This document shows, in pieces, positions 1 through 64,000 of a stretch of 64,000 nucleotides of DNA. A program made the position numbers and the translations under genes. The notes beneath the pieces were generated by a model. That model was not told where the DNA came from. It made no database searches and was given only the letters and a program-made list of their open reading frames with translations. Source of the DNA: Neoechinorhynchus agilis (Eukaryota > Animalia > Acanthocephala); NCBI GenBank assembly GCA_051530055.1, contig CM121343.1, forward strand, positions 1,024,389 to 1,088,388, written 5' to 3'. Position 1 is the stretch's first letter. Each line of letters opens with the position of its first letter.

Positions 1-1330
1 GATAAACATATTTTATTAAATCGAGATATTCCGTTAGGAGGCGTCGTTAATGGTCTAAAAAGATTTTAGTTGTTTTGTATTGCGTTGCTCGGGTACGCGA
101 GATCGCTATTCGACTTCCCTGCGAAATATTTCAATAAAATGTGAACTTCAACTAGTCATTAAGAGAAAATCTTTCGGGCCGGATAAACATATTTTGTTAA
201 ATCGAGATATTTCGTTAGGAGGCTTCGTTAATCGTCTAAAAAGATTTTAGTTGTTTTGCGTGGCTAGAGTACGCGAGATCGCTATTCGACTTCCCTGCGA
301 AATATTTCAATAAAATGTGAACTTCAACTAGTCATTAAGAGAAAATCTTTCGGGCCGGATAAACATATTTTATTAAATCGAGATATTCCGCTAGGACGCG
401 TCGTTAATGGTCTAAAAAGATTTTAGTTGTTTTGTTTTGTGTGGCTTGTGTACGGGAGATCGCTATTTGACTTCCTCGCGAAGTATTTCAATAAAATGCG
501 TACTTCAAGCAATAAATAAGAGAAAATCCTTCGGGCCGGATAAAACATATTTTACTAGATCGGGATATTCCGTTAGGAGGCGTCGTTAATGGTCGAAAAA
601 GATTTTAGTTGTTTTGTATTGCTTGGCTCGGGTACGCGAGTTCGCCATTCGACTTCCTCGCGAAATATTTCAATTAAATATAGACTTCAACTAGTCATTG
701 AGAGAAAATCTTTCGGGCCGGATAAACATATTTTATTAAATCGAGATATTTCGTTAAGAGGCGTCGTTAATGGTCGAAAAAGATTTTAGTTGTTTTGTAT
801 TGCGTTGTTCGGGTACGCGAGATCGCTATTCGACTTCCTTGTGAAATATTTTAATAAAATGTGAACTTCAACTAGCAATTAAGAGAAAATCTTTCGGCCC
901 GGATAAACATATTTTATTAAATCGAGATATTTCGTAAAGCGTCGTTAATGGTCGAAAAATACTAGTTATTTTGTATTGCTTGGCTCAGAGACGCGAGATC
1001 GCTTTTCGACTTCCTCGCGAAATATTTCAATTAAATGTGGACTTCAACTAGTCATTTAGAGAAAATCTTTCGGGCGGGATAAAACATATTTTATTAAATG
1101 GAGATATTTCGTTAGGAGGCGCCGTTAATGCTGATAAAAGATTTTAGTTGTATTGTATTGCGTTGCTCGTGTACGGGAGATCGCTATTCAACTTCCTCGC
1201 GAAATATTTCAAGAAAATATGTACTTCAAGTAATCATCAACAGAAAATCCTTCGGGCCGAATAAAAATACTTTATTGAATCTAAATATTTCGCGAGACGG
1301 CGTCGTCAACCGTCTAAAAAGATTTTAGTT
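1..1330. repeat. ~177-181-bp tandem satellite, about 7.4 diverged copies, running off the left edge
   Basis: The motif gataaacatattttattaaatcgagatat recurs near 1, 182, 358, 540, 721, 902, 1078 and 1259. Each monomer contains an imperfect internal inverted repeat (gagatatttcgttaggagg vs cttcctcgcgaaatatttc). Confidence 0.95.
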
Positions 1331-1676
1331 CTATTGTGAGGCTCGGGTACTCGCTACTGCTCGTATCGTTGTATTTGCCCATTTATAATATGGACGTCAT
1401 GAACCACGACGAGTGTTGGCACTTTTTAGTAAGAACGCCGAGAAACGCTTTATTTGGACTTTCAGTCTTGGTATGTTCAATATTTTTCGAAAATTCGGAA
1501 GTTCATGGCATGCGTTATTAAACACGTATTTCTGAACTATGCGATCATTGAGAAGGATATTTGTCGACAAGAAGCATTGACCGCTCATCGTTTTTTTATA
1601 GCCACCACAAATTATGTTGAGGCTTTCGATGTCGAAATTCCGTCACAATAAATGGGACCTTATTATTTAACTAAAG

Positions 1677-4600
1677 TTAAAAACCGTGCGGCTTGCAGTG
1701 GGGGTTTAGTGGCTGTTCCTGCGTCCTAACAACAGTGGATTGAGTTGGGCATTCTGATGTGGAGTTTAAATTCTTGTTATTCAACACGGATTTCCCGGTT
1801 GTGTTCATGTTGTCCGCTGTTTGGTTGACAGGAAATCTTTGGCAAGTATGTGCCATTCCAAATCGTGGGTCTTCGCCTGTGATGTTCGGTACCGGATTAT
1901 GGTCGTCGTCGTACATAGCAGGCCTGTGGACAGTGTTACACTGAGGCGGAAACGGTGCTCCATACGGCAAATGCTGTTGTAGCCATATAGCCTGCTGGCA
2001 TCGATTGTTGGATCCTACCTCGACAAAATATTGATGTTGTTGCCGCATAGCCAAATGATTTTGCTGAACGCGTTGCCAATCCTTTCCTCCTTTTTTAAAC
2101 CCAACAACCGTTTGACGCATTTGTTGCTGTGGGTGTATCTGAGACGGGGTTTGAGGGGATTGCTGTTCTGAGTCGTCATCGTCCCTTTCGGCTTCACGAT
2201 CAGGCGACATTAATGATCCGCACGTTATTGTCCCAGGAGTAGTAGCCGTCCTATTCATCATCATGAGCATCCTTCTCTTGTCCATTTGATCACTCTTGTT
2301 ACGGTGTTGTTGAATGATGGACTTTACGAGTGGGCAGAACGGGAATTGGCAATCGACATCGCGGCAGACTCGAGCGTGGATGCTCGCTAAAGCGTACAGT
2401 TTATGGCACAGGGCGCATTCACCACGTGGAACGTTTGGATAATTGTTGAGACGGCATACTTGTACGTGCTCTAGGCTGGACTTCATTGATCTACAAGCGC
2501 CAACCCGGCAGTTGGCATTGCGACAGTCCATAGCATGCACCATTGAATCTACGTATCCTTGTGCTAGTCTCTTCTTTAGTTCGTTGTTATCCTTGGTAGC
2601 CCGTTCAACCGCCGGCTCAGCACTCAAATCTACTTGCTCGCCCTTGATTATTCCGTCCTCATCCTGCTCGACGCCTACTTTTGTCAATCGTGTGGCTATG
2701 TTCTCCATCTTCATCTCGTGCTCATGCCCGTTCGTTCTGTAACAACTCGGACATAGATCGTAATCATCGCATACAGTGCAATGATATCGATTGCCAAGTG
2801 CGCGAGAGCACAGATCGCAAGTGTAACAAAAATCGTCGTTGTCACAAAGACCGTGAGTGTGGAGCTCAAAAAGAAATGCCATGGTAGTGTATTTGCTTCG
2901 ACGCAAACTACTATATTCAAAATTACGTTCGCGGCAGAAATTCAGGAAACAGTCTCGACCGTTCATCATATCGCAGTGCACCAGTGGATCTGGATCCAGG
3001 ACGCCTTTCCTATTATCCGGCGGCTCATTTAGTTTGATGATAAAAAACACGTCCTTATGCTTCTCCATCAACATCACCACCTTTTCAGTGAGCTCATCCT
3101 TACACTCAAAATATTTGTGGCATTTTTTAGCAATTTGCTTTTGCTTTCCTGATTTATAGGCTACTCCCTTTCTTCGTTTCCCGCTTTGTACCAGTTTTGC
3201 GCTCTGTAATGACTGCACCGCATCTTCCTCTTCGCCGCACTTCGCTGGTCGCTGCACCCCTCCTCGGCTTAGTATTGCCCTCAGTTCGTCCTCAATCGCC
3301 GTTGCAAAGAAATCACCATCAAAATACGGAAGTTCTGTGACCTTGGTTCCACCTCTTGCAACCATATCAGAAATAATATCTCTCACTTCCAGAACGACAT
3401 TCTCAATTTTTGCCTTCTCCAACATTACTCGGTACCAGTTAGCCAAGCGTTTTTGTTCGGGCACCTTTTGGTCTTTTGGGTGATAGTAGAAAATGTAATC
3501 ATCACCTCTAGATGGTGGGCACGCCCAAATGTGAGCAAACTCAAATCCAAGGGACTTTGCGTAAGCAAGATATGAAATAATTACTCGATGATAAATATCG
3601 GTTTTAATATTGTACGGCTGGAAATAGTAGACGGAATCGAGGTAGCTGATGTAAACCCGATTTGTATTAGGTTGTGGGCAATCGCTTCCATACTCATGAA
3701 CGTGCATTGCAAAGAATGCAACGTCGAATCCATCGATTTCTTCAAACACAAAAACTGCTTTGGCTCTATAGGGATATCCGCTTGGCGGAACTTCTTCGGG
3801 ATAATACATCTTCATGCGTTCCTTTACCTCGAACACTTTGTCGTAGCTTGAAAGAACACGAACATGTACTCGTCCGATTAATTCATTTAAAGATTTTTCA
3901 GCCAGAAGACTGTTTATGTCGCTTTCAAGCCGCTTGCTTAACAGGTTTTGCGGAAGTCGAGCCGCCGTGAACCTATTCGTTCTAGCGTTCATGTCCAGTA
4001 GCCGTCGACAATGCGAGCACACGAACGGAGCTCCCTTATCCATCGCCTCGTAGTACAGCTCGCATATTTGGTGATATTTTCGACGACAAGAACTGCAGAC
4101 TGCGGTCGGTTCCTCCTCGCGGACATTGTTCCTCAGCTGTACAAATTCACTCTTGGTTAAAATAACCCGTGCTTCATTAGTATCGTCTCCTATTTCCACC
4201 GTATCTCCTTTTATCGACTCGAAACACTTTGTGCAGATTGTATATCGACTCCCCTTTAAATTCGGTCGTGGGGTTTCGTTAGTGTAACAGTAGTAGGCCT
4301 GAAATCGCTTGATCTGCGGACATAGGCGACCTCCGTAACAGTAGAGAGTCTGTGGAGCAAAATCAGGCTTGCAACCACAGCATAATCCAATATCCAGGGC
4401 AACTTCTGGAATGATTAATTCATAAAATTCCTTGAGTCGAGCGCACATCTTATGAACTTTCGTTTGCTTCTTATTATATGTAAAAGCATTCGTAAACATA
4501 AGATATATATCATCCACAAATCGCGACGGATGAGCTCCATAGGCACCTTGTTCAAGCTTAGACCTGATAGTCGACAGATCCATGGGATGTTTAATGATGC

Positions 4601-5914
4601 TGAAGTAGTCCGGAATCGCCAATGCAACCGGATCGACAGGTTGTAAAAATGGACCAGCGTTTTCATTCGCAGAGAGGCGGTCTAAAATATCCGTTAGTCT
4701 TTCACGCATTAAATCCGGATCGACATCGACAATTTTACTGGCACCTCCAGTTGTAGAATGCGCTAAACTTCGATCAACATTCGAGCACTGGCCTGGATTT
4801 GGTGTTGTTTGACTTAATTCGAAATCGTTCAATGGCTCCTCGTGATCCTTACCGCGTTCCTTATCCTTGCAACATAGATTCTCACTAATGGATTCATCTA
4901 ACGCAGACATATTCGATGAGACGTTTCCCACGGATATGGCATTAGCGGTTGCTATTGAAGAAGATGGGCAGCCTATTGGCGCTATTGTGTTCGGCGGGCC
5001 TTGCTCGCCGGCACTACTATCCGGATCGTAAGGCAACCGTCGATGATTTTTTGTCATCAGAGGTAAGGTCCACCGACATGAATCGTCCAGACTTTGTGAA
5101 GAATGATGGCTTTGATTGAGTATCGCCGATGGAGAACCTACAATCCTAGCAATCTTATCCTTGATAAAACTAAACTTTTCAAAGAGAGAACTGAAATAAT
5201 GCTCTTGCGAAACGGCGCACTTTTCGAACAATTGTTCTTCGATCTGTTGGAAATAGCAACGAACCTCGTCCACGAAACGCGATTCAACGTCCATTTTGGA
5301 CACCAATGCGTTCACGACCTCCTCTCTAAACTCGGCAGTCATCGGTGCTTTCCATTCCTGTAAGGGATCAAGATTTATAACTCGCTGGCAAAGTTTACAT
5401 TGGTCCTGATGAGAGCATTTGCAGAAATGATCGCAAACGTTCTTTGCATATCCGCACATTGGCGAGCACGATTCGTTATTGCAAGCAAGGATATGTCGCA
5501 GAATATTGCCTGATTTACAGCATTGGGTAATGCGACATTCCATTGAGATATCGATTCCGAATCTCTTGGCTTCCGAGGTCAACTGACCGCACCGCTGTGC
5601 GTGGATCAGAGACGAAAGCATATTCACGTAAGCCGTTATTTGCTCATTAGAAGCTTCATTGGGATCCACAAAGGGATCCGAATTCGATCCACCACCGTAT
5701 TGCTCGACTGGTGGAGTTTGCTGCTGCTGCTGCTGCTGCTGTTGTTGTTGTTGTTGTTGTTGTTGCGATGCATTACTGTTAAGTGTAGTTGAGGCCAGCG
5801 ACCCGTTTATGTTTGAATCACACGACTCCATTTGTCTGAAACAGGAAAATGACGACAAGAACTCCCGTCTATCAAAAACCAAGAACGTCCTCACGCCGTC
5901 ACTTGTAGGCCCAT
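1677..5914 (-). CDS. CREBBP: CBP/p300-family histone acetyltransferase (TAZ1, divergent KIX, bromodomain, RING/PHD, HAT, ZZ, TAZ2)
   Basis: The 1421-codon ORF contains TAZ1 (LIHAQRC...HILACNNESC), a KIX-like helix bundle (EWKAPMTAEFREEVVNAL...EEQLFEK...EHYFSSLFEKF), a bromodomain (PDYFSIIKHPMDLSTI...NAFTYN), HAT motifs (VYISYLDSV, HIWACPP, GDDYIF, PYFDGDF), ZZ (YHCTVCDDYDLC) and TAZ2 (HAMDCRNANC). The tracked start at 5942 is a GTG. A more likely start is ATG 5914 (MGLQVT), then a 59-nt GTGAGG...TTTCAG intron (5894-5836) that splices in frame to the main exon. Confidence 0.95.
5718..5765 (-). repeat. (CAA)/(CAG) trinucleotide tract encoding a 16-Gln polyQ in the CBP N-terminus
   Basis: Plus strand reads ttg(ctg)7(ttg)8, in frame with the CBP ORF. 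Confidence 0.95.
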
Positions 5915-6006
5915 TGGGTAAACTATGCAATGTTTGTTGCACACATCGGTCACATGTTCAAAAAAACCACCTACGTGTACTCGATTCGTCTATTTTGTTG
6001 GCTCGA

Positions 6007-6014
6007 TGACGTCA
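6007..6014. promoter_or_regulatory. Palindromic cAMP-response element TGACGTCA upstream of the CBP gene, with an ETS-like GGAAGT (minus strand, 6022-6027) nearby
   Basis: Exact motif about 95 bp upstream of the inferred ATG at 5914. The same 8-mer also occurs elsewhere in the window (near 8107, 58522, 61319), so only its position is suggestive. Confidence 0.3.
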
Positions 6015-6246
6015 CAATGTAACTTCCTCCTTTCCAACACAGCTCATTTTTAATCAATAAATCCCGGTGGACATTCACATTCAATAGAACAATTTAATCC
6101 AGTAGAACTATTCCGAAAGAACGCCTGGCGTAGACGCCAATCGCCTGTCTTTTCCTGAATGATGACGTTGGAAGCGTGACGAAGGTCCCGGAACCTCAGA
6201 AATTGAATTGAAAGATGACGGCATTCATTAATTTGCAGTGACTGTA

Positions 6247-6856
6247 CCGTCGCCAGGGAATTTTTATCTGAGTGGTCGGAGGGATGTACACACCTGCAAG
6301 GGCGCAAACCAACGCAACCCGGACAGAAATCTATGGGGCTGTGGACCCAAATTCAGCCGTGTATAGTTAACTTCATTTACACTTAAAAAGATGTATCCGA
6401 CTAAGTTCAACAGACGCTAAATAAAAACCTAAGCTGATCTCAGGAAAAGTGGCGAATTTAATTACATTCCATAGTAGTGTTGAGGTTCTCTACAGGACTA
6501 AAGTTCCCATTCCCTCACTGATGAGTCCCGTCGCCAGGGAATTTTTATCTGAGTGGTCGGAGGGATGTACACACCTGCAAGGGCGCAAACCAACGCAACC
6601 CGGACAGAAATCTATGGGGCTGTGGACCCAAATTCAGCCGTGTATAGTTAACTTCATTTACACTTAAAAAGATGTATCCGACTAAGTTCAACAGACGCTA
6701 AATAAAAACCTAAGCTGATCTCAGGAAAAGTGGCGAATTTAATTACATTCCATAGTAGTGTTGAGGTTCTCTACAGGACTAAAGTTCCCATTCCCTCACT
6801 GATGAGTCCCGTCGCCAGGGAATTTTATCTGAGTGGTCGGAGGGATGTACACACCC
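6247..6856. repeat. 281-bp tandem duplication (about 2.2 copies) of an unclassified dispersed repeat
   Basis: ccgtcgccagggaattttt starts at 6247, 6528 and 6809. The copies are near-identical, and a further partial copy lies at 14283-14486. Confidence 0.9.
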
Positions 6857-6954
6857 GTAAGGGTGCAGACCAACGCTTTCCTAACATGCCGAAGCCGTGG
6901 AGAATACAACAAGTTTTTAAATTTTAATAACTGAAATAAATGTGTTTATTTATG

Positions 6955-8345
6955 GCGGAAAATCCTCAAGAGGATCCCTAAAGGTGCCCGCTTCGAAGTC
7001 GCCACGGCCTATGCGGAGAAACTATCGCAGGCTACTGAGTGTGACTCCGACCTACCATGGATACCTTCGCGTTCCCGCGTTTGGTAATAAGTGTGGACGA
7101 CTTCACACCCGACGAAAATCTCACCACATCGATTAAAAAACGTATCATGAACTTCAAAAACATCTTTGACGATCTTTTGAAAAGAGCTCGAAAACCTTCA
7201 GCTGGCTCAGTCGCGTTTAAGCTTGGTAAACCTCGTTCAACGGGTTCTCGGGTATCTACTGAGTTAAATGATGGAGACATCCGAGGGGCTGTACGCAAGA
7301 AGCACCCTGCGCCTACAACAGCAGCGGATGCACCCTGCGCCAACAACTATCACCCGCCCTTACTACCGATCCTATTGTTCCTATTACCGACGAGGAGCTG
7401 AATCGTGGGATATTTTCTTTTGCCAACGGTTCAGGACACGGCGTCGATGGTTTACGTCCTCAACGCCTAAAAGATATGGTATCCTTCACTTCAGCTTGGA
7501 GTGGCATCTCAGTCCAACTAGCCTTTTTTTAACTTGTAAATGTATTCAATCAATCTTCATTTCTCGACAATTTACACACTCACCACCTCCCGCCGAATTC
7601 CAGCTTTTGTCCTTCCTCGACCGTCGCCATCACGCTGGCAGCATTGCCCCGTTGTACTGCTCGATTGCTTGCTTAATCAAAATCTACGATCGTTTCCTAC
7701 TCAGCTTCTATACTCCGCCTTCCCTTTACGCCCTAACGAAAAGAGAGGGTGGCCCCCGTCTGATCGCTGTTTTCAATACACTCAGGTGTTTAGTGGCCAA
7801 AATCGTTTCGAAAAGGGTTTTTTCGACTGTTGGATGCCTACTCCGCCCAGCGCAACTCGGCTGTTGCTCTCCTTGTGGAGCCGAAGCAATCGTTCACGCC
7901 TTAAGGAACTTCGTTGAAACGTCGACGGATCGATGCGCAGTTTTGAAGGTGGACTTCAAAAATGCTTTCAGTTCTCTGGAACGGAATGTCCTACTTGACG
8001 AGGGCCTACGGCGCCCCGTCACCCACTGATTTATAATCGGAGCATTATCTGGTCCCAACGCGGCCTTTAGGCCCGATGGGCTTCGCCATTGCAATCAATC
8101 CATTGGTGACGTCACTAAAATCGAACTTCAACGCGTGGTACCTGGACGACAGCACCCTGGGAGGCGACCCTCTCTGTCAGTTCTGGGTGATCTTAACCGC
8201 ATCATCGAGATCAGCTCCAAGATAGGCCTCAAGTAGAACAGCTCAAAGTGTGAATTGCTACTCCTGAACACGGACGAAACAGAAAGCTCGCAGGTACACG
8301 AGCAATTCAAGAATGTCGCTCCGGGCATCAAACAAATCAAATCTC
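6955..8345 (+). mobile_element. Degenerate CRE-clade (RLE-type) non-LTR retrotransposon: pre-RT region and RT
   Basis: Frameshifted motifs ILKRIPKGAR (from 6962), DGDIRGAVR, GAEAIVHALR, LKVDFKNAFS, VQRG-PLGPMGFAIAI and FNAWYLDD (YLDD at 8139-8150). These are typical of CRE/SLACS-like elements. Confidence 0.85.
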
Positions 8346-9830
8346 ATTGAAGGTCGGTAACATGTAAGCGTGTGCTGCTAAGTATTGGCAAAGCGTAATC
8401 CGGAAATCCCCACATAATCGGATTTTACCATCTGATTTCGCAATCGCGACAATCGGCGTTGCCCATTCAATACTTTCTTTCATCGGATCTACCCCCTTCA
8501 GAATTCCTTCGCTCAGCAACTTATCGATTTCCTCTTGGCGATATCTCTAATACCGTAAGGTATTATGCGACTTCCGTATATTTTAGGTATAGCTTCTTCC
8601 TTTAGGATCAGAGAAGCTGTAAATCCCCGTATTGTCCCTGATTTGCCCCATGAATTTCCTCCTATACACTTCTTGCACCTGTCTCCCAAACTCCCAACAT
8701 ACGACACATCTTTCATGGGAGCCACATCGTCTGGGAAATTCAGAATCATCGCTTGAATCCACGGTAGCCCACATAGCGGTTTATCTCTTTCTGCGACCAC
8801 CGTTGCTTCCAGGCACTTCTGCACATTTCTCTTGACATACCGCACATTCAACCAGCATTCTCATTTGACGCTTAACTCCTTACCCCCATTCGCCTTGATC
8901 ATTTTCGCCGGGTGAAGTTTGGTCTTCCAATCGTATTCCAGATATCTTCTGGCAGCACCGTGACCGAGGCACCTGTATCGAATTCCATGTGCAATTCGTG
9001 TCCTCACCGATCGGACACTTTCAATCACCCTGTCCTCCGAAACCTCAACCATATTTGCTCTTCTTCGATTGCGACGCACGACTCCGAAATGTCCTTTTTC
9101 ATGACAGCGGAAACATTCTCTATTTAAAGATGGGCACAAATTCATTCTTAGGTGCCAATTTCCACCACATCTTCCACACTTCGTCCTCTTTATACGATCC
9201 ACTTGTTCGGGAAATGCACGCTTCTGAAAACCCAGGCTTATTTCGGCATCTTTTGTCGACTCCACGATTTGAACAATCCTCATTACATCCTCAAACGTCG
9301 GATTTTGCTTTTGCAACGCAGCTCGTCGTACCTCTTCATGCGGTACATACCAAATAACGTGATCACGAATTCGCTGCTCAATCGCCTCTTCTTCATTTGT
9401 GATCGATTTCTCAAAAAAATCCCACTCTCGAGCCAATCCTTTGAGTTCCGTAATGCATTCGGTGTATCGAGTGCCCTATGTCATCCTACAACTATTGAAA
9501 AGAAAACGTGCTTGTGCAATGGGTTTCTTAAGCACGTAGAAGGCGCCCAGAATTTTTATAATGCCTTCGAATGTCACCGTATCCAGCTCCGCTGATTTTC
9601 AAACGATAGACATCATCTCAGGACTCATCCATGCAATGAAAAACGACCGTTTCCTTGCATCCGATGATACATTATACGCCTCAAAATGGCATTTCAATTG
9701 AGCTTTGTGCGCTCCCCATGCTTGCGCCAATCTATCGTAGGCCCGGAAAACTGGAACTCCCCTTTCACTTTCACTTCCAGCACCATCCTTTGGTTTCTGA
9801 TTCATCGAGATCCTGTTCGCAGCGCCAATT
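8337..9830 (-). mobile_element. Degenerate Ty3/gypsy LTR-retrotransposon fragment (gag, Zn knuckles, protease, start of RT)
   Basis: Gag-like HFEAYNVSSDARKRSFFIAW; CGRCGG...CFRCHEKGH; protease EFDTGAS near 8966-8990; RT start WATPIVAIAKSDGKIRLCGDFR. Multiple frameshifts; no LTR identified. Confidence 0.9.
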
Positions 9831-10049
9831 GTTATGTTTTTTAATATACCCTCGGAAACTCTCTAACACACCACATTATGTTTGCAAATTGATTCCGATG
9901 TTACGCAAAGGTTCCGTTAAAACGAACCAAGAAATCTTAAGCAAACACAAACTTGCTCAGAAGTCGGAATGTTAAATCGTATTTTCAAAACAATTGGTCA
10001 AGAATCTTGCCCGTTTTCCATTCAAGGCAAAAAATGTCCTTTGTCTTTG

Positions 10050-13000
10050 CAACATTTTAAGATATAAAGATGGTTAAAATAGAAGATATGCCACAATGCA
10101 AAATAATTCAAGAATATTTTGGGACGAAGTGTAATGGAGATTCAAAAGTTCTTCGCATTTTTGCCAAAAAGAAATTCATCGGGGGGATTATCGAAAACGG
10201 AGGAATTTCATAAATCCGAGAAATTAAAGAAGATGCATAAACTTTAATTGTTTAACCGTTTCAGAGGTGATTTTACGTATTCGGAATTTTTGCTGATAAG
10301 AATTTTACTTTTGATTCACGGTTTATTTATTCTCGAATAACAACAATGTGCTGAAGTTTACTAAAATTCAAATGTCCCTTTTTAGTCCGTTTGTTAAACA
10401 CACGCGATTCGGAGAAACCATCGAACTGTGTAGATACTTTTTAAAGCATTTTCTCTTGAAATCAACAGAGCCTTCAGTGATAAAAATCTAAAATATATAA
10501 ATAAACGCTTATTATTCCGAATCATCTATCTAACTCATCCCTTTCGTTTTGCGATTTGCTCTCTTTTCATGAAGAAATTGCGTTCATAAATTCGTTTTAA
10601 ATACGGCATTAAAACTTTAAGAAAGTTCATTATTTCTAAGTTGCGTTCTTAAAATGCCAACGACGGTTTACTTTTTAAAAGTGTTTCCTAGGTAACCGAT
10701 CTTAGTTTTGAAAATTACTACGATAAAATTCTGACAATGGTCAATTTGGCTAAAATGAAGATTGCTGAAAAAAGCAAGAATCTCTCTGGATTTGTACACA
10801 GAAAACAAATAAATTTGGAGGATGAGAAATATTTGACCAAATTGATTCTGGACGACAAGGGTAATTGATTGTTTATTAAAAATGAACATAAAAGTTGTTA
10901 TCGTCTATAGAAATCGAGTTGAGTAGAGCCGAAAAGAAAAGCGAGTTAACAAAGGAAAAATTGATTAGCGGAAATGCCATAATCGAAAAGAAGAATGCCA
11001 TTTATAAAGATTGTGTTCCATTTTTCGGATTAAAAAGCGTAAGTGAAATCACGCGATAGAATGATGCGTTGAATTTAAAATGATTTGTAGGCCGAAGACA
11101 TTGCTATCCTTTTAAGTGATTTGGATATGAAACATATAAAACCAATATCCGGATATGAGGTAAACATTTTTAGATCTAAATTTTAATAACATGAATAAAA
11201 TGTTCAAGAAATTGTTTTTGGTGAGTCGTATTTTAATGCCTAGTTCCGATTTTTTTCCACGAATTTGAAGTTTACAGAAGATGAACTTTTAAAGAATCTT
11301 GTGGATATGAAAATATAGTACCTCGCTTTCAAATTGCAAATGAAATAGACGTTGCACGTCTAGTGCACTAATTAGATTATTTTACACGGCTTTCAGGGAC
11401 CTAAAATTCGTGGAATTCCATAAGAATGTAAATACTTAAGAAATGGAATCCGACGATTAAATAATTTGGAGATGAGAATCATTTTATATTAAAAACGTCC
11501 CTGATTAAAAAGTAGCATTAGTAACTCGAGTTCTGATAAACCATTAGTTCTTTTGAACTTTCACAAACATATCACAATTTGCATATAGAAAGTCCTCAAT
11601 TTGCTGAACAGTACATTTGCGGATCAAGTACAGAAATTAACAAGACTAAGATCTAGAACTAAAGAATTAAAACATTGCATTGTTGAAACGAAGAAAGATT
11701 CGCAGCTCGTCCGAAACATTCAGAATAACGTCCGCGGCGAGAATACTTTTCCAAGAAGGCATAGGCGTCGTGGTAGAAAAAACGGGCGGTACCAATTATC
11801 ACGTGGATCCCGATGTCAATTTATAAGTAACGCCGTTAACTTCACGGAAAGATTGAAAAGTGTCATTGAATCGGTGAGTAGAAGTTCTCAGTTTTAGTGT
11901 AGTTTTCACTCTTCGTTAAACAATCAGGCGACATCTTATTTAATGAGTGAGATTTCAGCAAGGGAGGAGATTTTAAGTGAAGAAGATTCAATGCAAGAAG
12001 AGAAAGAGATGTCTGACCTTATAAATTACAATTCAAGATTATGGGAAGAGTACACAAAATTGAAATCAGATTTTGAAAAGCGTTTGATAGAAACGACGAA
12101 CGCCGTAACGGTCAACGAACAAAATGATAAACAACTGAAAATTGCTGAAGACTTGGCCAATAGAGATGTGACCGCAAGAATGAGATTTGTAGCCAATCAC
12201 AAAATTAATAACTTTGAAGCAAAACGTAAGAGTGGATGATATGCGGCAATTGCTTATTTTAATCGGGAAATGTTTAGACGAACGTCCAACAAAATCATTG
12301 ACACAGCAAATACTTAGCCATGAAATGAGCTTACTTTTGGCCCATAATGGCATCGAACCGGATCTTGAGGTAAATATCTCCTTAGCAAAATTAAAATTGT
12401 TAGATTTCCGATGAGTCCCTCTAAGAGAATATGTGGTACCGATTTATTGCAAACGGATAATTAATGTGTAGAGCAAAAGACCTTTGACTTGCGTTTTTAG
12501 TTTAATCCCCGGCGCTCTCATGTACACCAAAACCTCTATCGTATAGTTCTCACCAAATAAATTGTTGCAAAAGTTGGATAAGACACAGGAAAACCGAGCG
12601 TTACTTCGCCAGTTTCTATCAAAAGACAGAATAGAAACCGAATTAAACGTTCAACAAAGAAGATATGAAGACAACGGCAAGAATGCGACATGTGAATGTT
12701 TTGAGCAACTTAGGAACATGTAAGACTTTTTTTAAACAATACTCTACTCATTTTGGTTGTTTTACTGTCCAGTGTGGCAGATAAGGTGCTAGAAAATGAG
12801 AGAAAAACCGAAGAGCGAATAAATGCAATGGACCATATAAATATAGAACAGTGTGTCAAATATTTTGTGGACATACTGATGATGAACATTAAAAAAACAT
12901 TGGTTCGAGCTGGCCTCGAAGACGATTCGGTGAGTGCAAGCGAAGGGAGAGTGCTGCTCGGCGGTAACTTTGCGGGCTTTTAGGCGAAATCCCCAAAGAG

Positions 13001-13758
13001 AAATACATAAAATTTCCTGGCAAAATGGTGACCATAAGAAGGGACCATTCTTTAACCAGTACTTTAATTTTTTATATTTAAAAGTTTAAAGCTACAATCA
13101 CCCAATGGTTAATTTGAACAACGATTTTTCAAAATAGCTAATAACAAAATACATTACAAAAATATTGATGATAATTTAGAGTGCTAAAGAAAAGTGATAT
13201 AAAGTATCAGTTGTTTTTGATCCTTTTGAGAAAAATCAGTAAAAATCATTAGGTTTTCGGTCTTTTATCTTCTTCTTTAGCCGAATAGCGAAGCGACCTT
13301 TAAAGACATGGCATTATGGGCATTGGAAAAGATGAAATTATTGCGACAAAAAGCTCTCGAGCAAGGTCTTGACGAATCCATTGATTACTCATTTGAAAAT
13401 GTTTTGAAAGTAAGCAAAAACCTACCTTCCGTTTTAACGCATTAATGAATAAAAATAATAGATATTAAATGAAAGAAATGAGAAATCACCTGTCGAGGAA
13501 ATGGTTGCCGGAGAAGCTACTATGGCCAATCCAATGCAATATATTTTAGAAATAACTCAGCAAGATGTGAACAAGATGCAAAAAGCTATGGAGAATATGA
13601 AGCTGGAAAAACCAAAAGAGAAAAGGAGGCAACATGCAGAAACGGCCGGGAACCTACAAAGCGGCAAGATAAGTAATATTAAAGTACTTGATAAATCCTC
13701 AATCAAGAAAATGAATGAACCATTAAGTTATAAAAAAGACAAGAAGGCAACGAACTAA
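10050..13758 (+). CDS. Unidentified multi-exon gene (possibly two genes), coiled-coil-rich protein; boundaries approximate
   Basis: A series of open segments bounded by AG and GT sites, e.g. tctatag|EIELSRAEKK...GLKS|gtaagt near 10910-11040, ttgtag|AEDIAILLSDLDMKHIKPISGYE|gtaaac near 11090-11160, ctttag|PNSEATFKDM...ENVLK|gtaagc near 13280-13410, and the ORFs at 11943-12239 and 13501-13758. No family recognised. Confidence 0.55.
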
Positions 13759-14282
13759 TTTTTGCCGTAAAAAATGATCTTTATCGTTAGATTGTTTAAA
13801 TCGGGAGTACAAAAAGACATTTGAATTTTAGATAACTTGGACATATTATTGTTATTGAGACAAAAATAAACCGTTAACCGACAGTAAAATTCTTATCACT
13901 GACAATTCCAAATACGCAAGATCACTTTCCAAACAGTTAAAAATTTATAGTATAAGAATCTCGAAGAAATAATTAATGATCTTATCACACGCTTCGGCCG
14001 AACTGCATGGCTGGTAGATCTGTAAGATGTTATAATTTCAGTTTTATTTTTGTAAACAAATATTAAAACTTTAAATAAGCAAGTTGGCTCCCGATTAGAC
14101 ATTATCCGGCTTTACAGTAATGAACCCCCCCAGAAATGAACCTGAGGAATAACCAACCTTACAAGCGCACAACGGGATATTCCCACCCGAATGGAGCTCC
14201 CCCGACTGGATAGTCCCATCCCAACGGATACGTTTTTTTCAAACTGTGAATTCGAATGCTTATGAGGACCCAAAAATCGACG

Positions 14283-14486
14283 CTGATCTCAGGAAAAGTG
14301 GCGAATTTAATTACATTCCATAGTAGTGTTGAGGTTCTCTACAGGACTAAAGTTCCCATTCCCTCACTGATGAGTCCCGTCGCCAGGGAATTTTTATCTG
14401 AGTGGTCGGAGGGATGTACACACCTGCAAGGGCGCAAACCAACGCAACCCGGACAGAAATCTATGGGGCTGTGGACCCAAATTCAG
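14283..14486. repeat. Dispersed partial copy of the 281-bp repeat
   Basis: gctgatctcaggaaaagtggcg...ggacccaaattcag is essentially identical to 6434-6640. Confidence 0.9.
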
Positions 14487-14489
14487 GCG

Positions 14490-17345
14490 TACCTCTCTCT
14501 CGTCAACGTTCTCTAATCAATGAACGGTGAACGAGAATCGGCCAAGTATTTCGCTCTTCGTGGATTCGCTCTAAAGTGCTTTGAACGAGTTACTGAAACT
14601 CTAAAGGATTCTTTAATTGAAGTGATGAGCACAATTAAGGATGTATTAGCGGAGGCTATTCGGTTCGAAATGGAAGCTCTTTACAATGAACAGTTGATCG
14701 AAGTCAAGAAATGCAAAGGGTAAAAGCTAATGGCCAAAGAGACAGGCAAAGGTTTCATAGGTATCGGATAGTGAAGCGACCATCAAGGAGAATAAGGTTT
14801 TGGCAGATGCCATCAGTATGCCAAATTCGGATTGTTGGAAACGAATGGTGTTCTAAAGACTGCGAATATTTCGACATTCACTATGGACTCGACACCACCC
14901 TTAGAGGATATTCAGCATGTAGTACTTTATGATCCTAAAATTGTTGTGGAGTATGATATTGTGACTGGGATTATAGGTAACGATATGAAAAGCGAAAAGC
15001 ATTCAGCTGAAGTTACTACTAAGAAAGCTACGGTCGAACAAAAGTTGCAAGTAACACCTGAACGAGTAGTATCAAGAGCAAAAGGAGGAACTCCATCAAA
15101 ATCAATCAACCCTCCCATTCATTTCTGTAATGATACGCCTTCTCCACCCCGACCATCATCCCTCGCCGCTCTGGATTCGACCCATCGCATCATGCACTCC
15201 TCCCTAGATGATAGAAATCGCACCATATTTATTTCTGGTATGCCGGAAGCCCCTGTTACAGATCCTGTCGCCGCTGATGCACACAACCGCCACCAAATCC
15301 TTCGAATCGGTCAACTCCTTTTTCCCGACATTCACTATACTATTCCTCCCCCATTAGCAGTTATGCGCATTCCATCCAAAAATTCCTTTAACCCGAGACC
15401 ACGTCTCCTCAAAGTAACTTTTATTTCACCATTCGTAGCCTCCTGTCTTAACAGGAGACACAAACTCCTTACTTCTCAACTTTCTGTCCGTATCCATCCA
15501 CATAAGAACTCATCACGATTTCTTTCCACCGCCCCTCCAAACTCAACCCAAAACTCATCTTCCCAATTCGTCACTTTCAGCAAACACCCGAGAACATCTC
15601 CCCCCATCCCAAAAGATCGAAGAATAAGCCACTCCCCAGTTTCTTTGATTACGTGCAACTCCACCGGCGCCCGAATAACCACAAAGGTCAATCTCCCAGC
15701 CGTTCCACATTAAATACTCTCTTTTTCATGAATGAAGTAAATAATTATCTCGCTACCCCTACTCAAATACAAAGTCTCAGCCACAACCTCATATCTATCA
15801 TTACCATTTACTCAACCAAACTCAAATTTTCGAGTCGCCCCGGACTTCTCTCTTTGGGATAATTAATCGTTCTTTGTCGGCATCCCGTAACGCTTCCTCC
15901 CTTAATCCACCACCCGCAACGAACAACGCAACCCCAATCTCGCTCACTTCTTCTATCCGGTTTTCCGAAATCCAAAATTAACTTCCCCGCCGTTTTCTAC
16001 TCCAATACTCGTAGCCGCCTAGCTTACCCCGTACAACAGCAATACAGCCATCCTTCTCGGGTACTCTTCCTTCCATACATACCGCATTGACCGTTCACCA
16101 GGGGGGCTGAATTTACGTACGGATATGGCTACCATGCTCTTTATCTCTCACAGGCTCTCTACACAACCCCGATCTAGAATCCATCGCAGTACATTTCATA
16201 GCTCCTCTTAGAAACTGTCTCAGAAAATTCACCATTGCTAGCGTCTATCGCCCTCCGGCCTCCCGACCTGGGTCCTCCTTGCTCCAAATTGACTCTATGG
16301 TGGAGCTCATAAACTCCACAAATTCGCACCATTTCTTAATTGCAGGGCACTTCAATAATCTATTTCCTCTTCTACCCTTCGCCGAGTTGCGTCAGTTTAT
16401 TGACTTCCCAACTCGTCTTGACGCTCACCTCGACAAAGCGTTCACAAATATCGACGTCTATTCACCCGCCTCTAAACTCTTCCCCGCAAACTCTGACCGT
16501 TCCTCTGTCCTTATAACTCCCTCCACCCACCTCAGCGTATGAAATCCCCCCGTTTCCCCCGATCCAAAATTTTATAAAAGTGTTCAACTCTATCAACCGC
16601 ACATCCCACTCTGACAACACAAATAACCCTTCCTTGGCCATGTCCTCACTAATCTTAATCATAGAAAATTCCATAGCTTCGGCAACTCCCAAGAAATTCA
16701 TTAGGATCTTCAACAGCGACCCTCCAAGGATAACCCCACTCTGATACCTCTACGAAGGCAAGCTTCTAAGACCCATCGTAATAACTCCCCAGACTCTACA
16801 TGTTTACAAAAAGCACTTACTTACAAAATACTTATCGCCCGCAAAAACTTCCTATCCTTAAAAATTCGATCAAGTGGCAACTCTGCATGATGGCGGACCC
16901 TCAAGGACTCTCTTTGTCTACGCAACCTCGATCCCTTCCATAATTTGTCCTCCACTGAATTAAAACAAGTTATAGATTCCATTAATCAGAACCTCTGCAC
17001 TGACTAAATTTACACTCTCTGGCAACATCAGTCTCCACACAATATTTCAAGCCCACACCTGAAAATTTTGTTAACCTGTCGATACTCCCCCCCAGTCTCG
17101 TCATACGAAGTACTAAAGTATCTCAAAAAATTACCTTAAAATTCGTCCTCTCAATCCGAAATTCCAAACTGGGCTCTTCGCTGCATCATCCCCGAACTTC
17201 TCGACCATTTTACCCACATTATAAACCTCAGCTTTTTATATGGTATCTACCCCTCTTGCCTGAAAACTGCCATAGTTATACTCGTTTCAAAAAAGGGCAT
17301 CCTATTTCGGCCGAATCATTCCATCAAATTTCCATTCTACTCGCT
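14490..17345 (+). mobile_element. Degenerate APE-type LINE (CR1/L2-like): ORF1, apurinic endonuclease and RT N-terminus
   Basis: ORF1-like RNRTIFISGMPE...PRPRLLKVTF (14832-15713); APE-like IASVYRPP, LIAGHFN, FPTRLDAHLDKAFTN, NSDRSSVL; RT start IPNWALR...FTHIINLSF...AIVIP near 17160-17340. Many stops and frameshifts. Confidence 0.85.
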
Positions 17346-18265
17346 CTTTCGCGAGGGACAAGCGAGCAAAGAAAGAAAATGGAGGATGGTAAAACTAATC
17401 AACCATCAGCTCAAAAAGTCGCACGATTCATCGAAGAACAAAACAGAGCGGTGCGAGGCACAAGCGAGCAAAGATAGAAAACGGAGGATGGTAAAACGAA
17501 TATACACTCAGTTCCGAAGTCGCTCAATTCATCGGAGAACAAAACAAAGCCTTGCGAGGAACAAGCGAGTAAAAACAGAAAACGAAGGATATTAAAACGA
17601 ATCAACCATCAGTTCCAAAGTCGCTCAATTCATCGCACAACAAAACAGAGTGGTGCAAGGAACAAGCGAGCAAAGATAGAAAACGGAGGATGGTAAAACG
17701 AACAAACCATCAGCTCAAAAAGTCGCTCGATTCATCGGAGAACCAAACAGAGCGGTGCGAAGAACAAGCGAGTAAAAATAGAAAACGGGGATAGCAAAAC
17801 GAATCACAATCAGTTCCAAAGTCGCTCAATTCATCGGAGAACAAAACAGAGTGGTGCGAGGAACAAGCGAGTAAAGGTAGAAAACGGAGGACGGTAAAAC
17901 GAATCAACCCTCAGCTCAAAAAGTCGCTCGATTCATCGGAGAACAATACAGAGCGGTGCGAGGAACAAGCGAGTAAAAATAGAAAACGGAAGATGGTAAA
18001 ACGAATCAACCATCAGTTCCAACGTCGCTCAATTCATCGGAGAACAAAACAGAGTGGTGCGAGGAACAAGCGAATAAAAATAGAAACCGGACGATGGTAA
18101 AACGTATCAACCATCAGCTCAAAAAGTCGCTCGATTCATCGGAGAACAAAACAGAGCGGTGCTAGGAACAAGCGAGTAAAAATAGAAAACGGAGGATAGT
18201 AAAACGAATCAATCATCAGTTCACAAATCGCTCAATTCATCGGAAAACAAAACAGATTGGTGCGA
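17345..18265. repeat. ~101-bp tandem repeat, about 9 copies
   Basis: gaggaacaagcgag-like anchors near 17352, 17455, 17557, 17657, 17758, 17859, 17960, 18061 and 18162. Confidence 0.95.
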
Positions 18266-18299
18266 ACCTTCTTAACCTCCCCGATGACTGATTTATTTG

Positions 18300-18335
18300 T
18301 ACGAATTTTCGTCTGTATGCAGACCTCTTCAGGTA
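18300..18335 (-). ncRNA. Minimal type-I hammerhead ribozyme
   Basis: Minus strand reads UAC CUGAAGA G GUCUG-CAUA-CAGAC GAA AAUU C GUA: core, 5-bp stem II, palindromic loop-less stem III (AAUU), UUC cleavage triplet and 3-bp stem I. Confidence 0.75.
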
Positions 18336-18579
18336 TCTAGAATAGTACATGGTGAGTGTAGCTTGGGCAGAACTCGGGTGCCCGGGGTTGTTAGGCCCGC
18401 GGGTGATCTGTCACCCCCCGGATCAGGTCTTAGTTTGTATGGAATCTTCAGCTTCCAGCTTGGGGTATTCCCCTCCATGCAGTTGTTGATTATCATTACC
18501 GCCTCTTTGATTACCCTCCTTTTCCAGTCACTCTCGATCATGATCTGATGAGCATCCTAAAATCCGATACCATTCTAGA

Positions 18580-18615
18580 TACCTGAAGAGGTTTGCATGC
18601 AGACGAAAATTCGTA
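18580..18615 (+). ncRNA. Minimal type-I hammerhead ribozyme (inverted copy)
   Basis: tac ctgaaga g gtttg-catg-cagac gaa aatt c gta. Stem II pairing is kept through a G-U pair. Confidence 0.75.
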
Positions 18616-18654
18616 CAAATAAATCAGTCATCGGGAGGTTTATAAGGTTGCAAC

Positions 18655-19200
18655 TATCAACCTATTTAAATCTTTTATTCCTAGGTCTAAATCCGTCTAT
18701 CCATTGATTTATGCTGACGATATTTTTTATTTTGTAAACATAAGCGGAGATCGTTTTTATTGAATCATATTGACTCTTACTTATTAAGGCTCAAAAAGGC
18801 TTAAAAGTTGCGAGTTTTACAATTAATCCAGCTAAGACGGTGATCTTGCCACTTACTAAATCCTATTTTTCGAGTGCACAATTGAAGAAATATTTTTTAT
18901 TCTTATCACACGTTATCTACTTTTACCATTAAAAGAAACAAACGAGTTCTCGGTATAGACTTCCCACCTAGTAATAGACGTACATTAATCAACTCCTGGT
19001 TATCAAGCAAGAATTGAATGTGTCTACGGGCGATTAAACATAAATAAATCTAAGGTACAGGGTTCGGTGACTTATTCCCCTTCCTCTTTTAAATAATACG
19101 TGTTTTATAAGGTTGCTCGTAGCATCCTATTCGGCATTTGAAAGAACCAAATACACTTGATCGAAATCAGTGAGCAAAACGTCCTCTGTTTTCTGGAATG
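18655..19200 (+). mobile_element. Degenerate LINE RT C-terminal fragment, probably the continuation of the 14490-17345 LINE
   Basis: PLIYADDIF (YADD at 18710-18721), followed by a frameshifted ...TINPAKTVILPL segment. Confidence 0.6.
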
Positions 19201-21246
19201 TTGACAAAATCATCCTTGCGTTTGATCAGTCGATAGGAAGTTCGTACCCCCTAAAATTTCGCACGTATACTTTCGGTCAAATTCGACAATCATATCGCTC
19301 TTTTATTCTTGCAAAATATTTGTAGATTCTTTAATTTATTAAAATTGTTTCGGTTGTTTTGTTCGACAAAACGAGTTCGAAAAACATTGACGCCACTGCT
19401 ATGGATCACCCAGCTCCCGTCTTGGTGTACTGGTAGAAATTACGGATTCACTGTTCCCCAATTGAAGAGCCAGGCTTATGCTTTGCAGAAGGAATGCTCC
19501 TGTCCTCAGATTATCAGTGATCGGCCTGAGTCTCTTGCACAATTGACTGAAAAGGTCCTGCGCTACGGTACCAAACGACCCGAATGTTTCGATGCCAAAG
19601 AGAACGAAATAATGATTTCGACCCAAGGTGCAGAAATTGCAGAGGAGACCTTGAATAAGTTAGATGTTGTTTTGAAGATAGATAAATCGACAACAAATAG
19701 ATCCAAAAAGCGCTAATTGAGCTGCTTACAAATACGAGATCAGCAAAAGCAACGCTTGATAAAAGCAACATGAAGATTTGATTCTTAATAACTGTATCAT
19801 GATACCATAAGCTCGAGAATATTAATAATCTTTCCATCATCGAGAAAGATAATAATGACGAATTTAAATCTGGGAATATTTTTTCAAAAATATTCATTAT
19901 ATAGAAAAGTGCGTTATATTGGAATAAATGAGTATTTATATCTTGTTTCAAGATAAGGGACGACCCCCAGATTCACGATTCGATTGTTATCTTCGTTCAC
20001 AAATTCCTCCTTTTCGTCCAATTCTGCAACTGTCGTCATGATTGTTCGATTGTTTAATTTTTTATTAATAAATTGATCAAGATGATTCACAAGTAAGAAT
20101 GGTGAATAAGAATGAGTTTGGAATCTCATCTTTATAGAATATTGCAACAAAAATTTGGATGTATTCTAAGATATGATTATTTGGTTGATTGGTGCTGATG
20201 CACTGGGAAAGGACGAATTATCAGTCTCAAATATCGACGTTAATCAATAAATCAATAGGATGTTGACGGTTAAACACCGAGAGAAGATTATGGTCAGCTA
20301 AGATGACAAATTATCTAAAATAGCAAGAGGAAGGATGGTGGAGATTCTCAAATATTAGGCGAATTAGAATTCACAAACCATCGCCCCTTTAAAATTTGAG
20401 AAGCACTCACTGTTATCAGTGGATTTATGTAAAATATTTGTTGAGATTGAATTTGGGATATTTTTGTTTTGAACAACATGGATTCGTGTCTGTGGTCTCA
20501 CAAATCCTGGCTGATCGATCAGATCAGCCAGTAATTAATTCCCTTACACCTTTTCGCTAAGAATTAAAGCAAGAATATTTTTGAACAGTACATTATTAGC
20601 GAATTAAAAATCCAGCGTTTTTATGGATCCACTGTGAGCATACGACAATGCGTAGAAAACCTTCATTCCGTGAGATAATCCGTCGCGCAAAATTCACATA
20701 ATCACAATTCGTATGCCAATGGAAAGATGGATTGCATCTGAAACTCCCGCGGATTACTGAAGGGATCATTCGTTTATAGATGGTAACGTAGCGAGCGTAA
20801 ATATTTTTCCAATTTTCCTAAGTACCACCTATTCCGTAAATTTGTTCTCAGTGCTCAAAAACGACGCAATATCGCGTTTCCAATCGAAGACAAATTTTTG
20901 ATGGTTTCATTGCCTAAACAATTTAATCCTTATTTACCGTAATCTTTCGGGCGCACAAATCCAGTAAAGTAGCTTTATTTACGAAAAAGTCATTTTAGAA
21001 ATCAATTTAAAAATCTGCAGTTTTAGTATTGAGGACTCACCATCGATCTTCATTAGCGATGAAATTTAGGTGCGTTATTAATTGATTAATAAGTAATCAT
21101 CAAAAGAAAATCCTGCGAAAATGGATTAGGATCAAACGCGGGCATTTTCGTTGGGATGCTCTTTTCAATTCAGGCGTCCAAATCAAACAGTATCCATTTT
21201 GTTAAATGCAAGAAGTATATTCATTATTGGAAAGATATTTTTTTAA

Positions 21247-21287
21247 ATTCCGATATTTCGCGAGGAAACTTCACCTCATCAGTCAAT
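21247..21287 (-). ncRNA. Degenerate minimal hammerhead ribozyme
   Basis: Minus strand reads AUUGA CUGAUGA G GUGA-agtttcc-UCGC GAA AUAU C GGAAU. Core, stem II and palindromic stem III are intact, but stem I has two mismatches. Confidence 0.5.
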
Positions 21288-21862
21288 GTTTGTAATTGTT
21301 CCACGATGTAAGACAAACAATGACTGATCTTTCATCTAAACCGAATCACTAGCTATGGTAGCAGTGTAATTAAGAAATTAAAAAGTGATGAGAATTTATC
21401 GGCGAAAAGACCTGGCAAATGAGATAAATAATCACCGTTGATCTTTGTTCCTTAAGTTTATTTCTTGCTTTCGCCATAAATGTTATTTTCAGCTCGATAA
21501 TATTCACAGAAGTTTTTGGATCGTGCAAAAAATAATTAATTTTTATCATTTTTTGCATCGTAAATTTCAAGCTATAATCCTTAAGAATGTGGTATGAAAA
21601 GAAGATAAAGTTATTGCGTTATAAATTCTATTTTTTTCACTAATTTAAAAGGAAATATTTAGTATTATTGAAAAGATATTTTATTTAATGGAGATATTTC
21701 GTGAGGAGGTCAAATCAGTTAAAATCGCGAAATATCTCAATAAAGTATATTTTATCCGGGACGAGGATTATGATCACCACATTTCCAACTGCTCAATAAT
21801 TAAAGATAAAATCCATGAGTATGTGGAAGCGGGGGAAAATTCTATATCAAATAAACACTTTT

Positions 21863-21907
21863 ATTGAAATATTTCGTCCAATCTCACTGGACTTCTTCAG
21901 TCAATTA
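21863..21907 (-). ncRNA. Minimal type-I hammerhead ribozyme
   Basis: Minus strand reads AUUGA CUGAAGA A GUCCA-GUGAGAU-UGGAC GAA AUAU U UCAAU: 5-bp stem I, 5-bp stem II and palindromic AUAU stem III. Confidence 0.8.
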
Positions 21908-21945
21908 TTGCTTGTAAGTTTTTAAATATTCCCACTTACAAGTAA

Positions 21946-21992
21946 TAATTGACTGAAGAAGTCCAGTGAGATTGGACGAAATATTTCAATTA
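21946..21992 (+). ncRNA. Minimal type-I hammerhead ribozyme
   Basis: taattga ctgaaga a gtcca-gtgagat-tggac gaa atat t tcaatta: perfect 7-bp stem I, 5-bp stem II, palindromic stem III and AUU cleavage triplet. Confidence 0.85.
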
Positions 21993-22974
21993 AAGTGTTT
22001 CTTTGATATAGAATTTTCTCCCACTTTCACATGATCAATAAATAGTTTAATTTTGTAGATTATCGATTAATTATTTGAATATTGATTTCCCGCAAATAGA
22101 TATCCTTTCATTGGTTTCCAGCCATTGAATGCATCACACGATAGTTCGTTGATGCGATAACTTTGGAAAAAATCGATCAGCGGCGCAATATCTGAGAATG
22201 AGAAATGCCTTCTTCTGTCACCATTACTTCATAAATTTCCAATTCGCAGAAAATGGTTTTCCCATCTTAGACGGCGGTCATTCTTTAATGTTTATTCCAT
22301 CATTTCCTGAGAAATAGTATTTGCTGAAATTGGCATTGGTACACCGAGAAAAGTTAGGATATTCTCAATCAGCCATCATTCTCGTTGAGGGGTACCACTT
22401 TTGATCACGTTCAATCGGAATACAAAATCTCGGCCACTGCAGGAACGATCCATGAGAAGCGATTCCATTCTTTCATAAAAATGGAGTGTAAAAAATTGGG
22501 AGGGTTAAAAAAGGCTCCCCATTCGAATAACTGATTTACTCAATCTGATTTTTGGTCTAGAATCCATCTAATACGTTTTTCATGTGTTAGTCCATAAGAA
22601 AAAAGAAAATCCGACACCAATTAAGGAATAAAATCCCTTAGTTCAATGAAACAAAATCGTACCGCAAGTCCTATAAGTGAATTTCGATCAATGGCTGATT
22701 TGGACATTATAATTCGATTAAAATGCATTCACTTGTCCAAATACCAATTTATATTCCATTTTCAATTGCTCTTTTATAAGACAACAAATCATCTCAGAGT
22801 AAAAAAGGCATTTCTGCCACGCATAATTGCTCATTTAGAAAAGATCTAAACTCTACTCTCCAAAGTTTTTGTTCGCTTAAAGTTTAATGTTTAATTTAAA
22901 TTCCAAACAGCGCTTGTTCGTGGATTTGTTTATAAAGTTGCACATCGGCACTCAAATCTTATAAAAAATTAGTC

Positions 22975-24400
22975 TACTCATCACCGCTTGCTTATTGATT
23001 GCTAATCAAAGAGGATATTTGAAAAAGTTAATCATAAGAAACAAATGTGATAAATCTTTTGGGCCACTCATCGCCGCTTATCTCCTTCCCCCCAACGCTT
23101 ATTGATTGCTAATAAAAGTTAATTTTTGAAAAAGTAAGCATAAGAGACAAATCATATAATTTTTTAGGTTGCTTATCACCGCTTATCTCTCCAGCCCTAC
23201 AGCTTTTTGATTGCTAATCAAAGTTAATTTTTGAAATAGTAGCCATAAGAGACAAATCTGATAAATCTTTTGGGCCACTCATCGCCACTTATCTCTCCAG
23301 CCCCCCACAGCTTATTGGTTGCTAATCAAAGTTAATATTTGAAATAGTGGTCTTAAGAAACAAATCTGATAAATCTTTTAGGCTACTCATCGCTGACTAT
23401 CTCTCAACTCCCCCCACAGCTTATTGGTTGCTAATCAAAGAGGATCTTTGAAAAAGTAGTCATAAGAGACAAATGCAATAAATCTTTTAAGCTACTCATC
23501 GCTGCTTATCTCCACTCCCCACAGCTTATTGATTGCTAATCAAAGAGGATCTTTGAAATAGTGGTCTTAAGAAACAAATCTGATAAATCTTTTAGGCTAC
23601 TCATCGCTGATTATCTCTCAACTCCCCAATGCTTATTGATTGCTAATCAAAGAGGATCTTTGAAAAAGTAGTCATAAGAAACAAATCTGATAAATCTTTT
23701 AGGCTACTCATCGCTGCTTATCTCTCCACTCCTCAATGCTTATTGATTGTTAATCAAAGAGGATCTTTGAAAAAGTAGTCATAAGAGACAAATGCAATAA
23801 ATCTTTTAAGCTACTCATCGCCGCTTATCTCCACTCCCCAATGCTTATTGATTTCTAATCAAAGAGGATCTTTGAAAAAGTAGTCATAAGAAACAAATCT
23901 GATAAATCTTTTAGGCTACTCATCGCTGCTTATCTCTCCACTCCTCAATGCTTATTGATTGTTAATCAAAGAGGATCTTTGAAAAAGTAGTCATAAGAGA
24001 CAAATGCAATAAATCTTTTAAGCTACTCATCGCCGCTTATCTCCACTCCCCAATGCTTATTGATTTCTAATCAAAGAGGATCTTTGAAAAAGTAGTCATA
24101 AGAGACAAATCTGATAAATCTTTTAGGCTACTCATCGCTGCTTATCTCTCCACTCCTCAATGCTTATTGATTGCTAATCAAAGAGGATCTTTGAAAAAGT
24201 AGTCATAAGAGACAAATCTGATAAATCTTTTAGGCTACTCATCGCCGCTTATCTCTCCACTCCCCAATGCTTATTTATTGCTAATCAAAGAGGATCTTTG
24301 AAAAAGTAGTCATAAGAAACAAATCCGATAAATCTTTTAAGCTACTCATCGCCGCTTATCTCCACTCCCCAATGCTTATTTATTGCTAAAGAAAGTCAGC
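22975..24400. repeat. ~106-107-bp tandem repeat, about 13 copies, more diverged at the left end
   Basis: ctaatcaaagaggatctttgaaaaagtagtcataag recurs near 23002, 23213, 23322, 23431, 23537, 23643, 23751, 23855, 23962, 24067, 24174 and 24281. Confidence 0.95.
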
Positions 24401-25329
24401 TTTTTGAAAATCTATTCATAGGCGACTAAGCTCTCGCCTTCGTGGAGTTTTACGTCTTTGACACATACCATAGAACGCAAAAGTTAAATTAAATCTAGAG
24501 ACATCATGTTTTGTAAAAAACCCTCTTAAGCGTACTTAATATGGTCGTAGAATGGGAATTCAGACGTAAAAGTATTATTTTATCTTATGAAGTGTTGAAG
24601 TGAGCATCCTTCACCGTTTGGTTCAGGGATCCAAGTGATTTTATGCGTTTCCGTGACCTTGATCGTTAGGTTGTGTGTCCAAGGAAAATAATCATCCGTA
24701 TAGGTGATGTTCAATTTAAAAACTGAATAAAAAGTATTAATGATTATTATTTTTAATTCACAAAGCAGTTTATGACTTTGTTAGAATCGAAAATGCGTAA
24801 GAACATCCACTTGTTTGCCTTAGTCCATTGAGAGAACCGTTTTCCATAGTCATTAAAGACATTGTCTATAATGTGATGCCACATGAACTCGCGAGTTAGC
24901 GTGGAGGAGCGGCCTTAAGTGAAGCAGTCACTGTGACGATGAAAAGAAATGAGTTTAGGCCCGTCGAAGTTCTGCGCTACTAATTCTTCGCTTGCTTGGA
25001 GGCATTTGTAATGCTTGTAGAAAAATGTAGGACGTTGGCTGCATCGCGAAATAAACCTTTTTGTATTTTATGCGTCAGTTCAATGCTCGTTGGTTGATGT
25101 TTAATTGACTAACAGAGTTTTACCATCTTTATTTCTGTACAAATATGTTTACATGCAACAGGCTTATAAATTGAAGCGTTTATAGGTCAATACAACAACA
25201 TTTTCGCCGTTCATTTCAGATTATATCCCTTTGATAGTTTTCCACGCCCCCGTTTCCAAGCGAAGCTGGCACTACACTTGCCGAGCTCCTCAGTTATTCA
25301 ATCTCTTTATATCATTTTATACTCGTGGA

Positions 25330-26398
25330 ATGTTCTCGAACCACACAAGATTGGGCATCATATACTTCACTCTCGCTACTATCTATTTTCTATGGTTTGC
25401 ACTTGCAGTTGGATTCGGAATCGAACATGCCATCGTCTTTTCAGTCGTGACGGCTCTTTTCTGGTTTGGACGTCCAACAAGGAAACTTCTGGCTTCAATT
25501 GCACCCTACATACTATATGCAGGACTCTACGACTCAATGAAAGCAATTCCGAACTATGACATAAGTTATTTGCGAATAAGAGAAATTTATGACATTGAAA
25601 AGAGATTTTTCGGTGTCCAAATCAGCGACTTAGTTGAAAACGCAACTATTGCCAACTACAAGACAGTGCGCAAAGTCACTTTAAATGAATTATCAAGGGT
25701 GTACTATCATCCAATTCCAATGGTAATATGTGGACTCTTCTACATCAATTGGATTTCCGTTCCGGCTAGTTTTGCCATCTACCTGTATTTGACATACGGG
25801 GGCAAATGGAATCGATCAGACAGTGGCTTGATTCCAATCAAGACCAAACGATGTGCTTACCTGAAATTTAGTCTTCATTTCCTTCTGGTCAATATAGCGG
25901 GATTTATAATCTATTACTGTTATCCTGCGGCACCCCCGTGGTACATCGAAATACACGGCTTCAAAAAACATCTAGATGTTCCTGGGCACGCGGGAAGTTT
26001 ACTTTCGCGCAGTGGTATTGTATCGAGAGTTCATTTCCTTTTACAATACCATTGTGTGAGATTTAATCAAAGTGGACAACCTGACAGGCTTGTCGATATT
26101 TCAGCGCTTGTATTCCAATAACCGATTAGTATTTGCATCGATGCCATCGCTACATGCCGCGTATCCAGTAGTGTGCTTGATAACTGCAATCACAATAAGA
26201 AAGTTCATACTTTCAATCATTTTCGGCATTTTCGCAGTCGGAATTTGGCTATCGGCCGTCTACAGCGGTCACCATTATGTTATCGATGTGATTGCTGGAA
26301 TTGCATGTGCAGTCCTCACATACCTCCTTCTGTTAGCACTACTAACCGTCAAAACCTTCACGAAGTATTATGAAGTGTATTTAAAATACATAAGTTGA
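25330..26398 (+). CDS. Aur1/IPC-synthase-like PAP2-superfamily membrane enzyme (inositol phosphoceramide synthase-like), about 336 aa, one inferred intron at about 26015-26072
   Basis: ATG 25330; multiple hydrophobic helices; motifs YPAAPPWY, FASMPSLHAAY and YSGHHYVIDV with the catalytic His/His/Asp intact. ORFs 25231-26121 and 26072-26398 join in frame by removing a phase-1 GT...AG segment (donor 26015 or 26012, acceptor AG 26071-26072). Confidence 0.85.
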
Positions 26399-27465
26399 TC
26401 GCCTTTCGCTTATTTCAAATTAATTCACATGTTCAATCTAGTACAGAATAAAATTCTCTTTTGATATGCAACGCCTTTTAGTCCGCAAACTGGGTTAGTC
26501 CAATTTGAATATCTGACATCTCGAACTCAAATTGTTTTAATGTCAGTATGGATCAATTAATTAGTGGAAAACGTTATAATGCCGTTTTGGATTTTCTTAG
26601 AAATTATAATCGGTAATTTGGGTAATAGGGGCACTGTCGTCAAACATAAGACCAAGTTATCCATTTATGTCTTGGATTATTATCTTCGGCGGAAAATATA
26701 CTTTCTTTTGGTAGTTCCAATTGTGAATGCGTCCAGTTTTTTTCCAACTGTGATACGCATTCACACTTGAAAAAACTTGCAAGCAATGATAGGTGTGGAT
26801 AATGTCGGAATTATCCGACGAAATATTGGCAATAAATCTCTGAATTTACATCCGGGTGTGTATAACTACCAAAATAAATTATCCGTTTATAAAAGCCTTG
26901 CATGAAAGATTTTATATTTAGGATTTAAAGGAGCAACGAATCTTAATCCTTTCATGTACTATATCTTAAAAACTCAAGGTCAAAATACTTCCTTTCAATA
27001 GAAACTCATTTACTAACTTACCGACGATTTCCGGGGAGCTCACTGATTCTCATCTCACTCTCGAAAAACCAAGATTAAATTGTGCACTGTACGTCCTCTG
27101 ATCCAATAAATGTTGTTACTGTTAACTATAGGCAAGTGAAATTTATAACTTCGGATTGGTTAGTAGCCTTCTCCAAGTTTGGATTTATATTAGCAACCTG
27201 TGTGATACAGAAAACAAAGGAAATAAAAGGTTTTCATGCAATCGTTCGGTTTAGTGAATACTTAAAATATATTTCCGGGTGCCATAAAGTTAAAATTTAC
27301 TTTAAGCTAATCGAGTTTACAACAGGTGATTAATACATTTTTATACAACAATTTAATCTATCTTACTATAAAACATACCATAATCCCGGATAAATGATTG
27401 AAATATTTCGCCATCCTCTTTCTAAATATTTCAAATCAATAAAATCTTATTAACATTTACCGGTT

Positions 27466-27800
27466 ACACACACAACAACAAAACGTTTCAACAATCACCA
27501 CCGTCCACGAAGAAAAGACATCGCTCTCCCCTCAGTGGTCGCGACCACACTCGCTGCGTTTCCTCTTTGGATCGCGAGACCAATGTTTTAGAGCAGGAAG
27601 GCACCGGCTCTTGTATTTCCTGTCTTGACCTGGAGTCTACTCGATAACTACTCCGTAAATCTAAGTGCCGAGCTACCGAGCGCATCAAGAGTCTCCACTC
27701 CAAAGGGTATAAAAACGTGAGGCCTACTTAATTCTTTATATTTCGCAACCTTTCGGTCCTCCGCGGCAGTAGCCGCTCCCCCTGGGGACTGCAGCGCAAA
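27466..27800 (-). mobile_element. 3' terminus of a CRE-clade non-LTR retrotransposon with a short (TTG)/(TG) tail
   Basis: Minus frame AATAAEDRKVAKYKEL...FIPFGVETL...RL...TGNTRAGAFL...IGLAIQRGNAASV (two in-frame stops) matches the CRE C-terminus. It is followed by gttttgttgttgtgtgtgt. Confidence 0.8.
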
Positions 27801-27912
27801 CCTATGTTTTATCCGGGGGGATTATGATCACCACATCTCTATCATCCCGAAGGATTTTCTCTTCATGATAAATCCTCATGTCCTTCACTGAAAACATTTC
27901 ATGAAGATTTAT

Positions 27913-29992
27913 ATAAACACGTTTTATTTATGTAAAAAATGCAGGATCCACACACTTGTCAGCATCTATCTTTGCTGAAGGTGTATGGATGACGGATGTT
28001 GAGGTAAGGGAGGTGGGACTTATTTTTGAAGGGGTGTTGATGTGGGATCGGAGGCTTTGTAAACGAGATGACAGATTAAGTCTTTCCTTGTTCTCCGGTT
28101 ATTAAGGAAAGATTGGGCTTGGGGGAAGAAAGATTTTTGGTAGAGGGTGGTACGAGCGATGGGTGGATGAAAAAGGTTGGGGTTACGGGTAACAAGAAGT
28201 TCCACATTGGATATATTGTTCGCGGTTGGAGAGGAAAGAGGAAATCCAAGCGAGTTGCCAAGTTGGGAGGCCAAAGGAAGCACATGATTGGAGGAGAATG
28301 GAATGATCTACTGACTCGAACGCCCTGGAAATATCCAGTTGCACGAGACGGACGGTTGATGCTGGACTGGAATCTAAACTGCGCACAAGCGCAACGTAAA
28401 TGCAGAGGAGGGCATCAGAACAAGAGTAATTGTGACGGAAAGCAAATTGGGAAGGGGAGATGTTTTTGAGGAAAAAGGAAAGTTGGCGGGTTTTAAAACA
28501 TTTTTCTAAGATTTTAGAGAAAGGTGAGAGGATAGAGATGGGACGAAAGGGTGCAGGGGAAATCGGCTTATCGTATTTGGGTAAGGGACGACACGGGCTT
28601 CCTTAAGACACGATGGAAAAGAGCCCAGTAGAAAACTAAGGTTCGTTATGTGCGTTAGAGAATCGATAAGTTCCGGGATGATGAAACGAATGGCCCAATT
28701 TGGGATAGTCGAATTAGGGGAAGAATGGCGGGGCAGGTGTTTAAGGACGTTGGGACAATGGATGGGAGGTTTGGGGAGGACAGAGGTTTTTATTCATGGA
28801 GTTAAGGATTGAGAGGAGATCAGATTTGGGGAGAGATGCGAAGGGGGTGGATCTAGGAGGGGTAAGCAGGATTATAAACACGTTTTATTTATGTAAAAAA
28901 TGCAGGATCCACACACTTGCCAGCATCTATATTTGATAAACGGTGTGTGGATGACGGATATTGAAGGCAAGGGAGGTGGGACCTGTTTTTGAGGGGGTGT
29001 TGATGTGGGATCGGAGGCTTTAGCTTTGGTGACCTGGATTTGAAGGGTTTTTAGAAAAGGCGAGAAAGAGACCTTCATCGCAGATTCTATTGGATTTAAC
29101 AAAGAGCCCATTGCAATCGAAGAGTCGGTACCAAAGATGGTAGAGCGGTTTTGCGTAATAAGAGAATTGACACATGCAGTAAAGGAGTGGGTATGATGAT
29201 CACACTTATCCCAGACAACGTAGGGGTCGGAAAAAGAACGTTTTTGAGGTGATGTGGGGGAGAGAAGCATGGGACAATGGTCAGACGAGGCGATCGGGGG
29301 AAGTTTGGTAGTGCACAAGTATTGCCTGATGTTTAAGAAAATTTTATCAAGGGGGAGGAGAAGTGTATGGGGAAAGTAACGAGTTAGGAAAGATGAGAGA
29401 GCGAGGGCGGGATCGGCAATTTGTTAAAATCGCCCAATATGATGAAGTGATCTGAGGAAGAGGAAAGTAGGTCAGTAAATAGGTGGTCTATGTGTTGAAG
29501 TGCGTTAGGGATGTTTGAGGAAGGAGGGCGATAAAGGCCAGCGATAGAGATCTCACGTTTGCCATTACGGAGGGGGAGATGAAGTAGGATGTGAAGCCAT
29601 TCAAGATCGTCGCAGATGAAAAGGTAGGGTGAAGAGCAATGGTAAGGGAGAGAGACGCGGATAAAGATCGATATTCCTCCCCCGTTTCGGAAGTCCCTTG
29701 TGAGGTGAAAAGCTTGAAATTTTGGAAGGAAGGCAGATAATTTGCTATGGGGTGAGAGCCATGTTTTCGTAATTACAAGGATGTCGGCGTTGCAAGAAGA
29801 AGCAACTACATGGAGCTCATCCAGTTTGGGGAGGAGGCTGCGGATGTTAGAATAAAAGATTATTGGAAAGGGATGTTTAGAAGGGACATGAGGGGTGGAC
29901 ACTGACGGAGAGGGTTGAAGCTGCGCAGAGAGAGAAGGGATGGGCGTTGATCGATGGGGTAGTTCGGGAGTAAGGGATTCGTGGGTGGACAA
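27913..29992 (-). mobile_element. Two tandem, internally deleted APE-type LINE copies sharing one 3' UTR
   Basis: APE motifs FYSNIRSLLPKLDEL, GGGISIFIR, LYRPP, ILGDFN and SSDHCPML (29992-29200). RT motifs FRPISILSPFSKILEK and LDISRAFESVDH (28560-28180). The 3' end with AATAAA is duplicated at 27913-28058 and 28874-29021. Confidence 0.85.
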
Positions 29993-30187
29993 GAGAAGAA
30001 AGGTTCATGCCTAACACTTCAAAAAAGTAAAAATGGCCACACTCGCGAATTTCGTTAGAGATTTCTATTGCAAAGCATGAGATAGGATCGCCTTGAACCA
30101 GATTTTATAGAGTCACGCCACAAGTTTTGCTGATGAACTCCTCCAAACAATTTAAGAATAGACATGTTTTGGTGCACTTAGTAGTTG

Positions 30188-33100
30188 TTACATTGCAAAA
30201 GTAAGTTCATCGATGGATCTGTCCTGCTGAAGTCGCCCCAGCATCTTATCTGGATGAACACTTTCACTGCGACTATTTCTATCGATCATCGGTGACAAAA
30301 TCTTTGAATCGGTCGGAGAATTTTCACCATTTGAATGATCTTCGTCGTGCATGCTTTTCGGATGCGAGCTAGTGCTTCTTCTTAGGCTTTCGGTAGTATT
30401 TGCCATGGTAGTTGGGCGATACCCGGAATGGCGGTAATTGAACCTTTGTCGTTCAGACATCGAGGTGAGCCTTCTTGCACATTGACTGGCATTGGTTTGT
30501 GATTGATTGATGTAGGGCGACGGGGCAGATTCGCGGATTATTCTTTTAGTTCTAATCGAAGATGGAGTAGGTGACAATTGACTACTATTTGAGGCAAAAG
30601 CCGAGCTAACGCTTTCTTCTAAGAAAGTTTGAAGGGTTTTGAAAGGCGAAAATTAAAGCGAACCTTGTTCAACTGCGTTCAATCGAGCGTATTGTCCACT
30701 CAATGATGATTTTGAACCATATCGACAATAGCCAGACTTCCTACTTTCGCCATAGTTTTTCAAAAGTGGCATGATCATGACACTTGAATCGTGTCGATTG
30801 GTGTACTTGATCAAATCATCGTATACATCAAGACTACCCAACTCTCCATCACGTTCGTTATTGTAAGTACTGCTACTGAAATGACTTGATCAACTGAGAT
30901 TGAAACGTTTCAATTGAACAATGTAATGCATACCGGTAATAGCATAAGAACACAGAAGTGGCTATAATTGACAAGCAAATCACGGCAACGACCGATCCAA
31001 AAAACAGATAGATCACATCGTTACTTTGGCTGCTTTGAGTAGCAGCTACATGAGCTTCAGAATCTCGATTGTGGGTTAACAAGCTCGCGTTGATAGAAAC
31101 TAGGGAGCTGGGTATACCAGAGTACGATACTTCGACTGTAAAATAAATTCCATCTCGTGTTTTCAGTAATAACTTTGGAGGGGATCGGCACCAATACACA
31201 GTGCCGTATTCGGCGATGCACAGATTGTTAGTTAGAAGAGAAGATGAAGATTGTATTCGATAAACCAACCTAGGCCTTTGACTGGCAAAAACCTTTACCT
31301 GGCCAAGAATTGAATGTCGTGCTGTATTGTTTCCTATCTCGAAACAATATGATCGCCGATCAAAAGTGATTGGGTGAAGTATGTTTATGATTACATCGTA
31401 GGTAACATAAGACTAAGATAGTTTGTAAATTTTGGAGCTTACTTAACAATTCACCTTGGCAAGGTCAAATATCAACACTTTACATTTTACAGAATCACCA
31501 CTAGGGACGTTGTGATTTCGCCTTATTAACAAACGCGGATTTCGCGATCTAAAATAGACGATAAAAGATGAAGTTATTGATAGCAATAAATCGCACCCCT
31601 GTTCGGACAAGCGCAGGAACATCTCACCAGAGTTGTTGCATGATATCGTGATTGACGCGTTTGAAATATCCAAACTTTCTGTAAGCACCAAATCTCCCAG
31701 ATATGTGAAATCATCCGTAGCATAGGTTTGTATGAGTTTTTCGCCTGCTTTCACGACATCGAAATGCAGTACTGATAGATCGTTGTTAATGGTTGAATTT
31801 GTTCGTTTGATGGTCAACAAAGCTCTTTCACACATCAGATTACTTGCACAGGCCTTCAATACTTGTTTACATTTTAAAATCGATAGAGAAACTCACCTTC
31901 AAGAAAAAACTTGATTTTAAACGCGGATATCGCCCATTATACTTTAAAATTCCCGTTTGTGGATCGATAGAGAAAGGGCATGAAGCACTCGGGTCTAGTT
32001 ACATGTGATTAAATTTTTAACAATCAGAATAGAACATCAGCTAACCTATAATTCTATAAGAGATGGGGAGATCATCCGAAAAGGAAGCGTCCATGAATGC
32101 GCGAATCGATCCCGATATCGGTGTAACGATGGAACCCTTTGATCCATTATTTTTCCGAAGTAGGATTGAAAACTTACTTTTGGTGTATTTTCACTTAATT
32201 CAACGATATAGGAAACTCTTGAGAAGGTGGGTTTTTTCACTTGCTGACTATCGACGATTGCGATATTCAAAGTGGATATTGATGAAAGGGAATTTGTTCC
32301 GTGATCCTAATTTTGAGAATAAATCAAAATGTTTTGAGTATGCATATATTAATTGATCACCTTAGCTTTAAGATCAAGTCTTATTCTACTTTCTTTTACA
32401 GCATCCAACCGCTTTGTTAAAAGAAGATTACCTCTGTTATGTCCCGTCATTTTGAATTTAAAATACGACTGTGATTATAAAAATGAGTTCAAAACAATGT
32501 AACACGGACGTACAGAAAAGTCATCATTTTCGTTGACTTGAATCGTAACGTTTCCATTGTCGAACGAATCATCATCCATGGCTTGTATATTGTGGATAAT
32601 TACTGTGCCAGGATATGAATCCTAGATAAAAACAATTAAGAAAAAGCGCCCGTAAAAGTATTAACAATTACCCTTTTAACATTGACGAAGTAGGGCACGT
32701 TAACGAGGTACGGCGCATTATCATTGACATCGATGATTTGAAGCGATATGTTATGAACGGTCTTGATAGTTTTTGGTTTAGTTCAAAGCCTTTCAACAAA
32801 AAAAACAAACGGTTCTTCTTGTTGGATTTACTTCACATCGGATAGTAAGTATAAAAGGATTCGGTTTTCCCTTTTCCATCCAAGCCTCGTAATCCAAGCG
32901 TTTCGATAAGATAAGTCTTTTTGAATTAATTTGAAAATAACTATCTACACTGTCATTTTGTCCAGCTCGTATTAGATCGTAGGAAACCAGTGGTTCGTCC
33001 CCATGAAAGAGCAATTTACCTACAGGCCGACCTGGATGAGTATTAGACGAGATTTAAATTTGGCGAAGCGTTTATTACCTGGCTTAAGATCTTCGTACAA

Positions 33101-33268
33101 TTTATAATTGAAAGATGCGGGGACATATTGTGGGTCACATGCTTCTTTTTTGAAAAGGGAGAAGGTCTGTGGCGAAAACTGAATGTCCAAGGTAACCAAC
33201 TAACTATGGCACAATCCCTTTTTTTCCAGAAGTGAATATAACAACAAGGCAAAAATCGCAGTCCTCAT
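30188..33268 (-). CDS. Cadherin-repeat single-pass membrane protein, multi-exon; 5' end approximate
   Basis: Signal-like MRTAIFALLLYSLL (ATG 33268); cadherin motifs LYEDLKPG/RPVG, LDYE, IIDVNDNAP, AMDDDSFDNG and KPTFSRVSYIVELSENTP; TM helix VIYLFFGSVVAVICLSIIATSVFLCYY; Ser/Arg-rich tail ending at 30188. Subfamily not assigned. Confidence 0.8.
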
Positions 33269-34848
33269 TTGTAAAGCATCCAAGAACGTCCTCGACTGTG
33301 TGGGTAACAGGAGTCTCGTTACACGCAATGGGATATCTAAGCATCGGGTGTGGTTGCGATACTATGATAATGAATTCGGTTGAAAACCCAAGAAATGGAT
33401 AAATCAGCATTACGTGGCCAAGGTAATTGTAATCTCAAGTTAGCCAATCGATGGTACCCCTTTAAAAAATAATCGCTGTCAACCAAAATGCGACTAACAT
33501 GATGAGACATTTGTTGGGGAGAGTATAAAGTTAAAAAGACGTGATTTGTGCAACCGCTCTAGTAAGTGCTTACAGTTTCTCCGTCATAGAGTAGTCACAC
33601 TCGCTGATGGCTTGAAATAAGCGTATCGGATGTGGGTATCACTAAGCGCTTAGTGGTGGCAAATCTCTTAGATTTCGGAATTAGATCCGTAAGAGGAATG
33701 GCGACGGTCTTACTATGTTGCCGAGTGAGAAATTGATACGGAATTGATTTAAAAATCTCCACTGTTAAACAAATGACAAGAAGCCACGGTGTCCTGATGA
33801 GTCGCAAAACACCTCTTTCCCGGTCTCCTATGCAAGAAGTATCGCGATGAAAGCGTACATTTTTATGGCTAAAGCGTACCAAAATTGGGTACGCGAGCAC
33901 AAAAGTGTTCAATGGCAATAGACGGCTAAGTTCGGTTTTTGCAACGTGTGTGTGTTTTTTTTATGCTAGTGGACTTAAACCTCGATATGTAACCGATTCT
34001 CAGTGTACAACATTGGTTCTTCGGCGGCGACGGCAATGGTACCAATGTCTATTTTGAGATGGTCCATTTGTTAGGCGCAACGCTATCCCGGACCTCATTG
34101 GTGCAAAAGGCGTCCGCTATGCGTTTCAAACCCATTACACGAAGCGCTCATTCTCCTCAGTACGAAAACCACAACTAGGTTTTAAAGAGCTCGAATGAAG
34201 GATTTAGTCAATGTGCCAAAAAGACTTGTCCATACAACTGAGGAATGCATACCTTGTTATTACCCGAATCTATGCGTCATTGAGCGATAAGTACGACTAT
34301 TGGTGTTTCATCTGGTGGAAGATCAAAATGCAGACAAGTGTATAAACATCCGTTTCGCTTGTTTTGACGTAGAAAATTCGTTTTGCTTGTATCGAGATTG
34401 ATAAGGCCGGATTATTTCACTCAACGTCCACCAGAACCATGTTCCGTAGTCACTTAGTGCAACATATTTACGAATCGAACACATCATTAAATCATTATTT
34501 CTGATTGGTTTGCGTGCTCAGGCAAAAGGATTTCTGATCCAATTAGTCAATAATGCGGTGAATTGCGAACCATTCAATAATTAGGAAAATCTTCCTTTAG
34601 ATTTATCATTTTAGACCTTTATCAGACGGATTTTTGCATCTCATAAAGGTGAAGTAATAACATTATCTTACTAAACGGGTCTGCGAATACAGAAACGACA
34701 AAACTTAATTAAAAAATTATGCAATCCTTTTATAGAAAGGCATTCGAGTATAAGTGGAAATGGTCTAAATGTGTCAATGTGGCACCAAATCGTGTTATTT
34801 TACAAACAAAAGTGGTTCTGAACGCATTTTAACAGTGCCATGATTTAC

Positions 34849-37404
34849 TTAGATGAACAATTCTCCACGATCGCACATACTAGCGTCAATTAATCTCCAT
34901 GATGCCATTGGGTCAGCAATCGATTGGTCTCTGCAAAGTGCCCAAACATGCATAACCCTTAGAAGTTTGTCCTTTTCGCCTTCTACTACATTTCCGTGTA
35001 GATCCGTCACGTAGTGGACTTGCTGAGTATTGAACATGACGACTACGACGGGCCCCTGTTCAAGGATCTTAGCCGCTAAGTACTGTGGGCAATCAGTGTT
35101 TCTAGAACTATTCGAAATCACCACTTCAACGAACCTCGATATCAGTTATATCAACCACTCGTAGTACGTACTTTAGGTTCAGCGCTTGTGCTTGTTTAAT
35201 CGGTTGTATAAGTACATTGTAGACCTTCAATCGGCGTATAATGTTCAACAGTCAAGAATACTTACTGCTTCATGGCACCAATCTCTAAGAACCTCGAGAT
35301 CACCTTGGGACAGTGACTAAACAGAACAGTCAGTGGGGATGCAAGGGTGAACGATAAACCTACTCCAATAATATTTGGCGCAATATCGGTTTGGACCTGC
35401 TTAATACACTGATTCTCCACGCAAGACTATAGAATGTGCTGTATAAGATGATCTTTAATACAAGCGGAAATAATTTTGCCCCTGAAGTTGCAGCAAGGCT
35501 TCGTTGGTTGTCACAACAAAACATGATACTTAAAACTGCGCACTCGTTTCATTGAAGAATTTCTACGACAACGGTCATCCGATGGCATGAGAAATGCTCA
35601 ATGAGCGTATGAATAAACGTTTAAACCATATTGAATATACAAGATACACAAATAAGCCAATGTTTTACAATCAAAAAACTTTTAGTAGTGAAATTGCAAA
35701 CGCTTGGTTTGTTAAAAGTGAACGTTTTAGTCCTTTGGCGTTTAAGACGATATCACTAATTTTACTATACGGTTTATTGCCCAACGATCAGAGAATAATT
35801 GGAGAATGATATCAACCCAACGAACACTAAGTCGGCTTCTAAATGCAAAATTATTAAAAAAACGCACGTAAACTAGGACCGGTAGACCATTGAAAATCGT
35901 TGTGGTTTTGTTTAAGCTGGACGCTAATTTTTTAGTTCATCGGGTGCATTTAGTTTGTTAAAAAGCTTGTTCAAGCGCGCTATAAATGTCAAAAACACAT
36001 CGCAATTAGTTGAGAAAAATTAAAACAGGACAAGCCAAGTCTAATTTGTAAGATATAAGCAATGAAATTTTTACAATTTTGCTCCTAGAATACCAATCAC
36101 AATACTGAATTGCTTGTTAAGTAACACCATAAACACTTTTCTGTGTGGCTATATCTCAAAATGAAGTCAATAGTTTAACTACCAAAAAACAACAAGAAGC
36201 GGTGCATTGAGAGTCAATGAGTAAGGAAAGTGAGGACATTGAACTTTGGATCTATTTTCATGATCTCAGTAAGGGCTTCAGATGCTTCCGTTTGTGAGAA
36301 TGCTCGTCCTATTTTGCAAAACATTAGGCTATATGCGAAAAAAACTCACCAAATAAGTCGGAAGCGAAGTTAGTCAGTGACCTGGCCACCCGTACCGCTA
36401 GATTATTGCTATCATCGTATCTTGCTTTTAGTTCGAAAATTTCTAAATTCGGTAGCTATGAATACCAGTAGTCGACCATTAATACTTTCTGTTCATATAA
36501 GCACTATTTTCCTTGAAAGTTTGCCAACTTTGATGCCAGCTGGAGTCCTTATGAAGGACGATATTTTTTGAATCACTAAAAACCCACATCTAAGCGGTTT
36601 AATAAATTATCTTGTGACCTACTTGTTAGGCGCAACTGCTTCTGGTTCAGTTGCGATTCCATTTGATGTGACGGTTCGTTTTCTAAGTTTGGCTGGCGCC
36701 TTATAGAAATTTATCGACTTAATATTGGTGACCTCATCAATCTCGTCCTTAACCGAACCCAAACGTGATGAAACGGACTTGAATGCATCACTCTTTGAGA
36801 ATTCATTACTCTTCTTGGAGATCGCATCTACAGTCCTAGCAGCGCGATCGGTTACTTGTTTCGAAAATTGAGAAGCTTGTTTCCCAAATTCACTCCCCTT
36901 CAGAACTTCGCCCAAGATTCCTACTTTCTCCTTCAAATATTGGCTACTTTTCTTAGTCTCATCTTCAAATGATTTCTAAATTTACAAAATCAATAAAATT
37001 CCGTGCTCGCAGTCATGCTCACTCACATATTTCTTCTTAGCTTCTAGCAAAGCATCAGACGTCTCTAATTTACGAGCCTCCTCCCGGAATTTACGGATGT
37101 TCTCCTATAAATAACCATTAAAATCAGACGCATCAATCGACAAACGCCAGCCTCTATTTCTTTATTTTTAGAAAATTCCTCTTTGATATTGTCGATCAAT
37201 GATGATACAAATCCCTTGTCCTTATTCGATGATCCACTTAGTTTGCATGACTTTATGAAAAGAATCGAATGAAAGCAAAGGAAACACTCTAACCGGAACG
37301 ATTATGTTTACACGTTTGAAATCCTGAATCCAACGGCTAAAAATGGACGTTACACAAAACGATCGATTTTGCACAAGTCTCAGCAGCGTCAGACGTTGCA
37401 TCAT
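34849..37404 (-). CDS. TIMM44: Mitochondrial import inner membrane translocase subunit Tim44, multi-exon
   Basis: Arg-rich presequence-like N-terminus (ATG 37404); FIDNIKEEFSKNKE; ENIRKFREEARKLETSDAL; YKAPAKLRKR; GDLEVLRDWCHEA; C-terminus EQGPVVVVMFNTQQ...VVEGEKDK...VWALCRDQ...WRL. Confidence 0.93.
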
Positions 37405-37740
37405 AGGAAAATTGGTAATTTATCCCAGAAAAACCAATTTCATCCTAAAAGACAATCCTGAGGATATTCTTCCCGCAACAATGACAGCGCTGAAGTGGAT
37501 GGTTATCGAGCAAGAGAATTGCCGTGTGATTCATTAGCTAAAATAATTTATTGAAGCTCGTTCCTTCAATCGAGGCAAATTTGCTATCGTGATCGCCGCT
37601 CATCGAAAATAGAACGATTGGAAACAAAGAACATAAATATCCGCCGGGGAGAGGCACCGATGCCAGCTCCGCGATACTGAACCACTTTTGAGCAACAAGG
37701 TCACGTTATCATATCGAAAAAATCCAATGGGATGTTAAAT

Positions 37741-38800
37741 CTTGACTTATGGTGAAGATACTCCCGGCTAAAAATCATTTTATTCTTCTGACCGTGTTGC
37801 TCTTTCAGCATCCATCCAAGGATTTGCTCCAGTCCCGAGTTGCTACTGCTTCGACTTTAGTTCTCAAATCCATGGGTCGTGGGAGTGAGGTTGAAACGTG
37901 AGATGGCGTTTCCTTTCGCTCAGGTGACCATGGACTAGTCCCAACGTCACGGCATTCGATAGACGGTTCAATGCGGATTCGAGAACGGTTTGGAGTCCCC
38001 ATTTCCATGTTTACAATATGACCAGCATCTTTATGGGTGACACTTTGCGGCATGGACGTTTTCTCTGTACTTTTGACCTTGGATTTTATCGCCTCGTCCA
38101 AATACTTGTTAACTCTTCACTCACATAGCTTCCTTGTGGTAGCCGTAATGCTTCCACATTCCTTTGTAATCCATTTCAGAACACAAAACAGCTCTCGATC
38201 TGTCAACCCAGAAGGGTCACTAGCTTCAACCAGTTTCTTATGAGCTGACACCATATCATCCATTTCTTAAACCGAAGATTCCGATGGATCCGCCCTCAAC
38301 TCCCAAAGATCCATGTAAGCCGACAGTTGATGTCGTATTTTTCCGCTCATCTGTTGTTTGTAAGTGTTTACGACACGGCCTACATGGATCTTTGGGAGTT
38401 GAAGAAAGATCCATCGGAATCTTCGGTTGAAGAAGGAAGCTGCGTGAGAGAAGAATTAAAGTCTTTGGACGAGGCGATAAAATCCAAGGTCAAAAGTACA
38501 GAGAAAACGTCCATGCCGCAAAGTGTCACCCACAAAGATGCTGGTCATATTGTAAACAAAGAAATGGTGACTCCAAACCGTTTTAGAATCCGCGTTGAAC
38601 CGTATATCGAATGCCGTGACATTGGGACAACGCCATCTCACGTTTCAACCTCACTTCCAGGGCCCACGAATTTGAGAACTAGAGTCGAAGCAGTAGCAAC
38701 TCAGGACTCTGGAACAAATCCTTGAATAGGTGCTGAAAGAGCAATACGATCAGAAGAATAAAATGATTTTTAACCGGGAGTATCTTCACCACAAGTCAAT
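37741..38800. repeat. Inverted duplication with arms at about 37741-38322 and 38377-38800, a ~54-bp spacer, and about 140 bp extra in the left arm
   Basis: ORFs 37805-38101 (-) and 38327-38725 (+) encode the same peptide (DEAIKSKVKSTEKTSMPQSVTHKDAGHIVN). The arm sequences are diverged reverse complements. Confidence 0.9.
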
Positions 38801-39099
38801 AAGGTCACGTAATGAACATCGACAACGGAAACCATTTTGGCTCGAATTGGATCCAAATGGAATCGCGCGTTATAATAATAACACATTTATTTGTTACTTC
38901 TATCCAATTGTTCCTTCGAGTGGATGTGTATTCTCAATGGCGAGTTGTAACACACTCGAGTTTTATTGAAATTTTTATTGTGAATATTCAAGGCCTCAGC
39001 CTCCTTCTCAAGCATTGCTTACCTATGGACCTTTGAGTCCTCATAAACACGCGGTTGTTGATTTTTTAGTGGATTACGGATTTGGTCTGGTCGGATTAA

Positions 39100-39560
39100 C
39101 CGGCCGTGCGGGAATATCCGTTCGGGTTTGACTATCCAGTAGAGGGATATGCCCGTCCGGGTGGGACTCCGTTAAGGCGGGAATATCCGTTCGGGTGGAA
39201 ATATCTGGTCGGGTGGGAATCTTCGGTAAAGGGATGTCCGTTCGGGTGGGAATATCCGGTCGGGTGTTAATATCCGTTCGGGTTTGACCATCCAGTAGAG
39301 GGATATGCCCGTTCGGGTGGTACTATCCGTTAGGGTGGGAATATCCGTTTAGGTGGGACTATCCGTTCGGGTGGGAATATCCGCTAGGGTGGGGCTATCC
39401 GGTTGGGTGAGAATATCCGTTAGGGTAGGACTATCCGATCGGGTGGGATTCTTTGGTAGAGGGATGTCGGTTCGGCTGGGATTTTCTAATAGAGGGATAT
39501 GCCCTTTCTTGTGGGACTACCCGGTAGGGGGTGTCCGTTCGAGTGGGGATTGGCGGATAT
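39100..39560. repeat. GC-rich ~18-19-bp minisatellite (gggtgggaatatccgttc-like)
   Basis: Many degenerate copies of gggaatatccgttcgggt / gggactatccg. A reverse-complement relative lies at about 14170-14235. Confidence 0.85.
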
Positions 39561-39934
39561 TGTTTGCCGGAGAGCTTGTGAGGTTGGAGGCCATATTTAT
39601 TCGCCAGGCTGAAACAGTAGACCCGGGGATAAGACTGACTTGAAACTAAATCAAAGTACAATGTGAATGTAATTATTCTCCACGCGTGTGCCGAAATATC
39701 GCATTCAATAAATTCCTTTAAATTTTACGCAATAAACAAGCAAAACTTTAATATTAATTACCGATCAACCCAACAGCACTGTGAAAGCACGCAAAAAGAG
39801 ATAATTTACAAAGTAGCTGATATATACGAAATAGTGTCGCACAGGAACTCCCAAAAGACCATCGATTTACTTTTCAAATAGCTCGTCGGTCTCTTTCGTT
39901 TTTACTCTGAGCAACAAAGTCGGTTTTGGTGCAG

Positions 39935-40667
39935 CTATTCGGTCTTTGGGTTTATCTTGTTCGCCAGTGCCATAGCAGGCACTTCTGCAGCCAACCAAGG
40001 AGCAAGCTAAAATTTTAGAAGTTGAACAGTATATTAAAGTAAGTGCGGGTAAATTACGCCAATGGCAAGTGCATGCGCTATTCCATATTTAGGAGCATTC
40101 CTCGCCCATAGAGGAATCAAATGATCATCTATACAAATTCGGCCGCCTCTATGGATAAAAAATTAAGCAATCGTGGTGGGAAAGACTTTGAAATGCCACC
40201 CACCTATACATTTTGGCGGTTTTTCCATCCAGTTGTGGGAGTTTCATCTCAGGAGGCGCCATTGGATACGAGGCTGGGATCTTCTTGGTCCATGAGGAAA
40301 TATACTACCTCAAGACCTACGAACCTCAATACATAAATCGAACTCGTATTTCCTCATGTCCTGCATGTGCCAGCACTTCCCTTTCCACAACGTTCCTTCC
40401 TTATTGCTCTTCAATGTGAACCAATCGGTGCCAGCCATTTTATTAGTTTTCACGTACTATAGAAAGTATTGCGAGAGAGCTCCAGAAAAAATAACATACC
40501 CCAATTAATGCAGTGTACTCCTCTTTCAATCTATTTGCCCATTTCTCGATTCCATCCTGAGGACCGCTTCGATCCGACATCGCCATGATGGTAGCGACCT
40601 TCGAACCAACATCGGATTCATATCGATTTGTCCTAGAATCATTGACGCCCGAATTCATGATCTCCAT
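39935..40667 (-). CDS. UFC1: Ufm1-conjugating enzyme 1, five exons
   Basis: Exons encode GPQD...[32 protein letters not shown]...[60 protein letters not shown] and [10 protein letters not shown], separated by short GT-AG introns. Stop TAG at 39935-39937. Confidence 0.95.
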
Positions 40668-40879
40668 TACGTCACCTCGTGATGCATTCGTCCACTAATT
40701 TCAATAGAATTCAGTATTGTTCTTTCAGATAATGACGAAAGCTTTGTTTAACTATACTTTTGGTGAAAATAATCCCGGCCATAACCCATTTTATTTATTT
40801 GAAACATATCATGGCGAAATGTCGTCGGGGTGAATTCGATTCGAGTTTGGCGATAATTTTCCCCCCGGATTGTTGTTGA

Positions 40880-41800
40880 TCATTTGAAATATTTCGTAAA
40901 CGTTTTCCCTTACCTCTTCAGTTATATCTACAAATTAAACTAAAAGTCAAAATTGGACTATAGGCATGGATCCGTGTCTAACGTTTTGGTTTTGTTTTGT
41001 CAAGGAGTTTCGGAAGTACTAGCGTGTGATTCGTTTTGTTACTCTCCATGGTTACATTCCCTGTGATGTATATTGCCTCCATTACCAATCTCCTCCGTAA
41101 ATTAGCCTCAGGCTGTATTATTGAGATGCCCGTGTCCGAAGTCCACACGGTGTTTTTCCTTCTCCTGATGATTGGGGATCGCTGAGGAACCATCAAACCT
41201 CCTGCACGCCTGCTTGTGTTGTGCTAGTCTTTTGGACAATCCTTGCATCGTTTGTCTCACATAGATACGATCACATTCGATGCATGGGATTTTATATACT
41301 CCATTGTGGCATTCTCTACTGTTCTTCTTCTTGAGCAATCCGTGGTAGTTGGACCTTTGTTGTACGAGATTCTTAGGTTCGGATATTTAACCTTCAGTCC
41401 ATTTAGCTTCTTACTTGCTATATACCTCACGAACTTAAGAGATGCATACATTTTGGGTTCGGCTGTCTTTGTCTCTTTTACTCGTTCTAGACTCTAGATT
41501 CGTTGCATGCTCCGCTTGATTATCCACCATGAATATCCTCTTGATTCACGCTCTTGTGTTATGTTGCGATATTCTTGATTGAGCGTGCTCACTTTTGACG
41601 TTATTTGTTTGACTCGTTGGAAGTAAGAAGTTACTGTGGATAGTTTGTGTTGCATGGGCTGGTGACTGGTCCATACTGGGGGTACCCAAGTTAGGTTTAC
41701 GGTACATCGACGTTTCGACTGTACCTCTTTTTGGCCGATCCATGAAAGAGATGTGACCATTTTCCTCTTGCTCAACTGACCATTGAATATCACCATTTAC
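40880..41800 (-). mobile_element. Penelope-like element 3' part: RT thumb and GIY-YIG endonuclease, frameshifted
   Basis: ETSMYRKP...; GVYKIPCIECDRIYVRQT...KRLAQH; EANLRRRLVMEAIYI (ORFs 41108-41338 and 40978-41196). Confidence 0.9.
40882..40927 (-). ncRNA. Degenerate minimal hammerhead about 50 nt downstream of the PLE endonuclease stop
   Basis: Minus strand reads CUGAAGA G GUAAG-GGAAAACG-UUUAC GAA AUAU U. Core, stem II and stem III match the other copies, but stem I pairs poorly. Confidence 0.55.
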
Positions 41801-43247
41801 TTCGCTAGTGACTGGTCCATACTGGGGGTCTCCAAGTTAGTTTTATGGTACATCAACGTTTCGACTGTGCATCTTTTTGCCCGATCCATGAAAGAGATGT
41901 GACCATTTTCCTCTTGCTCAACTGACCATTGAATATCACTACTTAATTCGCTGGTGACTGGTCCATACTGGGAGTCCCGAAGGTAAGTTAGTTTTATGGT
42001 ACATCGACGTTTCGACTGTACCTCTTTTTGCCCGATCCATGAAAGAGATGTGACCATTTTACTCTTGCTCAACTGACCATTGAATATCACCATTTACTTC
42101 GCTAGTGACTGGTCCATACTGGGAGTCCCGAAGGTAAGTTAGTTTTATGGTACATCGACGTTTCGACTGTACCTCTTTTTGCCCGATCCATGAAAGAGAT
42201 GTGACCATTTTACTCTTGCTCAACTGACCATTGAATATCACCATTTACTTCGCTAGTGACTGGTCCATACTGGGAGTCCCGAAGGTAAGTTAGTTTTATG
42301 GTACATCGACGTTTCGACTGTACCTCTTTTTGCCCGATCCATGAAAGAGATGTGACCATTTTACTCTTGCTCAACTGACCATTGAATATCACCATTTACT
42401 TCGCTAGTGACTGGTCCATACTGGGAGTCCCGAAGGTAAGTTAGTTTTATGGTACATCGACGTTTCGACTGTACCTCTTTTTGCCCGATCCATGAAAGAG
42501 ATGTGACCATTTTACTCTTGCTCAACTGACCATTGAATATCACCATTTACTTCGCTAGTGACTGGTCCATACTGGGACCGAAGGTGAGTTAGGTTTATGG
42601 TACATCGACGTTTCGACTGTACCTCTTTGCCCGATACATGACAGAGATGTAACCATTTTCCTCTTGCTCAACTTACCATTGAATATCACCACTTACTTCG
42701 CTGGTGACTGGTCCATACTGGGAGTCCCGAAGGTAAGTTAGTTTTATGGTACATCTTCGTTTCGACTGTACCTCTTTTTGCCCAATCCATGAAAGAGATG
42801 TGACCATTTTCTTCTTGCTCAACTACCGTTGAACATCACTACTTACTTCGCTGGTGACTCGTCCATACTGGGAGTCCCGAAGGTAAGTTAGGTTTATGGT
42901 ACATCAACGTTTCGACTGTACCACTTTTTGCCCGATCCATGAAAGAGACGTGACCATTTTTCTCTTTCTCGACTGACCATTTGATATCACTACTTACTTC
43001 GCTGGTGACTGGTCCATACTGGGGGTCTCCAAGGTGAGTTAGGTTTATGGTACATCAACGTTTCGACTATACCTCTTTTCGCCCGATCCATGAAAGAGAT
43101 GGGACCATTTTCCTCTTGCTCAACTGGCCATTGAATATCACTACTTAATTCGCTAGTGACTGGTCCATACCGGGGGTCTCCAAGGTAAGTTAGTTTTATG
43201 GCACATCGACGTTTCGACTGTACATCTTTTTGCCCGATCCATGAAAG
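41760..43247 (-). repeat. 151-bp tandem repeat (about 10 copies) derived from the Penelope RT thumb region
   Basis: ORFs at 42059, 42210 and 42361 are spaced 151 bp apart. The unit encodes DIQWSVEQEENGHISFMD...ETSMY(R/H)K and runs directly into unique PLE sequence at about 41750. Confidence 0.92.
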
Positions 43248-46200
43248 GTCAGTTAATTTAGTAAATCTTAACGCGCTGATTCCAAATCTGTATCCGGATT
43301 TGCGATAGCTGTAATGGTTCTTGAGTTATTCGCTGTTCAATTTTGAGACAAACTACCTTGATTATTGATATTAATACATCAATAAATATACGATCAAATT
43401 AACTTTTCTAAATCTACTTTTGACGCTGAATTCACCCGCAATAACCGCTTGATGTGGTTTGTTAAATTTTGACACTTAGTTTTAGGATTGAGTTTCGCAA
43501 AATACACCTGAATTAAATCTGTGGTGCTCGTAAATTGTCACGAAATGATCAATCATTTTGAGCATATCTAATGCGGTGATTTCAATGGTGTTATCTAATT
43601 TTAATGATTCTTGCAAATTTAGTGAACTTTCACTCTTGTTACTATTTACAAAATGTGATAATGCGATTTCCGATTCGAATATTGCAGTTGTAGTTTAAAA
43701 CGTCAGTTAGTTTAGTACATCTTAACGCGCTGACTCCAAATCTATATCCGGATTTGCGATAGCTGTAATGGTTCTTGAGTTATTCGTTGTTCAATTTTGA
43801 GACATACTACCTTGAATATTGATATTAAAACGTCAATAAATTTAAGACTAAATTAACTTTTCTAGATCTACCTTTGACGCTTAATTCACCTGCAATAACG
43901 GCTTGATGTACGTTATTACATTTTTACACTTAGTTTAAGGATTGAAGTTCATAAAAGACACCTGAATGAAATCTGTTGAACTCGTAAGTTGTTACGAAGT
44001 GATAAAACACTTTGAGCATATCTAATGCGCTGATTTCAATTGTATTATCTGATTTAAATGAATCTTTCAAATTTAGTGATCTTTCACTCTTGTGAATATT
44101 GACAAAATATGATAATGCGATTTCCGATTCGAATATTGCAGCTGTAGTTTAGGAGGTAAGTTAATTTAGTACATCGTAACGCGCTGATTCCAAATCTGTA
44201 TCCAAATTTTCGATAGCTTTAATGGTTCTTGAGTTATGCGTTGTTTAATTTTTAGATAAACTACCTTGATTATTGATATTAAAACGCCAATAAATTTAAG
44301 ATCAAATTAACTTTTCTAGATCTACCTTTGACGCTGAATTCACCTGCAATAACGGCTTGATGTACCTTTTATTATTTTTACACTTAGTTTAAGGATTGAA
44401 GTTCATAAAAGACACCTGAACTAAATCTGTTGTACTCGTAAGTTGTTACGAAATGATAAAACACTTTGAGCATATCTAATGCGCTGATTTCAATGGTATT
44501 ATCTGATTTAAATGAATCTTGCAAATTTAGTGATCGTTCACTTGTAAATATTGACCAAATTAGATAATTCGATTTCCGATTCGAATATTTCAGCTGTAGT
44601 TTGGGAGGGCAGTTAATTTAGTACATCTTAACGCGCTGATTCCAAATCTGTATCCGGATTTGCGATAGCTGTAATTGTTCTTGAGTTATTCGTTGTTCAA
44701 TTTTGAGACAAACTACCTTGATGATTGACATTAAAACGCCAATAAATTTAAGATGAAATTAACTTTTCTAGATCTACCTTTGACGGTGAATTCACCTGGA
44801 ATAACGGCTTGATGTACGTTTTTACATTTTTACACTTAGTTTAAGGATTGAAGTTCATAAAAGACACCTGAATGAAATCTGTTGAACTCGTAAGTTGTTA
44901 CGAAGTGATAAAACACTTTGAGCATATCTAATGCGCTGATTTCAATGGTTTTATCTGATTTTAATGAATCTTGCAAATTTAGTGATCTTTCACTCTTGTG
45001 AATATTGACCAAATATGATAATGCGATTTCCGATTCGAATAGTTCAGCTGAAGTTTAGGATTTAAGTTAATTTAGTACATCGTAACGCGCTGATTCCAAA
45101 TCTGTATCCAAATTTTCGATAGCTTTAATGGTTCTTGAGTTATGCGTTGTTCAATTTTGAGACAAACTACCTTGATTATTGATATTAAAACGCCAATGAA
45201 TTTAAGTTCAAATTAACTTTTCTAGATCTACCTTTGACGCTGAATTCACCTGCAATAACGGCTTGATGTACCTTTTTACATTTTTACACTTAGTTTAAGG
45301 ATTGAAGTTCATAAAAGACACCTGAATTAAATCTGTGGTACTCGTAAGTTGTTACGAAATGATAAAACATTTTGAGCATATCTAATGCGCTGATTTCAAT
45401 GGTGTTATCTAATTATAATGAATCTTGCAAATTTAGTGATCTTTCACTCTTGTGAATATTGACAAAATATGATAATGCGATTTCCGATTCGAATATATCA
45501 GCTGTAGTTTAGGGGGACAGTAAATTTAGTACATCTTAACGCGCTAATTCCAAATCTCTATCCGGATTTTCGATAGCTTTAATTGTTCTTGAGTTATGCG
45601 TTGTTCAATTTTGAGACAAACTACCTTGATTATTGATATTAAAACGCCAATAAATTTAAGATCAAATTAACTTTTCTAGATCTACCATTGACGCTGAATT
45701 CACCTGCAATAACGGCTTGATGTACCTTTTTACATTTTTACACTTAGTTTAAGGATTGAAGTTCATAAAAGACGCCTGAATTAAATCTGTGGTACTCGTA
45801 AGTTGTTACAAAATGATAAAACATTTTGAGCATATCTAATGCGCTGATTTCAATGGTGTTATCTAATTATAATGAATCTTGCAAATTTAGTGATCTTTCA
45901 CTCTTGTGAATATTGACAAAATATGATAATGCGATTTCCGATTCGAATATATCAGCTGTAGTTTAGGAGGTAAGTTAATTTAGTACATCGTAACGCGCTG
46001 ATTCCAAATCTGTATCCAATTTTTCGATAGCTTTAATGGTTCTTGAGTTATGCGTTGTTCAATTTTGAGACAAACTACCTTGATTATTGATATTAAAACG
46101 CCAATGAATTTAAGTTCAAATTGACTTTTCTAGATCTACCTTTGACGCTGAATTCACCTGCAATAACGGCTTGATTTACCTTTTTACATTTTACACTTAG

Positions 46201-49200
46201 TTTAAGGATTGAAGTTCATAAAAGACACCTGAATTAAATCTGTTGTACTCGTAAGTTGTTACGAAGATATAAAACACTTTTATCATATCTAATGCGCTGA
46301 TTTCAATGGTGTTATCATATTTTAATGAATCTTCCAAATTTAGTGATCTTTCACTCTTGTGACTATTGACCAAATATGATAATGCGATTTCAGATTCTAA
46401 TATTGCAGCTGTAGTTTAGGAGGTAAGTTAATTTACTACATCTTATCGCGCTGATTCCAAATCTGTATCCGGATTTGCGATAGCTGTAATGGTTCTAATA
46501 TGATAATGCGATTTCCGATTCGAATATTGCAGCTGTAGTTTAGGGGGACAGTAAATTTAGTACATCTTAACGCGCTGATTCCAAATCTGTATCCGGATTT
46601 GCGATAGCTGTAATGGTTCTGAGTTATTCGTTGTTCAATTTTGAGACAAACTACCTTGATAATTGACATTAAAACGCCAATAAATTTAAGATGAAATTAA
46701 CTTTTCTAGATCTACCTTTGACGCTGAATTCACCTGGAATAACGGCTTGATGTACGTTATTACATTTTTACACTTAGTTTAAGGATTGAAGTTCATAAAA
46801 GACACCTGAACTAAATCTGTTGTACTCGTAAGTTGTTACGAAATGATAAAACACTTTGAGCATATCTAATGCGCTGATTTCAATGGTATTATCTGATTTA
46901 AATGAATCTTGCAAATTTAGTGATCGTTCACTCTTGTGAATATTCACCAAATTAGATAATTCGATTTCCGATTCGAATATTTCTGCTGTAGTATAGGGGG
47001 ACAGTAAATTTAGTACATCTTAACGCGCTGATTCCAAATCTGTATCCGGATTTGCGATAGCTGTAATGGTTCTTGAGTTATGCGTTGTTCAATTTTGAGA
47101 CAAACTACCTTGATTATTGATATTAAAACGCCAATAAAATTAAGATCAAATAATTTTTTTAGATCTACCTTTGACGCTGAATTCACCTGCAATAACGGCT
47201 TGATGTACTTTTATTATTTTTACACTTAGTTTAAGGATTGAAGTTCATAAAAGGCACCTGAATTAAATCTGTTGTACTCGTAAGTTGTTACGAAATGATA
47301 AAACACTTTGAGCATATCTAATGCGCTGATTTCAATGGTATTATCTGATTTAAATGAATCTTGCAAATTTAGTGATCTTTCACTCTTGTGACTATTGACC
47401 AAATATGATAATGCGATTTCAGATTCTAATATTGCAGCTGTAGTTTAGGAGGTAGTTAATTTACTACATCTTAACGCGCTGATTCAAATCTGTCGGATTT
47501 GCGATAGTGTTTTATATGATAATGCGATTTCCGATTCGAATATTGCAGCTGTAGTTTAGGGGGACAGTAAATTTAGTACATCTTAACGCGCTGATTCCAA
47601 ATCTGTATCCGGATTTGCGATAGCTGTAATTGTTCTTGAGTTATGCGTTGTTCAATTTTGAGACAAACTACCTTGATTATTGATATTAAAACGCCAATAA
47701 ATTTAAGATCAAATTAACTTTTCTAGATCTACCTTTGACGCTGAATTCACCTGCAATAACGGCTTGATGTACCTTTTATTATTTTTACACTTAGTTTAAG
47801 GATTGAAGTTCATAAAAGACACCTGAATTAAATCTGTTGTACTCGTAAGTTGTTACGAAATGATAAAACACTTTGAGCATATCTAATGCGCTGATTTCAA
47901 TGGTGTTATCTGATTTTAATGAATCTTGCAAATTTAGTGATCTTTCACTCTTGTGACTATTGACCAAATATGATAATGCGATTTCCGATTCGAATATTGC
48001 AGCTGTAGTTTAGGGGGACAGTAAATTTAGTACATCTTAACGCGCTGATTCCAAATCTGTATCCGGATTTGCGATAGCTGTAATTGTTCTTGAGTTATGC
48101 GTTGTTCAATTTTGAGACAAACTACCTTGATTATTGATATTAAAACGCCAATAAATTTAAGATCAAATACTTTTCTAGATCTACCTTTGACGCTGAATTC
48201 ACCTGCAATAACGGCTTGATGTACCTTTTATTATTTTTACACTTAGTTTAAGGATTGAAGTTCATAAAAGACACCTGAATTAAATCTGTTGTACTCGTAA
48301 GTTGTTACGAAATGATAAAACACTTTGAGCATATCTAATGCGCTGATTTCAATGGTATTATCTGATTTAAATGAATCTTGCAAATTTAGTGATCTTTCAC
48401 TCTTGTGAATATTGACCAAATTAGATAATTCGATTTCCGATTCGAATATTTCAGCTGTAGTTTAGGGGGACAGTAAATTTAGTACATCTTAACGCGCTGA
48501 TTCCAAATCTGTATCCGGATTTGCGATAGCTTTAATCGTTCTTGAGTTATTCGTTGTTCAATTTTGAGACAAACTACCTTGATTATTGATATTAAAACGC
48601 CAATAAATTTAAGATCAAATTAACTTTTCTAGATCTACTTTTGACGCTGAATTCACCTGCAATAACGGCTTGATGTGGCTTTTTAAATTTTTACACTTAG
48701 TTTTAGGATTGAAGTTCATAAAAGACACCTGAATTAAATCTGTTGTACTCGTAAGTTGTTACGAAATGATAAAACACTTTGAGCATATCTAATGCGCTGA
48801 TTTCAATGGTGTTATCTAATTTTAATGAATCTTGCAAATTTAGTGATCTTTCACTCTTGTGACTATTGACCAAATATGATAATGCGATTTCCGATTCGAA
48901 TATTTCAGCTGTAGTTTAGGAGGTAAGTTAATTTAGTACATCTTAACGCGCTGATTCCAAATCTGTATCCGGATTTGCGATAGCTTTAATGGTTCTTGAG
49001 TTATTCGTTGTTCAATTTTGAGACAAACTACCTTGATTATTGATATTAAAACGCCAATAAATTTAAGATCAAATTAACTTTTCTAGATCTACCTTTGACG
49101 CTGAATTCACCTGCAATAACGGCTTGATGTACCTTTTTACATTTTTACACTTAGTTTAAGGATTGAAGTTCATAAAAGACACCTGAATTAAATCTGTTGT

Positions 49201-52200
49201 ACTCGTAAGTTGTTACGAAATGATAAAACACTTTGAGCATATCTAATGCGCTGATTTCAATGGTGTTATCTGATTTTAATGAATCTTGCAAATTTAGTGA
49301 TCTTTCACTCTTGTGAATATTGACAAAATATGATAATGCGATTTCCGATTCGAATATTGCAGCTGTAGTTTAGGAGGTAAGTTAATTTAGTACATCTTAA
49401 CGCGCTGATTCCAAATCTGTATCCGGATTTGCGATAGCTTTAATGGTTCTTGAGTTATGCGTTGTTCAATTTTGAGACAAACTACCTTGATTATTGATAT
49501 TAAAACGCCAATAAATTTAAGATCAAATTAACTTTTCTAGATCTACCTTTGACGCTGAATTCACCTGCAATAACGGCTTGATGTACCTTTTTACATTTTA
49601 CACTTAGTTTAAGGATTGAAGTTCATAAAAGACACCTGAATTAAATCTGTTGTACTCGTAAGTTGTTACGAAGTGATAAAACACTTTGAGCATATCTAAT
49701 GCGCTGATTTCAATGGTGTTATCTGATTTTAATGAATCTTGCAAATTTAGTGATCTTTCACTCTTGTGACTATTGACCAAATATGATAATGCGATTTCCG
49801 ATTCGAATATTGCAGCTGTAGTTTAGGAGGACAGTAAATTTAGTACATCTTAACGCGCTGATTCCAAATCTGTATCCGGATTTGCGATAGCTGTAATGGT
49901 TCTTGAGTTATTCGTTGTTCAATTTTGAGACAAACTACCTTGATTATTGATATTAAAACGCCAATAAATTTAAGATCAAATTAACTTTTCTAGATCTACC
50001 TTTGACGCTGAATTCACCTGCAATAACGGCTTGATGTACCTTTTATTATTTTTACACTTAGTTTAAGGATTGAAGTTCATAAAAGACACCTGAACTAAAT
50101 CTGTTGTACTCGTAAGTTGTTACGAAATGATAAAACACTTTGAGCATATCTAATGCGCTGATTTCAATGGTATTATCTGATTTAAATGAATCTTGCAAAT
50201 TTAGTGATCGTTCACTCTTGTGAATATTCACCAAATTAGATAATTCGATTTCCGATTCGAATATTTCAGCTGTAGTTTAGGGGGACAGTAAATTTAGTAC
50301 ATCTTAACGCGCTGATTCCAAATCTGTATCCGGATTTGCGATAGCTGTAATGGTTCTTGAGTTATGCGTTGTTCAATTTTGAGACAAACTACCTTGATTA
50401 TTGATATTAAAACGCCAATAAAATTAAGATCAAATAATTTTTTTAGATCTACCTTTGACGCTGAATTCACCTGCAATAACGGCTTGATGTACTTTTATTA
50501 TTTTTACACTTAGTTTAAGGATTGAAGTTCATAAAAGACACCTGAATTAAATCTGTTGTACTCGTAAGTTGTTACGAAATGATAAAACACTTTGAGCATA
50601 TCTAATGCGCTGATTTCAATGGTATTATCTGATTTAAATGAATCTTGCAAATTTAGTGATCTTTCACTCTTGTGACTATTGACCAAATATGATAATGCGA
50701 TTTCAGATTCTAATATTGCAGCTGTAGTTTAGGAGGTAAGTTAATTTACTACATCTTAACGCGCTGATTCCAAATCTGTATCCGGATTTGCGATAGCTGT
50801 AATGGTTCTAATATGATAATGCGATTTCCGATTCGAATATTGCAGCTGTAGTTTAGGGGGACAGTAAATTTAGTACATCTTAACGCGCTGATTCCAAATC
50901 TGTATCCGGATTTGCGATAGCTGTAATTGTTCTTGAGTTATGCGTTGTTCAATTTTGAGACAAACTACCTTGATTATTGATATTAAAACGCCAATAAATT
51001 TAAGATCAAATTAACTTTTCTAGATCTACCTTTGACGCTGAATTCACCTGCAATAACGGCTTGATGTACCTTTTATTATTTTTACACTTAGTTTAAGGAT
51101 TGAAGTTCATAAAAGACACCTGAACTAAATCTGTTGTACTCGTAAGTTGTTACGAAATGATAAAACACTTTGAGCATATCTAATGCGCTGATTTCAATGG
51201 TATTATCTGATTTAATGAATCTTGCAAATTTAGTGATCTTTCACTCTTGTGAATATTGACCAAATTAGATAATGCGATTTCCGATTCGAATATTTCAGCT
51301 GTAGTTTAGGGGGAAAGTAAATTTAGTACATCTTAACGCGCTGATTCCAAATCTGTATCCGGATTTGCGATAGCTTTAATGGTTCTTGAGTTATTCGTTG
51401 TTCAATTTTGAGACAAACTACCTTGATTATTGATATTAAAACGCCAATAAATTTAAGATCAAATTAACTTTTCTAGATCTACTTTTGACGCTGAATTCAC
51501 CTGCAATAACGGCTTGATGTACCTTTTTATATTTTTACACTTAGTTTAAGGATTGAAGTTCATAAAAGACACCTGAATTAAATCTGTTGTACTCGTAAGT
51601 TGTTACGAAGTGATAAAACACTTTGAGCATATCTAATGCGCTGATTTCAATGGTGTTATCTGATTTTAATGAATCTTGCAAATTTAGTGATCTTTCACTC
51701 TTGTGACTATTGACCAAATATGATAATGCGATTTCCGATTCGAATATTTCAGCTGTAGTTTAGGAGGTAAGTTAATTTAGTACATCTTAACGCGCTGATT
51801 CCAAATCTGTATCCGGATTTGCGATAGCTGTAATGGTTCTTGAGTTATTCGTTGTTCAATTTTGAGACAAACTACCTTGATTATTGATATTAAAACGCCA
51901 ATAAATTAAGATCAAATTAACTTTTCAGATCTACCTTTGACGCTGAATTCACCTGCAATAACGGCTTGATGTACCTTTTTACATTTTACACTTAGTTTAA
52001 GGATTGAAGTTCATAAAAGACACCTGAATTAAATCTGTTGTACTCGTAAGTTGTTACGAAGTGATAAAACACTTTGAGCATATCTAATGCGCTGATTTCA
52101 ATGGTGTTATCTGATTTTAATGAATCTTGCAAATTTAGTGATCTTTCACTCTTGTGACTATTGACCAAATATGATAATGCGATTTCCGATTCGAATATTG

Positions 52201-55200
52201 CAGCTGTAGTTTAGGGGGACAGTAAATTTAGTACATCTTAACGCGCAGATTCCATATCTGTATCCGGATTTGCGATAGCTGTAATGGTTCTAATATGATA
52301 ATGCGATTTCCGATTCGAATATTGCAGCTGTAGTTTAGGGGGACAGTAAATTTAGTACATCTTAACGCGCTGATTCCAAATCTGTATCCGGATTTGCGAT
52401 AGCTGTACTTGTTCTTGAGTTATGCGTTGTTCAATTTTGAGACAAACTACCTTGATTATTGATATTAAAACGCCAATAAATTTAAGATCAAATTAACTTT
52501 TAGATCTACCTTTGACGCTGAATTCACCTGCAATAACGGCTTGATGTACCTTTTATTATTTTTACACTTAGTTTAAGGATTGAAGTTCATAAAAGACACC
52601 TGAATTAAATCTGTTGTACTCGTAAGTTGTTACGAAATGATAAAACACTTTGAGCATATCTAATGCGCTGATTTCATGGTATTATCTGATTTAAATGAAT
52701 CTTGCAAATTTAGTGATCTTTCACTCTTGTGACTATTGACCAAATATGATAATGCGATTTCCGATTCGAATATTGCAGCTGTAGTTTAGGAGGTAAGTTA
52801 ATTTATACATCTTACGCGCTGATTCAATCTGTATCCGGATTTGCGATGCTGTATGGTTCTTAGATAATGCGATTTCGATTCGAATATTGCAGCTGTAGTT
52901 TGGGGGAGTAAATTTAGTACATCTTAACGCGCTGATTCCAAATCTGTATCCGGATTTGCGATAGCTGTAATGGTTCTTGAGTTATTCGTTGTTCAATTTT
53001 GAGACAAACTACCTTGATTATTGATATTAAAACGCCAATAAATTTAAGATCAAATTAACTTTTCTAGATCTACCTTTGACGCTGAATTCACCTGCAATAA
53101 CGGCTTGATGTGGCTTTTTAAATTTTTACACTTAGTTTAAGGATTGAAGTTCATAAAAGACACCTGAATTAAATCTGTTGTACTCGTAAGTTGTTACGAA
53201 GTGATAAAACACTTTGAGCATATCTAATGCGCTGATTTCAATGGTGTTATCTGATTTTAATGAATCTTGCAAATTTAGTGATCTTTCACTCTTGTGACTA
53301 TTGACCAAATATGATAATGCGATTTCCGATTCGAATATTTCAGCTGTAGTTTAGGAGGTAAGTTAATTTAGTACATCTTAACGCGCTGATTCCAAATCTG
53401 TATCCGGATTTGCGATAGCTGTAATGGTTCTTGAGTTATTCGTTGTTCAATTTTGAGACAAACTACCTTGATTATTGATATTAAAACGCCAATAAATTTA
53501 AGATCAAATTAACTTTTCTAGATCTACTTTTGACGCTGAATTCACCTGCAATAACGGCTTGATGTGGCTTTTTAAATTTTTACACTTAGTTTAAGGATTG
53601 AAGTTCATAAAAGACACCTGAATTAAATCTGTTGTACTCGTAAGTTGTTACGAAATGATAAAACACTTTGAGCATATCTAATGCGCTGATTTCAATGGTG
53701 TTATCTGATTTTAATGAATCTTGCAAATTTAGTGATCTTTCACTCTTGTGACTATTGACCAAATATGATAATGCGATTTCCGATTCGAATATTGCAGCTG
53801 TAGTTTAGGAGGTAAGTTAATTTAGTACATCTTAACGCGCTGATTCCAAATCTGTATCCGGATTTGCGATAGCTGTAATGGTTCTTGAGTTATGCGTTGT
53901 TCAATTTTGAGACAAACTACCTTGATTATTGATATTAAAACGCCAATAAATTTAAGATCAAATAACTTTTCTAGATCTACCTTTGACGCTGAATTCACCT
54001 GCAATAACGGCTTGATGTACCTTTTTTTATTTTTACACTTAGTTTAAGGATTGAAGTTCATAAAAGACACCTGAATTAAATCTGTTGTACTCGTAAGTTG
54101 TTACGAAGTGATAAAACACTTTGAGCATATCTAATGCGCTGATTTCAATGGTGTTATCTGATTTTAATGAATCTTGCAAATTTAGTGATCTTTCACTCTT
54201 GTGACTATTGACCAAATATGATAATGCGATTTCCGATTCGAATATTGCAGCTGTAGTTTAGGAGGTAAGTTAATTTAGTACATCTTAACGCGCTGATTCC
54301 AAATCTGTATCCGGATTTGCGATAGCTGTAATGGTTCTATATGTTGGTTGTTGATATTGCAGCTGTAGTTTAGGAGGTCAGTAAATTTAGTACATCTTAA
54401 CGCGCTGATTCCAAATCTGTATCCGGATTTGCGATAGCTTTAATGGTTCTTGAGTTATGCGTTGTTCAATTTTGAGACAAACTACCTTGATTATTGATAT
54501 TAAAACGCCAATAAATTTAAGATCAAATTAACTTTTCTAGATCTACCTTTGACGCTGAATTCACCTGCAATAACGGCTTGATGTACCTTTTTACATTTTT
54601 ACACTTAGTTTAAGGATTGAAGTTCATAAAAGACACCTGAATTAAATCTGTTGTACTCGTAAGTTGTTACGAAGTGATAAAACACTTTGAGCATATCTAA
54701 TGCGCTGATTTCAATGGTATTATCTGATTTTAATGAATCTTGCAAATTTAGTGATCTTTCACTCTTGTGACTATTGACCAAATATGATAATGCGATTTCC
54801 GATTCGAATATTGCAGCTGTAGTTTAGGAGGTAAGTTAATTTAGTACATCTTAACGCGCTGATTCCAAATCTGTATCCGGATTTGCGATAGCTGTAATGG
54901 TTCTTGAGTTATTCGTTGTTCAATTTTGAGACAAACTACCTTGATTATTGATATTAAAACGCCAATAAATTTAAGATCAAATTAACTTTTCTAGATCTAC
55001 CTTTGACGCTGAATTCACCTGCAATAACGGCTTGATGTACTTTTTTACATTTTTACACTTAGTTTAAGGATTGAAGTTCATAAAAGACACCTGAATTAAA
55101 TCTGTTGTACTCGTAAGTTGTTACGAAGTGATAAAACACTTTGAGCATATCTAATGCGCTGATTTCAATGGTGTTATCTGATTTTAATGAATCTTGCAAA

Positions 55201-56110
55201 TTTAGTGATCTTTCACTCTTGTGACTATTGACCAAATATGATAATGCGATTTCCGATTCGAATATTGCAGCTGTAGTTTAGGAGGTAAGTTAATTTAGTA
55301 CATCTTAACGCGCTGATTCCAAATCTGTATCCGGATTTGCGATAGCGTTAATGGTTCTTGAGTTATTCGTTGTTCAATTTTGAGACAAACTACCTTGATT
55401 ATTGATATTAAAACGCCAATAAATTTAAGATCAAATTAACTTTTCTAGATCTACTTTTGACGCTGAATTTACCTGCAATAACGGCTTGATGTGGCTTTTT
55501 AAATTTTTACACTTAGTTTAAGGATTGAAGTTCATAAAAGACACCTGAATTAAATCTGTTGTACTCGTAAGTTGTTACGAAGTGATAAAACACTTTGAGC
55601 ATATCTAATGCGCTGATTTCAATGGTGTTATCTGATTTTAATGAATCTTGCAAATTTAGTGATCTTTCACTCTTGTGACTATTGACCAAATATGATAATG
55701 CGATTTCCGATTCGAATATTGCAGCTGTAGTTTAGGAGGTAAGTTAATTTAGTACATCTTAACGCGCTGATTCCAAATCTGTATCCGGATTTGCGATAGC
55801 TGTAATGGTTCTTGAGTTATTCGTTGTTCAATTTTGAGACAAACTACCTTGATTATTGATATTAAAACGCCAATAAATTTAAGATCAAATTAACTTTTCT
55901 AGATCTACCTTTGACGCTGAATTCACCTGCAATAACGGCTTGATGTACCTTTTTACATTTTTACACTTAGTTTAAGGATTGAAGTTCATAAAAGACACCT
56001 GAATTAAATCTGTTGTACTCGTAAGTTGTTACGAAGTGATAAAACACTTTGAGCATATCTAATGCGCTGATTTCAATGGTGTTATCTGATTTTAATGAAT
56101 CTTGCAAATT
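43248..56110. repeat. ~453-bp AT-rich satellite array (12.9 kb), about 27 full monomers plus six short ~112-124-bp monomers
   Basis: The anchor tacatcttaacgcgctgattccaaatc recurs at about 453-454-bp spacing (e.g. 48031, 48484, 48937; 54845, 55299, 55753). The left copies are more diverged. Confidence 0.97.
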
Positions 56111-59100
56111 GACTGAACCTTTATAAGATAAGGTTGCCGTTTGTCATCCTCCGCTGCAAAGTTAGTATGCAAATTTTTTGAAACTAAGTTCTTTTCCACC
56201 AATCGGCCTATCTCATTTAAAAAACATTTTTATATGCTGAAAGCTTTACAAATCGATTATAAATTTTCATCCAAAAAAACTAAAAACTGCGCGTTAATTC
56301 AATAATGAACCTTTTTCATAGAATATCATAAAAACCGAATAAAATTCATGTTAATTTATAGACTTCGAGCAAGCAGACTACATTACTAATTTTCACAAAT
56401 TATGTCGATAAAAAAACGATGATAAAAATTTAAACGCGCGCCAAATAATTGAACGGATAAGAATTCTTCCGTTTTTTGTACATTGCAAATCGCCGTCTGT
56501 TTCCTATCGCTGCTCGTACGCTCCGCGCATCGTTCTATTTTGTTCGCTGATGAATTGAGCGATTTTGGAGCTGAAGGTTTCTTTTAGACTTTGCACCGCG
56601 AACCTATGGAGGCATCTTGGGGCCTCAATGAACATGAGTAATTCTTTGAAAATTATTGGAAACGTATTTTGCTTTCTGAATGGAGCCTTCCGATCGACGG
56701 TGAATATCTCTCTTAATCTCAAAACTTCTGTATCTTGGATGGAGATTATTGTTGCTTAGCTCATCCACCACGCCCTCATACGCCTCGATTACCGCAAGCA
56801 CAGTCGACCGGATAAAATAGATGCCCCTTCACACCTGCTTTTAAACTGTGCCGCATGATTCATAGACAAGAACTGGCTCGGCACTTCCCTGACACCTACG
56901 AAAGTAGGTAAGGCTACTTCCGTAGTCATTCAATAGGTCGATCGCTTGCGTTGAGCTTGTTTTGTGCAAAACGTGAGGTCTTCAATCATACGGCAGACGT
57001 GGTATTATTGATATAGCATTTGAGGACGCAGTGATACACTGCGGCTCTGCTATTGTTTGCGTTTTCTTTAGTACATCTTTTTCCCGACATTGGTTCACAT
57101 GGCTGTGTGCAGATACGACATCGGTATATTTTTTATGACACGAGCCGCATTTAATCACGATAATCGATGATCCTCTTTAAGCGGTCGACAATTGCACTGC
57201 AGAAACCCAAGCCATAGATCGTTGGATTGCACATATCGCAAGCAACACGTTCTTCGAGCTCATCACTCCTGCGTGACACCGGTTGTTGCAAATTTAATGA
57301 TTCACATCGATTATTGCTTTCTCCTCTTGCGCGTCCGCAATCCTTTCGTTAAAAAATTTAGAATGACCAGTGCTGGTGGGTCTTTGTTTTAAAATATTTA
57401 TCCACTTCAGGAATTATTTCTCTATACTAATCCTCTTTATGTGCCATCATTTCTTCGCCTCGGTCTTTGTGAGTTTCATAGTAACACTGCTATATAAATG
57501 ACATTGACTTCATTTGTCCGACGGTCAAGAAGGATGAGATCACGTTTGAGGGGTTTTCCGTCGACTGTTTGGAGCCTATAGTTTTCGACCAATTCCACGG
57601 CATCGAAGAACTTTGTCAAGAGGGTCCATTTGAGTCTGCGAAGTACTCCGTCTTGTCGGTATATCATGGCAGCAATCACTTTTGACACTCGTTAGGATAT
57701 CGCTGAATTGAGTTCCTTTACGGAGCGGGGAGACTTCGAGGCAGCAGCGAGGCAAGTCGGGATTTTCGGTGGTTCCGATGGAAGATGTTTTTGGTTTAGG
57801 GTTTCGAGAGTTTCCTCGTTAACCTGGGAAATTACTTCAGAGGAGGAAAGGATGCAAACAGCTCCACGGATGTCACCATCCGCAATTCTGGAGGATGCAC
57901 GTTCCAGTATGGATCTTGCCGAAAATTACTGTGTGTAGGTTGTTCTGTAGGTCCGCGATCGGCAGCTCGAATTGCGCCCGAAAATAGTTGATCGAAGGAG
58001 GCGATTTTTTCTTTGATTGAACTGACTAACGACCCCTCCGAATTGTCACCAGCGCGAAGAACCAGCCTGGGAAAAGCGAAGAGACGTGACCATGCAATGT
58101 CAGACCCGTTTTCTAAGCAATCCCTAAGCAAAGCACTAAATGACTTCGTCATCTGATACCGAGCGCCCTTTGGGATACGTTTCAGGACGTTCCTGGGCAG
58201 AACGCGCAAGATATCAGGGAATTTCGTGGGAATGACTGAGGCGCTGGGACATTCCGAGGAGGTAGTGGGTTCGGGATGACAGATCTTGGGGGCGGGAGGA
58301 ACCAGAACAGCGGGATCTGAAGGGACCGTGTATCCGAACTAACAAGGATTTGTTAAGGCAAAAACAACCACCGCATTCCGAACAAAAACCTTTCTTAGAA
58401 GAGGTGGCCTTGAGGTTTGATAACTCGACCTGTTGTTGTAAAGCCGTTGCGTCATCATCATCATTGAACTCGACGTCGTCCGATTGTCGTGTGATGGGCA
58501 CAGGGTAATCCAACTCAATTGATGACGTCACACTCGGCACGACAGAATCCGCGAGGTCAAAGTTCGGCTGCATTGTGTAAAGAAAGACCTCAAAAAAGAC
58601 CGACCGAGACCACACAACGAATTCTCAGCTAGCTTATCGGTCCGCAAGGAAAGAACGCTGTCAAGAACTGCTAAAACAGTTTGCGCAGGAAATTACGATA
58701 TATAGAACGCAAAAGCTCAGCCTTTTTACGCTAGAAGACTGAACCTTTATAAGATAAGGTTGCCGTTTGTCATCCTCCGCTGCAAAGTTAGTTTGCAAAT
58801 TTTTTGAAACTAAGTTCTTTTCCACAAATCGGCTTATCTCATTGAAAAAACATTTTTTATATGCGGATAGCTTTACAAATCGATTATAAATTTTCATCCA
58901 AAAAAACTAAAAACTGCGCGTCAATCTAATAATGAACATTTTCATAATATCATAAAAACTGAAAAAATTCATGTTAATTGATAGACTTCGAGCAAGCAGA
59001 TCATATTACTAATTTTCGCTAAATTATGTCGATAAAAAATGATGATAAAAATTTCTAACGCGCGCCAACAATTGAACGGATAAGAATTCTTCCGTTTTTT

Positions 59101-62100
59101 GTAGATTGAAAATCGCCGTCTGTTTCCTATCGCTGCTCGTACGTTCCGCGCATCGTTCTATTTTGTTCGCTGATTAATTGAGCGATTTTGGAGCTGAAGG
59201 TTTTTCTTAGACTTTGTACCGTGAACCTATGGAGGCATCTTGGGGCCTCAATGAACGTGAGTAATTTGAAAATTATGGGAAACGTATTTTGCTTTATCAA
59301 TGTAGCCTTCCGATCGACGATGAATATCTCTCTAAATCTCAAAACTTCTGTATCTTGGATGGAGATTATTGTTGCTTAGCTCATCCACCACGCTCTCATA
59401 CGCCTCGATTACCGCAAGCGCAGTCGACCGGATAAAATAGATGCCCCTTCACACCTGCTTTTTGACGCTGCTTTGTACTGGAGCCTTCCGATCGACGGTG
59501 AATATCTCTGTAAATCTCAAAACTTCTGCATCTTGGATGGAGATTATTGTTGCTTAGCTCATCCACCACGCTCTCATACGCCTCGATTACCGCAAGCACA
59601 GTCGACCGGTTAAAATAGATGCCCCTTCACACCTGCTTTTTCACTGTGCCGCATGATTCATAGACAAGAACTGGCTCGGCACTTCCCTGACACCTACGAA
59701 AGTAGGTAAAGCTAATTCCGTAGTCATTCAATAGATCGATCGCTTGCGTTGAGCTTGCTTCGTGCAAAACGTGAGGTCTTCAATCATACGGCAGACGGGG
59801 TATTATTGATATAGCATTTGAGGACGCAGTGATACACTGCGGCTCTTCTATTGTTTGCGTTTTCTTTAGTACATCTTTTTCCCGACATTGGTTCACATGG
59901 CTGTGTGCAGATACGACATCGGTATATTTTTTATGACACGAGCCGCATTTAATCACGATAATCGATGATCCTCTTTAAGCGGTCGACAATTGCACTGCAG
60001 AAACCCAAGCCATAGATCGTTGGATTGCACATATCGCAAGCAACACGTTCTTCGAGCTCATCACTCCTGCGTGACACCGGTTGTTGCAAATTTAATGATT
60101 CACATCGATTATTGCTTTCTCCTCTTGCGCGTCCGCAATCTTTTCACAAAATTTAGAATGACCAGTGCTGGTGGGTCTTTGCTTTTACATATTTTGCCCA
60201 CTGGGGAATTATTTCTCTATACTTATCCTCCTTATGGTGCCATCATTTCTTCGCCTCAGTCTTTGTGAGTTTCATAATAACACTGGCCATATCAATGACA
60301 TTGATCACTTGTCCGACGGTCAAGAAGGGTGAGATCACGTTTGAGGAGTTTTCCGTCGACGGTTTGGAGCTCATAGTTTTCGACCAATTCCACGGCATCG
60401 AAGAACTTTGTCAAGAGGGTCCATTTGAGCCTGCGAAGTACTCCGTCTCGTGAGCCAGAGCACGGCAGCAATCACTTTTGGACACTCGTTAGGATATTGC
60501 TGAATTGAGTTCCTTTACAGAGCAGGGAGACTTCGAGGCAGTGATTGGAAAAGTTGGGAGTTTTAGTGCCTCCGATGGAGGATGTTTTTGGTTCGGGGTT
60601 TCGAGAGTTTCCTCGTTAACCTGGGCAAATACTTCCGAAGAGGAAAGGATGCGAACAGCTCCCCGGGCATCACCATCCGCAATTTTCGAGGAGGCGCGTT
60701 CCCCTATGGACCTAGCCGGAAAATTACCGTGTGCAGGGTGTTCTGAAGGCCCGCGATAGGTAGCTCGAATTGCGTCTGAAAAGAGTTGATCGAAGGAGAC
60801 GACTTTCTTTAATTGAGCTGACCAAAGACCCCTCAGAACTATCACCAGCGCGAAGAACCAGCCTGGGAAAAGCGAAGAGACGTGGCCATGCAATGTCAGA
60901 CCCGTTTTCTAAGCAATCCCTAAGCAAAGCACTAAATGACTTCGTCATCTGATACCGAGCGCCCTTTGGGATACGTTTCAGGACGTGCCTGGGCAGAACG
61001 CGCAAGATATCAGGGAATTTCGTGGGAATGACCAGAGGCGCTGGGACATTCCGAGGAGGTAGTGTGTTCGGGAAGACAGATCTTGGGGGCGGGAGGAACC
61101 AGAACAGCGGGATCTGAAGGAACCGTGTATCCGAACTAATAAGAATTTCTTAAGGCAGAAACAACCACCGCATTCCGAACGAAAACCTTTCGGAGAAGAG
61201 GTTGCCTGGAGGTTTGATAACTCGGCCTTATGTTGTAAAGCCGTTGCGTCATCATCATCATTGAACTCGACGTCGTCCGATTGTCGTGTGGTGGGCACGG
61301 GGTAATCCAACTCAATTGATGACGTCACACTCGGCACGGCAGAATCCGCGAGATCAAAGTTCGGCTGCATTGTGTAAAGAAAGACCTCAAAAAAGACCGA
61401 CCGAGACCACACAACGAATTCTCAGCTAGCTTATCGGTCCGCAAGCAAAGAACGCTGTCAAGAACTGCTAAGACAGTTTGCGCAGGAAATTACGATATAT
61501 AGAACGCAAAAGCTCAGCCTTTTTGACGCTAGAAGACTGAACCTTTATAAGATAAGGTTGCCGTTTGTCATCCTCCGCTGCAAAGTTAGTTTGCAAATTT
61601 TTTTAAACTAAGTTCTTTTCCACCAATCGGCCTATCTCATTGAAAAAACATTTTTATATGCTGAAAGCTTTACAAATCGATTATAAATTTTCATCCAAAA
61701 AAACTAAAAACTGCGCGTTAATTCAATAATGAACATTTTTCATAGAATATCATAAAAACCGAATAAAATTCATGTTAATTTATAGACTTCGAGCAAGCAG
61801 ACTACATTACTAATTTTCACAAATTATGTCGATAAAAAACGATGATAAAAATTTACACGCGCGCTAAATAATTGAACGGATAAGAATTCTTCCGTTTTTT
61901 GTACATTGAAAATCGCCGTCTGTTTCCTATCGCCGCTCGTACGTTCCGCGCATCGTTCTCATTTTGTTCGCTGATGAATTTGCCGATTTTGGAGCTGGAA
62001 GGCTCTTCCAGACTTGCATCATGAACTCATGGAGGCATCTGGTGGCCTCAATGAACATGAGTAATTCTTTGAAAATTATTGGAAACGTATTTTGCTTTAT

Positions 62101-64000
62101 GAATGGAGCCTTCCGATCGACGGTGAATATCTCTCTAAATCTAAAAACTTCTGTATCTTGGATGGAGATTATTGTTGCTTAGCTCATCCACCACGCCCTC
62201 ATACGCCTCGATTACCGCAAGCACAGTCGACCGGATAAAATAGATGCCCCTTCACACCTGCTTTTAAACTGTGCCGCATGATTCATAGACAAGAACTGGC
62301 CCGGCACTTCCCTGGCACCTACGAAAGTAGGTAAGGCTAATTCCGTAGTCATTCAATAGGTCGATCGCTTGCGTTGAGCTTGTTTTGTGCAAAACGTGAG
62401 GTCTTCAATCATACGGCAGACGGGGTATTATTGATATAGCATTTGAGGACGCGGTGATACACTGCGGCTCTGCTATTGTTTGCGTTTTCTTTAGTACATC
62501 TTTTTCCCGACATTGGTTCACATGGCTGTGTGCAGATACGACATCGGTATATTTTTTATGACACGAGCCGCATTTAATCACGATAATCGATGATCCTCTT
62601 TAAGCGGTCGACAATTGCACTGCAGAAACCCAAGCCATAGATCGTTGGATTGCACATATCGCAAGCAACACGTTCTTCGAACTCATCACTCCTGCGTGAC
62701 ACCGGTTGTTGCAAATTTAGTGATTCACATCGATTATTGCTTTCTCCTCTTGAGCGTCCGCAATCTTTTCGTTAAAAAATTTAGAATGACCAGTGCTGGT
62801 GGGTCTTTGTTTTAAAATATTTATCCACTTCAGGAATTATTTCTCTATACTTATCCTCTTTATGTGCCATCATTTCTTCGCCTCGGTCTTGTGAGTTTCA
62901 TAGTAACACCTCTATATCAATGACATTGACTTCATTTGTCCGACGGTCAAGAAGGGTGAGATCACGTTTGAGGGCTTTTCCGTCGACGGTTTGGAGCCTA
63001 TAGTTTTCGACCAATTCCACGGCATCGAAGAACTTTGTCAAGAGGGTCCATTTGATTCTCCGAAGTACTCCGTCTTCTCGGTATATCATGGCAGCAATAA
63101 CTTTTGGACACTCGTTGGGATATTGCTGAATTGAGTTCCTTTACGGAGCGGGGAGACTTCGAGGCAGCAGCGAGGCAAGTCGGGATTTTCGGTGGTTCCG
63201 ATGGAGGATGTTTTTGGTTCAGGGTTTCGAGAGTTTCCTCGTTAACCTGGGCAAATACTTCAGAGAAGGATAGGATGCGAACAGCTCCGCGGATGTCACC
63301 ATCCGCAATTTTGGAGGATGAACGTTCAAGTATGGATCTAGCCGAAAATTACTGTGTGTATCTTGTTCTGTAGCTCCGCGATCGGCAGCCCGAATTGCGC
63401 CCGAAAATTAGTTGATCAAGGAGGCGATTTTTTCGATTGAACTGACTAACGACCCCTCCGAATTGCCGCCAACAAGAACTAGCCCGTACAAGAGACGGGA
63501 CGCGCAAATGTCAGACCCGTTTTCTAAGCAATCCCTAAGCAAAGCACTAAATGACTTCGTCATCTGATACCGAGCGCCCTTTGGGATACGTTTCAGGACG
63601 TTCCTGGGCAGAACGCGCAAGATATCAGGGAATTTCGTGGGAATGACTGAGGCGCTGGGACATTCCGAGGAGGTAGTGGGTTCGGGATGACAGATCTTGG
63701 GGGGCGGGAGGAACCAGAACAGCGGGATCTGAAGGGACCGTGTATCCGAACTAACAAGGATTTGTTAAGCAAAAGCAACCACCGCATTCCGAACAAAAAC
63801 CTTTCTTAGAAGAGGTGGCATGGAGGTTTGATAACTCGGCCTGTTGTTGTAAAGCCGTTGCGTCACCATCATCATTGAACTCGACGTCGTCCGATTGTCG
63901 TGTGATGGGCACAGGGTAATCCAACTCAATTGATGACGTCAAACTCGGCACGGCAGAATCCGCGAGGTCAAAGTTCGGCTGCATTCTGTAAAGAAAGACC
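56111..64000 (-). mobile_element. Tandem 2.6-2.8-kb units (56111-58736, 58737-61534, 61535-window end) built from degenerate RLE-type non-LTR retrotransposon fragments, with no RT
   Basis: gactgaacctttataagataagg at 56111, 58737 and 61535. Each unit carries a CRE-like N-terminus (CSECGG...RIHGPFRSRCSGS; VLKRIPKGAR; DGDIRGAV) and an RLE-like segment (DGVLRRL...LKRDLTLLD...VIDIEV...KY). Confidence 0.8.

Follow-up and report, generated by a model that had tools for sequence, protein, structure and literature searches.

Can an animal own a gene for an inositol-phosphoceramide (IPC) synthase of bacterial type? Common teaching holds that animals make sphingomyelin or ceramide-phosphoethanolamine (CPE), and to our knowledge IPC is regarded as absent from Metazoa. 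The enzyme that makes it, IPC synthase, counts as one of fungi, plants and protozoa and for this reason serves as a selective drug target. The question is raised by a 64,000-nt stretch of the genome of the acanthocephalan Neoechinorhynchus agilis (hereafter the window, numbered from its first letter). An initial annotation of this window had reported an intact multi-TM protein of about 336 amino acids with three IPC synthase motifs among animal genes, and had proposed its horizontal transfer from bacteria. We found the protein to be intact, with all three motifs and a length of 334 amino acids. Its coding sequence lies in two blocks:

25330 to 25997, plus strand: coding block 1 (amino acids 1-223), in frame 1 from the ATG at 25330, matching NF052609 with 127.3 bits
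26062 to 26398, plus strand: coding block 2 (amino acids 224-334 and stop), in frame 2, with the stop codon at 26396-26398 and the PSLH and HHYVID motifs

Joined at 25997->26062, as in the RNA contigs of three runs, these blocks form a mature coding sequence of 1005 nt for a multi-pass membrane protein. Block 1 holds YDSM (at amino acid 67) and PAAPPWY (amino acids 199-205, nt 25924-25944), and block 2 holds PSLH (amino acids 251-254, nt 26144-26155) and HHYVID (amino acids 293-298, nt 26270-26287). The Pfam profile PAP2_3 (PF14378), a check suggested in the initial annotation, matched exon 2 with 52.7 bits, where 27 is the cutoff; on its own, exon 1 reached 19.6 bits over profile positions 56-95. 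Pfam PAP2 also matched (32.3 bits). A further match was to NF052609, the model of bacterial phosphoinositol dihydroceramide synthase, which aligned with block 1 over profile positions 11-189 (127.3 bits) and with block 2 over positions 197-305 (108.5 bits), so that both blocks together span about the full length of this 305-position model. The summed score of about 236 bits falls short of the curated equivalog cutoff (480 bits), and the same holds for the bacterial members P0005, P0262, P0410 and P0125. Other animal copies scored 232-289 bits. As environmental Bacteroidota members, P0125 among them, scored 258-322 bits, the NF052609 cutoff separates close kin of Bacteroides and not function.

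The N-terminal half had been described as resembling Bacteroidetes proteins such as BT_1522 and not fungal Aur1. Our analysis bore this out. Block 1 alone obtained its 127 bits on NF052609, and its best non-self matches were bacterial-looking proteins of about 305 amino acids with 35-39% identity, together with a fragment from P. laevis; the family profile scored just 93 bits on yeast AUR1, and in the tree described below the gene fell inside Bacteroidota. Two in-frame insertions in block 1, of about 13 and 17-18 amino acids, are specific to N. agilis and missing from homologues. Both lie in stretches between hydrophobic segments and remain in the mRNA. The insertion of 17-18 amino acids (TYGGKWNRSDSGLIPIKT, window positions 25790-25850) has a short inverted repeat (TGGAATC...GATTCCA) and may be what is left of a small hairpin element that was exonised.

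The contig that hosts the gene is 7.8 Mb long and also carries CBP/p300 and Tim44. Within the window, the neighbouring animal genes were:

1677 to 5942, minus strand: CBP/p300 homologue, an open reading frame of 1421 amino acids (Pfam HAT_KAT11, Bromodomain, zf-TAZ, ZZ, RING_CBP-p300 and PHD_P300)
34849 to 35124, minus strand: Tim44 exon (Pfam Tim44, 50.4 bits)
40443 to 40667, minus strand: UFC1-like open reading frame, judged by eye

Four neighbours had been named previously, CBP, TIMM44, UFC1 and a cadherin. CBP/p300 and Tim44 were recovered by Pfam and a UFC1-like frame by eye; the cadherin was not confirmed, as the region read as such (two open reading frames, 30873-31859, minus strand) gave no Pfam match at E<0.01.

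We mapped three RNA runs and one whole-genome shotgun (WGS) run onto positions 24000-28000. The WGS reads tiled 24000-26600 unbroken at about 10-20x, and the depth over the gene equalled that of its flanks. The initial annotation had conceded that reads failing to link the gene to the flanking animal genes would speak for a chimera; the short DNA reads ran continuously across the gene and its immediate flanks. The WGS sample differs from the likely source of the assembly. Its 151-nt reads cover the gene and the immediate flanks and do not span to the neighbour genes, so the link to animal genes 8-19 kb away is that of the assembly. By tblastn, no homologue of PIP synthase, PgpA, GtrA or MIPS was present in the whole window; a single gene was thus retained and not an operon. 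The absence of PI(P) synthase, PgpA and MIPS neighbours is expected of a lone transferred gene in an animal that has its own phosphatidylinositol (PI). Base composition was uninformative as a signal of origin, with a GC3 of 0.44 in the gene, a bacterial median of 0.45 and overlapping host values.

Repeat families lie just downstream of the gene (26680-26830 and 27480-28000), where WGS depth climbed from about 12x to 40-300x. They show many variant joints and inverted junctions, and the first of them holds a AACTTGCAAGCA motif that is one letter off the transcript leader described below. Elsewhere in the window, a tandem array of units of about 150 nt (41494-42822, minus strand) contains near-identical open reading frames of about 61 amino acids (MVIFNGQLSKSKMVTSLSWIGQKEVQSKRR...).

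Is the gene expressed as an animal gene? Words sampled from the locus were present to 93% in each of four RNA runs and to 100% in the DNA run. Each of the three mapped RNA runs gave one contig of about 1200 nt that matched 25220-25997 and 26062-26462/6 with 0 mismatches, at a word depth of 92-129. RNA depth was 0 over the upstream flank (24000-25205); past the 3' end it dropped within about 100 nt and stayed at a few percent of the gene level until the repeats near 27350. This pattern at both flanks indicates a discrete transcript of about 1.2 kb, to which the following features belong:

25214 to 25219, plus strand: 3' splice acceptor tttcag; the genome match of the RNA contigs begins at 25220
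25220 to 25329, plus strand: 5' UTR, matched by the RNA contigs from 25220 and ending before the first ATG of the frame at 25330
26399 to 26466, plus strand: 3' UTR, with AATAAA at 26447-26452; transcripts stop at 26462-26466
21909 to 21934, minus strand: genomic copy of the leader (23/24 letters) at the apex of a hairpin repeat, the only exact copy in the window

According to the ends of the RNA contigs, the transcript terminates 10-14 nt past AATAAA. At the 5' end, 16-24 letters that are non-genomic at that place precede 25220 in all three contigs, ending in ...AAAAACTTACAAGCA. This leader is joined directly after tttcag, and in the three contigs it ends in ...GAATATTTAAAAACTTACAAGCA. Because its genomic copy lies on the minus strand, that copy cannot be a cis 5' exon of the gene. 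We consider the leader ending in ...GAATATTTAAAAACTTACAAGCA a candidate spliced leader of the N. agilis genome; its 3' half resembles what we take to be the bdelloid spliced leader (...ACAACUUACCAAGAG). Hammerhead ribozymes had been noted before in the hairpin repeat that carries the leader copy. The RNA contigs of three runs displayed an intron, a leader at an acceptor and a poly(A) signal, as is typical of eukaryotic expression.

The intron itself is unusual in its structure:

25998 to 26061, plus strand: intervening sequence of 64 nt, missing exactly in RNA; it slides up to 26002-26065
26003 to 26022, plus strand: 5' arm of a hairpin with 20 bp, by RNA fold
26042 to 26061, plus strand: 3' arm of the hairpin, with several G-U pairs

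The joint 25997->26062 occurred in one contig per RNA run, in all three runs, at the word depth given above. Owing to a TTTA direct repeat, the cut position slides by 4 nt, and none of the five possible end pairs (TT..GA, TT..AT, TA..TT, AC..TT, CT..TA) is GT-AG, GC-AG or AT-AC. Models of a GT-AG intron at 25997-26060, 26012-26072 or 25997-26072 were all excluded by the joint seen in RNA. The hairpin folds with a dG of -29.5 kcal/mol (z -5.1), a value that none of 200 shuffles reached. As several stem pairs are G-U, the arms pair on the sense strand only. The spliced product HAGSLIKVDNL aligned with homologues free of gaps; across the joint the mature coding sequence reads ...HAGSLIKVDNLTGLSIF..., and its 17-residue spacing is that of every homologue. 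The empty site was absent from all DNA reads of the WGS run from the other sample (about 12x), and removal therefore apparently takes place at the RNA level. Whole-worm DNA gave no sign of DNA elimination.

To what extent do other animals share the gene? In our searches, which included an exhaustive HMMER search over 1.84 billion representatives, we recovered animal copies from acanthocephalans, bdelloid rotifers and a spider mite only, and not the broad, vertically inherited metazoan clade that had been named beforehand as the outcome speaking against transfer. In P. laevis the orthologue is complete but split after ...NVFASM by a segment of about 8.3 kb with a reverse-transcriptase-like open reading frame (WNNJ02000732.1). 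This segment is bounded at 7440-7460 and 15725-15745 and has a terminal inverted repeat of 17 nt with one G/A mismatch, along with a GTCAATG direct repeat; no GT-AG reading of it is possible. With these features, a transposon-like class of non-canonical introns seems present in a second acanthocephalan. The exhaustive search also added full-length transcripts from two SRA runs, P0114 and P0287, which are acanthocephalan-like and group with P. laevis, so that the reading frame is intact in four acanthocephalan data sets. Between these two transcripts, dN/dS in the enzyme domain was 0.09 at a dS of 0.42, compared with 0.61 in the C-terminal tail. The enzyme domain is under strong purifying selection.

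Among bdelloids, the exhaustive search gave Didymodactylos carnosus, and a further search showed that all sampled bdelloids carry the gene: D. carnosus, Adineta vaga, A. ricciae, A. steineri and Rotaria (four named, two unnamed). These copies belong to the same bacterial-type family and are nuclear animal genes, but they differ from the worm gene by an N-terminal extension of about 90-200 amino acids, are about 40-44% identical to the worm protein and have no intron position in common with it. Adineta vaga has two loci, on chromosomes of 15-18 Mb; its copy has three introns at other positions and adjoins FBF1 and CCDC39. To test for one origin of the syndermatan copies, we looked for shared intron positions or synteny and found none, the intron of P. 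laevis also lying at a different site. The copy of the mite Tetranychus urticae (XP_015792594, annotated AUR1) is likewise nuclear and of the same bacterial-type family, but stems from a different clade of Bacteroidota. Automatic database annotations already call the bdelloid and mite proteins Aur1-like. The fragmentary matches P0137, P0143, P0144, P0151, P0120, P0123, P0128, P0163 and P0164 were rejected as eukaryotic copies; they read as bacterial, some with frameshifted tails.

Among species-representative genomes of GTDB, at least 597 stretches matched, and the best 80 of these were almost all from Bacteroidota. We placed the animal copies in a maximum-likelihood tree of 71 sequences (IQ-TREE, LG+C20). 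The acanthocephalans formed one clade (support 100/96), with N. agilis as sister to P. laevis and the two transcripts, and the bdelloids another (100/99). Both lay inside a clade (95/94) with Arcicella, other Cytophagales and Saprospiraceae/Lewinellaceae. The mite copy fell into a separate supported clade with Chitinophagaceae, Sphingobacteriaceae and Cytophagaceae. In AU tests, acanthocephalans and bdelloids as one clade were not rejected (p 0.294), whereas all animals as one clade were (p 0.007). Taken with the placement of mite and syndermatan copies, these tests mean that animals acquired such a gene at least twice. Sister to the worm clade was P0125 (88/88), but the end branches are long (1.06 for the worm clade, 1.64 for P0125), which leaves the exact donor uncertain. 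On its contig (metagenome Ga0672992_0021525, 1010-3613), PgpA, GtrA, CDP-OH_P_transf and PAP2_3 genes stand in a row, together with GldM. This cluster is a Bacteroidota inositol-lipid operon of the BT_1522-1526 kind.

The phylogeny asked for in the initial annotation therefore nests the gene inside the diversity of Bacteroidota, and the proposed transfer of a bacterial gene is supported. What has to be corrected is its age and range: the transfer is old and shared, and neither recent nor specific to this species. Within Acanthocephala the gene is vertically inherited. Judging from the sequences, the transfer predates the split of Eoacanthocephala and Palaeacanthocephala, and it may predate that of acanthocephalans and bdelloids.

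What does the enzyme make? In Bacteroides thetaiotaomicron, deletion and complementation showed that BT_1522 is required for phosphoinositol-dihydroceramide, with PI and other sphingolipids unchanged (Heaver et al. 2022, PMC9246714). The worm protein belongs to this family (NF052609) over its full length (profile 11-305) and shares its YDSM, PAAPPWY, PSLH and HHY..D motifs and a core of about 305 amino acids. It differs from bacterial members by its identity of about 35-39%, its score under the equivalog cutoff and the two extra loop insertions. Its gene differs from BT_1522 in being a nuclear animal gene: it has an intron, its transcript bears a 5' leader and a poly(A) signal, and operon partners are missing. 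Among the bacterial relatives, PIP synthase and PgpA genes are close neighbours, an arrangement also found in the BT_1522-1526 cluster; a CDP-alcohol phosphatidyltransferase gene lay within 3 kb in 54 of the 80 bacterial loci (the best 80 of at least 597).

Homology also extends to the solved yeast IPC synthase AUR1 (PDB 9vj3, 9ivc), which the family profile matched with 93 bits (E 1.6e-25) over the PAP2_3 fold region and with PAAPPWY, PSLH and HHY..D aligned. Yeast and other fungal Aur1 are far more distant from the worm family than the bacterial enzymes are, but would presumably have their reaction in common with the worm protein: PI and ceramide give IPC and diacylglycerol (DAG). Yeast Aur1 works with a Kei1 subunit; nothing suggests a Kei1-like partner for the worm protein. 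Both PI and ceramide occur in the secretory pathway of animals, so that a single gene would suffice for IPC. Given that the gene is intact, we think it rather probable that its product makes IPC, with both the inositol-sphingolipid product and the catalytic activity predicted from sequence.

Several other readings of these data have to be weighed. Bacterial contamination or an assembly chimera would mean that the gene is not in the worm genome. The closest non-animal homologues are indeed bacterial, and the GC3 is near the bacterial median, although near host genes too. We nevertheless regard this reading as exceedingly improbable, because the gene sits between CBP/p300 and Tim44 on a multi-megabase contig, WGS reads of a second sample cover gene and flanks evenly, and its RNA shows a removed intron, a leader at an AG acceptor and AATAAA. 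Orthologues in P. laevis and Adineta vaga moreover have their own, different introns, the latter beside animal genes. Hardly more credible is descent from an ancient eukaryotic gene that passed down vertically and disappeared from almost every animal lineage. In its favour, the family shares ancestry with yeast AUR1, and fungi, plants and protists commonly have Aur1 homologues. However, animal copies score 230-320 bits on the bacterial model versus 93 bits for the profile on AUR1, they nest in supported bacterial clades, and the mite and syndermatan copies do so in different ones, with a single animal clade rejected by the AU test. The gene is thus a horizontally acquired, domesticated nuclear animal gene: it nests among its donors, reads link it to its flanks, and it is expressed in the eukaryotic way.

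More weight is due to a reading that accepts the acquired gene and questions its product. The enzyme could use another head-group donor or acceptor (PE, PC, PG or a different lipid) or be a lipid phosphatase, and no inositol sphingolipid would then arise. Sphingomyelin/CPE synthases and lipid phosphatases are members of the PAP2 superfamily with the same His-His-Asp motifs, the PAP2 model also matches, the identity to bacterial enzymes of the characterised type is just 35-39% and the two loop insertions are novel. This reading is unlikely in our view, though it keeps a real share of the probability: homology to the PI-dihydroceramide synthase model is full-length and includes the subfamily-specific N-terminal half, the nearest bacterial relative sits in an inositol-lipid operon, and the domain is under strong purifying selection. 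As for the intron, the 64 nt might instead be an insertion polymorphism, with the RNA derived from worms with an insert-free allele and transcripts of the insert allele degraded. A hairpin with a TTTA direct repeat looks like a MITE with its target-site duplication, an empty site would read identically to the spliced product, and RNA and DNA come from different samples. Yet the assembly has the insert, and the DNA run from another sample contains no empty-site read at about 12x. In all four RNA runs the contigs contain a 0.93 share of the words sampled, the three mapped runs lack precisely these 64 nt and their contigs otherwise show 0 mismatches to the assembly, and the G-U pairs of the stem allow pairing in sense RNA only. 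We consider such a polymorphism improbable, and removal of the hairpin from RNA the better reading.

An expressed set of non-metazoan genes is known from Syndermata. In P. laevis, 4.8% of proteins are candidates for horizontal gene transfer (HGT; Mauer et al. 2020, PMC7310846), and among the foreign transcripts of bdelloids some belong to 'sphingolipid metabolism' (Boschetti et al. 2012, PMC3499245). Our gene is an instance of the same phenomenon; these two papers give counts and pathway tables, and their main texts name no IPC synthase. The genome and mRNA-seq of N. agilis were described in 2025 (PMC12690905), and neither this paper nor those on P. laevis mention inositol or ceramide. Our literature search found no paper on an IPC synthase in rotifers, acanthocephalans or mites, and none on its transfer to animals. 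Within the literature searched, the gene in animals is undescribed; bulk HGT in the clade was already known.

Taken as a whole, we regard it as likely that a Bacteroidota gene for an Aur1-type PI-(dihydro)ceramide synthase was transferred to an acanthocephalan ancestor and is now an ordinary nuclear gene, whose enzyme most likely makes IPC. In the course of events that we propose, the phosphoinositol-(dihydro)ceramide synthase gene arrived before the Eoacanthocephala/Palaeacanthocephala split and was domesticated; it is transcribed as an mRNA of about 1.2 kb, whose 5' leader is joined at an AG acceptor and whose end follows AATAAA. A lineage-specific, hairpin-closed non-GT-AG intron has been gained and is removed exactly. 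The resulting enzyme of 334 amino acids, which has kept the His-His-Asp phosphotransferase motifs, would take phosphoinositol from phosphatidylinositol that the worm already has and place it on ceramide, giving inositol-phosphoceramide and diacylglycerol. Our data show the sequence of the gene, its integration, expression and processing, its place in the tree and the purifying selection on it; catalysis and the lipid made are predicted. A wider version, which we offer tentatively and think more doubtful, has one Bacteroidota IPC synthase transferred into the ancestor of bdelloids and acanthocephalans and kept under purifying selection, so that the whole clade would make inositol-phosphoceramide, with spider mites having acquired the enzyme independently.

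For RNA processing, the locus offers direct transcript evidence on two points: a hairpin-closed non-GT-AG intron is cut out exactly, and a 5' leader is attached at an AG acceptor. For lipid biology, an expressed bacterial-type IPC synthase in acanthocephalans, bdelloids and spider mites would, if our reading is true, change the picture of animal sphingolipids. It would also provide a concrete case of one bacterial gene captured at least twice by animals, and its retention throughout a clade together with independent acquisition by a mite would point to a recurrent adaptive value. As IPC is a membrane lipid not known from animals and is probably made by this enzyme, the protein may be a parasite-specific drug target. 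In the control of acanthocephalans that are pests of fish, it would be a candidate target without a counterpart in the vertebrate host.
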